Shown here piece after piece: positions 1 through 64,000 of a DNA stretch of 64,000 nt; positions within the stretch are counted from its first letter, which is position 1; each line of letters starts with the position of its first letter. Source of the stretch: Nemertoderma westbladi (lineage: Eukaryota > Animalia > Xenacoelomorpha); assembly GCA_032718475.1 (NCBI GenBank), contig JAUCBJ010000785.1, positions 1-64,000 of the forward strand, written 5' to 3'. Position numbers and translations under genes: made by a program. The notes beneath the pieces were generated by a model. That model had not been told where the DNA came from. It was given only the letters and a program-made list of their open reading frames with translations, and did no database searches.

Positions 1-173
1 CATCGTATACTGATCTGATTGCTGCAATAATTTCATCAGGAAACCCATATAATGAAAGTATGCTGAACATGCGTGAGCGAGAGACTGAATCAAAGGCCTT
101 GAAGAAGTCAACAAAGATAACAGCCAGATGCCTGTCTTTCTTTTTTGATAATTCTTCAATTATCCTTCTAAGT
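1..173 (-). mobile_element. RTE-clade LINE fragment (RT region), runs off the window edge
   Basis: Near-identical to 34520-34693, which encodes part of the RTE RT segment (FVDFFKAFDSVSR...YGIPDEII). Confidence 0.85.
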
Positions 174-3100
174 GCGGTGAACCTTATGCGGTGAACCGCG
201 TTTCCATAAGGGTCCCAGTGAAATTCAAAATACAGCGGGCGATGAATATTATTTAAAATACAAACAGAACGGATTGGTGAACGATTAAAATACAGGTGGA
301 ATGAGGCGGAGGGACTGACATATTTAAAAAATTTAGAAATGGGCGTTGATAGTGACGATCTAAAAAATGATTAAAATTCAAGTAGGTTATGGTTGTGGTG
401 GTGAGAAGTTTAAGTGGTGGTGGGATTGGTTAACTAAAAAATGATTAAAATACAAAATGGCTGAGGCTGACGAACTTAAAAAATAATTAAAAAGATAGGT
501 AGACTGACAAATTTAAAAATTACAAAAATACAATTAATTTCGGGCGGTGAATCTAAAAATACAAAAAATCCAAACATAGCTAATAATGGAGGTAGAGATA
601 ATCAGCCTCATGTGAATGAGGCTGATAAAAATAATTAAAATACACAAATTCACAAGTTTAATTGAATTTGGCATGTTAACTGAAATGCAAATAAAATGTA
701 GTTGATTGGATTAAAATCAAGCAAAAAGTTTGTAGAAAGGTATTTAAAAAAAAAAAAGTTATATTTATTGATTAGTGAATGGCGATTCGGTTTCATTAGT
801 TATTTTTTCGAGGTAATACTTCTTAACTTTATGTTTAAAAACAATTATTGAACTGGAATTGGTTATGGTGGTGTGGAGATTATTCCACAGCTTGGGGCCG
901 AGGAATCTGAATGAGCTCTGGCCGTAAACCGTGTGTCTATGTGGAACAGATGCCAGTTTGCATGTTGATCGAAGGGAGTAGTTGGTTTCCCGGAAGTCGA
1001 TGAGATCCGCTAGGTACTGGGGTGCTTGGCTGTGTTTGATTTTGTACACCCACGCGAGAATTACGGCCTCTACACGTTGTTCGAGAGGAAGCCAGTTTAT
1101 CTCCACGAAATCCGAAGCATCAATGTGCGTTCTCGGCCCAAGGCACAAGCAGAAGCGAACGCACTTCCGCTGGAGGGCCTCGAGCTGATTCCGCAGTCTT
1201 GCTGAGATCGTGAAGAACCACGTGGAGGCCGTGTAGTCGAGGTGGGGTTGGATGAGAGTGTTACACAGCATTCTGCGGAGGGATCTATCGAGAACAGATC
1301 CGTTTCGGTGTAGGAATTTAAATCGGGAGTTGCCTCGCTTTATAATCTTCGTCGCCATTTCCTCGCCATTTAGACTCTGGTTCAGTTCGGTCCCCAGGTA
1401 GATAACGGATTTGCGATTTGGAATTTTCTTACCATAGCAGTGTACCTCTAGGTCGGGAGCAGTTGCAAGTCTCTGGTTGGTACCAAACAGGATGCATTCG
1501 GTTTTATCAAAGTTAATCGTTAGTTTGTTTTCCGTACACCATTGAAAGACTCTATCCATTGTGTTTGTTAGTGAATGGGATATCTTCACCGAACATTCGT
1601 CACTGTGTGCTAATCCAGTATCGTCAGCAAATACTGGAGCTAATGTGTCATCTTCGATGGTCTGGGGGAAGTCGTTTGTATCACTAATGTAGAGCAATAC
1701 TCCAAGGATCGAACCTTGGGGAACTCTGTCGTTGTTGATCTTCCGGGTGGACTGTACATCTCCTATGGCCACATATTGCTCTCGGTTAGATAAATATGAT
1801 GTGAACCATTCCCAAGTACTTGTAGCAGCTCCCATTGCCCTCAGTTTATTTATAACCTTGCGGTGATCCACACAATCAAAAGCTTTGCGCAGGTCTATTA
1901 GCACCATCCCGGTTAGCTTTCCAGAGTCAATGGACACCTTGATGTAGTTATCTAGTAACATAAGTGCCGATTCTGTTGAAAAACCATGTCTATAACTGGA
2001 CTGCAACTTGTTTAAAAGATTGTTAGAGACCAGGTACAGGTAGCCCATCCATTGGTCGAATACGACTCATTCAAGGATTTTCGATAAAATTGGTAGTAGA
2101 GCAATGGGCCGAAAGTTTCCGCGAGCTATTTGAGATCCCTTTTCCTTGTAGATTGGGTTAAGGCGTGCTATTTTGTAGCCCTGTGGAAATGTTGAAGTTT
2201 GTATCGATAGCTTCACAATATGTGTAACAGGTTTTACTAAAAATTCAATTCCATCTTTAATTACTCTAGCTGGCTCTACTCTAGCTCTACTCTTGCTGTC
2301 TATTTTATGGAATATTTTATCCACCATGCTTAATGTCACTGGTTTCAGTTCGAACGAGTCCTTCTCTACCCCTTGTCTGGAGTAGTATTCCTTGGTTACA
2401 TCATTATTATATCGCCCACTAGCTGGTGTTACTTGGGAGACCAGATCCTTGGCTATATTTGAATAGTAGTTGTTGAATTCTTCACATATAGTTTGTGTGT
2501 CTCGGCAAATTTTTCCATCAATGAGTAGACCACTGATCGGGTTGCGCCCGCTTCCCTGTTTCTTTGTTGGCGGACCAATGGCTTTTAACGCCTTCCATAG
2601 TTTTTTGCTGTCACCAGTAGCTGCCTGTTGGGATGATTTTATATGTGAAACCTTTTTAACTTTCATAACGTTGGTAGCAATATTGCGAAGTCTTTTATAT
2701 TCTTCTTTAGCCGTTTCGGTTCTATGTTTATGTAGCTTGATCGATGCCTTGTTGCATAGGGTAATGGCGTCGATAACTTCTTTGTCCACCCAAGGTTGGG
2801 AATGGCTGCGGACCCGGAGTTCCTTAAATGGCGCTAATTTGTCAGTGATGTCAAGCAAGCAATTTGTCATTTGAAAGCCTGCTTCATCCACATCGTTTGC
2901 CGTTGGAATCTGGTTTAGCAAGCTGGAATATTTCAGTTCGTCAAGTAGGAGTTCATTCGTGTATTTGCTGAAAACCCGGCATTTCATAGTCTTTGGTAAT
3001 CCTGGCATTCTTTTCTGCCTTTTCCCCCTGCCTTTTCCGAGTCGCGAAGACCATGTTATGGTCACTAACTCTCTCTTTGATTACTCCGTGGTTGCTAATC

Positions 3101-3860
3101 ATGCCTTCATTTGTAACAAATACATGGTCTATAATAGTGGCTGTTTTCGAAGTGACTCGGGTAGCTTCCATTATAACCTGTTTAGAACCCATGTTTGTTT
3201 GTGAAGTGTAGCAGCTTCTTCATTTCATTATTGATCCCAGGTATAGAGGGTATTTTTTGAGTGACCTTGGATTTATATCCACAACTGGTGTCATGTCGAT
3301 ATTTGTGTCTCCCATTATGATAATTTCATTATAAGCTGAAATGTCAATACATCCTTCTATGTTCTCAAACAGAGATAGGTCAGCATCATGTCTATATACT
3401 ACTCCAGTTAGCAGCGGTTTTGTATCTGGTAGTAAAAGTTCTCCGAATAAAATTTCAGACTGTGTTGCTTTTGAAGATTCCAGCTCATTAAAAAGTAGCC
3501 TTTTGTGGACATACAAGACGATTCCACCACCACTACGTCCAGTTCTATCTCGCCTAACCGCATTATAGTTTGATATATTAATGTTAACATTACTAATGGT
3601 GTCATCGAGCCAAGATTCCGTTATTGCTAGTAAATCGATTACGCATGAATTCATTATAATTCGCAACTCGTCAATTTTGTTCTTTAAGTGACAGATATTA
3701 ACATGCACAAAATGTATTCCCTTTGAATTGAAACTCGTGAGCCAGTCATAGGGATTATTGGTTGGTATATCTAAACTTTTGAATTCTTTGTTACTAGTTG
3801 TACTACTTACAGTGTGATGTGATGTTGAGACTAGTCTATCAACTTCGGTTGTTGGTTTTT
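174..3860 (-). mobile_element. Degenerate L2/CR1-group non-LTR retrotransposon (APE endonuclease + RT, long AT-rich 3' UTR), 5'-truncated
   Basis: ORF pieces 3220-~3860 (APE: HVNICHL, LAITESWL, RRDR..GGG, GDTNID), 2953-3192, 2067-3065 (NFRPIALLPILSKILE) and 765-2048 (DLRKAFD, PQGSILG, FADD, C-terminal WLP..R/LWNNL); broken by stops and frameshifts. Confidence 0.9.
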
Positions 3861-3861
3861 T

Positions 3862-5363
3862 GTGAGGTACCTGTCGCACGACGAACCCCTACCTGCCGTT
3901 AGAGACCAGTTCGATGCATTTATACCGAAGAACCCGAAGAGAAGATGAGGAAAGGTCAAAGGTCTTCAGTATATACAAGCTGTTCTATAAATGTAGAGAG
4001 TGCATGAACAAACAAGATGTCTCCATTCCCGATCGTATAAACAAACAAAATCCCGAGCCGATATTAACGTGGTGAAAGGCACACCAATTCCTCAGGAATA
4101 ACGAAGGAGGATATCCGATGAGTAATCCGATGATAAGCATCGATTTTAGGGGGAAAAGACCCCAGAGGCCTATTACACCGACCATTACGACTCTAGATCC
4201 GTACACTGAGGTTGGACCTCGTACAACTCCTGCTCTAATGGAGATGACTGCGGCCATTTCGCTTTATCGGGCATACAAAGATCTGGAGGCACGGCGCAAA
4301 GCAACACAGGACTAGAGTACCAAACCCGCTGGTTTGGAACTCTCGAGTCCTTGGTCAACATTCACTTTGCCACATCCGGAGACGAAGCTCACGTCTGAGC
4401 ATCAGGATGAGATAGATGCATTATGACAGGAAGAATGAGCAGCGAAGGCGAAACAACTTTTTGTAGAATGTAAGGCCAAGTACAATGAGACTGCGGATAG
4501 ACACCAGGAAGAAACAAGGAGAGTTACTGGATTCGTTCCACAAGCTATATCTCAACCTAGACCAGTGTATTATTCTGGCAGTAACAAAGTTGCAGTATTG
4601 GTAGATCATCCAGAGGCGCGAGAAGCTATTCGGTTCGTACCAATGGTAACGTTAGCAGATCACAGAAACGTTGACTGCTTGAGAGAAGTCTTGTGTGCGA
4701 AGTTCCTACACGATGTTCCTATGCAGATCAGAGACTATGACACTTTGGATAAGATTGGAGCCCCAGGGAGAGAGAGTAAGTTGTTTGGTTGGTTGGACAA
4801 ATACATAAAGGTGTGGATCGCGGTGGCCACATTCCCCGATGATGAGGAGGTGGACCAAGCATGGTTGAGAAGGAAGGGTTCATATACCTATTATGATGAC
4901 CCCAAGACCATAGAACGCATGTGGACACCATCTGAGGAAATACAACGCTAATGGAGGAAGATGGCGGAGTCATTGGAGGATTGGCAACTGATGTTTTACA
5001 ATAACGGGGGAGGGTCTTACCACGAGTGTCTGACAAGTAAATGTATCCAGATCCAAGCCGCCGATGGCATAACCCACGTGTTCATGCATGTGAGAGCGGA
5101 CCGGGACACAGACTGGAGCTGATTATAACGACTCAATATAGATGCGAGAAGGATCCCCGGGAACAGATTCTAGAGGTATGCAGATGAGGAGGTATGCATG
5201 GAGCAGAGATAATAGACGCGAGGATGTTGCCCAAGAAGGTTAGGTAGGCAATCCTGAACCAAGACTATGTAAAGGTGGGATCAGGTGTCCAAAGCGATTT
5301 GGAGAGTGATTTCAATGCTATGGAGGACCCGGAGGACCGATTGCCGAGACCGTTCATCGATAC
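3862..5363 (+). pseudogene. Decayed homolog (N-terminal part) of the retrotransposon accessory exonuclease ORF at 24806-29059
   Basis: Collinear motifs: YLSHDEPLP vs YLTADRPLP; FYKCREC vs YYCDEC; SNPMI..RP..TLDP vs NKPMI..RP..TLDP; IRFVPMV vs LKFLPLI; YNNGG vs YDNEG; IQIQAADGITHVF vs IHIRGLAGSTHVF; MLPKKV..VKVGSGVQSDLESDF vs MLPQPV..LKIGSAVYGDLQNDF; many stops. Confidence 0.85.
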
Positions 5364-6681
5364 TACTAGGATCGGCATGCTGCATTGCAGCTGCATTTTT
5401 AAGAATGCTGTGCCGGCTTGTCAACAAAATTGCTCCGCCACAACTCCCTATCACCCATGACATTTGCTAGATCATCCGCATCTTTAAGGCCAGTGTCCTT
5501 TAAGATGCGTCTCAAGAAAGTCATGGGCTGTCCACCATGCTTATTCACTCCATGAGGCTGCCAAAGTACAAGATTATGCACTGGCTGATCCTCACGGCGA
5601 AAGCAATGTCCTGCAAAGCGGAGGCGATTTTGTTCTAGTGTCAAGCTTGGGGGAACCAATGAGACACCTCCAATGTTATATAGTGTCTGGTTGGAGATGT
5701 GTGCATTGTACTTGACACAATGAACCCGGTGTAGCATTCTTGTGAATGTGCCATCCAGAGATTTGGTGTCCTCAGCAGTTAGAGCCCAGCATGGACTCCT
5801 GTAGAGGAGTACTGGAACTACTGCTGCTCTAAATAATCGGACCTTAAGTTTCCGATTAATTCTCGGTGAATTCCAAATCCTGGAAAGCCTATTCAAGGCT
5901 GCCCATGCCTTTCCCTTACGTATTCGAAGGTCCTCACCTGACTTCCGGATCTATGATCCCAGGTAACAGAAGTCGTCCACATGCTCAAGCATACCATCCT
6001 TCAAGCTTATGCTCATCCGATCAGAGACTTGCTGAGGACTTTCAAAGTTAACTGTAAATTATTTTTATGGCTGTCGAATTCAGTGATTATATTAATATAT
6101 TTTATAGAATTGAAAATTATAGGGAATAGTTAAAAGTGTATCATGGTTATTCTAATCAATTTGTATTATCCTCTATATAACCAACCATTTCTAGTATTGA
6201 TTCTTTCAGTATGTCTAATGTTGTTATGTCTAGAGAGTGTAATGTAATGTAATGCAAGTTAAGTACAGTAGGCAGATGATACGGAAGCCCATAGTATCAA
6301 ACAGTAGTGGAATAATCAACTACAGTATTATATTTTCCATCATAAAGGTCTCAATATATTACACAAAAATCACAACCAGTAGATTTTTGCGATATTTATG
6401 CATTATTTTGATAACTCTTCAAATATCCTTCTAAGTGCCAAAATGGGCTCCATGGTCCCACGACCTTTACGGAACCCATTCTGATTTCCACGGAGCAGTC
6501 TCTCAATGGGATCCCTGATGCGATTTAATAGAATCCTATTGTATAGCTTTGCAGCAATCGAGATCAATGAGATTCCCCGAAAAGTACCATAGAGTGTTAG
6601 GTTGCCCTTCTTGGGAACTGGCACCAACATATTTGTTTTCATTTCTTGTGGGACTCTTGTTGTTCGGTACATGTCTACTAT
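5364..6681 (-). mobile_element. 5'-truncated RTE LINE with 12-bp TSD; part of RT is replaced by ~345 bp of AT-rich DNA (~6058-6403)
   Basis: TSD GTTCATCGATAC at 5352-5363 and 6682-6693; RTE motifs ([37 protein letters not shown]); short (TAG)n 3' tail. Confidence 0.9.
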
Positions 6682-7444
6682 GTTCATCGATACGAAACTA
6701 TTGTTGCTATGGTCACAGGATGTTGGGATATACAGAGAGTACCCTAATTCCAACAAGACTGGTATGTGTTTTATAGCGCATTTGTTATATAATTGGGACT
6801 TTAAGTTGAAGACGCAGAAGAAGTATGAGGAGGCGTATATTGAATATAATACTCCGCCGGGAGCCAAGTTTAAATCACATTTCAAGCGGCAAGCCTTGGT
6901 ATATTGGAACATTTGTGCACCACCTCATGTTTCATTGCAGTATTATCTAGTGTTGGAGTTAACCACGGTAACTTGCTTGATACAGCAGATATAGTCGCGA
7001 GAGTTTTGAAGCGGCATCCGTTGGTGTTTGGAGTAGATCAATACATCAGATCGAAGGGAGAAATTCAGTCCAATGTGATGAAGCGTTTCTTAACCCCGTT
7101 CTTCAACCAATCTTTGAATAACACATCGATGGTCAGAAAGGGATTACCGTTCTTCGAGGGAGTGTACTGACAGAATCAGACCTTCCATGGAGTATCCGAC
7201 GCCAGAAGCGTTAGAGAAGTTTTTCGGGAACCAAACCCGCGGGTTTGGTACTCCCGGCCACTTGGACGTAGACAGAGTGGTTAGGGAGAAGAAGGGACAT
7301 GGTTGGCTGGAGACGTTAGTGGAGGTGTTCAGAATGGATTTTCCAGTGGAGAAGACATATCCTAAAAGGACAAGAGAGTGGAGATATTGGAGATCGAGAG
7401 TAAGGGTGAGGATGCTTACTTCATTCCAGAACAATAACCCCTGA
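6682..7444 (+). pseudogene. Decayed homolog (continuation) of the accessory exonuclease ORF, resuming after the RTE insertion
   Basis: FIDTK..W..G vs FVDTQ..W..G; AHLLYNWDFK vs AFQEYGWNFK; PHVSLQYYLVLE vs LRPSLAIYTIFE; RVLKRHPLVFG..KRFLTPF vs RTIRAHPLILG..RRFLTPF; right boundary approximate. Confidence 0.8.
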
Positions 7445-8564
7445 CCAGAGAAGGGAGTGCAAGACCGATTGGAGATCGATCAGGAGACCGATCAGGCCCC
7501 TGTATTTCAACAGGGGGGTGTTTGGCCGGGAGGGTTGAAAGTGGAACAGGTTCCTGTGCATGCGGGTGCAAGAGATGATATGGGGGGCCTGCAGGGTGAT
7601 GCTTGGCCTGTGGAAAGGAAACAGGAACCCGTTACAGAGCGGGGTAGTCGGGATAGAGTGGATGGAGGTTGTGCTCCGCAGGGTGAGACTGGGTTGAACG
7701 ATAGGCGATGGGACTGAGACAGAGGCCCTGGTCATGGGAATCGGAGGGTTGATGAAGGAGTGAGGAGTAGACGTGTTTCTGAGGGAGGCACAGGGTCTAG
7801 GGGTGAATGTGGGGTGAGAGGAGGCCACCCTGTAGGAACACATAGGGCTTTGGATAATTGGATAGATGATTTAGTAGAAGGGTAGCTGGGTGGGGAGGCG
7901 AAACGTGCGGTGTCGGGTTTCGGTTGTAATGGCCGAGCCTTTGCGGTTGTTTGGAAAACCTTGAAAGAGATGTTTGCTCATCCAGCAATTATTTCACGCG
8001 TTTTCATTGGTACTGTTACGGATGGAAGACAGGTAGCAGAGTCGGATAGGCTGGGTCTGAGACAACTGTTATCAAACATTTCTCTGTGTGTGTATACTTT
8101 GGATCAGATGAACAATGTGGCTGACTTACACTCAGCTGAGAAGTTTTAGCGCGCACAATATCGCCTTCTATTATGCAGCTAGACAACATGACAACTTCAA
8201 GTAGGAATTCTAACTATTTCTTCATATAAATTATTTGCTCTTTGGCTTTGCTAGTTCACCAAAACCAATATCGGTAAATGTAACCGCTGGTATCCAATGC
8301 ACCTTTTAGTAGGAGAGTTTGTGTTGGTCTATCAGTCCGTTACTTTATTTCATAAAACACACCAATTATATATTCATATAAACTGCCCCATTTACTAACA
8401 TTGCGCTACTTTGCTTCCACTAAGCAGCAGTAAGTATTTAATGTTTATAGGTTCCGTTTTATATTGTTTAAGTATGGCGTGTTTGCTGTTTGTGTCGTTA
8501 TATTCATTCAGAATATTGTATTTTAGTTCGTATTCAATTTCAATTTCGTATTCGGTTACCTAAA

Positions 8565-10424
8565 ATGTACAAGGAATCTCTTCTACTTTTAACTCTGACA
8601 GCTCTTTTAGCTGTGGAGTGTTTGGGAGAGAGCCATGGGAACTTAACCGAATTGGTTGAAAGAGACAATGTAAGTTTGTTATTTAATGTAGAATCAGTGT
8701 TTGTAGGGCCACTAACTACACTTACAACTAACTTTTGCTCTTTTGCCAAAACCTGCTTATTGCGTTCTACTGTAAGTTCGATTGGTGCAAATCAAGATTC
8801 CGTTTGGCTGTTTGCACATTTGACTTCTGTAACCTCTCTGTGTTTCAAATCCTTTCTGACATCCGTATCCCATCTGTCAAGTTACACTGTTCAAACTACA
8901 TAGTTCATCAAATTACACGATAATAATATTAATATAAAAGTCACTTTTTTGAAATAATTTAGTTTCCTCCGCCGAAGCCATTCCACTTATTCCACCAAAG
9001 ATAAATATGTTGTGAATGTAGACCTTGCGGTTTTTTATCATCATATCTCTATGCTACGGAACAACCTGCCAACTAGAGAATAGACATTGCTATTGCATTA
9101 AGATAAACCCTAAGTAAATTTAATATTTAATTAGGATTATATATCCTTGTAACAGTTTTGTTCTCATATTATCTATTGCGTATTGTTGATTGATGAGAAT
9201 AGTAAAATACTATAGCACTGACCTATTTCTCTATAATTAACTTTTTTAATTTTTTGTAATTCATCGGTATCTTTGAGTCAGGTTTATTGTAAACCCCGAG
9301 ATTTTGTGACTTTTCCTAAAATTTAATGGGCTATCCAATAAAACAAACGCCATTTACATGGCTATGTTAGTTTCCGTGCTTTGGTCCCTTTATGAATATG
9401 AATATATAAATAATCTAAAGTTACGCAATGATTATTGTTTTAGGATAAAGGCCAAGAAGATTTAGATCTGGCTACCAACCAAACCGGCCAAAACATGTTA
9501 AACAAAAGGTACGGCCATCTGATAGAACCGGTACAGGGGTTGACGATTCAACGAAGAGTAACAGGTAGATTAACATATAACAAAGTATAACATGCATCCC
9601 TCCTATGGGATATTATTTATAAAACTATATGTCCCCATCGCAGTCACACAAATTCGTAAGACAGTACAGTAGTTACCCGGTTCTTAATTATATTTTAGAT
9701 ATTCTCTGTTTGTATAATTTTTTTTTAAGAATTAGATACAGAGTGGAAAGAACAGATAACAGAACTGGTTACAGAGTTGAAAGAACAGAATAGAGAGTTG
9801 AAAGACCAGTTTACAGGGTTAAAACTATTTAATTATAAGCTAATAGCGCCTATCCTAAAGCAAAATGATGGAGTAAAGATTCAACAAAGAGTTGATGGAT
9901 CTGTTGACTTCTATCGAAACTGGGATGAATATGTTGAAGGATTTGGCGACCCGAATACCAATTTTTGGTTGGGGTTGGAGATGATCCACAAGCTGAGTGA
10001 AGGCGGAGTGAAGTTGAGAGTCGATTTGTGGTTCACTGGAGAGGGACATAAAGGTGGAGATGGTTTTCATAGATGGGAGAGGGTGAATTACAACAACGAA
10101 CACAAATACGCGGAATACGACAACTTCTCTGTCGGATCAGCTGCAACTAATTACACCCTACATGTATCCGGTTACCATGGTACTGCTGCTGACGCATTGA
10201 AGCATATGAACGCTTTCCCTTTCACCACCAAGGACCGCGATAATGACCACGATAACTCCCTCAACTGCGCCGTAGAACGTACTGGGGCGTGGTGGTACAA
10301 GATCTGCAACGCGTACAGTAGCCTGAACGGAGAATATGGTGGGAAGGATCAGAAAGGACCTTATTGGTATAATTTTACAGAAAGGAATCCGGCTTCACGA
10401 GTTGAAATGATGATTTGGATTTAG
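8565..10424 (+). CDS. Secreted fibrinogen-related domain (FReD) protein, ~306 aa; exons 8565-8669, 9444-9564, 9730-10424
   Basis: Signal peptide MYKESLLLLTLTALLAVECLG; GT-AG introns with compatible phases; short coiled coil; FReD motifs QQRVDGSVDFYRNWDEYVEGFG, FWLGLE, FTTKDRDND, GAWWY..C. Confidence 0.9.
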
Positions 10425-11281
10425 TAAAACTGTAAGTTTTTTATATAAACTTACTAAATAATTACAATAGAGTAGCGTTGGAAACTAACTTTTACATTTA
10501 ATTATAAAATTAATTTTCATTCTACTGAGTAAAACCAGTTACCGCGGGTAGGAAACGCAACGTGTAAAAAATTTAATATGAAACATTTAATTTTATTTTA
10601 CTAAATTCCTAATGACCTCCATCACCATCTCTATTAAATATTCTACTATATGGTTGCTTTAAAGTATTTTGTATAACATTTCTATATGGTAAATAAGTAA
10701 AAAATAAGATATATTTTATTTGGGTGAAAAGTTCCTGATTAATAATACTGTAGTTCCTTAATAAATATGTTAACGTTTTTTTTACTATAAAATTATTTAC
10801 TTAAAAATTTTTTATTATTTATTTTGCAGTTTGAATTCCCAATGAGTTGTAGAAGAGATGCTGCACCTTGGTCTACAGTTCTAAATGACTCATTAAACAC
10901 AACTGCTATATGTTACCAGTTTATATGTTATATGGTTATTGGTTTATTGGTTTATGTTTACAATAATTAATTGCACGACAAACAACCTTGACTTCTTGAG
11001 TTTCTTGAATTCTTGAGATTCCGACAGCAGGTTCCCTGTCCGAACCCAGAGGTGTAGTGAGAAGGGAAGTAGATATTCAACTAAAACCACTTGGCACAGA
11101 AACTTAACAAGGTGGAAAGTTATCGTGTTCGACCCGACAATGCGGTTCTGGCGGTTCACCTTGCGAGGCGATGATGGAAAATGGATACGCGACCGCTCAT
11201 GGAAACATGAGAACAAATATCGGAAAACTAAAGAAGGAAGGAAACCACAAACCTATACAATCCACAACTCCCAATGTCCGG

Positions 11282-11339
11282 TAGTACTGGTATCCAAGTC
11301 CTAGTACTGGTATCCAAGTCCTAGTACTGGTATCCAAGT
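11282..11339. repeat. 20-bp tandem repeat x3 (TAGTACTGGTATCCAAGTCC)
   Basis: Read directly. Confidence 0.9.
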
Positions 11340-11672
11340 TCTGTCGCTACCAAAACCGTTTTTACATTGTCTTTGTTTTAACGCCCAATCACTTAACAAT
11401 AAACTCACTGATCTAAGTGCATTTTTTTTAAATAGACGGATTATCACATCGTAGCTATTGTCTGATTCAACGTCTGCGATGCCATGATGAACAGTAAATA
11501 TAAAGTGTTTTGCTCTGATAGGACCACAGCCATCTGTGGTGGTGGTGTTGCTCTGTTGGTGCGCGACACCCCATAATACACCCCAGTCATCCTTCCGACT
11601 GGGTACAGTTTTAGCACTTGTTTCTCTGACGTAATAGCTGTGGGTATTGTTGTTATAGCACCAATCCATATA

Positions 11673-12863
11673 TGTAAAAGCTTTTGTGGGATAACTGATT
11701 CGTTTGCCTTGCTAACCAGTTCCCCCCAGGCGCTGGAATACTCTAAAAAGGGATCTATAACTCGAATAGTGCAAGCTACCGGCTGATTGGCTGATTTACT
11801 GTGCGAAGGGATCTGGGCTATGTTTGATCGTCCAACCAGCTTGGGAAGGTTGCCCCACAGCCCTGCTTTCTGTCCCTGCCAATAGGATTTGAGTTGGTTT
11901 TGATTTCGACCTATCACAGATCTACTGAACTGAATTTTCCTATCTGTATGCTCATTCTCTGTGGTGGGTGGAAGCCTTTGTAAATAAGGTTATTCTTATC
12001 AGTTTTTAGTGTGTTATCATTCTGTCCTGAGCCAGGAGAGAGCGGCTTGGAAATATTTTGTGCTTTTCTGTTTTAGTCTAACACTAGTAGGCTTAATTAT
12101 AAGGACATATATCCGTTATCTGATGTCTGATCACTGATGAACTAAACATAACATACCATACCTAATCAAACAACCTGTGCATACTTTTATATTGTTATAC
12201 TGCTATTTACTGTCAGTTCTTCATAATATGGTTGATGAATTATTATATTTGGAATAACGATAAATAACCCCGAAAACCCAATATTCTTGATATACCGAAG
12301 GTAAGAGAGAAAGGTTACATATAACGATTGTGACTTATGTTAAAGTGGTTTGAAGTGAATCTAATGTTATTTGATAGACCCTACATGAGTCGGTCCGTGT
12401 TCCTTTTATATGTGGCTAAAATCAGTGAAGATCGGCAGATCAGTGTGCAGTATTGTGCAGCATTGTGTATGAGTGAGTCTGATAACGAAGCATTTCCTAA
12501 AGAATGCGCCATATATGTGAATTATAACTAAGCCATATCGTTGTGAGTAGTTTAAGTCATAACTCTGTTTATATAGATAGAGCGCCACGTCCTAAAGGAA
12601 CTGTTAATATTTCCCGAAGGTGAATAATATTGTCAGAGATTATATAATACTGTCAGTCGAATAATACATTAGGCTTACATAGCAATAAGATTAAGCCGTC
12701 GAACCCAATCTCCCGGGTATATCCAGCGGGTGAATGATCGCGCACAGATTGGTTTCGACTAGTGTAGTGAATCAAATACTTGTCATAGGCTAAAAGTGAT
12801 TTATTATCTAAAAGACATCCTAATTTGGCGGGTTAAACTGCCAAAGGTCTGAAAGCGCGAACA
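11673..12863 (+). repeat. 5' LTR (1191 bp)
   Basis: Direct repeat of 29138-30328; TGTAAA...GAACA; only ~4 substitutions seen by eye. Confidence 0.97.
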
Positions 12864-12874
12864 ATAACGGATAT
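12864..12874 (+). promoter_or_regulatory. Putative non-tRNA (self-priming) primer-binding site ATAACGGATAT
   Basis: Abuts the 5' LTR, lacks TGG, and is the exact reverse complement of ATATCCGTTAT at 12109-12119 (and 29574-29584). Confidence 0.6.
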
Positions 12875-12944
12875 TGCTTCTTTATTGCAGTAAGCAATAA
12901 AGTTGAAAGTACCGGTCAACCGGTAAACCTGAACGGTACATCTG

Positions 12945-15000
12945 TAGGTCAGTAGGCCCAACTGCCAGAACCGGTACTGCTGTAGGCCCGTAGGTCCAAC
13001 TGCCAGAACCGGTACTTCTGTAAGTCCGTAGGCCCAACTGTCCTAACCGGTACTTCCCGTATAAGTACATTAGTATTATTCGATTTGATTATTGCATACC
13101 GGTAGGCTGTTTAAGAGATTAGGGACTGTACACCCCTTGTTTCTTTTGGAGCTTACTTATTTCTGTCAGTTTTATTTATTTGTAGGCAAATATTGAACAG
13201 AAGGCGTGTAAGCCTGATCAGATTGTGCAGACAATTTGTAGGTTGAACTGTTGTCTGATTGCTGTTAAGTCTGAACGGATTGCAGTGTGTGTAGATCACC
13301 TCTCCGATAAAGAACGGTTAGGAAGTAGGGGCAGCCAATGCTGTAAGGTAAACCCCCAACTAAAGAATAAGTCGTACTACTGGGTTAGAACGCATACTAC
13401 CTAATCATTTCGGAGTCTGCATGTCCTGTAGTTTATTTAGGCTTGAGAGTAGTCTGCCATCATTGAGTCTGTACTTTGTTTGTGTAAGTCTGTACGGGTA
13501 GCGTATAATATTTATTTAGATAATTTGTAGGCTGGATAGTTGTCTGGCTGTTATTAGGTCTGAACGGATTGCAGTGTGTGTAGGGCCTCTGTCCGATAAA
13601 GAACGGTTAGGAAGTAGGGGCAGCCAATGCTGTAAGGTAAACCCCCAACTAAAGAATAAGTCGTACTACTGGGTTAGAACGCATACTACCTAATCATTTC
13701 GGAGTCTGCATGTCCTGTAGTTTATTTAGGCTTGATAGTAGTCTGTCAGTATTCGGTCTGCATTTTGTTTGAGTGGTTTGTACGCGTAGCGTAATATTTA
13801 TTATTCAGAGTTTATGCGATTATTCGCAACATTCATTCCCCAAGTTTGTTCCTACAATAATTGTGTTTGTTATACATACCGCTATAGTTAAATTAACCCC
13901 GGTACTACACGGGCTGCTTGGCGTAGGTAAAGACTGGTGATTTTGTGCACCGGTCACTCCAGCAGATGCCGTGGTTCTTTTAGCTGTTCAAGTATATTTA
14001 ACTACTGATTATTTGTTGTACAAGTACTCGTACCTAATTTAGGGTTTAGTGTACAGTGCTTTCCGAAAGTAATTAGTGTAGGCATTATATTCGTGTTGTA
14101 AAGTGGTGGATAGGCACGTTCGATTAGCTCTATTAACTTCTAGGTAGGAACACTCCGTGATACATAACGTAGTACCTATAGCGATACGGCTATAGGTCGT
14201 CAGGCGGTGGTATTTTCCTATCTGGATGGACAACGCAGTGTATTTACTACTACTTATTATTTTCAAATACCGTAGTACCCTGTCCGTTGTAATAACCAGA
14301 TTTCTAACCCTTTGTTAGGCTGGTTTGTAGACTTCTTGTAAAATTACCCTGAAATTTCGTATTTTGTGTTTTTGTAAATTTTTGTGTTTATTTAGAGATT
14401 GTAATCTCACCCGAATTGTACGTAATCTGTAGTATTAAGTAACTTAGGTAAATTAGCATTATTTGTTTTAGTGTCCTATAAGTAACACTTCACTGAAAGC
14501 GCACCGCTTTGTGTAGTGATTACTCCCCAGAAATAATAGCATTTATTTCAAACATTGACAAAACCCATTAAAACGGGTATATATATATTATAAATCAACT
14601 CAAACGATTTATAAATAGTAGGCCTGCCATACAACAATTAGGTCTCAATATCAGTTGGACTACTGCTTAAATAACGGTAATAAAGTAAGTTAAAGTAACC
14701 AAGTAACCCTTAAAATTCAGAAATTCAATTATTTAAAATAATTGATATACCGGTATTTACGATAGGCCTATTATATATTTATATACTTGTGCTGAAATCA
14801 TACCGGTATTCTGTAATTAATTCTAGTCTGTAATTATACTTATATATACTACAAACTGTAAGCTGTATACCGGTATTCCCGATAGGCCTATTATATATTT
14901 ATATATATTTGTGCTAAAATTATACCGGTATTCTGTGATAAACCTAGTCTGCAATAATACTTATATAGTTATATATACTATAAGCATACCGGTATTCTAA
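12945..15000. repeat. Internal direct repeats in the long 5' leader of the BEL element (~39-bp x3 at ~12945-13055; 289-bp x2 at ~13230-13800; ~120-bp repeats at ~14745-15000)
   Basis: CTGAACGGATTGCAGTGTGTGTAG at 13271 and 13560; GATAGGCCTATTATATATTT at 14761 and 14881. Confidence 0.85.
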
Positions 15001-15445
15001 TATATTATATATATCACGCTACACTGAGTAGCAGTATCGGTAATTAATTACTAGGCTAGCAGTTAATACTGAGTTACTAAACTTGCTCAGACTGTAATAT
15101 AGCGGTAGACATTCAACTGTACACCTAAACATGTCTGATACTAAGCAGAACCTGTCAGACAGTTTATTAGATGTAACTATCTGCGACTCAGATAGAGGCG
15201 TAGAACCGTCTAGTCGTAAGTTCAGTTCACCTCCCACTGTGAGGAAGGTCATCCCTCCTGTAGTAATAACATAACCTAGGCTGGTCCAACATCGTAGGTC
15301 TATCATAGGCACTCGAGCTCAGGTCAAGCGGGACCAAGAAGCAGCAGAACAGCAACAACCCGCGAGCCAAGAACTTACTTCTCAACGGCCCGACAGCTCC
15401 AGTAGTGAAGATACTGTAGAACTGACACCCGAGCGCGGAGCAAAG

Positions 15446-18400
15446 ATGACGGATGCGGTTTATTCGGATCCCCTTCTCATCCTTCCTGCAGCCGTACTCA
15501 CTAGGTTATTGATTGCGGTGGAAGAACACCAGATCGATTGGGCGAGAAGTCAGCGATCAACTAAAGATAGTTATGCGGGATACACGAGGGAAGAACTGAA
15601 GTCTATTGTTGAGTCGCAATGGAACTTCCCCGGACCCGGACTCCCGTTTGATTTATCAGAAGCTACTTGGGAAGACATACACCGGATGGGAGTAGCCAAG
15701 GAAACCATCGATCCAGCTGTGTGGAAGAGGTCCGCAGCCGGATACGCACAGGGATTCTTCAGCTCTATGGAGAGAGTAGAAAAACAACTGTTTCAACAAC
15801 CTAAAGGACCTCAAGAACAGGGACAACTGCTTTATCAAGTTAGAGAAAGAATTCTGCGAATCAGGCTAATATTATCAGCCTTTGAAGAGGCTTCTAAAAG
15901 AAGACAAGACACGTCGTTGCAAGTTGCCGTAAAGACTTGGTTTCAACGGGTGAGTCGCCAGGTTCAAGGAACAGCTCAGTGGAATGCTCAGCTGGAGGAG
16001 CGCTCAACCCATGGAGAATCAACGGACGCTACTTTTTCCCAAGTGGAAAGTGAAGCGACGGCAGAGAAACCGCATAAGAGGGATGCCATTGACATCTATC
16101 TGTCAGACTATCAGCGTTTTTTGGGAGATGAAGAGTTGAGGAGAAGGCTAGATGGACTTAGCCATAATAGTGAAGGAGCCCAGCGTGTGTTGGATGCAAT
16201 TGATGTGGATAGGTTAGCGGCGAACCAAGCTAAATTCGATGAACAACTCCGCATCGCTAGAGACCAAGAAGAACAAGTAAAGAAAAAACGTATAGAAGAT
16301 AGAAAGACAGCGGCAGTGGCAGCAGCAGTGGCAGAGGCAGAAGCGGAAAGAAAAGCGGCAGCAGCAGTGGCAGCGGCAGAAGCTGAAAGAAAAGCGGCAG
16401 TGGCAGCAGCAGTGGCAGCGGCAGAAGCGGAAAGAAAAGCGGCAGTGGTAGTGGCAGTGGCAGAGGCCGAAGCGGAAAGGAAAGCGGCATCGGCAGTGGC
16501 AGAGGCCGAAGCGGAAAGAAAAGCGGCACTGGCAACAGCAGAGGCAGTGGCAGAAGCAGAACGGAGGGCATCTGAAGAGGCAACCCAACTAGAGTTGGAA
16601 AATCTTCAAGAGAGGCAAGACAACTTCAATAAACAGTTAACAGCTAGTAATATGCAGATGATGAGTCGATCTACTCCCAAAAGACAGGGGTATACATCAT
16701 CTGAGGAAGGCGATACCACCGATACTGAAGGCAAAGGAAATAGATCTCGTCTAAGCAGACGTAAAAGAACATTCCACCGTCAGAAATTGCCTGATTTGCC
16801 TCCAGCTGTTAGAAGGCAACTAAATAACACCAACTTAGGTAGTACAGAGCCCACAGACCAAATAATTAAAATAGAAAGACTCCCTACTATAGTAGATGAG
16901 CCTGAAATAATTAGGCCTGTTCTTGAAATCACCCCTTCGGTGATAGACACACCTGTGCTCCCTGAAACTACCTCTAAATTCCCTCTGCATAGCACCAAGC
17001 TACCTGTGCCCCGTAGAACTGCCCAGGAGACAGTTCAGGTCCTGGACCCCGAGCGAAATATTCCTGATTTGTCGCCCGTTGTCCCTCGTCCGCTCGCTAC
17101 AACGTTGGCGACTCCCGCTTCGGCGGTCGAATGGGTGGACGAGAGACGGCGGGGGATGGATCTCCTGCTCGGGCAGATGCAGGAGACGGTTCAGCAATTC
17201 AAGGGCACAGTAAGGGAAAGTAGGCTTGAGTTGCAAGAAGTGCAGCAAAGTATCGCGCTAGAACGCGATAAATTAGTAAATACACAAAGGGGTATACCAC
17301 CACCCCCTGTAACAATGTGTCAACCTGTTAGGTCTGAAGTATCTCATGCGCAAGGTGTGGAGCCTACACGCATATATACTGCTAGCGAAGTAGAAACTCC
17401 TATAGTGAACCCTATTAAGGGTAATTATAGACCTGTTGATAATGACATTCCCTATAGAACTGATCATAATCCGAGAAATTTATATACCGATAACTCGATA
17501 TTAAATAACACGATGGCCCAAGAAAGTTTTACGCGTCAAATGGCTAGAACCGAAGCCCGGCAAGCGGTAAAGGTGGGAGAGATCGTCAAGTTCAATGGAG
17601 ATGAGATGAAATGGTTACCTTTTAATGAATATTACAAAGATAACATACAGAACTCTGTACTATCTAATGGAGAAAAACTTAGATACCTCATCGAGTGCTT
17701 GGAAGGATCTCCCAAGTTAATGGCGTTAAAGTTTATTGGACATCCAGACGGATTAAGACAAGTTTGGGATACACTAAACATCAGGTATGGTAATAGGAAT
17801 AACATCGCTGGGTATTTGTATGCAAAGTTGGTAGCGCCCCGAAAGTTTATTAGCAGCGGAATTATCGAGTTTTCCGATGAGATTCAGGAGATCTGTAGAA
17901 AATTAGATTGGCTAGGTAAGTCTCAGGAGTATCAGAATGCTATGGTTATTAGAGCAGTGGCTTCTACTTTACCGAAGGGTGGAGTAGGTACACGCTGGGA
18001 TAAGAAAGTGTTATATATGATGGAACAACAACGACGAGACCCTACCATGGCTGATCTCATGTCATTCCTAGATGGAGAAGTGAAATTACAGCTCCTGAAA
18101 CTGTCCAGAGAGAAGACACCGGAAAACAAGGTAAGTGAAAAACCCGTCTCTAGGAGAAAGGTAACACCAGTGTGTTATACAGACGACGGCGAAAGCCAGA
18201 CTTCTCAAGGAGAAGATAGCGGGAAAGACACTGATAGATCTTATTATGTCAATAAAATGCCTAAAGATCAGGTAAGTAAATTCAAGTCTCGAGCAAATGA
18301 CAGGAGAGAACAGGTAAGAAAAACTCCTCCCACGTCTCCCAAGAGAATTCCGGTGAGAAAGCCCGAAGAAAAGGCAAGTGTACACAATGTGACTCAGATT

Positions 18401-21196
18401 AAGGTGAGTAACATCAAACCAAAATGTGCGCTATGTGATGGGACCCATCGCTTGAATATGTGTGATGAATTTCTAAAGAAATCATTAACTGAGAGACGTG
18501 AAGTCATGTGGGACAAGCGGTTGTGTTATAATTGCCTCAGACAAGGACATCAACGGCGAACCTGTTACTCAGACATAAGGTGTGCAAAGTGTGGTGCGAA
18601 GCATCATATCTTGTTGCACGCTGAATTCGATCGAAATAGTCCTAATCAGGTAATTGATTCCGAACTACATGTCCAATTCAGTGATGTGAACGACACTGAT
18701 CAATCTGAGATGGAAGGATTCTATACGGACGAGTTCTCCGACGAAAACGAATCCTGTTACATGATAAATACCGCAGTGTATCGAGCACTCACATATGAAA
18801 AGGATACAGACAACGACTTCACTCTAACTACTTCTGAGCGACAACCATCGTGGAAAGCACCAACTTCCAATGTAGGAATCCGAGAATTTCCTGTAGTCCA
18901 GTTACGGGTCCATGGACCTCAGAAGAGCTATATAGTGAACGCCCTCCTGGACTCCGGCAGCACAGGAACATTCATTGATAAAGAACTAGCCGAAGACATC
19001 TTCGTTGGACAACCCAAGTTCCGAACTAAGCTAAACATATCCGGCATTATGCAAGTTTGGAAATCTACAGTAACAGCTGATTATTATATAGGCGCGTTGT
19101 CCACCCCACAAGACGAACTAGGAGAACATAGCATAAGGTCGGTGAAAATGGTGGCTATAAAGAACTTCGCTACTACTCAAGCAGACCTTTATAATTGGGA
19201 CGAGGATGAGAGCATCCAACATCTTAAGATTCCTCGATTCCAGACTGATTATCCTGGAGTGCAAATACTCATCGGCCAAAACGCGCATGAGGCGCTGGAG
19301 ACATTGGAGAAACGGCCTGCTCAACCGCAGCCACTACAGACCTATGCGGTAAGAACTAGAGTAGGTTGGTACTTTACTGGCCCTTCCCGTAGAACACTCA
19401 GAGAAAGACTACCGCAAGAGCGCGTCTACCAGGTGAGTGAATGGGAAGATGATACTAGTGAGGGAGACGATTTAACTGAGGGAACCCCATACTCCTCAGA
19501 TAACAACGACATTCACCAGCTTTTTGATGAGGAGAATACCATCGATCTCCTTAAGGAAAACGAGGCTTGGCAAAACCAAGTGAACTTATGTCAACTTCTT
19601 TATCCAACTGAACGAGAAGCTTATAACGACGAGTTAAATGACGTCATTGAGCGTTGTAACGCCAAGACTCGAGATGAACATGCCGTAAGATTCTTTACGC
19701 AAGAGGCGGTAGAGCCCAATTCCTACGATAAAGCCTTGTCGGTGGAAGAGGAAAGGGCCAAGCAGATCCAAGAGACAACTACACGTTTCCTCAAAGATCA
19801 AGGTAGGTATGAAGTCGGTCTACCTTTCCGCAAGAGAGAACCGAAGTTCATCAATAACAGACCCTTGGCGGAAAAAAGAATCGCGCAACTCCATCGACGC
19901 CTTACGGCTAATTCTTCAGCTAAAGCAATGTATCAAACACAGCTGGAGAAATTTATTAGAAAGGGATACGCGGAGAGAGTACCGGAAGAAACACCTGTGT
20001 CTGAAAGAACGTATTACTTAACTCACCATTACGTTCCTAAACCACATGAAGTGAGAGTAGTGTTTGATGGCTCCGCTCTTTACATGGGTCAATCCCTTAA
20101 CTCTGAATTGTTACCCGGACCCAACTTACTTCAATCTTTGTTGGGAATTCTTTTAAGATTGAGACAATATTCGATTGCTTTCGCCTCCGATATAGAAGGC
20201 ATGTTCTTACAAGTCAAGGTGCTAGATAGGGATCGAGATAGTCTACGATTTCTGTGGTGGCCCGAAGGAGACCTCAACCAGAAACCGGTGGAGTACTGGA
20301 TGACCATCCAGGCCTTTGGGATAATCTCAAGCCCTTCCAACGCCTGTTCGGTAGTGCGTACTACTGCAGAGGACAACCGAGAGGCATTCTCTAAGGAAGT
20401 GATCGACAACATCAAGAGAGACATATACATGGACGACAATCTGAAGTCCCTCCCATCAGTTGAGGAAGCCATTGAGGTCGCTAAAGGAACGGTAGAGTGC
20501 TTAAAAAGAGGTGGGTTTCGATTAACAAAATTCACCAGCAACTCCCGTGAGTTTCTGGAGTCGATCCCTGCGGAAGATCGAGGGGCGAAAGATCTAGATT
20601 TGATCAAAGATGATCTGCCAGAAACCATGACACTCGGCTTGAAATGGGACACAGAGCGAGATATTCTGTTTTTCCAGCTAAAACAGCGTGATAATCCAGT
20701 TCGAACCAAACGGATTTGCTTAAGTATACTGAGCACTTTTTTCGATCCATTGGGATTTATTAGCCCAGTTATATTGATTGCTCGTAGTTTGGTACAACAA
20801 ATGTGGCTTGAAAACCACTCATGGGACGATCCACTTAAGGGAGAATTATTGAAGAAGTGGATGAAATGGGAAGATTCTCTGCCGGCTATCGAGGATTTTA
20901 TAATTTCCCGTTCATATTTTGGTCATGTTCTCCCTACGTATTCCTATCAACTCCATGTGTTTGGAGACGCCAGCGATATGGGAATAGGTATAGTAGCCTA
21001 TCTAAGAGTGGAAACTCCGGATGGAATCAAAGTCGCCTTGGTTACTTCTAAGGCATTAATCAACAACAAGTTGAAAGTTCCTCGAGCGGAGTTAAAAGCG
21101 GCTCTATACGCTACAGCCATCGGCCGGAATGTAACAGAACAGATTGACTATCCATTAGAGAAAACTGTCTATTGGACCGACGTTTACTCGTGTTAG
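15446..21196 (+). CDS. BEL/Pao Gag-protease-RT-RNase H polyprotein (probable original start ATG 15131, interrupted by TAA 15272)
   Basis: FNGDEMKWLPF gag motif; CALCDGTHRLNMC, CYNCLRQGHQRRTC, CAKCGAKHHILLH; ALLDSGS protease; RVVFDGS, SDIEGMFLQV, YMDD RT; LHVFGDAS, PRAEL, YWTD RNase H. Confidence 0.95.
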   Translation: MTDAVYSDPLLILPAAVLTRLLIAVEEHQIDWARSQRSTKDSYAGYTREELKSIVESQWNFPGPGLPFDLSEATWEDIHRMGVAKETIDPAVWKRSAAGYAQGFFSSMERVEKQLFQQPKGPQEQGQLLYQVRERILRIRLILSAFEEASKRRQDTSLQVAVKTWFQRVSRQVQGTAQWNAQLEERSTHGESTDATFSQVESEATAEKPHKRDAIDIYLSDYQRFLGDEELRRRLDGLSHNSEGAQRVLDAIDVDRLAANQAKFDEQLRIARDQEEQVKKKRIEDRKTAAVAAAVAEAEAERKAAAAVAAAEAERKAAVAAAVAAAEAERKAAVVVAVAEAEAERKAASAVAEAEAERKAALATAEAVAEAERRASEEATQLELENLQERQDNFNKQLTASNMQMMSRSTPKRQGYTSSEEGDTTDTEGKGNRSRLSRRKRTFHRQKLPDLPPAVRRQLNNTNLGSTEPTDQIIKIERLPTIVDEPEIIRPVLEITPSVIDTPVLPETTSKFPLHSTKLPVPRRTAQETVQVLDPERNIPDLSPVVPRPLATTLATPASAVEWVDERRRGMDLLLGQMQETVQQFKGTVRESRLELQEVQQSIALERDKLVNTQRGIPPPPVTMCQPVRSEVSHAQGVEPTRIYTASEVETPIVNPIKGNYRPVDNDIPYRTDHNPRNLYTDNSILNNTMAQESFTRQMARTEARQAVKVGEIVKFNGDEMKWLPFNEYYKDNIQNSVLSNGEKLRYLIECLEGSPKLMALKFIGHPDGLRQVWDTLNIRYGNRNNIAGYLYAKLVAPRKFISSGIIEFSDEIQEICRKLDWLGKSQEYQNAMVIRAVASTLPKGGVGTRWDKKVLYMMEQQRRDPTMADLMSFLDGEVKLQLLKLSREKTPENKVSEKPVSRRKVTPVCYTDDGESQTSQGEDSGKDTDRSYYVNKMPKDQVSKFKSRANDRREQVRKTPPTSPKRIPVRKPEEKASVHNVTQIKVSNIKPKCALCDGTHRLNMCDEFLKKSLTERREVMWDKRLCYNCLRQGHQRRTCYSDIRCAKCGAKHHILLHAEFDRNSPNQVIDSELHVQFSDVNDTDQSEMEGFYTDEFSDENESCYMINTAVYRALTYEKDTDNDFTLTTSERQPSWKAPTSNVGIREFPVVQLRVHGPQKSYIVNALLDSGSTGTFIDKELAEDIFVGQPKFRTKLNISGIMQVWKSTVTADYYIGALSTPQDELGEHSIRSVKMVAIKNFATTQADLYNWDEDESIQHLKIPRFQTDYPGVQILIGQNAHEALETLEKRPAQPQPLQTYAVRTRVGWYFTGPSRRTLRERLPQERVYQVSEWEDDTSEGDDLTEGTPYSSDNNDIHQLFDEENTIDLLKENEAWQNQVNLCQLLYPTEREAYNDELNDVIERCNAKTRDEHAVRFFTQEAVEPNSYDKALSVEEERAKQIQETTTRFLKDQGRYEVGLPFRKREPKFINNRPLAEKRIAQLHRRLTANSSAKAMYQTQLEKFIRKGYAERVPEETPVSERTYYLTHHYVPKPHEVRVVFDGSALYMGQSLNSELLPGPNLLQSLLGILLRLRQYSIAFASDIEGMFLQVKVLDRDRDSLRFLWWPEGDLNQKPVEYWMTIQAFGIISSPSNACSVVRTTAEDNREAFSKEVIDNIKRDIYMDDNLKSLPSVEEAIEVAKGTVECLKRGGFRLTKFTSNSREFLESIPAEDRGAKDLDLIKDDLPETMTLGLKWDTERDILFFQLKQRDNPVRTKRICLSILSTFFDPLGFISPVILIARSLVQQMWLENHSWDDPLKGELLKKWMKWEDSLPAIEDFIISRSYFGHVLPTYSYQLHVFGDASDMGIGIVAYLRVETPDGIKVALVTSKALINNKLKVPRAELKAALYATAIGRNVTEQIDYPLEKTVYWTDVYSC

Positions 21197-23157
21197 AGTA
21201 TATAACCAATGAAGTCTGTCAGTTCAGCGTCTTCGTTACCAACAGGGTAGCCATCATACTTAGTCGCACGACGATGGACCAATGGAGACATTGCCCCGGA
21301 ACGATTAATCCAGCAGACATCGCTTCCCGAGGAGCGACTCCAAAGGAATTGGTAAATACTCCCGAATGGTTAGGTGGACCCGACTTTCTCTACAAAGAAG
21401 AAGAAGAATGGCCTCCCCATCTCACAACAGCAGAGATCAGACAGGCCAAGGGAGCGGAGAAAGTTAAACCCAAAACTCGAGTGAGTAAATCGAAGTTGTT
21501 TAAACCTGCGGTTGATCTATCTGTATTATTTACTTCCGGAGAGTATGCTTTGGATCAGAAACCCACCGCCACGACTAAAGAAGTCTTGGAAATCCGTGAC
21601 AAGGATTGGAAATCTGGAATACCAGATATCGCGCAAGGACTCTCACCCCTCTTGCAGAGAGCGATATGTCACTACAGCTCCTGGAATCGGCTCTGCAAAG
21701 CCGTCACCTATTTAAAACGATGTTTTCATCATCGTTATTCCGGGACAAAGACCAATAGTGATGATGCTCCATCAACATCTGCACGAGTCCATGTTGTTAA
21801 AGACCTTCCCCAATACAAGATATCTGACAGGTTTCTAAAGGAGAAGATCAGTTACCAGGAGCATGATGAAACCAACAAACAGATGCTGAGACTCCTACAA
21901 TGCTATGAGGATCCTGATAAGTATTTCCTGTTGTTAAGAAATCCGAAGATGCGCTTAAGGGATCGCTTCTCTAGTACCATGATAGATGGGTTAATACGTG
22001 TTGGAGGCAGGCTCACCAACGCCCCCTTATCCTTTGACACTAAGTTTCCCATACTCATTAGAAATCTTGACATACAAATCAAGATGATTGTAGATGTTCA
22101 TAGCAAACTGTATCATGCTGGAAGAGAACGAGTTCTGAGCGAAATTCGAACTCGCTACTATTTATTTGGCCCTATTGAAGTATATCGTGCCCGGACTATA
22201 GTCAAGAGATGGTGTGTCATCTTCGTTTGTATGACTTGTAGAGCTATCCATCTCGATATGGTAAACGATCTATCCACCAACAGCTTCGTGTTGAGTTTAC
22301 GACGACAGATTGCTCGCTTCGGAACCAGTAACACGATGAGATCAGATAAGGGAACGAACTTCATTGGCGCCAACAACGAAATTCAAGCTTACGTAAAGGA
22401 CTGGAACAAAAGACAGGTGGACGATCAGCTAAAGATAACAGCTTCTAGCTGGACCTTCAACGCCGCCGACGCCCCTTGGTGGGGAGGAAGTTGGGAGAGA
22501 TTGATTAGGAGCGTGAAGACTGCGTTCCACTTTATTGTGCCTTGTCGCGCTTATCTCACCGACGAACTATTGCGGACGTTAATGGAGGAAATCGCCGCCT
22601 ATCTCAACGAAAGACCGCTTATGCCAGTCTCTTCAAGTCCTGATTCTCTGGAAGCGCTAACACCCGCGCACTTTCTACTGAAGAAACCCGTAGCCATGCT
22701 CCCACGATCGGAGATCACAGACGGAGACGAGTACTGCCGTCGAACCTGGCAACTTATGCAGTTGCTATCCCGTCGTTTCGCTGACCATTTCGAGAAACAT
22801 TACCTGCCCACTCTACAACTTCGAACTAAGTGGTTTGCGCAGCAAGAAAACGTCAGCGCTGGAGACATGGTGCTTATTGTGGACCCCGATCTCCCACGTA
22901 AGCGATGGCAAACAGGACGTATCATCGAGACTCATATCTCGAGCGATGGTTTGGTGCGATCAGTAGAGCTCGTCGTCATGCGGCGTAACTTTAAGAAACC
23001 AGGGATAGTCTTTGAGACTCAACAGCTCAATCGCCCAGTGGGTCGTTTATGTTTACTGGAAAGAGACAGAGAGCTCTCCGGAAACTATGGAAGGCAAGAA
23101 ACTCTTCCCACGACCACTTCCCTAATCCAACCGACATCTAGGGACTCCCCAACTTAA
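21172..23157 (+). CDS. BEL/Pao pol C-terminal part (end of RNase H + integrase), frameshifted from the upstream ORF and internally deleted
   Basis: WRHCPGTINPADIASRG, LIRVGGRL, HSKLYHAG, IFVCMTCRAIHLD, SDKGTNF, WWGGSWERLIRSVK, LTPAHFL, W..GRI....DGLVR. Confidence 0.93.
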   Translation: MDRRLLVLEYITNEVCQFSVFVTNRVAIILSRTTMDQWRHCPGTINPADIASRGATPKELVNTPEWLGGPDFLYKEEEEWPPHLTTAEIRQAKGAEKVKPKTRVSKSKLFKPAVDLSVLFTSGEYALDQKPTATTKEVLEIRDKDWKSGIPDIAQGLSPLLQRAICHYSSWNRLCKAVTYLKRCFHHRYSGTKTNSDDAPSTSARVHVVKDLPQYKISDRFLKEKISYQEHDETNKQMLRLLQCYEDPDKYFLLLRNPKMRLRDRFSSTMIDGLIRVGGRLTNAPLSFDTKFPILIRNLDIQIKMIVDVHSKLYHAGRERVLSEIRTRYYLFGPIEVYRARTIVKRWCVIFVCMTCRAIHLDMVNDLSTNSFVLSLRRQIARFGTSNTMRSDKGTNFIGANNEIQAYVKDWNKRQVDDQLKITASSWTFNAADAPWWGGSWERLIRSVKTAFHFIVPCRAYLTDELLRTLMEEIAAYLNERPLMPVSSSPDSLEALTPAHFLLKKPVAMLPRSEITDGDEYCRRTWQLMQLLSRRFADHFEKHYLPTLQLRTKWFAQQENVSAGDMVLIVDPDLPRKRWQTGRIIETHISSDGLVRSVELVVMRRNFKKPGIVFETQQLNRPVGRLCLLERDRELSGNYGRQETLPTTTSLIQPTSRDSPT

Positions 23158-23699
23158 TATCGTTCGGAGTGGGCGTGTGACTCTATTATTTTATATTATT
23201 TTATTATTTTTATATTTATGTATGTATTACTATGTAATTTTATTATAATCGTTTTATTTAATTTAGTAGAATATTATTTAGCGATTATTTAGTAGAATAG
23301 TGCAATATGTTCGTGTTCATTGCGTACGTAATTACTTATATTATATTTAGTGCGACGGCGAGAAACAATTCTTTTTCTCTTTCCTTACTGTCCGTATTAT
23401 ATTATAAATACGTAACTACAGTAAGATGACATGTCCGTACTTATTAAAGTACAATAAAGCCACTACTATATTTAAGTATTATTGGTAGGCAGAGTATTAG
23501 GAATGCAAAGTTCAGATCCTCGTGTCTCGGCTAAACCAAGCTCTGGGTAGACCTTGGAAACGACTTGCCTCTTCACACTGACATTGCTTCGTGCGATATT
23601 GCTCTCATACCGTATATTAAATAATACATATAGTAGCGTGATGTCCCTTTAACAGTAGCGTATAACGCAAAATAAATCTGTTAAACCCTTTGACCATCT

Positions 23700-23980
23700 G
23701 TAATTCTAGTCGATTAAGATATCGCGGCACCCACCGATATACTTGAAAGACAAATTCTAGAATCAGTGGTTAACGTCCCCAGACAAGTTCTGGAATAAAT
23801 CGGTGCCAATCTCAAATATTCATTATTTAATATTTGCAAATCTAATAAATCAAAATCTGTAAAATTCAGATCCTTCAACAATTCTAGTCAATTAAGATAT
23901 CGTAGCATTTACCGATATTCTTAAAAAGACAATTGTCATAGAATTAAGGATCTTGTGTCCCCAGACATGTTCTAGAATCA
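23700..23980. repeat. Imperfect ~100-bp direct repeat (period ~179) in the pol-ORF3 spacer
   Basis: AATTCTAGTC(G/A)ATTAAGATATCG...ACCGATAT...GTCCCCAGACA at ~23702 and ~23880. Confidence 0.75.
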
Positions 23981-24805
23981 ATAATATGTCCATTTAATTA
24001 TCAAATAATAACATTTCAGGGAATAATTTAAATTCATGCCTTTTAATGAATTTAATAAATTGCCATTTTTACGCAATTTATAACATTCCCAAAATTCCAT
24101 TAATTAATAGATCAAGGGAGCGGAGATTTATCTTATTATGCATATGAGTGTGCGAAAGTCTCCCAAACATAGTCAATAGCCGATAAAATTCATAAAGTCA
24201 TGTATAAAATAGAACATTGACTATTAAAGAATACTATTAAATAACATCCCAGATCTGTATGCGTTGGAATTACCCTAATTCTACCGCTAGCTTTGCATAA
24301 TGTCACCATAGCAACAACCACGCTAGAATTAGAATTGAGTTAAAAGAACAATAGAAAGCTTGTCCCATTGAATAGCATAGGGAATAAATAGCGCACTGCT
24401 AGTATCCAAGGATACATAATAATACAGTGACATTCTGGAAGGCATTGACTAACGGACAAATGGCCAGAATGTGCGTAGTTGTGACCAGTTGTGTGGTATT
24501 TGTGAGTTTATAGGTGAACGTTACTGCTAAAGTGTGTTTACAGTAGCTAGTCGCAATCGTGAAAGTAACCTAACTCTCCAAGGAAAACCTGAAGTACATC
24601 TAAGCCTTTGGGACGGACAGTTGAGTGACTTGTGCCGGTTATCATTGTCGTTGTACGGCTACGTCGTTGGCTAAAGTACAGCGACAGCGGTACATCGGCG
24701 CTGAGAATCTCACACTGTCCGGGGGCAAGGGAGAAGTAGGCAGCGACGCCCGCTCGCCTAATAAATATAAACTCATTATAATATTGGTGAACTCGTATAG
24801 CAGAT

Positions 24806-27800
24806 ATGACTGAATTAATAGAAGATGATCTTGGTATCAGGGAGAGATATATTCTACCTTTACAAGCGTTTGTCGATAGCTTGATACGCGGCGACGCTGA
24901 TCCAACTACTACGGAGGACGATGGTCGTTATATCGAACCGCCAATGTCCCAGGAGCAACTTACGCGTGAATTGGACTATAGAAAATTCACTGCTCGCTAT
25001 ACGCATCGTAATGGTACGTATATGGACTTCTTGACTACTGGTCATCCTATTGATTTACACGACACCGACGATGTCGATACCGAAAGGGAAATGGTTTTAT
25101 TTAAATATCATACCCAGCGGAGTCGAAACGACAAATCGAGAATAGAACACGAGAACTCTATTCGAAATAAACTCGAAAGAGAAGACGTTGAAGAACCTGA
25201 TAAACGTAGCGGCTTCAACGAATATCTAGAATTCCTAAGAGAGACCTATCTCAATGTTGCTAGTCAACAAAACCTCGAAACTCGATATCCTCAAGGTATA
25301 CATCCAGATCCTATGATGGAACTCAAACGGCTCTATTTTACGATGATGTATCTTACCGCCGATCGACCACTCCCTGTCGTTCCAGATAGCTTCGAACAGA
25401 TGGAGGAATATTGTAAAACTGGAGAGCGATCACCCGCGTTTCCCCTTCAAGACGTACGTCTCTGGTATTACTGTGACGAATGCCCTAGACCTAACCAGCA
25501 AATCGAAAGACATAAACATCCGCGGAGACGTTGTGCTAAACACAGTTTTACGCGATATACTTATGGGAGTTTCGAGCGAAACCTTTTCGACGTATCACCT
25601 ACGGTCGCGTGCCTTAAACGATCATTGAACAAACCCATGATCAGAGTTCCGGAATACTCGGTCAGACCTCCTCATTCCCAAGTGATACCTCAAACTCTCG
25701 ATCCTAATAGTATTACGGATCCTCCCGAGCTATACTCACTGTTCAAAGATCTAGTGTTACCTGAACAGTTGATTGGTGGCACTCCGGTAGTGGGTTCGTT
25801 AGATATTCGCCAACCTTACCTCGCTGGACTAGGACGCGGTCATCTAATATCACCGTTTAACCCCTACAACCGTCCTGGCCTCCCTCCGATCCAACCTGTA
25901 ACAGAAGTCGAAGAGAGCGTGATACGAAATGCATTGAACGCTATTCGGCAGAAAATCGGAAAGGGAACTTACGATTGCTTGGAGAAACGTAAATTGCAAC
26001 AACAAGTTCAAGCGGTGAAAGAACTAGCTTTACCACAGTTCGATAGAGAAATACAGAATCTAGAGGAGGACATCGAACGTGGACGAACCTACTCCTTGCA
26101 GGAATTCCTGGACGAGCGCTTGCAACAACAAGCTGAGGAAAATCAGCTCGAGGAGAGACATATAGAGCTGACTGAGAGGGAAGAAGCTGCTTTAGCCCAA
26201 CCAGAAACTCAAATTCTCGTGACGGATCTCTATTCCAAAACGATCCTCCACCCCTCAATGGTTCCTCATTTTAAAGACAAGCTCTTTGCTACGGTACAGC
26301 CTCAACCGGTTAATACTGATCTCAGATCTCACGAGCTCATTGCTGACGCTCCTATGATACAACGTCCACCCATCGCGGCTGCTCGTGTCGATGGTGTACT
26401 TGTTGAGCCTCCGGACAATAGAGCGGATCTAGTCCGTCGCATGGTACACGATGTTAACATACGCGCTAGACCTTTGCCGGACTCATTTTATGGAATTAAG
26501 GATCATCCTTATTACGTCAATTTAAAGCAATATTACATGGTAAAACCAGAAGATCCTATGCATAGTCTGAAGTTTCTACCATTGATCAATCCTCTCGACC
26601 TCGTCGAACTCGAACAACTACAAAAACATCTAGATCAGCTAGTTAAACTAAACTCATTTCGAAAACCGTATAATATTTCCAGAATAGAGAAAGAAATATT
26701 ACCTCCGTACAATCTTGATGGATTCATTAAAACTCGATTGGTACACTGGAACCTTGACGTGTTATTCGAGGAAGAAAGAATAAAACGATATGGAGATGTG
26801 GAAACCTATACTACACAATGCTTAAAGTATAGAGATTTACCCAATGCTAGCGAATGCGCTACTTTGTGGCATCCAGTGGGAATGACTCTCGAAAACGCCA
26901 CTAAAGAATGGAACGAGACTCTTAACGTTATCGAGATGTATGGCGTTGTTACTTATGACAACGAAGGTAGCGTTCCGGTGGGAGAACTAGGAACTACGCG
27001 AATGATACATATACGAGGACTCGCTGGTTCTACCCACGTATTCACTCGAGCGTGTTCCGACGTGATCGATTATTCTTTTGAAACCCTTACGGAGACACAA
27101 AAGAAACTTCGACATGGACAATTCGAGCTCGCGCAGCGTTACGTCACCGACACCGAGCGCAAACCGGCCATGGGTATCGACGGATCAATGTTACCCCAAC
27201 CCGTGCTCGAAATGTTGTTTAACGAAAGAATCCTAAAAATCGGCTCAGCTGTTTATGGAGATCTCCAAAACGACTTCCGGAATATGGAAAACATTCCATA
27301 CCCTTTCGTTGATACTCAGCTGATTGCTCCTTGGGCCGAAGGCCGAGGTTTCTTTCGCACTATGTATGCCAATACACCCAGCGACATTACTAAGGTACAA
27401 CGGACATCCATCGGACATCTTGCCTTTCAAGAATATGGATGGAATTTCAAAGTTGGAAATCCTACCAATTACCAGCAAGTATATGGAGATCATTACTCTC
27501 GTTTATATTTTGATGGACCATTAACTGCGCCTGGTGCCGTATATAGCTTTATGAGTGTTCCACTTCGCCCTTCCTTAGCTATATACACGATCTTTGAAAA
27601 CGCAGCACTTGCCGGTTGGCTAGCCGATGTGTGCAGTCGTACCATACGCGCTCACCCATTAATACTTGGAACTAAACTCGCCAAGTTAGACGAACACAAT
27701 AAGTTTATACGTTTCGAATGTTTCCGGCGCTTTCTGACTCCGTTCCGTAACGTCGATAGTCAGTTCAAGGACCGCGCGCTGACCAAACTCAGTCTGAGAG

Positions 27801-29059
27801 ACTCAGCTGCGGAGAAACTGAGTAGCGCTGGATTTGCAGTTTTTCAAGACGTTTGTATACAGAACTTACATTCATCTGTTATACAAAGACCCCGAATACC
27901 TACAGGTTATTCTGTCGTGGAAATACAGACAGTGGGTGCACTTACTGAGACAGACGCACCCACTTCGTCTATACAGCTGGAGGATGAACCAGTATGCTTG
28001 GAATCAGAAGCGATTCAGCCTACAGCTTCCCGGAGCAGTGACAATGATTATGTAATAGAGTGGTATCAAGGTCCACAGCGTCTCACAGCGTACGATTATC
28101 GACACGCCAACTACGTTTCTCGAAAACGTTGTCGATTATGCGCATCGAGAGACCACTTCACTCCTCTAGACTCGAGCGTACCTTGTTCCTATTTCCTCGA
28201 ACAACCGATGATGGAAATATATTGTGCTTATTGCCGGCTTAATAACTCTCATATATTTGCCGTCTGCCCACAATTTATGACTCAATGTCACTACTGTCAA
28301 CTTAAAGGACATGAAAGTTACAATTGTCCCTTTAATCGCGATTTAGAGAGCGTAGACGAGATGATCACCCTGCGATACATCCGAGCTTGGGAAGCGAATG
28401 CGGATTTACATTGCGAATCCCGACATCGCTACTACCCTGGACGAGCTTACGAGGGAGTTTACGCGTTCCATCCCTATCTATTCGCGTCGATTGAACAGAA
28501 AACACGCGTACCAAGTTACGAGTTAGTGAAGCGTGTTGGTGAGTGTATTTCCACCAAGTTTGTCAGAAAATACCTTAGAAACGTTAACCCTAATGATATA
28601 ACCACCTATCACCTGATCAATTTTATCCGTCAGGACCCTGAGTATGGCGACATCTTTGTGAACTCGCATCCTGAACTACAGGAAGTATCTCGGCGACCAT
28701 ATGAATATCGAACCCGAGAACGCGAGCTGGAGAGAACCATTAAACCGAGAAAGTTCCTCACCACTCACGGTCCACCCACCGCTAGTGTCCAGACGACCCG
28801 TCAAGGACCCGTAGGAGCTGCTGTCCTGAGACGCGCTCTAAAGGCCGTTAGACCTCGCTCCACTGAGGTTGATATTAATCAACCAGGTACTTCGACCGGC
28901 GGGTATACCGATCGTAACCCTGCACCTTCTGATGCAATTATATTGCACCCTTCGCCTAGGAGCTACAGCCCTCCTCGTAAAGTGGCTCGCCCCAAAGAGA
29001 AAAAGACTCTGGCTAGCTTTAAAAAACTGCGTAAACGCCGTCCGCGCAAGAAAGACTAA
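24806..29059 (+). CDS. Retrotransposon accessory protein (1417 aa): N-terminal Cys/His motif, coiled coil, DnaQ/DEDDy-like 3'-5' exonuclease domain, CCHC zinc knuckles, basic C-terminus
   Basis: Intact ORF between pol and the 3' LTR; VVTYDNEG (ExoI), LP..VLEMLFNERILKIGSAVYGDL (ExoII), FVDTQ, PL..SLAIYTIFE (ExoIII-like) at ~26940-27605; CRLC..H, CAYC..H..C, CHYCQLKGHESYNC at ~28129-28327; KKLRKRRPRKKD tail; no signal peptide or TM segment. Confidence 0.85.
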   Translation: MTELIEDDLGIRERYILPLQAFVDSLIRGDADPTTTEDDGRYIEPPMSQEQLTRELDYRKFTARYTHRNGTYMDFLTTGHPIDLHDTDDVDTEREMVLFKYHTQRSRNDKSRIEHENSIRNKLEREDVEEPDKRSGFNEYLEFLRETYLNVASQQNLETRYPQGIHPDPMMELKRLYFTMMYLTADRPLPVVPDSFEQMEEYCKTGERSPAFPLQDVRLWYYCDECPRPNQQIERHKHPRRRCAKHSFTRYTYGSFERNLFDVSPTVACLKRSLNKPMIRVPEYSVRPPHSQVIPQTLDPNSITDPPELYSLFKDLVLPEQLIGGTPVVGSLDIRQPYLAGLGRGHLISPFNPYNRPGLPPIQPVTEVEESVIRNALNAIRQKIGKGTYDCLEKRKLQQQVQAVKELALPQFDREIQNLEEDIERGRTYSLQEFLDERLQQQAEENQLEERHIELTEREEAALAQPETQILVTDLYSKTILHPSMVPHFKDKLFATVQPQPVNTDLRSHELIADAPMIQRPPIAAARVDGVLVEPPDNRADLVRRMVHDVNIRARPLPDSFYGIKDHPYYVNLKQYYMVKPEDPMHSLKFLPLINPLDLVELEQLQKHLDQLVKLNSFRKPYNISRIEKEILPPYNLDGFIKTRLVHWNLDVLFEEERIKRYGDVETYTTQCLKYRDLPNASECATLWHPVGMTLENATKEWNETLNVIEMYGVVTYDNEGSVPVGELGTTRMIHIRGLAGSTHVFTRACSDVIDYSFETLTETQKKLRHGQFELAQRYVTDTERKPAMGIDGSMLPQPVLEMLFNERILKIGSAVYGDLQNDFRNMENIPYPFVDTQLIAPWAEGRGFFRTMYANTPSDITKVQRTSIGHLAFQEYGWNFKVGNPTNYQQVYGDHYSRLYFDGPLTAPGAVYSFMSVPLRPSLAIYTIFENAALAGWLADVCSRTIRAHPLILGTKLAKLDEHNKFIRFECFRRFLTPFRNVDSQFKDRALTKLSLRDSAAEKLSSAGFAVFQDVCIQNLHSSVIQRPRIPTGYSVVEIQTVGALTETDAPTSSIQLEDEPVCLESEAIQPTASRSSDNDYVIEWYQGPQRLTAYDYRHANYVSRKRCRLCASRDHFTPLDSSVPCSYFLEQPMMEIYCAYCRLNNSHIFAVCPQFMTQCHYCQLKGHESYNCPFNRDLESVDEMITLRYIRAWEANADLHCESRHRYYPGRAYEGVYAFHPYLFASIEQKTRVPSYELVKRVGECISTKFVRKYLRNVNPNDITTYHLINFIRQDPEYGDIFVNSHPELQEVSRRPYEYRTRERELERTIKPRKFLTTHGPPTASVQTTRQGPVGAAVLRRALKAVRPRSTEVDINQPGTSTGGYTDRNPAPSDAIILHPSPRSYSPPRKVARPKEKKTLASFKKLRKRRPRKKD

Positions 29060-29129
29060 CTGTTTAGAGTATTTATGTATATTAGAAATTGTGATTTTGT
29101 ATATTTTATAGACTTAAATCCCATTTTCT

Positions 29130-29137
29130 GGGAGCGG
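29130..29137 (+). promoter_or_regulatory. Short polypurine tract (GGGAGCGG)
   Basis: Purine-rich run directly before the TGT of the 3' LTR. Confidence 0.6.
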
Positions 29138-30328
29138 TGTAAAAGCTTTTGTGGGATAACTGATTCGTTTGCCTTGCTAACCAGTTCCCCCCAGGCGCTG
29201 GAATACTCTAAAAAGGGATCTATAACTCGAATAGTGCAAGCTACCGGCTGATTGGCTGATTTACTGTGCGAAGGGATCTGGGCTATGTTTGATCGTCCAA
29301 CCAGCTTGGGAAGGTTGCCCCACAGCCCTGCTTTCTGTACCTGCCAATAGGATTTGAGTTGGTTTTGATTTCGACCTATCACAGATCTACTGAACTGAAT
29401 TTTCCTATCTGTATGCTCATTCTCTGTGGTGGGTGGAAGCCTTTGTAAATAAGGTTATTCTTATCAGTTTTTAGTGTGTTATCATTCTGTCCTGAGCCAG
29501 GAGAGAGCGGCTTGGAAATATTTTGTGCTTTTCTGTTTTAGTCTAACACTAGTAGGCTTAATTATAAGTACATATATCCGTTATCTGATGTCTGATCACT
29601 GATGAACTAAACATAACATACCATACCTAATCAAACAATCTGTGCATACTTTTATATTGTTATACTGCTATTTACTGTCAGTTCTTCATAATATGGTTGA
29701 TGAATTATTATATTTGGAATAACGATAAATAACCCCGAAAACCCAATATTCTTGATATACCGAAGGTAAGAGAGAAAGGTTACATATAACGATTGTGACT
29801 TATGTTAAAGTGGTTTGAAGTGAATCTAATGTTATTTGATAGACCCTACATGAGTCGGTCCGTGTTCCTTTTATATGTGGCTAAAATCAGTGAAGATCGG
29901 CAGATCAGTGTGCAGTATTGTGCAGCATTGTGTATGAGTGAGTCTGATAACGAAGCATTTCCTAAAGAATGCGCCATATATGTGAATTATAACTAAGCCA
30001 TATCGTTGTGAGTAGTTTAAGTCATAACTCTGTTTATATAGATAGAGCGCCACGTCCTAAAGGAACTGTTAATATTTCCCGAAGGTGAATAATATTGTCA
30101 GAGATTATATAATACTGTCAGTCGAATAATACATTAGGCTTACATAGCAATAAGATTAAGCCGTCGAACCCAATCTCCCGGGTATATCCAGCGGGTGAAT
30201 GATCGCGCACAGATTGGTTTCGACTAGTGTAGTGAATCAAATACTTGTCATAGGCTAAAAGTGATTTATTATCTAAAAGACATCCTAATTTGGCGGGTTA
30301 AACTGCCAAAGGTCTGAAAGCGCTAACA
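29138..30328 (+). repeat. 3' LTR (1191 bp)
   Basis: Direct repeat of 11673-12863, followed by the ATATA TSD. Confidence 0.97.
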
Positions 30329-31204
30329 ATATAGTTTGTGTTTATCGTGCACCACACACTAGTAATTACACAAATATTTGTAGTGATTCACATTTATTCA
30401 TTTGTTTATCTGTACAAGCCGACATTAGTCACCCATGTGTTATTTTAGGCGATTTTAATTTTCCAGATTACAACTGGCTCACAAGACTTCCCTAATACCG
30501 ATTTTTATATTAATTTTAGTAATTTCGTATTAGAAACTGGTTTATCACAATTATAGCTTCGACCAATCAGAAAACATTCCGAGAACCATTCAGTGCCAGT
30601 GACCACGATGGTGTAATTTTTAACCCTATTAAACCTGGGGGTGGGAGGGTCAATATGACCCCCAACCCCCGTGGTTTTTTCGGCATAACTCCGAAACAAA
30701 CGCAGTGGGGAATCTGAAATTTTATGACTTTTCCTAAAAATCTATTGTTTTCCTAATAATTAAAACGGTTTTCAAAAATATTGAGAAGTTTTTGAGTTAT
30801 AGCACCATTTTGTAGCCCTTCTTCAGGCACTTTTTTTGAGGCGTTTTTTAAAAATTACATTTTATGAAATATGATTAGTTCTGTATATTGTTGTATTCTT
30901 AATGAACTTAAGCTGCAATACAGCAATACTTCGATATACAGCAATACTCCGATACTGCAATGCAATAGGTGGAGTCGTTCAGTACTACTTGCATACCGGG
31001 CAAGCAATCTGCGAGTTTATAATTGTGATTGATTCATTTTATCAATATTCATCACCATGAATTTATTTAATTGTAGTGTTTAAAGACGCGCAATTATAAA
31101 GACGCCGCTTTCAATTGATATATGCTACGTGTGAAATGATTGAGATTAAATGTGTATTTAAATGCGTCTAAAATCACCCTCCAGAGAAACCAATATAAGA
31201 AATT

Positions 31205-31415
31205 ATCAGAGCACTGCGTAGTGACGTCAAATATGCAGCAGCCAATCACAGCCGATTTTCATAATTGGCTTCCCACGCTTACTTTTACCCGCCATTTCGA
31301 CCGTTTCCTCGAGTTTTTACAAAAAACACACCCCGCCACTCGATTCAGGGCACCTTGCTACTCATTATTCGATTTTTTCTAGTCCAACAATTTTTCGCGC
31401 ACCAACAAACCCTAT
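31205..31415. mobile_element. Partial copy of the MITE-like element at 46840-47140
   Basis: Shares the core (TGACGTCAAAT..GCAGCCAATCACAGCC, inverted) and an arm (GTTTTTACAAAAAA..CACCCCGC..TCGATTCA). Confidence 0.65.
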
Positions 31416-31974
31416 TGTATGTATATCTGTAAATGATTTTTGGACCTCATTTAGAGATGCTTTAAATGATGGGATTGATCAGTTTATAACGTTCAAAATA
31501 ATTAAATTTAATAAAAATAATCACCCCGCTTTTGTACGAAGCCTCCAGCGTAAAAATAGTTGCTGTGGCGTTGTAGAGGCACTCCAAATGGCGAACGTGA
31601 ATATAAAAAGTGTGCGGTAGAAGTTTCTTGCGCCGCCTTTAGAATAGCCTGTATACATGAGAATAAAATCCTATCCCCGGGTAATCCTACTTACTATCTA
31701 CCGTTTTGTCAGAAAACTTTTCCACTGACAATGGCTTTATTCCGGTTTTCCCCCCATACCCCATAATGTGAAATTCTCCAATGTGAACTTTAACCGGACA
31801 AACGTGTGCAAGGTGCTGCAAAATATTTTACACAGTACCACTAGGACGCCGGTTATTAATTTATTTTCCCTGTTGTCTACTATTTTTTAAATTTGCCAAC
31901 CAGCGGGCTCTACCCCTATATCTAATATATCGTTTGAGTCACACGAACTCCCTTCTCTATGGTTAACAGCACTC

Positions 31975-32072
31975 TAATAATTCCCACTTATAAGAAAGGA
32001 GGAAACCCATCTGACTCCTCTACAACTATAGACCCATTTCATTAACGTGCATCTCGTGTAAGATAATGAAAT
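31975..32072 (+). mobile_element. Small CR1-type LINE RT fragment
   Basis: Translates to YKKGGNPSD / NYRPISLTCISCKIM with a frameshift. Confidence 0.7.
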
Positions 32073-32534
32073 TATAGGAATACATGAATTATAGGAATCA
32101 AGGAATACTTCATCAGTAATACTTACTAGATCGGAACATAATTTGTTAAAAGCTCCCCAAAAGATGTCCTAAAGGGGATCCTTCCTTTTGATATGTTTGT
32201 ATTTTCGAATGAAACAAATGGGTTTAATCATATTATAACATATCAAGCTAATTGTCCTAAGCCAAACAGAAAGTAACCAAGCAATTATCCTGATTTGGCT
32301 TCCCAAGCTAATTAATACAAGTGTGGATGATTAACACTCATCCGTTCACCTTTCATAGAGAAATAAAGCAGTTCGTCGGGCAGAACAATGTTGAATGTGA
32401 GAATATTTAATATTGCTAAAGGGAAAGGAAGTTATTTTGCCTCTGACCTGGTAACCTTGTGCTAAATGTAGGCAGCAATATTACTGCTCTGCCACGCTCG
32501 CGACTACTGTAACTTGCAACCTGCTTTTTCGGAT

Positions 32535-34936
32535 ACTACTACTCCTACTAGGATCGGCATGCTGCATTGCAGCTGCATTTTTAAGAATGTTGTGCCGGCT
32601 TATCGACAAAATTGCACCGCCACAACTCCCTATCACCCATGACATTTGCTAGATCATCCGCATCTTCAAGGCCAGTGTCCTTTAAGATGTGTCTCAAGAA
32701 AGTCATGGGCTGTCCACCATGCTTATTCACTCCATGAGGCTGCCAAAGTACACGATTATGCACTGGCTGGTCCTCACGGCGAAAGCAATGTCCTGCAAAG
32801 CGGAGGCGATTTTGTTCTAGTATCAAGCTTGGGGGAACCAATGAGATACCTCCAATATTATATAGTGTTTGGTTGGAGATGTGTGCATTGTACTTGACAC
32901 AATTAACCCGGCGTAGCATTCTTGTGAATGTGCCATCCAGAGATTTGTTGTCCTCAGCAGTTAGAGCCCAGCATGGACTCCCATAGAGGAGTACTGGAAC
33001 TACTGCTGCTCTAAATAGCCGGACCTTAAGTTTCCGATTAATTCTCGGTGACTTCCTAATCCTGGAAAGCCTATTCAAGGCTGCGCATGCCTTTCCCTTA
33101 CATATTCGAATGTCCTCACCTGACTTCCGGATCCATGATCCCAGGTAACAGAAGTCATCCACATGCTCAAACATTCCATCTTTTGAGCTTATGCTCATCC
33201 GATCAGAGACTTGCTGAGGACTTTCAAAGTTAACTGTCAAAATTTTGGTCTTTCTGGAGTTAATAAAAAGAACAACAATAGAAGCAGCATGTTCTAATGA
33301 GCTGAAGAGCCGTTGGGCTCCCTCTAGTGATTCTGAGAGTACTCCTAAGTCATCCGCAAAGTCTAGATCAGTTAGGTACTTGGCAGGATTTCCTCGACTT
33401 CTGGATCCAGTAGGTGGAGTTATCATCACCCCATCATCATTATGATGATCTAAGGACATTCGTAGAACAACCGCCTAGCGTAGATTAGTCTAAGATATAA
33501 GCCTAAGCGTAAGTAACCAAACTATTCTCCGCTATGCAGCGTACGAAACCCTTAATTATATTCTAAATACTACTGTAAAACTACAATCGCTCAAATATAC
33601 GGGGTTGCGAACTAATTACTAGGTATTCCAGAATTTGTAACACTAATTAGTTATGCTACTGAGTTACACTAGAAACAGCCTAAACACCGTATTATTTGAC
33701 CTAACAGTGATTTAATGAAGCATAAATAGAAATAGAAACAATCAAATCACGCCTATCTAAAAACAGCACAATAGAATCAAGCATTTTGGGACAATACAAA
33801 CAACAATAACAATAAGCGTAGCAACAATTAGCGGTAGCATTAGCATTAGCGTTGCGGCATAGTGCTGCGTTGCGTTGCACGTAGCGTAGCGTAATCGGAC
33901 AAAGGTCACCCCAAATCAATACGGCCTTTCCTACCGCTACTGGTAAACGGTAAGAATGACGCAATATCTAATTCTGCTCACATGATCGGCCAGATCCAGG
34001 GTCCTCCCAGCTGGGCTCTTGACCAACCAACCGCAGAAACGCATAATTGCCCTAAATTAATTTGGCAATTATTTAAAGTGCAAATTAATCGTAATTTAGC
34101 ACAAATAGTGATTTATAGAGAAATGTAAATGAAATTGGCACAAATATTTTATAGATTTGGTAGATATTAGAAAACAGCAAATTCATGTTTCAATTATATA
34201 GAAGTTTGCCACAGCAAATTAATATACTAGGGTTTTATTATAAAATTTACGTAATTAAGGCTACATAGTGTATAAAATTGACTGAACATAAAATGAACCT
34301 GTAGATTTTATTTACCCTATCTAATCTCCCACTGGCTTTAAACGAACCTGCTCCTCAAACCAGTACCGCAGTACCTATGATGATCTAAGGACATGCGTAG
34401 AACATAGTCAACCACAATAATGAACAAGAATGGTGCAAGTGTGTCTCCTTGGAGGACGCCCCATAACACTTCAAATGGTTCTGTGTCACCGTCAACAGTA
34501 GACACAAATGTTGTCGAACCATCGTATACTGATCTGATTGCTGCAATAATTTCATCAGGAATCCCATATAATGAAAGTTTGCTGAACATACGTGAGCGAG
34601 AGACTGAATCAAAGGCCTTGAAGAAGTCAACAAAGATAATAGCCAGATGCCTGTCTTTCTTTTTTGATAACTCTTCCATTATACTTCTAAGTGCCAAAAT
34701 TGGCTCCGTGGTCCCACGACCTTTACGGAACCCATCCTGATTTCCACGGAGCAGTCTCTCAATGGGATCCCTGATGCGATTTAATAGAATCCTATTGTAT
34801 AGCTTTGCAGCAATCGAGATCAATGAGATTCCCCGAAAAGAACCATAGAGTGTTAGGTTGCCTTTCTTGGGAACTGGCACCAACTTATTTGTTTTCATTT
34901 CTTGTGGGACTCTTGTTGCTCGGTACATGTCTACTA
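32535..34936 (-). mobile_element. 5'-truncated RTE LINE split by a ~0.9-kb insertion (33470-34375)
   Basis: ORFs 34338-34928 (GVLQGDTLAPFLF) and 32581-33459 (LDFADD, FCYLGS, RLRFAGH); (TAG)n-like tail; same family as 5364-6681. Confidence 0.92.
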
Positions 34937-35152
34937 TAATGGGATAGATCTAAATAGGCACAAAGTGAACATAATATACTTAACTAACTCAAATACCGCC
35001 TACCTACTTTGTTTGTCTTTCTTTATCTTTGCCGGGAAATTTTAAAAATAATCAATTCGTTGCTGCCCTCAATCTCCCAATCACTGTTTATAAATTTGCA
35101 CAAACTGAGAGAAATATAAATCATCGTAATAAACTATTAGTAAAAAATTCTA

Positions 35153-35225
35153 AGGTCCCACCGAGATTCGAACTCGGGTCACTGGATTCAAAGTCCAGAG
35201 TGCTGAACCACTACACCATGGGACC
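35153..35225 (-). tRNA. tRNA-Gln: tRNA-Gln (anticodon TTG)
   Basis: Reverse complement GGTCCCATGGTGTAGTGGTTCAGCACTCTGGACTTTGAATCCAGTGACCCGAGTTCGAATCTCGGTGGGACCT folds as a cloverleaf; T6 Pol III terminator just downstream. Confidence 0.96.
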
Positions 35226-35409
35226 TTGATGAATGAGAAACACTCACACCTTGGGACATAAATGTTAATGATATATTATTGAACACTAACTGATAATACT
35301 GTAAAGTAATCTGTACAGAACGGATGCAAACTGGATCGAAATCAACCTGTAATTGGAACACCAAATGGAATAAAACAACCACACAACGCCCACGTGAAAA
35401 TGTAGAATT

Positions 35410-35592
35410 TACTACTAGGTCGAGCGGACTAGGTAGACCTCGGACAGTGGAAATGAGATCCTTCCAGGCTTCCCGATTCTCCATAGTTGTCGCAATTTCG
35501 TTTCTCCCAAGTTCAATATCCCTTTCAAGTTGATCTATATATGTTATAGCCGGTCGTCCACGACTACGCTTTCCTTGTGTTGGTTGCCAGTT
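35410..35592 (-). mobile_element. 3' end fragment of a second RTE family
   Basis: WQPTQGKRSRGRPAITYIDQL..MENREAW; (TAG)n tail; matches 62000-62170. Confidence 0.8.
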
Positions 35593-37097
35593 GAATTTAA
35601 TCATTTTTTATTAAAATATTTCAGATTTAATTGCAATTATTATGTCGCCAAATTAAATTTATTTTTTCCCATATTGTAACAACCACTAACCAGTTCCTTC
35701 TACCATGATCTACTATCATACCTATTATATACCTATTGTAGTAGGTCATGCTTCTACTGTACCAAGTTACCTGTACCAGTAGCAATGTGAAGAACCAGCC
35801 TTTATGCTGTTATATTTACACACATACACACATGTGAAGATTAAATATAGTAAAAACCAAGGTTGCATAAGGGCAGAATCTAATCAAAACAATAAACAAA
35901 CTATAATCTATGCTTAATAAGGGCTACCGAAAAGTAAATTTATTTTTTTCTTCAGATGGGCGCATAGCTGTAATTTCAGTATTTGTGTACATTGGTGCCC
36001 TACGATGTTGAACGATAACCATTTCTACACAATAACGATAATTAATTTGCCAGCTATAAAAATGTTAATTTCATTTGTTACTAAATAGTTTATAGAACTT
36101 GGCCTGAATTTACTGCCAAGAAATATCAAACCGTAATCGATAAACCGTCGCTTAGCAATAAAGTATAATTAACAAATGAACCACAATAAATACATTATTC
36201 TTATTTTTTCACATTAACCTCTGATGTATAATAATGCAGTATTACATTATATTCAATCTCCTAGTTTAAGGGTTATTATAATTCTAAACAATTGATAAAT
36301 TTATTAGGAGCCTTTCATCGTTATATAAAATAAGCGTTGTTGAAATTCAGATTTAATATTTTTATTTGTAATTTTTTTAATATGGAATCCACAAAGGATT
36401 ATTCTGTTAATTGATACCATTACGGTATTTAATTGGGAGAAGCCCTCTATCATATAAATGGAACTCTGGCTCACTGCGCTACGTAACACAGCCAGTATAA
36501 TATGCACGACCATAAAACGAGACATTCAATAGAAGAAACCTAATCTGATGTCTTATTTATTGGTGTCTTAGGTCCCCTATCGTTTCTGTAACATTGTCGT
36601 CATAATCATTATTATGTTGTCATAAATATTATAATTTTAAATATGTTCAGATAATCATAGTAACAAAGATGGTGCCCAGTTACTTGTATTCACGCTCTTA
36701 GGGAAACACTCCAATCGAATCAGCTGTTAATCAGCTGTTAATTCGAAGTGTTGTCTCCTCTCGGTAAAGTTGTATGTAGTGAAATTGCTTTGTATATCAG
36801 TTTAGTGATTTTTGTGTAATAGTGTATTTGTCCAAAGTAACGTAAAGGACCCTATTGTATGGAATTAAGCTGCATAGCTTTAGGGTTATCCTATATGTTA
36901 TGTTAGACAATACCTTTATACCGGTACATTGTTTGGTGTATTTGTTATTGTTTTTACATAATGTATAAATATATCAATTAATATCACTCTAAGTACAGTA
37001 AAGATCTAATTTATCTTTCATCACGGTAATTTAGATTTTAGGAACTGATATTGGACTAATATTAAATTTGCTTTCTTTTTACAACTTTGAGTAAAAT

Positions 37098-39554
37098 ATG
37101 GAAGATACAAATATTAAACAGCCGGACGAAACGGAAGAAATAAAGAAAGTGCGATTTACTGATGCTGTAGTGAGCCAAGAAGATGAAGATGAAGATCAGA
37201 AAGAATATGAGAAAATGATGGAAGAAATGAGAGAACAGGATCAAGAAACATATAACAGGTTTAAAATATTGTCTGACGGAGTTACAAATGCAACTTCGTT
37301 AGTTCAAACCACACTTGAAGAATTTTTAGCTGTTAAGGATGAACTACTTTACCATGAACTTCCTCCAAGTCTTCTAGTCAGGTTAACATTAACGTCTGGG
37401 AAACTGTATCGTGCTGCTAGTGATATGCAAACACCTCTTATGGAGATGATCAGATTGGTTAATGTGTTTGCTGAACCTTGGGAGAATAAAGCGGAGCAAT
37501 TGAGGAAGTTGCATATACATTATGATCGTAAGAAAAGCCAATTAGACGTTGCCTTGAGAAAACTTGCTGTGATAGACCAAGTTGGAGTTCGTTATGAAAA
37601 GCAGAAATGTCTTGGAAACTGGGAAAAACTTTATAGTCGTGTGACAGCATACAGAGGGCACGGTAGAAGGTGGAAGTTTCTTATTAAAGGGTTTAGCAAA
37701 GCTGCAGCAAAGGGTATGGATCATCTTAATGCATATATTGATTCTATTGAAGAAGTAAAAGTAGAAGAAGAAGAAGAGGAAGAGGATGTTAAACAAGTTG
37801 ATGTTAAGGAAGAAATTGATTTGGAAGAAGAGGATAAAATGTCTAGTGTGATCAGCAGTGATACGGAAAGTGATGAAGAGCAAATACAGGATGTGAATAA
37901 AAGTGTAGGTGACTTGGCTGACCAACGTGTTGATCAATTAGTTGAAGCTCCAAAACAGATTATTGTTGATACTGAAGAGGCAGAAACTTGGACAGGAGAT
38001 GAAATTATTGACCGATATCTCTGCCTGGAATTAGTAGATATTGAAGAACTCCCTCAAAGAAAAGAAAAAAATTTGATTATTAAAGCGAAACTGGATGAAA
38101 ATTATGGAATATTCGAAGAAGATGTTTGTGCGACTATCTTTGAAATGGGAAAACAAAAGTCTCATCACAGTGAAAAATTGCCTCAATTAAAAAAGAAGCC
38201 CATTAGGTTTTTAATGCCAAATATTTATGCGATATATGACCAGGATAATTTTAACAATTCCACAATAACTATAACGGCCATTGGAGGTGATAGTTCAACA
38301 GAGTTTGCCTCGGGTTTGCTGAAGGTTCAGGATGTATTGGATTCTCTTCCAACAATAATAAGAATGTCTGAGGCTGGAGCAGAGGGGATTGCGGAAGAAG
38401 AAGAATTCACTATCAGTTCTGATGTACTTCCAGTTCAGTTACATAGTCCAGTAGGTTCTCCGATTGGCAAGGTACTATTCAGTTTCTATCTTGGCGACCG
38501 CTACTTAAAACCAACTTCAGAGATCGCTTCACAAACCTCTGACCTGGCCAAAGTAATGCAAGAAGTGACTGGAATAAACCTTGGTATGTATACTAAAGAG
38601 GAACTTCAGGAAAAGTTCGCCGATATCGAGCAAACAGATGCGTGCTTGTCTCCAATTATGGTCGAAATCGATGCCGATGATGAGGCTTCAGAGCAGGAAA
38701 TGGTTACCATGACTTCCCATAAATATATGGAGGATGAATATGAGCATCAAATTGCTGATTTAAAGGATAATATTCAGGGTTTAAAAACCGAACATATTGT
38801 AGAAGTAAATGAGTTAAATGAAACTATAAGACAGTTGTCGATTCTAGTTGAGAACACAAAGGATGTGAGGGAAAGTAATACAAGAACTCAAAAAGGAAAT
38901 TCCGTAGTTGAAGAATTTGTAAGTGAAAAGCATGAGACAAAAAAACGTCCTAATCGTAAAAAAGCAAACAAGGAGGTGGTAAAAACAAAAAGCGTTGCAG
39001 AAAGAATAGGCACTGAATCAAAGACAGCCACATCGAAACAGCACCATGATCAGGTTAAACAGAGCATTACTGAAGCCGAGATTCAAACAGCAAAGGATGG
39101 AGGTTTAGAGTTGCCAGAAGATTACATGGATAGATTGGAATTCTATGCGATGGAGTCCAAGTTACACGCCGATGCTGTGTATAACACCGTGTGGGGTGAG
39201 CGTGCACGTTCTATTGAGGCCAACCTCGCTGCCCACAGACGACTCACCACCGAGAGCCGGGATGAGTTTGATCCAGACATCGATGAGGTCTGTCTACCAG
39301 CTGTGTTTATGCCAACTTGTACTGGCGTTGTCTACAACCCTCGGGCCCGCAGCGCATTCCATTCTGGAAAAGGTTCTAGACTAACTCAACCTCCATCTAT
39401 TGTTGCGCTTCCTGTATTGCCTGGCAACCAGTCAAGTAGTCATTCGCTCATTGATATATTGAGCAATGTCCCCTACTACTACAGTCGTACAGCACCATTT
39501 GTTGAGCCTCCACCACCATATACTTACCACTTCGATTCCAAAAACAACAAATAA
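37098..39554 (+). CDS. Uncharacterised acidic coiled-coil protein (818 aa, coding region intronless)
   Basis: Long intact ORF with coding-like composition, Glu-rich tracts and heptad regions; family not recognised. Confidence 0.8.
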   Translation: MEDTNIKQPDETEEIKKVRFTDAVVSQEDEDEDQKEYEKMMEEMREQDQETYNRFKILSDGVTNATSLVQTTLEEFLAVKDELLYHELPPSLLVRLTLTSGKLYRAASDMQTPLMEMIRLVNVFAEPWENKAEQLRKLHIHYDRKKSQLDVALRKLAVIDQVGVRYEKQKCLGNWEKLYSRVTAYRGHGRRWKFLIKGFSKAAAKGMDHLNAYIDSIEEVKVEEEEEEEDVKQVDVKEEIDLEEEDKMSSVISSDTESDEEQIQDVNKSVGDLADQRVDQLVEAPKQIIVDTEEAETWTGDEIIDRYLCLELVDIEELPQRKEKNLIIKAKLDENYGIFEEDVCATIFEMGKQKSHHSEKLPQLKKKPIRFLMPNIYAIYDQDNFNNSTITITAIGGDSSTEFASGLLKVQDVLDSLPTIIRMSEAGAEGIAEEEEFTISSDVLPVQLHSPVGSPIGKVLFSFYLGDRYLKPTSEIASQTSDLAKVMQEVTGINLGMYTKEELQEKFADIEQTDACLSPIMVEIDADDEASEQEMVTMTSHKYMEDEYEHQIADLKDNIQGLKTEHIVEVNELNETIRQLSILVENTKDVRESNTRTQKGNSVVEEFVSEKHETKKRPNRKKANKEVVKTKSVAERIGTESKTATSKQHHDQVKQSITEAEIQTAKDGGLELPEDYMDRLEFYAMESKLHADAVYNTVWGERARSIEANLAAHRRLTTESRDEFDPDIDEVCLPAVFMPTCTGVVYNPRARSAFHSGKGSRLTQPPSIVALPVLPGNQSSSHSLIDILSNVPYYYSRTAPFVEPPPPYTYHFDSKNNK

Positions 39555-40151
39555 ACTACATAAAATCAGTTAATTTCCAAACATATAAAAAGATTGTAGA
39601 ATATGATGATTAATAATTATGTACAAATTGTGCTTTTTATTGATGAGAGATATCACACATTCATACAATAATTTTTCAATAATCTAATCTATTAAATTAT
39701 CCGCCATTTAACTTTTGGTTAATGATAAATATTCTCCTGGTGATGGCTGGTGGGTGCCAGTTTATGGATGTTTTAAGTATTTATATTTTTATTGTTTAAT
39801 AAAAAAAGTTGAGAAATCTTTGACTTAATCATTTATTATTACCAATGTAAACAAAGTTTAAAAAAAAGTTTGAAAAAAATCAACTCCAAAAAGATCAAAC
39901 ATCTTCAATTCCAAAAATATGTACCTCTTTTTTTAAATATGAAATGTTTGATTCTCTATGTTTGTGTTTTTCTCCTAGGAAAATAATTCCAATAATCCGA
40001 AAACCGGACCAGCCTAAATTAAACCGATCTGAAACGGAACTGGAACTGAATAAAGAGGAGAAAATTTGTTTTATTGTTGTGCAATTCAGAATCAGATGGT
40101 ATCCAGTTCAGTTCAGATACGCATTACTTCAATAATATTCCAAAATATTTG

Positions 40152-40412
40152 TAATATATAATATATAATATTGGTTATTTATATAGCGCTTTTCTACGCT
40201 CAGCATACTCAAAGCGCTTTTATTATCATTACCCTAGCAAAGCCAGGTTCCCATTATACCGCTGGGTTGACGTAGGCACTAATGTCTAAAGTGTCTTGCC
40301 TAGGGACACAACAGTGCGAAATTTCTACAGCCTTTAGTCGGATTCGAACCTGCGCCACCAAACACTATTGTGTAAGCAGTTCAGGCGCCGTATCCACTCG
40401 GACACTGCGACA
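40152..40412 (-). mobile_element. tRNA-derived SINE with L2-type 3' tail, present only in duplication copy 1
   Basis: Absent at the equivalent site ~44271; short TSD ATTTG; A box GTGTCCGAGTGG, B box GGTTCGAATCC, core TGTGTCCCTAGGCAAGACAC, tail AAAGCGCTTTGAG...AAAGCGCTATATAAAT. Confidence 0.85.
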
Positions 40413-41213
40413 ATTTGGAGACCTATGCAACAAATTTCAATAACAATTTATAGCGATTTTATCATTTGTTTCATCAGGAATGCAGTTCATAAGATTATAG
40501 GGTTGTAATAAGCATATGGTCATCAATCCCTGGGTACTAGGTCTCTTATCTCGAGAGCTGAATTAATTCCTTACGTACTATCCTGGTCTCTATGGACGTA
40601 TACGGCCTCAATGTTATGGTGAATTTTAATTTAAGCTATTTTGATAACATAATTCTGTATAATTACAATAAATTACACCAATATATGATAATATATATAT
40701 ATATATACATATGAATAGAGACTAGTGTCGTATATTTAATTATGTGCACCATATGTAACTAAGAAATAATGTTAAATATTAAGGGAAATATTAAGAATAA
40801 ATAATTTATAAATAATTGTTACAACTCATTCTGCGCTCTGTTTGACACACCACTTTACAGAAATAAGTCCCAGAAGTTACTTTACGAAAGTGGCACAAAT
40901 AATAATTTATTGTATTTATAAGTTAAATAGCACAAAAAATTATATTGTATTACATTTAATAATGGTATAATAATGATTCGAAAGCTTTTCCCAAGGTTTA
41001 CAAAAAATAATTGTCGAAGTTTTAAACGACGACTACAAGGAAACAATCAAAAGTTTTTGTTGTTTACTTTTAGATTACATTAATAAGCCAATAGGATGTA
41101 GTTGCAATTAGACCACCAACCACTCATTTCAATTTAGTCAACCGCCAATCACTAAAAATATGTTAGTTAATAGTATAATTTCTGTCTGCAAAGGAATTTC
41201 CTTACACAATATT

Positions 41214-41533
41214 CTAGAACGGGCAGACAGGGGGTCTAACATATCCAAAGACATTCATTTCTACTAGACTGGCTAATAGCACAAATATTACATAGAACAC
41301 TAAAAGTATGATTCCTAAACGCACATCTAGTCTCCATTTATTGGAACAGACAGAGACTATTAGTATAGCAACTGTAGACAGAACCATAATAGAGTCGTAA
41401 GTTAGTCCATGTGAAGCAATGGATATAGAGTTACCGGTAGAGAGTGTCTGAATAAACCAAGGTAGACCCAAACAGATGAGGATGTCGAATATATTGGAAC
41501 CAACAGCATTGGAAACAGCCATATCGCCATAAC
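41214..41533 (-). CDS. Duplicated terminal exon of the SLC24/NCKX gene (possible alternative last exon)
   Basis: Same peptide as 45083-45402 ([19 protein letters not shown]...RPPVCPF*); intact AG acceptor. Confidence 0.75.
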
Positions 41534-42129
41534 CTGGAATATTATTTACATAAATATTAAATCTACGTCATATAACAAAAATACATAAATAACTGAATAT
41601 TAAATTATTGTTTATTATTATTAAACAACTACCACATATTATACAAAAATGTTGCAGCACCCTCCAACCAGTTCTGGGGTATCACCCCACTTCATTAATA
41701 GCTAGAAATAGTTGAAGTCCCAGCGGGGTATCTCAGTCTAATGAGGAATAGTATAATAATAGTCTACAGCCACAACTCCCAGCTAGCTCCACACCAGCAG
41801 AGACTTGACCAATAATCATTCCCAGCAACTAGCTGCTTTACACACACATCCTTCCATCGTACCAGCATGTTGGCCAATAAATGAGCAGTATTTAATGAGA
41901 ATCAATTTTTTTTGCCGTTTTAATTACTTTAGATCAATTAAAGACACAATTATTAAAGCAAATCACTTGAACTAATTAAAAACTATAATAGAATGGGGTA
42001 TGTGGATTACATCTGTATAATTTTTAATTATAATTATTTAAATCTTATACTGTAAAACAATTAATTTCCTTTAAAAGGCAGGTTGAAAATGGTGTTTTTA
42101 CCGTAATAACTTAATTAACTAATTAACTG

Positions 42130-42322
42130 CTATTATCTTAGCTTCTCGAAGGCCACACGGAAATTCTACTTGGAAAATTTCTAAACTTTTGCCAAACAAC
42201 ATGTGTACCAAGTTTGGATAGATTTCATCAAAGATTGGCCGAGTTATTAACGTTTAAAATTGAACGCGACAGAACGACAGAACGACACGCTCGTGGGGCC
42301 TTCGCGCAGCACGAGGCCCAGT
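42130..42322 (-). mobile_element. Helentron/DINE-like repeat fragments at the duplication junction
   Basis: ACCAAGTTTGG..CGAGTTATTA..(GACAGAAC)n and TCGTGGGGCCTTCGCGCAGCACG match the elements at 50580 and 53040-53390. Confidence 0.55.
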
Positions 42323-42323
42323 T

Positions 42324-43679
42324 ATGAGATACAAATTAATGCCAAATATTTATGCGATATATGACCAGGATGATTTTAACAATTCCACAATAACTATAAC
42401 GGCCATTGGAGGTGATAGTTCAACAGAGTTTGCCTCGGGTTTGCTGAAGGTTCAGGATGTACTGGATTCTCTTCCAACAATAATAAGAATGTCTGAGGCT
42501 GGAGCAGAGGGGATTGCGGAAGAAGAAGAATTCACTATCAGTTCTGATGTACTTCCAGTTCAGTTACATAGTCCAGTAGGTTCTCCGGTTGGCAAGGTAC
42601 TATTCAGTTTCTATCTTGGCGACCGCTACTTAAAACCAACTTCAGAGATCGCTTCACAAACCTCTGACCTGGCCAAAGTAATGCAAGAAGTGACTGGAAT
42701 AAACCTTGGTATGTATACTAAAGAGGAACTTCAGGAAAAGTTCGCCGATATCGAGCAAACAGATGCGTGCTTGTCTCCCATTATGGTCGAAATCGATGCC
42801 GATGATGAGGCTTCAGAGCAGGAAATGGTTACCATGACTTCCCATAAATATATGGAGGATGAATATGAGCATCAAATTGCTGATTTAAAGGAGAATATTC
42901 AGGGTTTAAAAACCGAACATATTGTAGAAGTAAATGAGTTAAATGAAACTATAAGACAGTTGTCGATTTTAGTTGAGAACACAAAGGATGTGAGGGAAAG
43001 TAATACAAGAACTCAAAAAGGAAATTTCGTAGTTGAAGAATTTGTAAGTGAAAAGCATGAGACAAAAAAACGTCCTAATCGTAAAAAAGCAATCAAGGAG
43101 GTGGTAAAAACAAAAAGCGTTGCAGAAAGAAAAGACACTGAATCAAAGACAGCCACATCGAAACAGCAGCATGATCAGGTTAAACAGAGCATTACTGAAG
43201 CCGAGATTCAAACAGCAAAGGATGGAGGTTTAGAGTTGCCAGAAAATTACATGGATAGGTTGGAATTCTATGCGATGGAGTCTAAGTTACACGCCGATGC
43301 TGTGTATAACACCGTGTGGGGTGAGCGGGCACGTTCTATTGAGGCTAACCTCGCTGCCCACAGACGACTCACCACCGAGAGCCGGGATGAGTTTGATCCA
43401 GACATCGATGAGGTCTGTCTACCAGCTGTGTTTATGCCAACTCGTACTGGCGTTATCTACAACCCTCGGGCCCGCAGTGCATTCCATTCTGGAAAAGGTT
43501 CTAGACTAACTCAACCTCCATCTATTGTTGCGCTTCCTGTATTGCCTGGCAACCAGTCAAGTAGTCATTCGCTCATTGATATATTGAGCAATGTCCCCTA
43601 CTACTACAGTCGTACAGCACCATTTGTTGAGCCTCCACCACCATATACTTACCACTTCGATTCCAAAAACAACAAATAA
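42324..43679 (+). CDS. N-terminally truncated duplicate (451 aa) of the 818-aa gene with a junction-derived ATG; may be a pseudogene
   Basis: Matches the C-terminal ~447 aa of 37098-39554 with ~11 substitutions; the first 4 codons (MRYK) come from the spacer. Confidence 0.6.
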   Translation: MRYKLMPNIYAIYDQDDFNNSTITITAIGGDSSTEFASGLLKVQDVLDSLPTIIRMSEAGAEGIAEEEEFTISSDVLPVQLHSPVGSPVGKVLFSFYLGDRYLKPTSEIASQTSDLAKVMQEVTGINLGMYTKEELQEKFADIEQTDACLSPIMVEIDADDEASEQEMVTMTSHKYMEDEYEHQIADLKENIQGLKTEHIVEVNELNETIRQLSILVENTKDVRESNTRTQKGNFVVEEFVSEKHETKKRPNRKKAIKEVVKTKSVAERKDTESKTATSKQQHDQVKQSITEAEIQTAKDGGLELPENYMDRLEFYAMESKLHADAVYNTVWGERARSIEANLAAHRRLTTESRDEFDPDIDEVCLPAVFMPTRTGVIYNPRARSAFHSGKGSRLTQPPSIVALPVLPGNQSSSHSLIDILSNVPYYYSRTAPFVEPPPPYTYHFDSKNNK

Positions 43680-45082
43680 ACTACATAAAATCAGTTAATT
43701 TCCAAACATATAAAAAGATTGTAGAATATGATGATTAATAATTATGTAAAAATTGTGCTTTTTATTGATGAGAGATATCACACATTCATACAATAATTTT
43801 TCAATAATCTAATCTATTAAATTATCCGCCATTTAACTTTTGGTTAATGATAAATATTCTGCTGGTGATGGCTGGTGGGTGCCAGTTTATGGATGTTTTA
43901 AGTATTTATATTTTTATTGTTTAATAAAAAAAAGTTGAGAAATCTTTGACTTAATCATTTATTATTACCAATGTAAACAAAGTTTAAAAAAAAGTTTGAA
44001 AAATCAACTCCAAAAAGATCAAACATCTTCAATTCCAAAAAAATGTACCTATTTTTTTAAATATGAAATGTTTGATTCTCTATGTTCGTGTTTTTCTCAT
44101 AGGAAAATAATTCCTATAATCCGAGAACTGGACCAGCCTAAATTAAACCGATCTGAAACGGAACTGGAACTGAATAAAGAGGAGAAAATTTGTTTTATTG
44201 TTGTGCAATTCAGAATCAGATGGTATCCAGTTCAGTTCAGATACGCATTAATTCAATAATATTCCAAAATATTTGGAGACCTATGCAACAAATTTCAATA
44301 ACAATTTATAGCGATTTTATCATTTGTTTCATCAGGAATGCAGTTCATAAGATTATAGGGTTGTAATAAGCATATGGTCATCAATGCCTGGGTACTAGGT
44401 CTCTTATCTCGAGAGCTGAATTAATTCCTTGCGTACTAACCTGGTCTCTATATGGACGTATAAGGCCTCAATGTTGTGGTGAATTTTAATTTAAGCTATT
44501 TTGATAACATAATTCTGTATAATTACAATAAATTACACCAATATATGATATATATATATATACATATGAATAGAGCCGAGTGTCGTATATTTAATTATGT
44601 GCACCCTAAGTAACTAAGAAATAATGTTAAATACTAAGGGAAATATTACGAATAAATAATTTATAAATAATTGTTACAACTCATTCTGCACTCTGTTTTA
44701 ACACACCACTTCACAGAAATAAGTCCCAGAAGTTACTTTACGAAAGTGGCACAAATAATAATTTATTGTATTTATAAGTTAAATAGCACAAAAAATTATA
44801 TTGTATTACATTTAATAATGACGAGATATGATAAATTTTATTGATTCGAAAGCTTTTCCCAAGGCAACGACAAAAAATAATTGTCGAAGTTTTTAAACGA
44901 CGACTACAAGGAAACAATCAAACGTTTGTGTTGTTTACTTTTAGATTACATTAATAAGCCAATAGGATGTAGTTGCAATTAGACCACCAACCACTCATTT
45001 CAATTTAGTCAACCGCCATTCATTCAAAATATGTTAGTTAATAGTATAACTTCTGTCTGCAATGGAATTTCCTTACAATATT

Positions 45083-48000
45083 CTAGAACGGGCAGACAGG
45101 GGGTCTAACATATCCAAAGACATTCATTTCTACTAGACTGGCTAATAGCACAAATATTACATAGAACACTAAAAGTATGATTCCTAAACGCACATCTAGT
45201 CTCCATTTATTGGAACAGACAGAGACTATTAGTATAGCAACTGTAGACAGAACCATAATAGAGTCGTAAGTTAGTCCGTGTGAAGCAATGGATATAGAGT
45301 TACCGGTAGAGAGTGTCTGAATAAACCAAGGTAGACCCAAACAGATGAGGATGTCGAATATATTGGAACCAACAGCATTGGAGACAGCCATATCGCCATA
45401 ACCTGGAATATTATTTACATAAATATTAAATCTACGTCATATAACAAAAATACATAAATAACTGAATATTAAATTATTATTTATTATTATTAAACAACTA
45501 CCACATATTATACAAAAATGTTGCAGCACCCTCCAACCAGTTCTGGGGTATCACCCCACTTCATTAATAGCTGGTGCATCAATTTGTTCTATGGAAGCCG
45601 ATTGGAGCTGGACAGAGTAAAAATACTAGTGGTGGTCACACCAATATCATTACTAAATAGTCGCGACAGGAGAAGTCTTGATGTCTTGATGTTACACAGC
45701 TTTGAACACGATTCTGTTCTTTTTGTTTTAAAAACAAGATTTCCGAATTCTTGACGGTTATTCTCTCAAGCAGTTTGTTATACTTTATATATGTTTGTTT
45801 GTATGTATATATGTATATGTTTGTTATATATTACTTATTCTCTTGATGGATCTGCATGTCATGGTTATGATTTCACAATAACATAATAATTCTGGTCATC
45901 TCCACATTGCCAAAACCCAGATATACATGCATCTTTAATCTACTGGACATTGATGTTGTGTCTGGAGTTATGTTCTATGATAGAGACCTGGTTTAAAGAG
46001 AGGTAATGGTCAGTCAATAAGTTTATATCACGTGAATATGCAAGGCGAATACAACAAGACACAGAAATTAAAAACATTGAAACTTTGGGGCAGCTTTGAT
46101 TTTTAACTCTGCTGGGCTGCATTGGAACCACTAAATCAGGACAGTCATGAGTATATATTTATGCATTGCAGCTGCATTATATATTTCGTGAGTCTCCCTG
46201 GAGGTAATTGTAATATTGGTAAATTATTCTGTATATAATTATTATATTAATATCTTGAATGTACGAGATTATTTATAATACCAATAATTTTTACATAATT
46301 ATTCATCTCAGACCATTTTGAAAGAATCAACCAATGTCTTTGTTAATAATATATTTCTCTAAATCCGAAGCGCATTAAATAATGTGACATTTTAAATAGA
46401 TAACTAAAGTTTTATTTGTGCCTCAGCTAGTTTCCACTCTTTCGATAAATCCAATTAATATTGAAATAACCCATCCATCCCACCATGATTCGCATCCATT
46501 AGCAGGAAAGCTAACAGTTGGAGGTCCTGGTAATAAAGAATGGGGAAGGATTCTCGGGTTATGAGATCCCTACTGCCTTTATGGTAGAAGCTATTACAAA
46601 GCACGAACTAGCTTACCAAAGTCAGTTAGTAACTCACCCGTATAGAGTAACGCCGTTATTGGGCATAATATTTTAATAAAAATATTAATCACCCCAATAA
46701 ATCAATCCGGATCCTATTTCCAGATTCCATAGTCATAAACAATTCTATCTTAGGATAGACGGTTGTGTAATACTACTAAACAATACTACTTATATTATAG
46801 GGAGTAATCAGCTGTGAATAATAATGCAAAAGGTTTGGTATGCAAATATTAATTGTTGGGCTAGAAACATTTGAATATGATGCCCTGAATCGAGTGACGG
46901 AGAATGTTCGTTGTAAAATCACAAGGAAAAATGCTCGAATGGCGGGTTTAAGTAAGCGCGGGAATCCAATTTTGAAAATCGCGTGGCTGTGATTGGCTGC
47001 TACAGATTTGACGTCATTACAAAGTGATCAGATTTCTCGTGTTTTTACAAAAAATGCACCCCGCAAATCGATTCAAGACATCTTGTTACCCCTAATTCTA
47101 TTGTTTCTAGCTCAACAATTATTTCGCGCACCAACCCTAAATACAATCAAAATACTAGGACCTACTGAGGCAGGGCCCACCGAGCAATAAAATAATAATA
47201 TGACCAGCAACCCACACTGCCTGAAGAATGAAGACACGTAATATAGAAACGTTGGAGTGGATGCTAAGATTTCGACTCACCATCTCGAGATACAAGTATT
47301 GAACTGATGGCGTCTGGTACACTGGTTCCGGCTGCTAATAATGTCAACCCCATAACCACTTCTGGTAAACCTGCAGTGAATCCTGTAATAATAAATAAAT
47401 TCCGCATAATATTGTTATATTAATTAAAAAATACAGTATAAAAATACTTGGATATACTTTCTATGATTAACAAGTTCAACATTAATGTTTAGATGGGTTG
47501 GATGGAGTTAGGAGAATTCCAACCCAGACTATTCCAACCAGTACAATTCCGACCCTAACATGAATCTAACTTGAAACTTTTGAAATAGGTCGGAATTCCC
47601 TATCACCCATGACATTTGCAAGATCATCCGCATCTTCAAGGCCAGTGTCCTTTAAGATGCGTCTCAAGAAAGTCATTGGTTGTCCACCATGCTAATTCAC
47701 TCCATGAGGCTGCTAAACTACAAGATTATGCACTGGCTGGTCCTCACGGCGAAAGCAATGTCCTGCAAAGTGGAGGCGGCTTTGTTCTAGTGTCAAGCTT
47801 GTGGGAACCAATGAGACACCTCCAATGTTATATAGTGTCTGGTTGGAGATGTGTGCATTGTACTTAACACAATCCGGCGTAGCATTCTTGTGAATGTGCC
47901 ATCCAGAGATTTGGTGTCATCAGCAGTTAGAGCCCAGCATGGACTCCCGTAGAGGAGTACTGGAACTACTGCTGCTCTAAATGATCGGACCTTGATTTCC

Positions 48001-51000
48001 CGATTAATTCCATGTGACGTCCAAATCCTTGAAAGCCCATTCAAGGCTGGCCATGCCTTTACCTTACGACTAAAGACCTACCGACCTGCCGACCCGACAT
48101 GACAAGGTTCCAGCCAACAACACAAAATCTTTATTTATTTACAGGTTTGCAGAACATTTCATTGTAAATTGCATCTTTAATACCGGTATACAGGGTAGGT
48201 ATTGTAGGATTCAGATAATAGTCCTTTTACCTTAGTTATACGGATACTATTGTTATTGTCACTCCGATAAAGCCGTACCAATGAACTGCTACAAGATAAC
48301 CTTTAGACCAAATCGAATGGTCAATATTTATATAAAATATATCGGTTGATTCTTTGGAAAACCGATAGGAGAGCCGCAAATGGATTTTATGTTATTGTTA
48401 AGGTTGAATTACACCAAATTATATAGGCATGGTTGCCTTCTTCCGGTTGGAATTTAAAAGTGTATAAAATCATTATTGTTAACATATCTGTGATTTGCGG
48501 AATTTGTGCAATGGTTAGTGGTTACTAACCATTGCACAAATTCCACAAATCACATGTTAACAATAATGATTTTATACTCTTTTAAATTACAGCAGTACAA
48601 TAGTTAATAGCAGTACAATACATAAGCCTACAACAGTTTAGTAATTTATTACACAATTCTGATATTGAATGGAGCCTTTGTGCATAACGTCAGCTACAGA
48701 ATGCGCTGTTTCATGATAAGGTCACAGTTGTATTCTCTCAAAATAATTGTTTCATTGCGCTGCACATACAGTAAGTTTCTTAAACGCAAAATATGCGCGC
48801 GCAATAAAAATTCATCCCTCTCCAGGGGAAATTCAAATTCGACACAAATAACAGCTGATTACTCTCAAAAATAAAACTGTAACCTGTTATATTGTGTTTA
48901 GTTTATTGTTTTGGTTAAAGTAACGTGCCATTGTAACCTGCTCCTTTCCCTAAATTGAGAGTTTAACATTGAGGCGGGTTTTGCTTCCAGTTTCACCCTG
49001 TCTCTATTTGTTTATTGGCTGCTTGCCTGCTGGCTTATTGGCTGCTAATTTCTACTGACAGCTATATGAAGTTCTCTTGGATGGAAAGAAACCAGAATTT
49101 TTAACACGAACAATTTTTCATTTTTTTTCGGCTAATGAAAAGCAACACTAGCTATGCCTCTGCTCTCTTTGGGTAATGTGATATAATAATCGAACTCAAT
49201 TAATAGGCAACATTATACATGAAATTGCTAATAATTTTTCATCTATATCGTTAATTTACCTAATAGGCCTATTAATGCGTGATATGATTTTATGACAATT
49301 TATAAGCAGAAATTAATATATGATTTAATGGGTATCCGAGATCAGAGCTACAAGGAAATCCCCGATTAGGAATGAAGATATTTGTAAATTTAACATCCAT
49401 AAAATAAGAACGTCTTATGAATCTCTTATGTTGATATACAAATTATAATGTTGATATCAAGACAAATAAACAAACAAAATTATAACTGATATAATATTAT
49501 CTATTGGGGTGATAACGTTATGTCATTCGATTATTAGGAAAACCGATTACAAATAAAGATAACAAAACGTAATACTTTTCGCAGAAAAATTTTTATAATT
49601 TTTTTGAATAATATTTTTGTTTAATAATAGTCCAATTGTCTAAAAATATAACACTACCTTATGTAACTAAAAATGTGTCTTCTAAATAATGGAAGCCGTC
49701 ACATATTTTTGTTAAAGCCATGCGAAGGGAGGGGTAAATAAAATAATCATCATAATACCCTATTGTTTGTTTATCACAAAAGGGAATTCATAAATAAACA
49801 AAAGCAACATTGATTATCTCGTGTTAATGATGTTTACTGGTTTATCCGTATAAAAGTGTTTATAGTAAATGCAGCTCTAATTAGCCAGATCCAAACCGCT
49901 GCGCTGCTGATTAATTGGGAAGTTAGTGCTGCAGAGGATAATAAACTTGTCACTAGTGAAATTTTTCTATACTACGACTATCGCATTCAGTGTTGAAGTG
50001 AAAAGTTCAATAAATCTTTCCTCTTACTTACCTAACTTGCCTACATTATGCAATAAATTGATATACCACTATATTCACACATACTTTTAGAGATCATTGT
50101 GGGAGTTTTAATTCACACTTTGGTATGATTACACATTGCAATTTGCTAATGTCTGTTGTTCTGCTATACAGCCATATACAGCACGCACCTGTCACACCGA
50201 GGTGATTACGTCAGACAAATAATTTCTCATAAACTGATTGTTTAGAAATCTATAGCAATAATGTATTTCACGCTTTGGTATTATTATTACTGGGCATCGT
50301 CAACAACAATATATTATGTTGGTGACGGGGGTAGCTAATCGATTTTCACATGTCATTTGCTCCGAGTAATGCGTGTTAATTCGTTACCTAGTACCCGCTA
50401 ATTCTTATAAGATTTGGCACTCATTTCCTACGAGTTAAGTAACTGCAGGATGTATCATGTTAGAGTGTGAACCGTATGTTTAGTGGCGCGAGAAAGGATT
50501 AGTGGCCAAGCTTTGTAGTTTTTTCTCAATTAGCATTAGCAGACGGTTTTATATAATAAAACCTCAACTAAATATTACGCGTTCGTGGGGCGTCGCGCAG
50601 CACGCGAACTTGAGCCAGTTCGAAACAAGTTCATTTTATCTGGAGTCAAAAGTTCGAGAGGTATTTGTCCGTAACGTTAAAAAATATTGCAACTTTTTCT
50701 CTAGTATGCCCATACAAAATTTTTTAACCATAAAAAAATGGTGAAAATCTTGTAAATTTATTTAGGAATGAATTTTTCATTACAGACAGACAGACTGACG
50801 GACATGAAATTTTGGGTGACACGTCAACTGAACCAAAGTCAATTGAACCACGTCAATTGAACCACGTCAATTGAACCATGCGTCAATTGACCCAGCGTCA
50901 ATTGAACCAGCGTCAATTGAACCAAGCGTCAATTGAACCAAGCGTCAATTGAACCAAGCGTCAATTGAACCAAGCGTCAATTGAACCAAGTGTCAGTTGA

Positions 51001-54000
51001 ACCAAGTGACAATTGAACAAAAGAATTCACTAGCTACCATAAAAAAAAACAATAGCTAACGTCTAACAGAAGATGACATTAATGTTCTAAAACAAAAATA
51101 TTATGTTAGTGTTATTATATTAGCTATAGTTTTGTAAAAAAAAATGTTCAAGAACAAATATATTTTGTTCTAGAATATTTTTTAAATAATTATAATTCCT
51201 AATAATTACCTTAAAATGTTAATCTGTTGCCTTTAAATACTTCAAAATATTATTCTAGAATGTTTTTTAATGTTTACAGTAGTAAGTTCACGTTAGGATC
51301 AATTGATGGGTGATAAACTTTGGTTCAATTGACGTGTGGTTCAATTGACGTGTGGTTCAATTGACGTTGGTTCAATTGACGCTGGGTCAATTGACGCATG
51401 GTTCAATTGACGTGGTTCAATTGACGTGGTTCAATTGACGTTGGTTCAATTGACATGGAACCGAAATTTTGCCATATTTACAAATTATAAGAGTGCGCTA
51501 AGGCTCGCCCTGACTGCGTGGCTCGCCCCACAATACACACACAAATGAAAAGCCGTATAATGCACATTTTATTAATTAAACCACTGTACTTACTGCAACT
51601 GACTAGACAACAAACTGTAACAGCACTTTACGAATTTTTTACGGCAGTACTTCACAATACTATTAACTATTGAGTGACATGACACAACTGCACTACATAC
51701 GGGACACTAACTAAATTAAACCTGGGGAAAAGGTGAGAGAGGTGGGTATATTAAATTATTTAATAACTTAAAAGTTAAATTTGCTTCTAAATATAAGGAA
51801 ATATACATTGTGAAGTTGAATCTTTAAGTGTGAAGCATTGGTTCCTGTAGAAGATACACCCCCCCCCCCCCCCCCCCCGCGCCATAATGTTTAAGTAGAA
51901 TGCAACAGGATTTGATGGCATACCCTCTACCCGAGTACCAAACAGAGCATGAAATAAATTTTAATGGTGATGAAACATTAAAAGGGTTCCATATGATTAC
52001 TAACTTTGGCGCAACGGTTTGTATTTCAGTCACTGACTGCCTTGCCTATATTGTCTGTAATGGAAGTTTATTAATCCCCAAATCCAATTAATCCCCTATT
52101 ATTATTATTCTGGTATTGACTTAGTGTGTTCGTGTATATTAGGAAGTAAGATGTACAATAGATTTGTGCATATAGGCGCATATTGTGGCGTGAATACATA
52201 TGGGGCGATGTTAGCTGAACAGTTGTTCGCGAATAATATATCGCGCCACTGTCACTCCCTAACCTTAATAAAGAAAAGCTGCGGAGAGCAATGCTTTATT
52301 AAGAGAGTAATCAATAAAGGGAAACCGACGGGATAAGTTAATATCGATTTAAATACTTCCAATAAATTTACATCGACGGATTGCAATAATTATACTCGGT
52401 TGCCTTTATTGGCTTTCTGTTGGAGACCGTATTATGAGCACAACGTATAATAAATTAATATATATTATTAATAAGTCTCATGGAAAGCAGCCTATACATA
52501 GATCATATGTGGATTAATATGACTGATATATAATATTTTAATATATTTTTACTTGTTATAATAAATCTAATAATCTAATATGGCTATTATCAGGGGGGAT
52601 CAACTTATGGCAACCCCCCCTCCCCTCCCCAGTGTTAATATTTGCAGATCAAGATAGATTATTAATTAACATATAATATTAACAAATATTAATTAGCAAT
52701 AAAATAACCAGCCAAATAACTTACCAATAATTGTCACCATCCATATTAGAATATAAGTTAGTCCTGCAATCCAAATTGTCGACATAATAAAACTGATTGG
52801 AAATAATTTTTTCCATCTTGTTTTCCGGACGTCAGGAATGGTAATAAATAATAGTAGATTAATTGGCACGGAGAATATCCAGAGGACAGTTTGGCAGCCC
52901 CCAACAGGCGGGACAAACGGGTTGGTATCATCTCCACTGCCACTCTCCACAAGTTCACCTAATATTGGTAACAATGGAAATACAAAATTAATGTATCAAA
53001 TATATTCTTCGAGCAAAATAATATACAGTAACAACTCACATGTGGGGCGAGCCACGAAGTGAGCGAAGCCTTAGCATATGGGTGCCATAGGCGATTTGTC
53101 TGTCGTCGTCATCTGTCGTCGTCGTCTGTCGTTGTCGTCTGTCGTAAAGATTTGATCGCTAATAACTCGGTTATTCCTTGAGGAAATGAAACGAAACTTG
53201 GTATGTATTCAGTCCGTCAAAAGCTTAGAAAGAATCTGAAGTTTGGTCAAAAACGAACGAACGCAACGAGGCACAAAAGGAGGACGAGTATTGTATTGAA
53301 GACTTCTGACTAACGGCAGACAACTCGTTCATGGTACCCATATGTTAAAGGCTTTGCTCACATCGTGCTGCGCGAAGACCCCACAAACGTGTTATATACT
53401 GTACTGTATATCTAAATTATTTTTATATATAATTAACCAGAAATCGACCCAATTGTGTCAGAAGCTTCTCCTGAAATTGTTAATAATATTATATCTAATG
53501 TGTTTATTTTATGTACCTGATTGATGCGTGAATACTTTCTGGTGATCCATATCCGATTCGGTATCCTTCACTACATCCGCATCTGTTGTCTTCTCGGTGG
53601 GCTTATTGTCACCCATGGGAATAACTACAACGTCTTTAACTAATGGCGTATCTTCTCCATCAATTCTCCTAAAGTTCATAATATTTTTATAATTTTACTG
53701 TATTTATATGGCATGGGGCACATTTCCGGCCGAAAGTTCGCGATATTCTCGGACATAGAATGACCAGATAATACAAAGTGTCTATATATATTTGTCACTG
53801 TACAGCTGCCCATCTTTTTTAATTTCTGCATTACTGCGACCAGCACCGTTATTCAAATATCCGAAGCAGCAGCTTGGTCTAGTGGTCATATTCCTGGGCT
53901 TCTAATTTGGAAGCCCTCGTTCGATCCCTAGATGGGATATCACTGATGGACTAGATGGGGGCACAGTGCTTTAAATGCTGCAGCCTAGCCCAACCCCGGC

Positions 54001-57000
54001 TTTCATCCTTCAGTGGTCGATAAATGGGAACCCTGTGGAAGATCGCCCATGGTGGTGCAAGGCATTCCTTGGCTTAACGAGCCCAAAATATTCTCCCATT
54101 CAAATATCCATATTGTTCCATTTCATATTTCTAGATCCAGTTTGTTGGCATAACTGTGTTTACATTATACTCGGGGCTGAGAATGTCACTTAGGTTTGTC
54201 ACAACTTTATAATTATTATTATTTTGACAGGATTGTTTCATGTTTTTCATCAAACAAATATTCTAGTCCTGTATTCTGTATACTAACCCTGGACAACATG
54301 AAGCCAGTTTTGGAAGGTGGTTGTTCAGTAATGATTGAATCTTTATTTCTATTAAACCATTGAATTTCATTATTATGATATAAACTACGTAGACACAAAG
54401 GAATGTTGTTGCTTCGGCCCAATGAACGTAGTCGTTGTCTAGAAATATGATAAGGAGAAGGACGCTGATCAGATAGAAGAAACAGTCTCTAAACATTGGC
54501 CACCAGTTGAGAATTATTATCTGGAAGAAAAAAGGGTGAAATAGAAATCAAATATTAGTTCGCATAAATAAAAAAAAATGCACAATAATTGTAAAAATAA
54601 TAGTAAAAATACACTGGGGGATATAATGTTTTAACTCATATAGACAAATAATAAAATATATAACTAAAACATAAATAAGCTCAGGGTATTAGAGTGTTCA
54701 TTGGGCTCATGTATTGGATAAGGGGATGGGGAACTCATAGAAGTTCTAGAAATCCTACCATACCCGATGGTGGAAATCCTACCATACCCGATGGTGGAAA
54801 TCCTACCATACCCGATGGTAGAAATACTACATACCCGATGGTAGAAATCCTACATACCCGATGGTGGAAATCCTACCATACCCGATGGTAGAAATACTAC
54901 ATACCCGATGGTAGAAATCCTACATACCCGATGGTGGAAATCCTACCATACCCGATGGTAGAAATCCTACATACCCGATGGTAGAAATCCTACATACCCG
55001 ATGGTAGAAATACAACCGTACCCGATGGTGGAAATCCTACCATACCCGATGGTAGAAATCCTACATACCCCATGGTAGAAATCCTACCATACCCGATGGT
55101 GGAAATCCTACCATACCCGATGGTAGAAATACTACATACCCGATGGTAGAAATCCTACATACCCGATGGTGGAAATCCTACCATACCCGATGGTAGAAAT
55201 CCTACATACCCGATGGTAGAAATCCTACATACCCGATGGTAGAAATACAACCGTACCCGATGGTGGAAATCCTACCATACCCGATGGTAGAAATCCTACA
55301 TACCCCATGGTAGAATTCCTACATACCCGATGGAAGAAATCCTACCGTACCCGATGGTAGAAATCCTACATACCCAATGGTAGAATTCCTACATACCCGA
55401 TGGTAGAAATCCTACCGTACCCGATGGTAGAAATACAACTGTACCCGATGGTGGAAATCCTACCATACCCGATGGTAGAAATCCTACATACCCCATGGTA
55501 GAATTCCTACATACCCGATGGAAGAAATCCTACCGTACCCGATGGTAGAAATCCTACATACCCAATGGTAGAATTCCTACATACCCGATGGTAGAAATCC
55601 TACCGTACCCGATGGTAGAAATACAACTGTACCCGATGGTGGAAATCCTACCATACCCGATGGTAGAAATCCTACATACCCCATGGTAGAATTCCTACAT
55701 ACCCGATGGAAGAAATCCTACCGTACCCGATGGTAGAAATCCTACATACCCAATGGTAGAATTCCTACATACCCGATGGTAGAAATCCTACCGTACCCGA
55801 TGGTAGAAATACAACTGTACCCGATGGTGGAAATCCTACCATACCCGATGGTAGAAATCCTACATACCCGATGGTAGAATTTCTACATACCCGATGGTAG
55901 AAATCCTACCGTACCCGATGGTGGAAATCCTACCATACCCGATAGTGGAATTCCTACATACCCGATGGTAGAAATACTACATACCCGATGGTAGAAATAC
56001 AACCATACCCGATGGTGGAAATCCTACCATACCCGATGGTAGAAATCCTGCATACCCGATGGTAGAATGCCTACATACCCGATGGTAGAAATCCTACCGT
56101 ACCCGATGGTAGAAATCCTACATACCCAATGGTAGAATTCCTACATACCCGATGGTAGAAATCATACCGTACCCGATGGTGGAAATCCTGCTGTACCCGA
56201 TGGTGGAAATCGTTCCATACCCGATGGTGGAAATCCTACCATACCCGATGGTAGAAATCCTACATACCCGATGGTAGAAATCCTACATACCCGATGGTAG
56301 AAATACAACCGTACCCGATGGTGGAAATCCTACCATACCCGATGGTAGAAATCCTACATACCCCATGGTAGAATTCCTACATACCCGATGGAAGAAATCC
56401 TACCGTACCCGATGGTAGAAATCCTACATACCCAATGGTAGAATTCCTACATACCCGATGGTAGAAATCCTACCGTACCCGATGGTAGAAATACAACTGT
56501 ACCCGATGGTGGAAATCCTACCATACCCGATGGTAGAAATCCTACATACCCGATGGTAGAATTTCTACATACCCGATGGTAGAAATCCTACCGTACCCGA
56601 TGGTGGAAATCCTACCATACCCGATAGTGGAATTCCTACATACCCGATGGTAGAAATACTACATACCCGATGGTAGAAATACAACCATACCCGATGGTGG
56701 AAATCCTACCATACCCGATGGTAGAAATCCTGCATACCCGATGGTAGAATGCCTACATACCCGATGGTAGAAATCCTACCGTACCCGATGGTAGAAATCC
56801 TACATACCCAATGGTAGAATTCCTACATACCCGATGGTAGAAATCCTACCGTACCCGATGGTGGAAATCCTGCTGTACCCAATGGTGGAAATCGTTCCAT
56901 ACCCGATGGTGGAAATCCTACCATACCCGATGGTAGAAATCCTACATACCCGATGTTGGAAATCTTGCCATACCCGATGGTGGAAATCCTACGTACCCGA

Positions 57001-59757
57001 TGGTAGAATTCCTACGTACCCGATGGTAGAAATCCTACCGTACCCGATGGTGGAAATCCTACTGTACCCGATGGTGGAAATCCTACATACTCGATGTTGG
57101 AAATCCTATGTACACGATGGTAGAATTCCTACGTACCCGATGGTGGAAATCCTACTGTACCCGATAGTGGAAATCCTAACCTACATGATGGTAATAATTT
57201 TGTTTTATATAAGTTTGATTTTTGCGATTAAAGTTCAAGTTCGTGCGAGATGATCATGCGAGTTGCATCCCAATTCATTATTGTATGGATGTTACAATTA
57301 AAGGATAGGAATCCGCATGTATCAAGCAATAATGACTGATGGATTGGTAAAATTCATTGGTGTGTGAAAGAAAGCATGAGTGTGTCTCCCACTTTCCTGA
57401 GAAGGCAGGAAAGCACAAACAATAGGCTCACCAAATGGTCCGCAGTTGATGCCTTTAACTCCCGGACTGCATTTTTGAATGATATGCTATGGTAATATGG
57501 GAATATGTGGTGCGGTCACTACTGATTAGACTCAATGCCAATTAGTTTTGAACTTCCTCAACCGATGACAATCCTGAAATTCCTCCCATCTTCTCTACTA
57601 CGGTTTGCAGACCTTCTAGATCAACACATTAGGCATCGGTAAGTTACGATATGAAGATGGGAACTTATTGGTTAATCTGACCTGCAAATTTCTCCCCTTA
57701 TGCTTATGACTCAGACATAATACTATGTTCACCAAAGGTAATGAAACAGGGGTTCCATCCAAGAACTCCAATGTGTTATTTGGTAAAACCACTGGTAAAC
57801 AGCACATTCTCTAGATGGTGTTTTGACATGGTGTTGTTAAGCTGTTGTTGGAAATTAGCTTAAATTTTACTGCTATTCCGAAGTCTTTATTGATCCAATT
57901 ATATTCAAGGTCGTCCGCCCTTGTAATTTCTATCATTATTGTAGAGTTACGCTGCCATGGTAATGGTCAGTTTTAAACTGCAATTGGGTGGTGCACTCCA
58001 TACCAACATTACCTTTTATAACAGGTATTATGTATTTTAAATTTTCCTTTTAGAAAAATATATATAACTATGTTACAACTAAACTTACCTTTCCAGCAAA
58101 CAATCCACACAAAGATACTATAAATAGAATATTGAAGACAGCGCTACCAACTATAGTTCCAACACCAATATCACCTCCAGTAACAAAAACGGCTGCAAAA
58201 ATAAAGTATACTTTGCTGTAAAAATAATCTGGAATAAAAAAATCAATTACATGATAAAAATATATATGCAAACAATTTACTTATAGTATAAAGATTCGTA
58301 ATTAATTTAATAATTTATAATTAATTTATTTAATAAAGTTTACTGACCAAATATTGAAGTGAATAGTTCTGGAGCAGAACTACCAGCAGCCATGAAGGTT
58401 GCCCCAGCAACATCTGGTTCCAAATTCAAACCTGAAAAGAAAAATTATTTTTATATTATTCAACAAATTATCTAAAAAATGTAACATTAAAGAAATGTAC
58501 ACGAGGCGTGGCATTTTACTTAACTCACTTGTAATATTTTAAATTAAATATAATACTATTAGTGGTTATGTTCCAAAATTATGCTAATAATATTCAAACA
58601 TTTGTTATTCACTATTTTTGATGAATTATTAAACATTATTTATTTCATGGGTGAGATAACGGCGTAGATTGACCACAATCACCAAAAAATAACGGACCGG
58701 TACATGTTTTTGCAAAGATCCTGAAATTTTTAGAATCAGGTTCCTTATTATATTTCAAACTAACATAATAACTAAAAACCAGTAACTAGTAACCTACTCA
58801 CTAACTTTCACATATCACCTCCAATGTTGGTACAAAATAATCGTCACACACAATAGCTAATCCAAGGAACAAGTACATGGAGATTAAACAATGAATGATA
58901 ACTCCTCCTTGTTTCCGCTCCGTCTGGGTAAAGAAATCTTCGGGAAATTCTGCGATCGTTGGGTTGGTACAATTTTTATTCTTTTTACTTTCCGAGTCGC
59001 TTTCATTCTGACTAACTAGCGCCTCATCAGCAGCAACGAGCAGATTTCGGGAATGGACAGCATCATATCCACCTGCATTAGTGTAAAATTGTAAAGTGAA
59101 AAGCGATTTGTAATAGAAAATATAAAATAGTTAATTAATAAGAAGTCTTCCATCAGTAAGAGTGTCGATAGAGGATAATGATTGAAAGGGGTTATTTATT
59201 GCCCTATGTTAATAATTTCTTTGACTATTCAATTCAACAATGTGTGATATGTTCCCCTTATTTGGGTGAATTTGTTTTCAAAAACTTAAACTTAAACGTT
59301 CAAAAACAGTAAAGCTACCATGACGCTGCCTTGAGAATGCATATGAAATCGAGATGAAATCGTGAGTTTATAGGGAGATAGATGTTGTTGTGAAATTTTT
59401 TGATGTGCCGACATTTTATTCTCAATGTAGCCTCCATGCAGAATTGCAGCACTGCACCCCCCAATATAGATAGAAAAGCCCCACCCTATATGAATATCAA
59501 GATTATATTGTTCTACTCTTGAACAACTATTTGTACAACTATATTACATCTAGGCTAGGTATATAGATATAATACTTTTGGTGACATTATATACAGATAA
59601 CTATTAACTCACCTTCAAAGTGTGGTTCAAAGGGGTGGATTTGTGAGAGTAGAGAAGACAAGGCGCAAACTGCTATGAAATATCCAATAATATATGGAAG
59701 CAGTTTGATTCTTTGTCTAGGTCGCCATTTGATTCCATTATTGTTAAGATGCCACAT
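45083..59757 (-). CDS. SLC24A: K+-dependent Na+/Ca2+ exchanger (SLC24/NCKX family), ~546 aa; exons 59757-59613, 59072-58806, 58431-58348, 58192-58089, 54520-54288, 53668-53517, 52958-52725, 47382-47281, 45402-45083
   Basis: GT-AG junctions with consistent phases, 1641 nt in total; [23 protein letters not shown], alpha-1 [32 protein letters not shown], alpha-2 [30 protein letters not shown]; start codon less certain. Confidence 0.93.
46840..47140. mobile_element. MITE-like element with long imperfect inverted arms
   Basis: AATTGTTGGGCTAGAAACA..TGAATCGA..TTGTAAAA is mirrored by TTTTACAA..TCGATTCA..TGTTTCTAGCTCAACAATT. Confidence 0.65.
47597..48069 (-). mobile_element. RTE LINE fragment in an SLC24 intron
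   Basis: Closely matches 5445-5920 and 32628-33100. Confidence 0.88.
48451..48588. repeat. Near-perfect ~140-bp palindrome (arms ~67 bp, 4-nt loop)
   Basis: ...GGAATTTGTGCAATGGTTAGT-GGTT-ACTAACCATTGCACAAATTCC... Confidence 0.9.
50580..51532 (-). mobile_element. Helentron/DINE-1-like non-autonomous element (host of the foldback MITE)
   Basis: Subterminal GTGGGG...CCCCAC, (GACA)n microsatellite; ends match 53040-53390 in reverse. Confidence 0.55.
50815..51462. mobile_element. Foldback/Mutator-like MITE with tandem-repeat TIRs and a 9-bp TSD
   Basis: TSD GAAATTTTG at 50806-50814 and 51463-51471; left arm (GTCAATTGAACCAAGC)n, right arm (GGTTCAATTGACG..)n; ends GGT...ACC. Confidence 0.85.
53040..53390 (+). 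mobile_element. Helentron/DINE-1-like non-autonomous element
   Basis: TGTGGGG...CCCCACA subterminal inverted repeats, (GTC/GTCT)n microsatellite, TAACTCGG..AAACTTGGT core. Confidence 0.55.
53866..54097 (+). mobile_element. Degenerate tRNA-derived SINE
   Basis: A box TGGTCTAGTGG, B box GTTCGATCCC, body GCTTTCATCCTTCAGTGGTCGATAAATGGGAACC. Confidence 0.6.
54748..57192. repeat. Intronic minisatellite of 23-24-bp units (AAATCCTAC(C)ATACCCGATGGT(A/G)G), ~100 copies
   Basis: Read directly; no unique spacers. Confidence 0.97.
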
Positions 59758-59944
59758 ATCTGATGGCTATACGATATGTCCCAACATGGCAAGAAATATG
59801 ATAGTGAACTGCTTTCCTCCCCCACAGAACATACTACTCCACAATATTATTAACTGTCCTTATATATAGTTTTTGTTATAATATTATACTATAATACTTA
59901 ACTTTAAATAATTTGTATACTGAAGAAAAAATGCACTTGAACAA

Positions 59945-60311
59945 CGATTTGATGCTTGATTCTACACAAGACTACAAAGGGCAGCCCTAAACATCAGCTG
60001 GAGACAACACATGACAAACGCCGAGCTTTATGGTACAATACCACCTGTATCAACCACCCTCCGTGAACGCGATTAATTTTCAGTGGGCACCGCTGGAAAA
60101 GTAAAGACGAGGTCATACCAGATCTACTTTTCTGGCAACAAACTCATGGAAAGCGTAGTCGTGGACGCGACCGGCCATAACATATTGAAAGGGATACTGA
60201 ACTTGGGAGAAATGAAATTGCGACAACTATGGAGAATCGGGAAGCCTGGAAGGATCTCATTTTCTCTGTCCGAGCGGCTGAGCCCACTGAGCGTAGGTAC
60301 TTAGGTAGTAG
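59945..60311 (+). mobile_element. RTE LINE 3' fragment (second family)
   Basis: Inverted match to 62000-62340; ends in TAGGTAGTAG. Confidence 0.8.
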
Positions 60312-61999
60312 TTAAATCATTTAATTAAGGACTTGAGACTAAAACTAATCTACTTTGTATACAGTATAATTTAATAATGCGTTTCTAACTGCCATGCTAG
60401 TTTCTTAGAATAGAGATAAATAGTGTAGGTGGTTCGAACTGCTACTGACAAGGTTGTTATACACTGTAGCTTTAATAATACAATACTTGAGAATTAGACG
60501 AGCACAGGAATTACACAGTGCCAAAATAATAGTCAGCAACGCCAGTTACAGAATCAGCTACAAGATAGAATCAGATCAATTAGTATCAGTATCAATTCAG
60601 TATCAATTCAGTATCAATTATCATGAAGGTAGACTTCCGCTGGGACTAGGATTCGAACCATGGACGAGGGGAACACAATCCGAGTGATTACATTACAGTG
60701 ACAAAATTACTAATCTGAATTAACATAACAGATACATAACAACTATAAACTGTAAGCCTAATTAGTATTATTTATCATTTATTTGCTAAAAACTCAATCT
60801 ATTAAAATTTCATGAGTCATTTAATACACAAATAATTTTCTGATAATTGACAGTAAAGCAGTGACACTTTTACAGGTTTCCAGGTATCAGATTGCCTATA
60901 CATTCTTATACAGTACATACCATAATACTACGACTTAACGCTATTACTGTTAAATACTAATTTGATACTGTGTAGGCTGCTGCAAGCTTCATTTATTAAT
61001 ATCCTAAACTATTCCTAAAAATATTCTGCAAAATATTGCTAGACTCAATTAAGTTTGTTTTTATTTCGTTTCAAATAGACAATTCTGAAAGGAAAAATGT
61101 GAAAATTAAATAATGTTTTATCAATAACAATTTGGAACATAAATATATTTGCAGAACATTTTGTTTATTATATGATATCATAGATTATAAACATCACAAA
61201 TTATATTATTATAGATAATTCAGTACAAAGTACAATCATTTTTTTTCTAAATCTCGGTATAATATTGTGTGTGTATTGTATTAGGATTATAATATAGCTA
61301 AATAGATGGGTCAAATTAGAGGAATACCAACATTTAACAACAACATTAATTTATGCAATTTTCTCGGTATCTCAGTGCTAATTGTATTGGAGTTAAACTG
61401 AATGTGATTTCTTGAAATGTCTTTTGTACAGTAAATTGTTCCATGTGTCAGAAATTTGTTTCCGAATAATATACACCAAAATTTCTCTGTCTAAAATTTA
61501 CGAAATATGCCGATGTGATGGATATGAGCAGCACGGCTTTACATTTGGCATCTAACATTAGTTTAAATGATTTCAATACGACAAGAATGTTCAAATTTAT
61601 CAAAAATACTCAAAGAGTAAGGGGAAGCTAAGAACATTTCAATACCCCAATGGAACCAAAGCACAGCTGGATTACATCCTTATCAACAAAAAGTGGATGA
61701 AAAACATGATTAATTTGTAAATAAATTTGTTAAAAACAGCTCGTTTAACCTAATTGGTACGGGCCACATAATTGAGACTCAAATATGTAACTCATTTTAA
61801 TTCAGAGCCATAATATTGTATTTAGATACTTCCGATTTCATTAAAAAAATAAATTAATTGTGAGAAAGAGATAGATAACAGAAAAAAAAAATCAAAAAAT
61901 AAATCAAATTAAAAGATGGAACTGAAAAATGGTATGTAAAAGCTAAAAGCCAGAAACTAAAAATATATTAACTGTGGCCTTTTTCTATTGTAGTTGCTG

Positions 62000-62395
62000 C
62001 TAGGTCGAGCGAGCGAACTCGGGCAGTGGAAATGAGATCCTTCCAGGCTTCCCGATTCTCCATAGTTGTCGCAATTTCGTTTCTCCCAAGTTCAGTATCC
62101 CGTTCAAGTTGATCTATATATGTTATGGCCGGTCGTCCACGACTACGCTTTACTTGTGTTGGTTGCCAGAAAAGTAGATCTGGTATGACCTCGTCTTTAC
62201 TTCGTCAACAGTGCCCACTGAATCTTAATCTGCGTTCACGGAGGGTGGTTGATACAGGTGGTATAATATAGTACCACCATAAAGTTGTCTCCAGCTGATG
62301 TTTATGGCTGCCCTTAGTAGTCTTGTGTAGCACCCATCAATTTCACCCCCGTAAAAAACTTTCCACTGTTGTGGCTCGAATGAGTTTTAATTTTT
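62000..62395 (-). mobile_element. RTE LINE 3' fragment (second family)
   Basis: Matches 35415-35592 directly and 59960-60270 inverted. Confidence 0.8.
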
Positions 62396-63588
62396 ACAGT
62401 AACTACAGTACGTAACTGTTTGATGATAAAATATTTTTCATATTTCCTTAAATTAAAAATTATAATTAAATAGAATTATAGTTCTTTCAGTTTATATATC
62501 TAAAGATGATAGTTTCAACTAAACTGGGCTAACTAAAGGAAGATTCAGTTATCAGTCATCTTATAAATAATATTATCATAGCCTGAATTTATTATTAATT
62601 GTGATTAAATTTGTTTATTTTTAAAACCTGTAGTTGTTGTTCAATAACTGCAGCACCGATTACTGCCTAAAGCTAAGAAATTATAAGAGAACCAACCATT
62701 TCGCAGTTCCTTTTTTTCCTAATAGCAATAATTCCCGGCGAGTAAACGCTTGCTATTGGTCGTACAGAGTTTGACAGGTTGGATTTTATCCACTTAGAGG
62801 GAAGCAATAAATTATCACAAGAACGGAATTTAAGTAAGAAAGAGCCCTTAAAAACAACTGGAGACAATATTTACTGATTGGTTGTAATCTCACTCGAAGT
62901 AACAACCAATCACTTTAGGGCCTCTATTTTGCAACTAAAATGCACAGCTATGATTTAATATTTTAATAATATAACCTGCTAAAGACCCTCAATATTACTA
63001 CCTCTTCATCCGTTCGTTTACTACTATGATTGACTGATTAATTAAAATCTAAATCAGGTATAACATTGCATTTAAACTCCTATAAAAAAACTTGTTAATT
63101 TAATATTAATATTAATTAATATCAATTAATATTAATAATTTAAATAGTTGATAATTCGAATCAGCAGTCAGAAGAGCAGAGCAGAGAGAGACCTGGTCGG
63201 AAAATAACCGTACCAAGTACCAACGTGAGATGGAGAACTTTCATGTGAGACTTATAAACTTTGCGAAACTCTGCAAAGCAGCTATATAAACATTCGCCAA
63301 TCGCAATTCCTCTTGTTAACAAACGGATAGCGTTTGTGTTTAAACAACGCATAGCACTGGGTGCCATGTATAATTATTTTAATCTATCATTTTCTGAAAA
63401 ATATTTTCCAATATTAAGACAGTTGTAGTTCAGTGGCAGTCAGTGGGCGCCTGGGATGCTTTCAATGCAATTATGGGTGCTGTCGGGATTTAAAACTATG
63501 TATTCAAAAAATTAAGCCTTCTTATACAACTGTTGGCAAAACAAAACAAATTAGGTGGTGAGCTGGGTGAGTGACTCACATTTTGCAA

Positions 63589-63619
<31 letters not shown>

Positions 63620-64000
63620 TAAACCCACGGGGTTATTTTTTTAATTTGTTTTTAAATTTCAAAATATGGTTGAATAATGCGCAAAAAAAAATATACCATC
63701 AAATAAGAGAATGACCTAAAGTGAAATTTTTTTTTAATTTTATTATATTATTTTTTGACGGACCGTCAAATATAAGGAAAGCGCAGATCTTCTAGCTAAA
63801 GGTTTTTCTCTATGGATTTTCAGGGTAGCAGAATCCATTTCAAGTCAGTTTCAACATTTGATGACTTACAAATTGTCTGCTTGGCGTCAGGTTGTCGGTT
63901 ATATTTTGACGGACACACTGACAGACTTACGGACCGGAACGACGGCGCCAAATTTGAATACTGATATCAGGAATGAAGTCACGGAGCAAGAAAATCCGTA

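Follow-up and report, generated by a model that had tools for sequence, protein, structure and literature searches.

A BEL/Pao-type retrotransposon of Nemertoderma westbladi with a predicted, strongly diverged DEDDy-like exonuclease and zinc knuckles at the envelope position

The nearest described counterparts of the locus reported here are the third open reading frames (ORF3s) of the bdelloid rotifer LTR retrotransposons Juno and Vesta, which encode DEDDy exonucleases, as do those of Athena/Terminon (Rodriguez et al. 2017, PMC5408684). In Juno and Vesta, an RNase D-like exonuclease ORF without a transmembrane segment lies behind pol in the place of env; its acidic motif is changed to DEED, and it shows no clear departure from neutrality (PMC5408684). 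Belpaoviridae with env-like third genes (Tas, roo, and the mosquito gB-type elements; PMC8742986, PMC13524379) likewise have a third ORF behind pol, and members of the family usually measure 4.2–10 kb and possess an 18-nt tRNA-Arg/Gly primer site (ICTV profile). Trypanosoma brucei RND (PMC7797062; PDB 7c42), a cellular mitochondrial enzyme, joins a canonical D-E-D-D exonuclease through a linker to four CCHC zinc fingers, which hold RNA upstream of the cut end. Finally, in the Ty3/gypsy chromoviruses Tf1, Tf2, and Tj1, a site directly past the 5′ LTR is complementary over 11 nt to a segment within the LTR (PMC7175516, PMC4600332), and Tf1 makes its 11-base primer by RNase H alone (PMC7175516).

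The window analyzed here, the first 64,000 nucleotides of Nemertoderma westbladi contig JAUCBJ010000785.1, contains a BEL/Pao-type element of 18,656 bp with the following parts:

11668–11672, left target-site duplication, 5 bp, identical in its bases to 30329–30333
11673–12863, + strand, 5′ LTR, 1,191 bp, TG...CA, four mismatches to the 3′ LTR
12875–15445, + strand, leader, 2.6 kb, with internal repeats (38 bp three times, about 289 bp twice, about 120 bp twice)
15446–21196, + strand, gag-pol ORF, 1,916 aa, with DUF1759, Gag knuckles, protease LDSG, RT YMDD, and Peptidase_A17/RNase H, ending early at a frame break
21148–23157, + strand, remaining pol in another frame, with the end of RNase H, an integrase with a shortened core, and DUF5641
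23158–24805, + strand, non-coding spacer, 1.65 kb, from the end of pol to ORF3
24806–29059, + strand, ORF3, 1,417 aa, no membrane segment
29130–29137, + strand, polypurine tract, seven of eight purines, adjoining the 3′ LTR
29138–30328, + strand, 3′ LTR
30329–30333, right target-site duplication, 5 bp

The paired LTRs and the short target-site duplication agree with BEL/Pao elements, and markers of the Pao type are recognized by Pfam (DUF1759, E 2e-11; Peptidase_A17, E 4e-36; DUF5641, E 3e-20). The pol motifs LDSG, YMDD, and FGDAS are present, and the order protease–RT–RNase H–integrase is the one expected for BEL/Pao. Judged from its sequence, the element is of BEL/Pao type, an assignment that rests on these Gag/Pol markers, and it is atypical. 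It shares Gag, Pol, and LTR markers and a third ORF behind pol with the Belpaoviridae, but at 18.7 kb it lies outside their size range, its third ORF does not encode a membrane protein, and a self-complement of the LTR stands in place of the tRNA primer site. That site is usual in the family, but the assignment rests on the Pol markers, so the designation BEL/Pao-type is kept. Juno and Vesta, for comparison, are of the Ty3/gypsy type. An element that combines unusual length with cargo other than an envelope, and that likely begins reverse transcription without tRNA, would widen the known biology of BEL/Pao. The pol of the present copy is broken, with a frame break near 21,180–21,200 and a shortening of the integrase core near 22,160, an observation absent from the initial annotation.

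The initial annotation described an uninterrupted 1,417-aa ORF, downstream of pol and ahead of the 3′ LTR, that lacks a signal peptide or transmembrane segment and hence is not an envelope gene, and both points hold. Pol ends at 23157 and the 3′ LTR begins at 29138, with ORF3 in the interval, as with the exonuclease ORFs of the rotifer elements; at the base composition of the window, so long an open frame has a log10 P of about −42. Neither a signal peptide nor a transmembrane segment appears in its Kyte–Doolittle hydropathy (highest 19-residue mean, 1.19; 0.73 across the first 40 hydropathy windows), on which the envelope reading was rejected. Within the spacer, an AT-rich TATA-like stretch occurs about 40 nt upstream of the start codon of ORF3, and a CAG weakly resembling a splice acceptor stands just upstream of that codon. 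ORF3 itself is divided as follows:

24806–26785, + strand, N-terminal 660 aa, with a Cys/His cluster at residues 223–246 and a Glu/Gln-rich, likely coiled stretch at 390–460 (features identified by eye)
26942–27640, + strand, DEDDy-like 3′–5′ exonuclease domain, residues 713–945, with D718, E720, D819, Y927, and E931
28130–28327, + strand, three Cys/His zinc knuckles, residues 1109–1174
28373–28480, + strand, aromatic/basic motif behind the knuckles, common to the homologue P0001 (alignment A1, by eye)
28982–29056, + strand, basic tail, predicted nuclear localization signal

No relative of the N-terminal 660 residues was found in Pfam, PHROG, or the PDB, nor a related locus in viral contigs. 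The first residues of the three knuckles are 1109, 1140, and 1161, and only the last knuckle follows the canonical CX2CX4HX4C, exactly as first described; they match zf-CCHC_3 below its cut-off (E 0.005), and a two-sequence profile matches nucleocapsid knuckles (E 0.003). The basic character of the tail is likewise evident (net charge of +8 over the last 17 residues), and its predicted nuclear localization signal would mediate nuclear import.

The five motifs previously read as those of WRN/EXD/Mut-7/RNase D-type exonucleases were all located in the order claimed (residues 714–721, 795–820, 834–838, 868–882, and 919–931). The ExoI D-x-E is present as D718 and E720 in ORF3 and as D62 and E64 in its homologue P0001, invariant in alignment A7, and the ExoII aspartate, D819, is aligned in all 36 MAFFT settings. 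Placement is less uniform for ExoI (16 settings), Y927 (12), and E931 (4), with all five residues placed in 2. An alternative register with ExoI near residue 755 and ExoIII at 905–917 (alignments A5 and A6) was rejected, as it contradicts the pairwise alignment with P0001 and loses acidic residues. An ordered motif pattern, composed after the ORF3 and P0001 sequences had been seen, is matched by 16 of 19 RNase D rows, by ORF3 (715–931), and by P0001, and by none of 20,000 shuffles of either. The description of the exonuclease as intact, however, is not borne out: in ORF3 and P0001 alike, ExoIII reads Y-x3-E (Y927 and E931 in ORF3) instead of Y-x3-D, the last catalytic aspartate being replaced by glutamate. 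For this reason, an intact catalytic site is not established and the domain is termed DEDDy-like rather than a canonical member of the class. The altered site is predicted still to bind metal and cut.

Curated families do not recognize the domain at their cut-offs. ORF3 has no Pfam match at E ≤ 1 and the exonuclease domain none at E ≤ 10; the PF01612 cut-off of 23.6 bits is not reached by P0001 either (11.9 bits). A PDB sequence search returned no DEDD protein among its matches, and ORF3 received no score from a profile built on 10 Bacteroidota RNase D proteins. Three lines of evidence independent of structural modeling nonetheless point to an RNase H-like fold. In the ESM Atlas, 25 of the 30 matches to residues 660–1010 are PF01612 clusters (score 0.92; 166–170 shared features). 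The only two NCBIfam matches are both RNase D models, far below cut-off (E 0.004 and 0.03). With a profile derived from 82 bacterial EXD2-like proteins, ORF3 reaches 8.6 bits, more than any of 1,000 shuffles or of the 45 other ORFs in the window. A partly circular hhalign comparison gives a probability of 95% and E 3e-8.

From the single sequence, unguided AlphaFold gave no usable fold (pLDDT 32), whereas a mediocre guided model (pLDDT 55), whose DEDDy matches partly follow from the RNase D rows supplied to it, had Egalitarian as the top Foldseek match, the five top rows all being Egalitarian–BicD structures (E 1e-3 to 4e-3). In a VIA search, the same model, conditioned on those rows, matched DEDDy folds at Z 10–12: Nibbler tied for first (Z 12.1, rmsd 3.9, 191 aligned), EXD1 scored Z 11.7, and Egalitarian stood at rank 22 (Z 9.8, rmsd 6.8), with the top Z values tied across subfamilies. 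Motif order and predicted fold are shared with Egalitarian, EXD1, Nibbler (Mut-7), WRN-exo, RNase D, and Rrp6 (Z 9.8–12.1), but identity to these domains is about 8–15%, no subfamily stands out, and ORF3 carries insertions of roughly 35–40 aa after strand 3 and 25–35 aa before ExoIII. With several weak tests in agreement, the sequence analysis supports a strongly diverged DEDDy-like 3′–5′ exonuclease domain at residues ~713–945, and the predicted fold is very probably correct. The DnaQ/DEDDy class originally assigned is therefore supported by the ESM Atlas, the RNase D models, the EXD2-like profile, and the ordered motifs, but its active site is not canonical.

P0001, from a 9.4-kb contig, is the sole, distant homologue found (E 3e-8 among 1.84 billion sequences). 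It is 25–30% identical to ORF3, has the same exonuclease-plus-knuckle layout, and keeps D62, E64, D130, Y229, and E233. That search returned no cellular WRN/EXD/Mut-7/RNase D protein at E ≤ 0.001. Word-index searches yielded no homologue among 3,262 candidates for ORF3 residues 640–1200, P0001 itself only for profile A1, and none among 5,038 candidates for the exonuclease-domain profile A3; profile A1 had no loci in metagenome or viral contigs, and P0001 as query against plasmids and phages retrieved nothing better than rows at E 6–10. Four loci from profile A3 were rejected as members of the ORF3 family, being WRN-like fungal-type genes that match in the ExoII region only. The best ESM Atlas match of P0001, which serves as a lead only, is a Euglenozoa cluster with PF01612 and zf-CCHC (score 0.86), the layout of T. 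brucei RND; EXD1 is second (0.77). RND itself matches the guided model at Z 10.6 but differs in its cellular role, finger number, and canonical residues (PMC7797062). The common layout probably reflects convergent fusion.

The initial annotation knew of no such architecture in BEL/Pao elements, and we found no report in the literature of an exonuclease–knuckle ORF in them. Its novelty is narrower in other respects, as DEDDy ORF3s in the env place are known from rotifers (PMC5408684) and exonuclease–CCHC proteins from the trypanosome RND (PMC7797062). ORF3 is set apart from the published description of Juno and Vesta by its D-E-D-E motif, its 1,417 residues, its three knuckles, and its long N-terminal part.

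ORF3 also differs from the rotifer ORFs in its pattern of variation. The retrotransposon family is young and multi-copy, and the variants among its many copies show an excess of silent changes. In the exonuclease domain, 35 of the 40 variants listed (of 171) are silent, where a fraction of about 0.29 is expected; rough omega from these 40 is 0.04–0.06, and none of them changes any of the five motif residues. The sequence data thus indicate that ORF3 is cargo of the element under purifying selection and not a host gene captured once. An in-frame family variant, seen in runs X1 and X3, joins ORF3 residue 453 to 1303, which shows that a copy may lack the exonuclease–knuckle module in cis. Across 25588–28857 the summed contig depth falls below that over gag-pol; as such depth does not measure copy number, the analysis relied on the joints alone. 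Run X5, which may be RNA, was left aside as a sign of expression. To our knowledge, no function has been attributed to any of the enzyme-coding third genes described in LTR elements. ORF3 adds another family, young, multi-copy, under purifying selection, and occurring with and without its exonuclease module, and these properties suit it to the question whether retrotransposons carry a nuclease against small-RNA defense.

The start of reverse transcription in this element is likely tRNA-free. No tRNA-type primer site was found behind the 5′ LTR, the first TGG occurring at 13147, 283 nt past it. Instead, two segments pair:

12109–12119, + strand, candidate self-primer, 11 nt within the LTR at the predicted transcript start, exact complement of 12864–12874
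12864–12874, + strand, primer-site position lacking a tRNA-type site, 11-nt complement of LTR 12109–12119

This perfect, Tf1-style complement (11 of 11 nt) in place of a tRNA site is new in this analysis and conforms to the sequence pattern of Tf1-type self-priming. Such a match occurs at 5 of 16,263 interior positions and in 11 of 20,000 LTR shuffles, and the 3′ end of the candidate primer falls at the LTR boundary. The duplex forms with a pairing probability of 0.57–1.0 in predicted RNA folds from 12109 to 12900 or 12950 and is absent from three of five predicted folds with longer RNAs. In contrast to the Tf1 group, the element is of BEL/Pao type and its transcript start is only predicted; no canonical TATA box was seen at −30 of that position.

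The function of ORF3 can be framed by its place as the third gene of a BEL/Pao-type retrotransposon that is young and present in many copies. We tentatively favor, at just short of an even chance, a separately expressed, knuckle-guided RNA 3′-end trimmer that acts in trans against host RNA silencing. ORF3 would be expressed from the spacer and imported into the nucleus through its basic tail. Its knuckles would hold single-stranded RNA so that the 3′ end enters the active site of the predicted exoribonuclease. The substrates might be small silencing RNAs or their precursors, so that host silencing would be blunted; action in trans is suggested by the family variants without exonuclease and knuckles. 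A bolder version, in which a giant tRNA-independent BEL/Pao lineage uses an active D-E-D-E exoribonuclease with nucleocapsid-like knuckles to destroy or mis-trim host piRNAs/siRNAs in trans, as part of an undescribed exonuclease family moving among mobile elements, is rather unlikely; if true, an animal retrotransposon would carry its own enzyme for suppressing small-RNA silencing.

Conserved acidic residues are no proof of catalysis, because Egalitarian keeps its putative catalytic residues and does not need them (PMC13186709). ORF3 could accordingly be a non-catalytic adaptor that binds element RNA or a host RNA–protein complex, leading to germ-line routing or a decoy for piRNA factors. Egalitarian and EXD1 use the exonuclease fold in this manner, they rank high in the Foldseek and in the VIA and Atlas comparisons, respectively, the ExoIII substitution is shared by ORF3 and P0001, and the long N-terminal half could serve as a scaffold. 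We nevertheless regard an adaptor as rather improbable: only one of the five canonical residues is changed, and to glutamate rather than to a neutral residue, in two such divergent proteins, Egalitarian falls well down the VIA list, and no LOTUS-like domain was detected in ORF3. A role in replication, with ORF3 either shortening the self-primer from its 3′ end or editing the ends of the cDNA, is decidedly unlikely. It would fit the missing tRNA site, the position of the primer end, the pairing in the shorter folds, and the resemblance of the knuckles to nucleocapsid fingers, but Tf1 needs RNase H alone, the duplex is lost in most of the longer folds, and packaging is not evident since ORF3 is not fused to Gag-Pol.

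The trimmer acting against host silencing has its mirror image in a self-limiting or host-serving nuclease, a Mut-7/Nibbler-like small-RNA trimmer that helps to silence the element itself or its competitors, an option proposed for the rotifer ORF3s (PMC5408684). Nibbler's joint first place is consistent with this, but the tie takes in several subfamilies, the retrotransposon family is both abundant and young, and such elements should be out-competed (PMC5408684), making this reading very improbable. Most improbable is that the motifs arose by chance or that ORF3 is a decayed, once-captured host gene carried passively in the present copy. The failure to reach any curated cut-off and the single homologue would agree with it, but the open frame is intronless and the lack of a close cellular match is unlike a recent capture. 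The exonuclease-plus-knuckle layout of the distant P0001, the strong excess of silent variants among those listed, and the ordered motif pattern largely refute this reading at the level of sequence.

The third gene of the BEL/Pao-type element, ORF3, lies between pol and the 3' LTR. Its length, five exonuclease motifs, three knuckles and basic tail, all described in the initial annotation, were borne out by a check of the sequence, as was the lack of a hydrophobic segment; the feature is real, and the earlier reading was right in outline. The exonuclease site had also been called intact, which holds for the putative catalytic residues D718, E720, D819 and Y927, all in place, but not for the fifth, E931, where a Glu replaces the ExoIII Asp of DEDDy enzymes (ExoI, ExoII and ExoIII being their catalytic motifs). 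Judged by its Y-x3-E motif, ORF3 is DEDDy-like rather than a canonical DEDDy member.

Features of the element:
11673-30328, LTR retrotransposon enclosing ORF3 (18,656 bp)
15446-21196, first ORF, with Pfam matches to DUF1759 (E 2e-11) and to the Pao marker Peptidase_A17 (E 4e-36)
24806-29059, ORF3 (1,417 aa)

The LTRs are 1,191 bp long, run TG...CA and differ at four sites (0.34%), with a 5-bp duplication at both element flanks and a purine-rich tract adjoining the 3' LTR. DUF5641 (E 3e-20) follows the first ORF in the next frame, and the motif order, protease, RT and RNase H, is that of BEL/Pao. The ICTV profile gives a family size of 4.2-10 kb (PMC8742986), and the accessible text of the main BEL/Pao survey caps full-length elements at 15 kb (PMC3118150). 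ORF3 is still open although pol of the same copy is broken, by a frame break at ~21,180-21,200 and a shortened integrase core at ~22,160. A tandem repeat rich in Ala and Glu lies at 16282-16590 in the very long N-terminal extension of gag (~700 aa ahead of DUF1759, within 15446-17600). Within the LTR and leader, the stretch before gag-pol, a single strong splice-donor match occurs, at 12300/12301, with an acceptor-like AG, picked by eye, ~78 nt further on; these signals (12300-12378) possibly bound an LTR intron or provide the donor of an ORF3 transcript. Over 24673-27672 the CpG observed/expected ratio is 1.1-1.5 (1.26 in ORF3); gag-pol reaches 0.84 and the sequence outside the element 0.78. 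The difference may stem from a separate origin or from low methylation.

An exonuclease fold in ORF3 is highly probable, and several DEDDy subfamilies fit it alike. No curated family model matched ORF3 or its domain at or above its own cut-off, and DEDD proteins were absent from the PDB sequence-search matches. Both NCBIfam matches, the only two, were to RNase D models (E 0.004 and 0.03), and PF01612 clusters supplied 25 of the 30 ESM Atlas matches to residues 660-1010 (score 0.92), a search whose error rates were not established for protein parts. Scored with a profile built from 82 EXD2-like proteins of bacteria, ORF3 reached 8.6 bits, above all 1,000 shuffles and 45 other ORFs of the window, and the distant homologue P0001 reached 4.4 bits, equalled by one shuffle in 1,000; a 10-sequence RNase D profile left ORF3 unscored. 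Profile-profile comparison gave 95% probability with a profile containing three fungal-type rows found using the query. An ordered motif pattern, composed after the fact, fits ORF3 and P0001 as well as 16 of the 19 RNase D rows, and no shuffle of ORF3 or P0001 (20,000 of each). MAFFT aligned ExoII in 36 of 36 settings and all five residues in two. Four fungal-type soil metagenome genes (L001-L004), possibly transposon-borne, encode a WRN-like exonuclease followed by conserved domains without a family (PF01612 E 2e-6 for L003, 1e-5 for L002).

Single-sequence AlphaFold failed. Folding was guided by A7, an alignment of the domain with RNase D rows from one of the two MAFFT settings, which was picked because all five residues align in it. 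In the model (pLDDT 55 overall, 81-89 near ExoI and ExoII, ~72 near ExoIII), three strands come right after D718/E720, and residues 80-131 in model numbering form an insertion of low confidence. The similarity of the model to Nibbler, RNase D, NrnC-type, Rrp6, EXD1, WRN and trypanosome RND structures was practically tied (Z 10.6-12.1), and Foldseek ranked Egalitarian first (E 1e-3). Since RNase D rows guided the model, these matches indicate compatibility and are no independent proof.

P0001, a 648-aa ENA protein encoded on a 9.4-kb contig, was the only match (E 3e-8) in a HMMER scan of 1.84 billion representatives. In P0001, as in ORF3, the exonuclease region (30% identity over 150 aa) has its ExoIII in the form Y-x3-E-N and is followed by knuckles and then by a further shared motif. 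In that scan, cellular WRN, EXD, Mut-7 and RNase D proteins all stayed short of E 0.001, which argues against recent host-gene capture.

The whole or partial ORF is present in six of the seven public-run rows listed, from four studies; comparison with the element covered four of these runs. Variant contigs on the element number tens of thousands. In run X3, contigs of the exonuclease region have depths of 4,932 and 6,179, versus 46 and 54 for flank contigs; we infer a family of roughly a hundred copies. Among the best-supported 40 of 171 variants in the domain, 35 are silent (expected fraction 0.23-0.30), 35 fall at third positions and none alters the five motif residues, with a rough omega of 0.04-0.06. 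Element-wide, silent variants make up 5/8 in ORF3 and 15/24 in gag-pol, numbers too small for comparison. Joints in runs X1 and X3 reveal family variants without exonuclease and knuckles; one joint links residue 453 to residue 1303 and keeps the frame, another breaks it. Further internal-deletion variants, at 15172-16052 (gag start) and 21464-23028 (pol), are non-autonomous derivatives.

A tRNA primer site is absent behind the 5' LTR. The 11 bases directly after it (12864-12874) are exactly complementary to LTR positions 12109-12119, and the 3' end of the would-be primer falls on the LTR boundary. Matches of 11 nt occurred at 5 of 16,263 interior positions and in 11 of 20,000 LTR shuffles. RNA folded from 12109 onwards contains the duplex when it ends at 12900 or 12950, as do folds with starts between 12089 and 12113; three longer folds lack it. 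This pairing gives the BEL/Pao element a signature like that of Tf1, and self-priming is likely; in the accessible text of two papers (PMC6317226, PMC3601003), the lineages named as self-priming are limited to Tf1/sushi and some plant copia groups. Family variants in X1 and X3 omit ~52-55 LTR bases (12120-12173) just after the candidate self-primer and retain the 11-mer.

RNase D-like DEDDy ORF3s replace env in rotifer Juno and Vesta, with 3'-end processing or silencing as their proposed role, according to the available portion of Rodriguez et al. 2017 (PMC5408684), an account repeated in the accessible parts of two reviews (PMC6431247, PMC6338049). The kind is known from these rotifer proteins; new here is the BEL/Pao host. 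We found no literature report of a BEL/Pao exonuclease ORF, which Repbase reports, subscription journals or supplements could hold, and the word "exonuclease" is absent from the main text, as accessible, of PMC3118150 and PMC13524379. ORF3 would work like the rotifer ORF3s, a likeness that claims no membership of the rotifer pool. The precedent makes ORF3 less surprising. Even so, it lends itself well to testing, with its selection signal, an element of unusual size, a host family new for such genes and probable self-priming.

The favored reading, which we hold tentatively at just under an even chance, is that ORF3 trims RNA 3' ends, guided by its knuckles, and so dampens silencing by small RNAs. 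In build it resembles trypanosome RND, which has the same layout of DEDD domain and CCHC fingers; there, in the text available, the fingers grip the RNA at a distance of five to nine bases from its 3' end and two metals cut (PMC7797062). By analogy, the knuckles would guide RNA and the predicted trimmer would shorten its 3' end, weakening silencing, with a purely inferred substrate. ORF3 would act in trans in the cell rather than as a packaged replication enzyme: it is unfused to Gag-Pol, follows a spacer of 1.65 kb that contains signals resembling a promoter and an acceptor, has a basic tail and can be absent in cis. The main rival, which we consider unlikely, is a non-catalytic, Egalitarian-like adaptor; it draws support from Egalitarian itself, whose putative catalytic residues are dispensable according to the accessible part of PMC13186709. 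Trimming of the self-primer by ORF3 is improbable, a self-limiting silencing factor very improbable, and passive cargo the least probable of these readings.

Elsewhere in the window, a fibrinogen C-terminal domain exon (9729-10424, E 1e-34) lies 1.2 kb upstream of the element insertion and suggests that the host is an animal. Several LINE-type pieces (765-3888, 5363-6681, 32545-34949 and 47515-48068; RVT_1 E 7e-23, endonuclease-like) include copies 91-96% identical. A tandem duplication of ~4 kb (37095-45572, 95-98% identical) carries ORFs of 819 and 471 aa without a Pfam family. A fold-back element (50807-51470) has 151-bp arms built from 16-bp units, a 2.4-kb minisatellite of 23-24-bp units spans 54747-57193, and one tRNA-Gln gene lies at 35152-35226.
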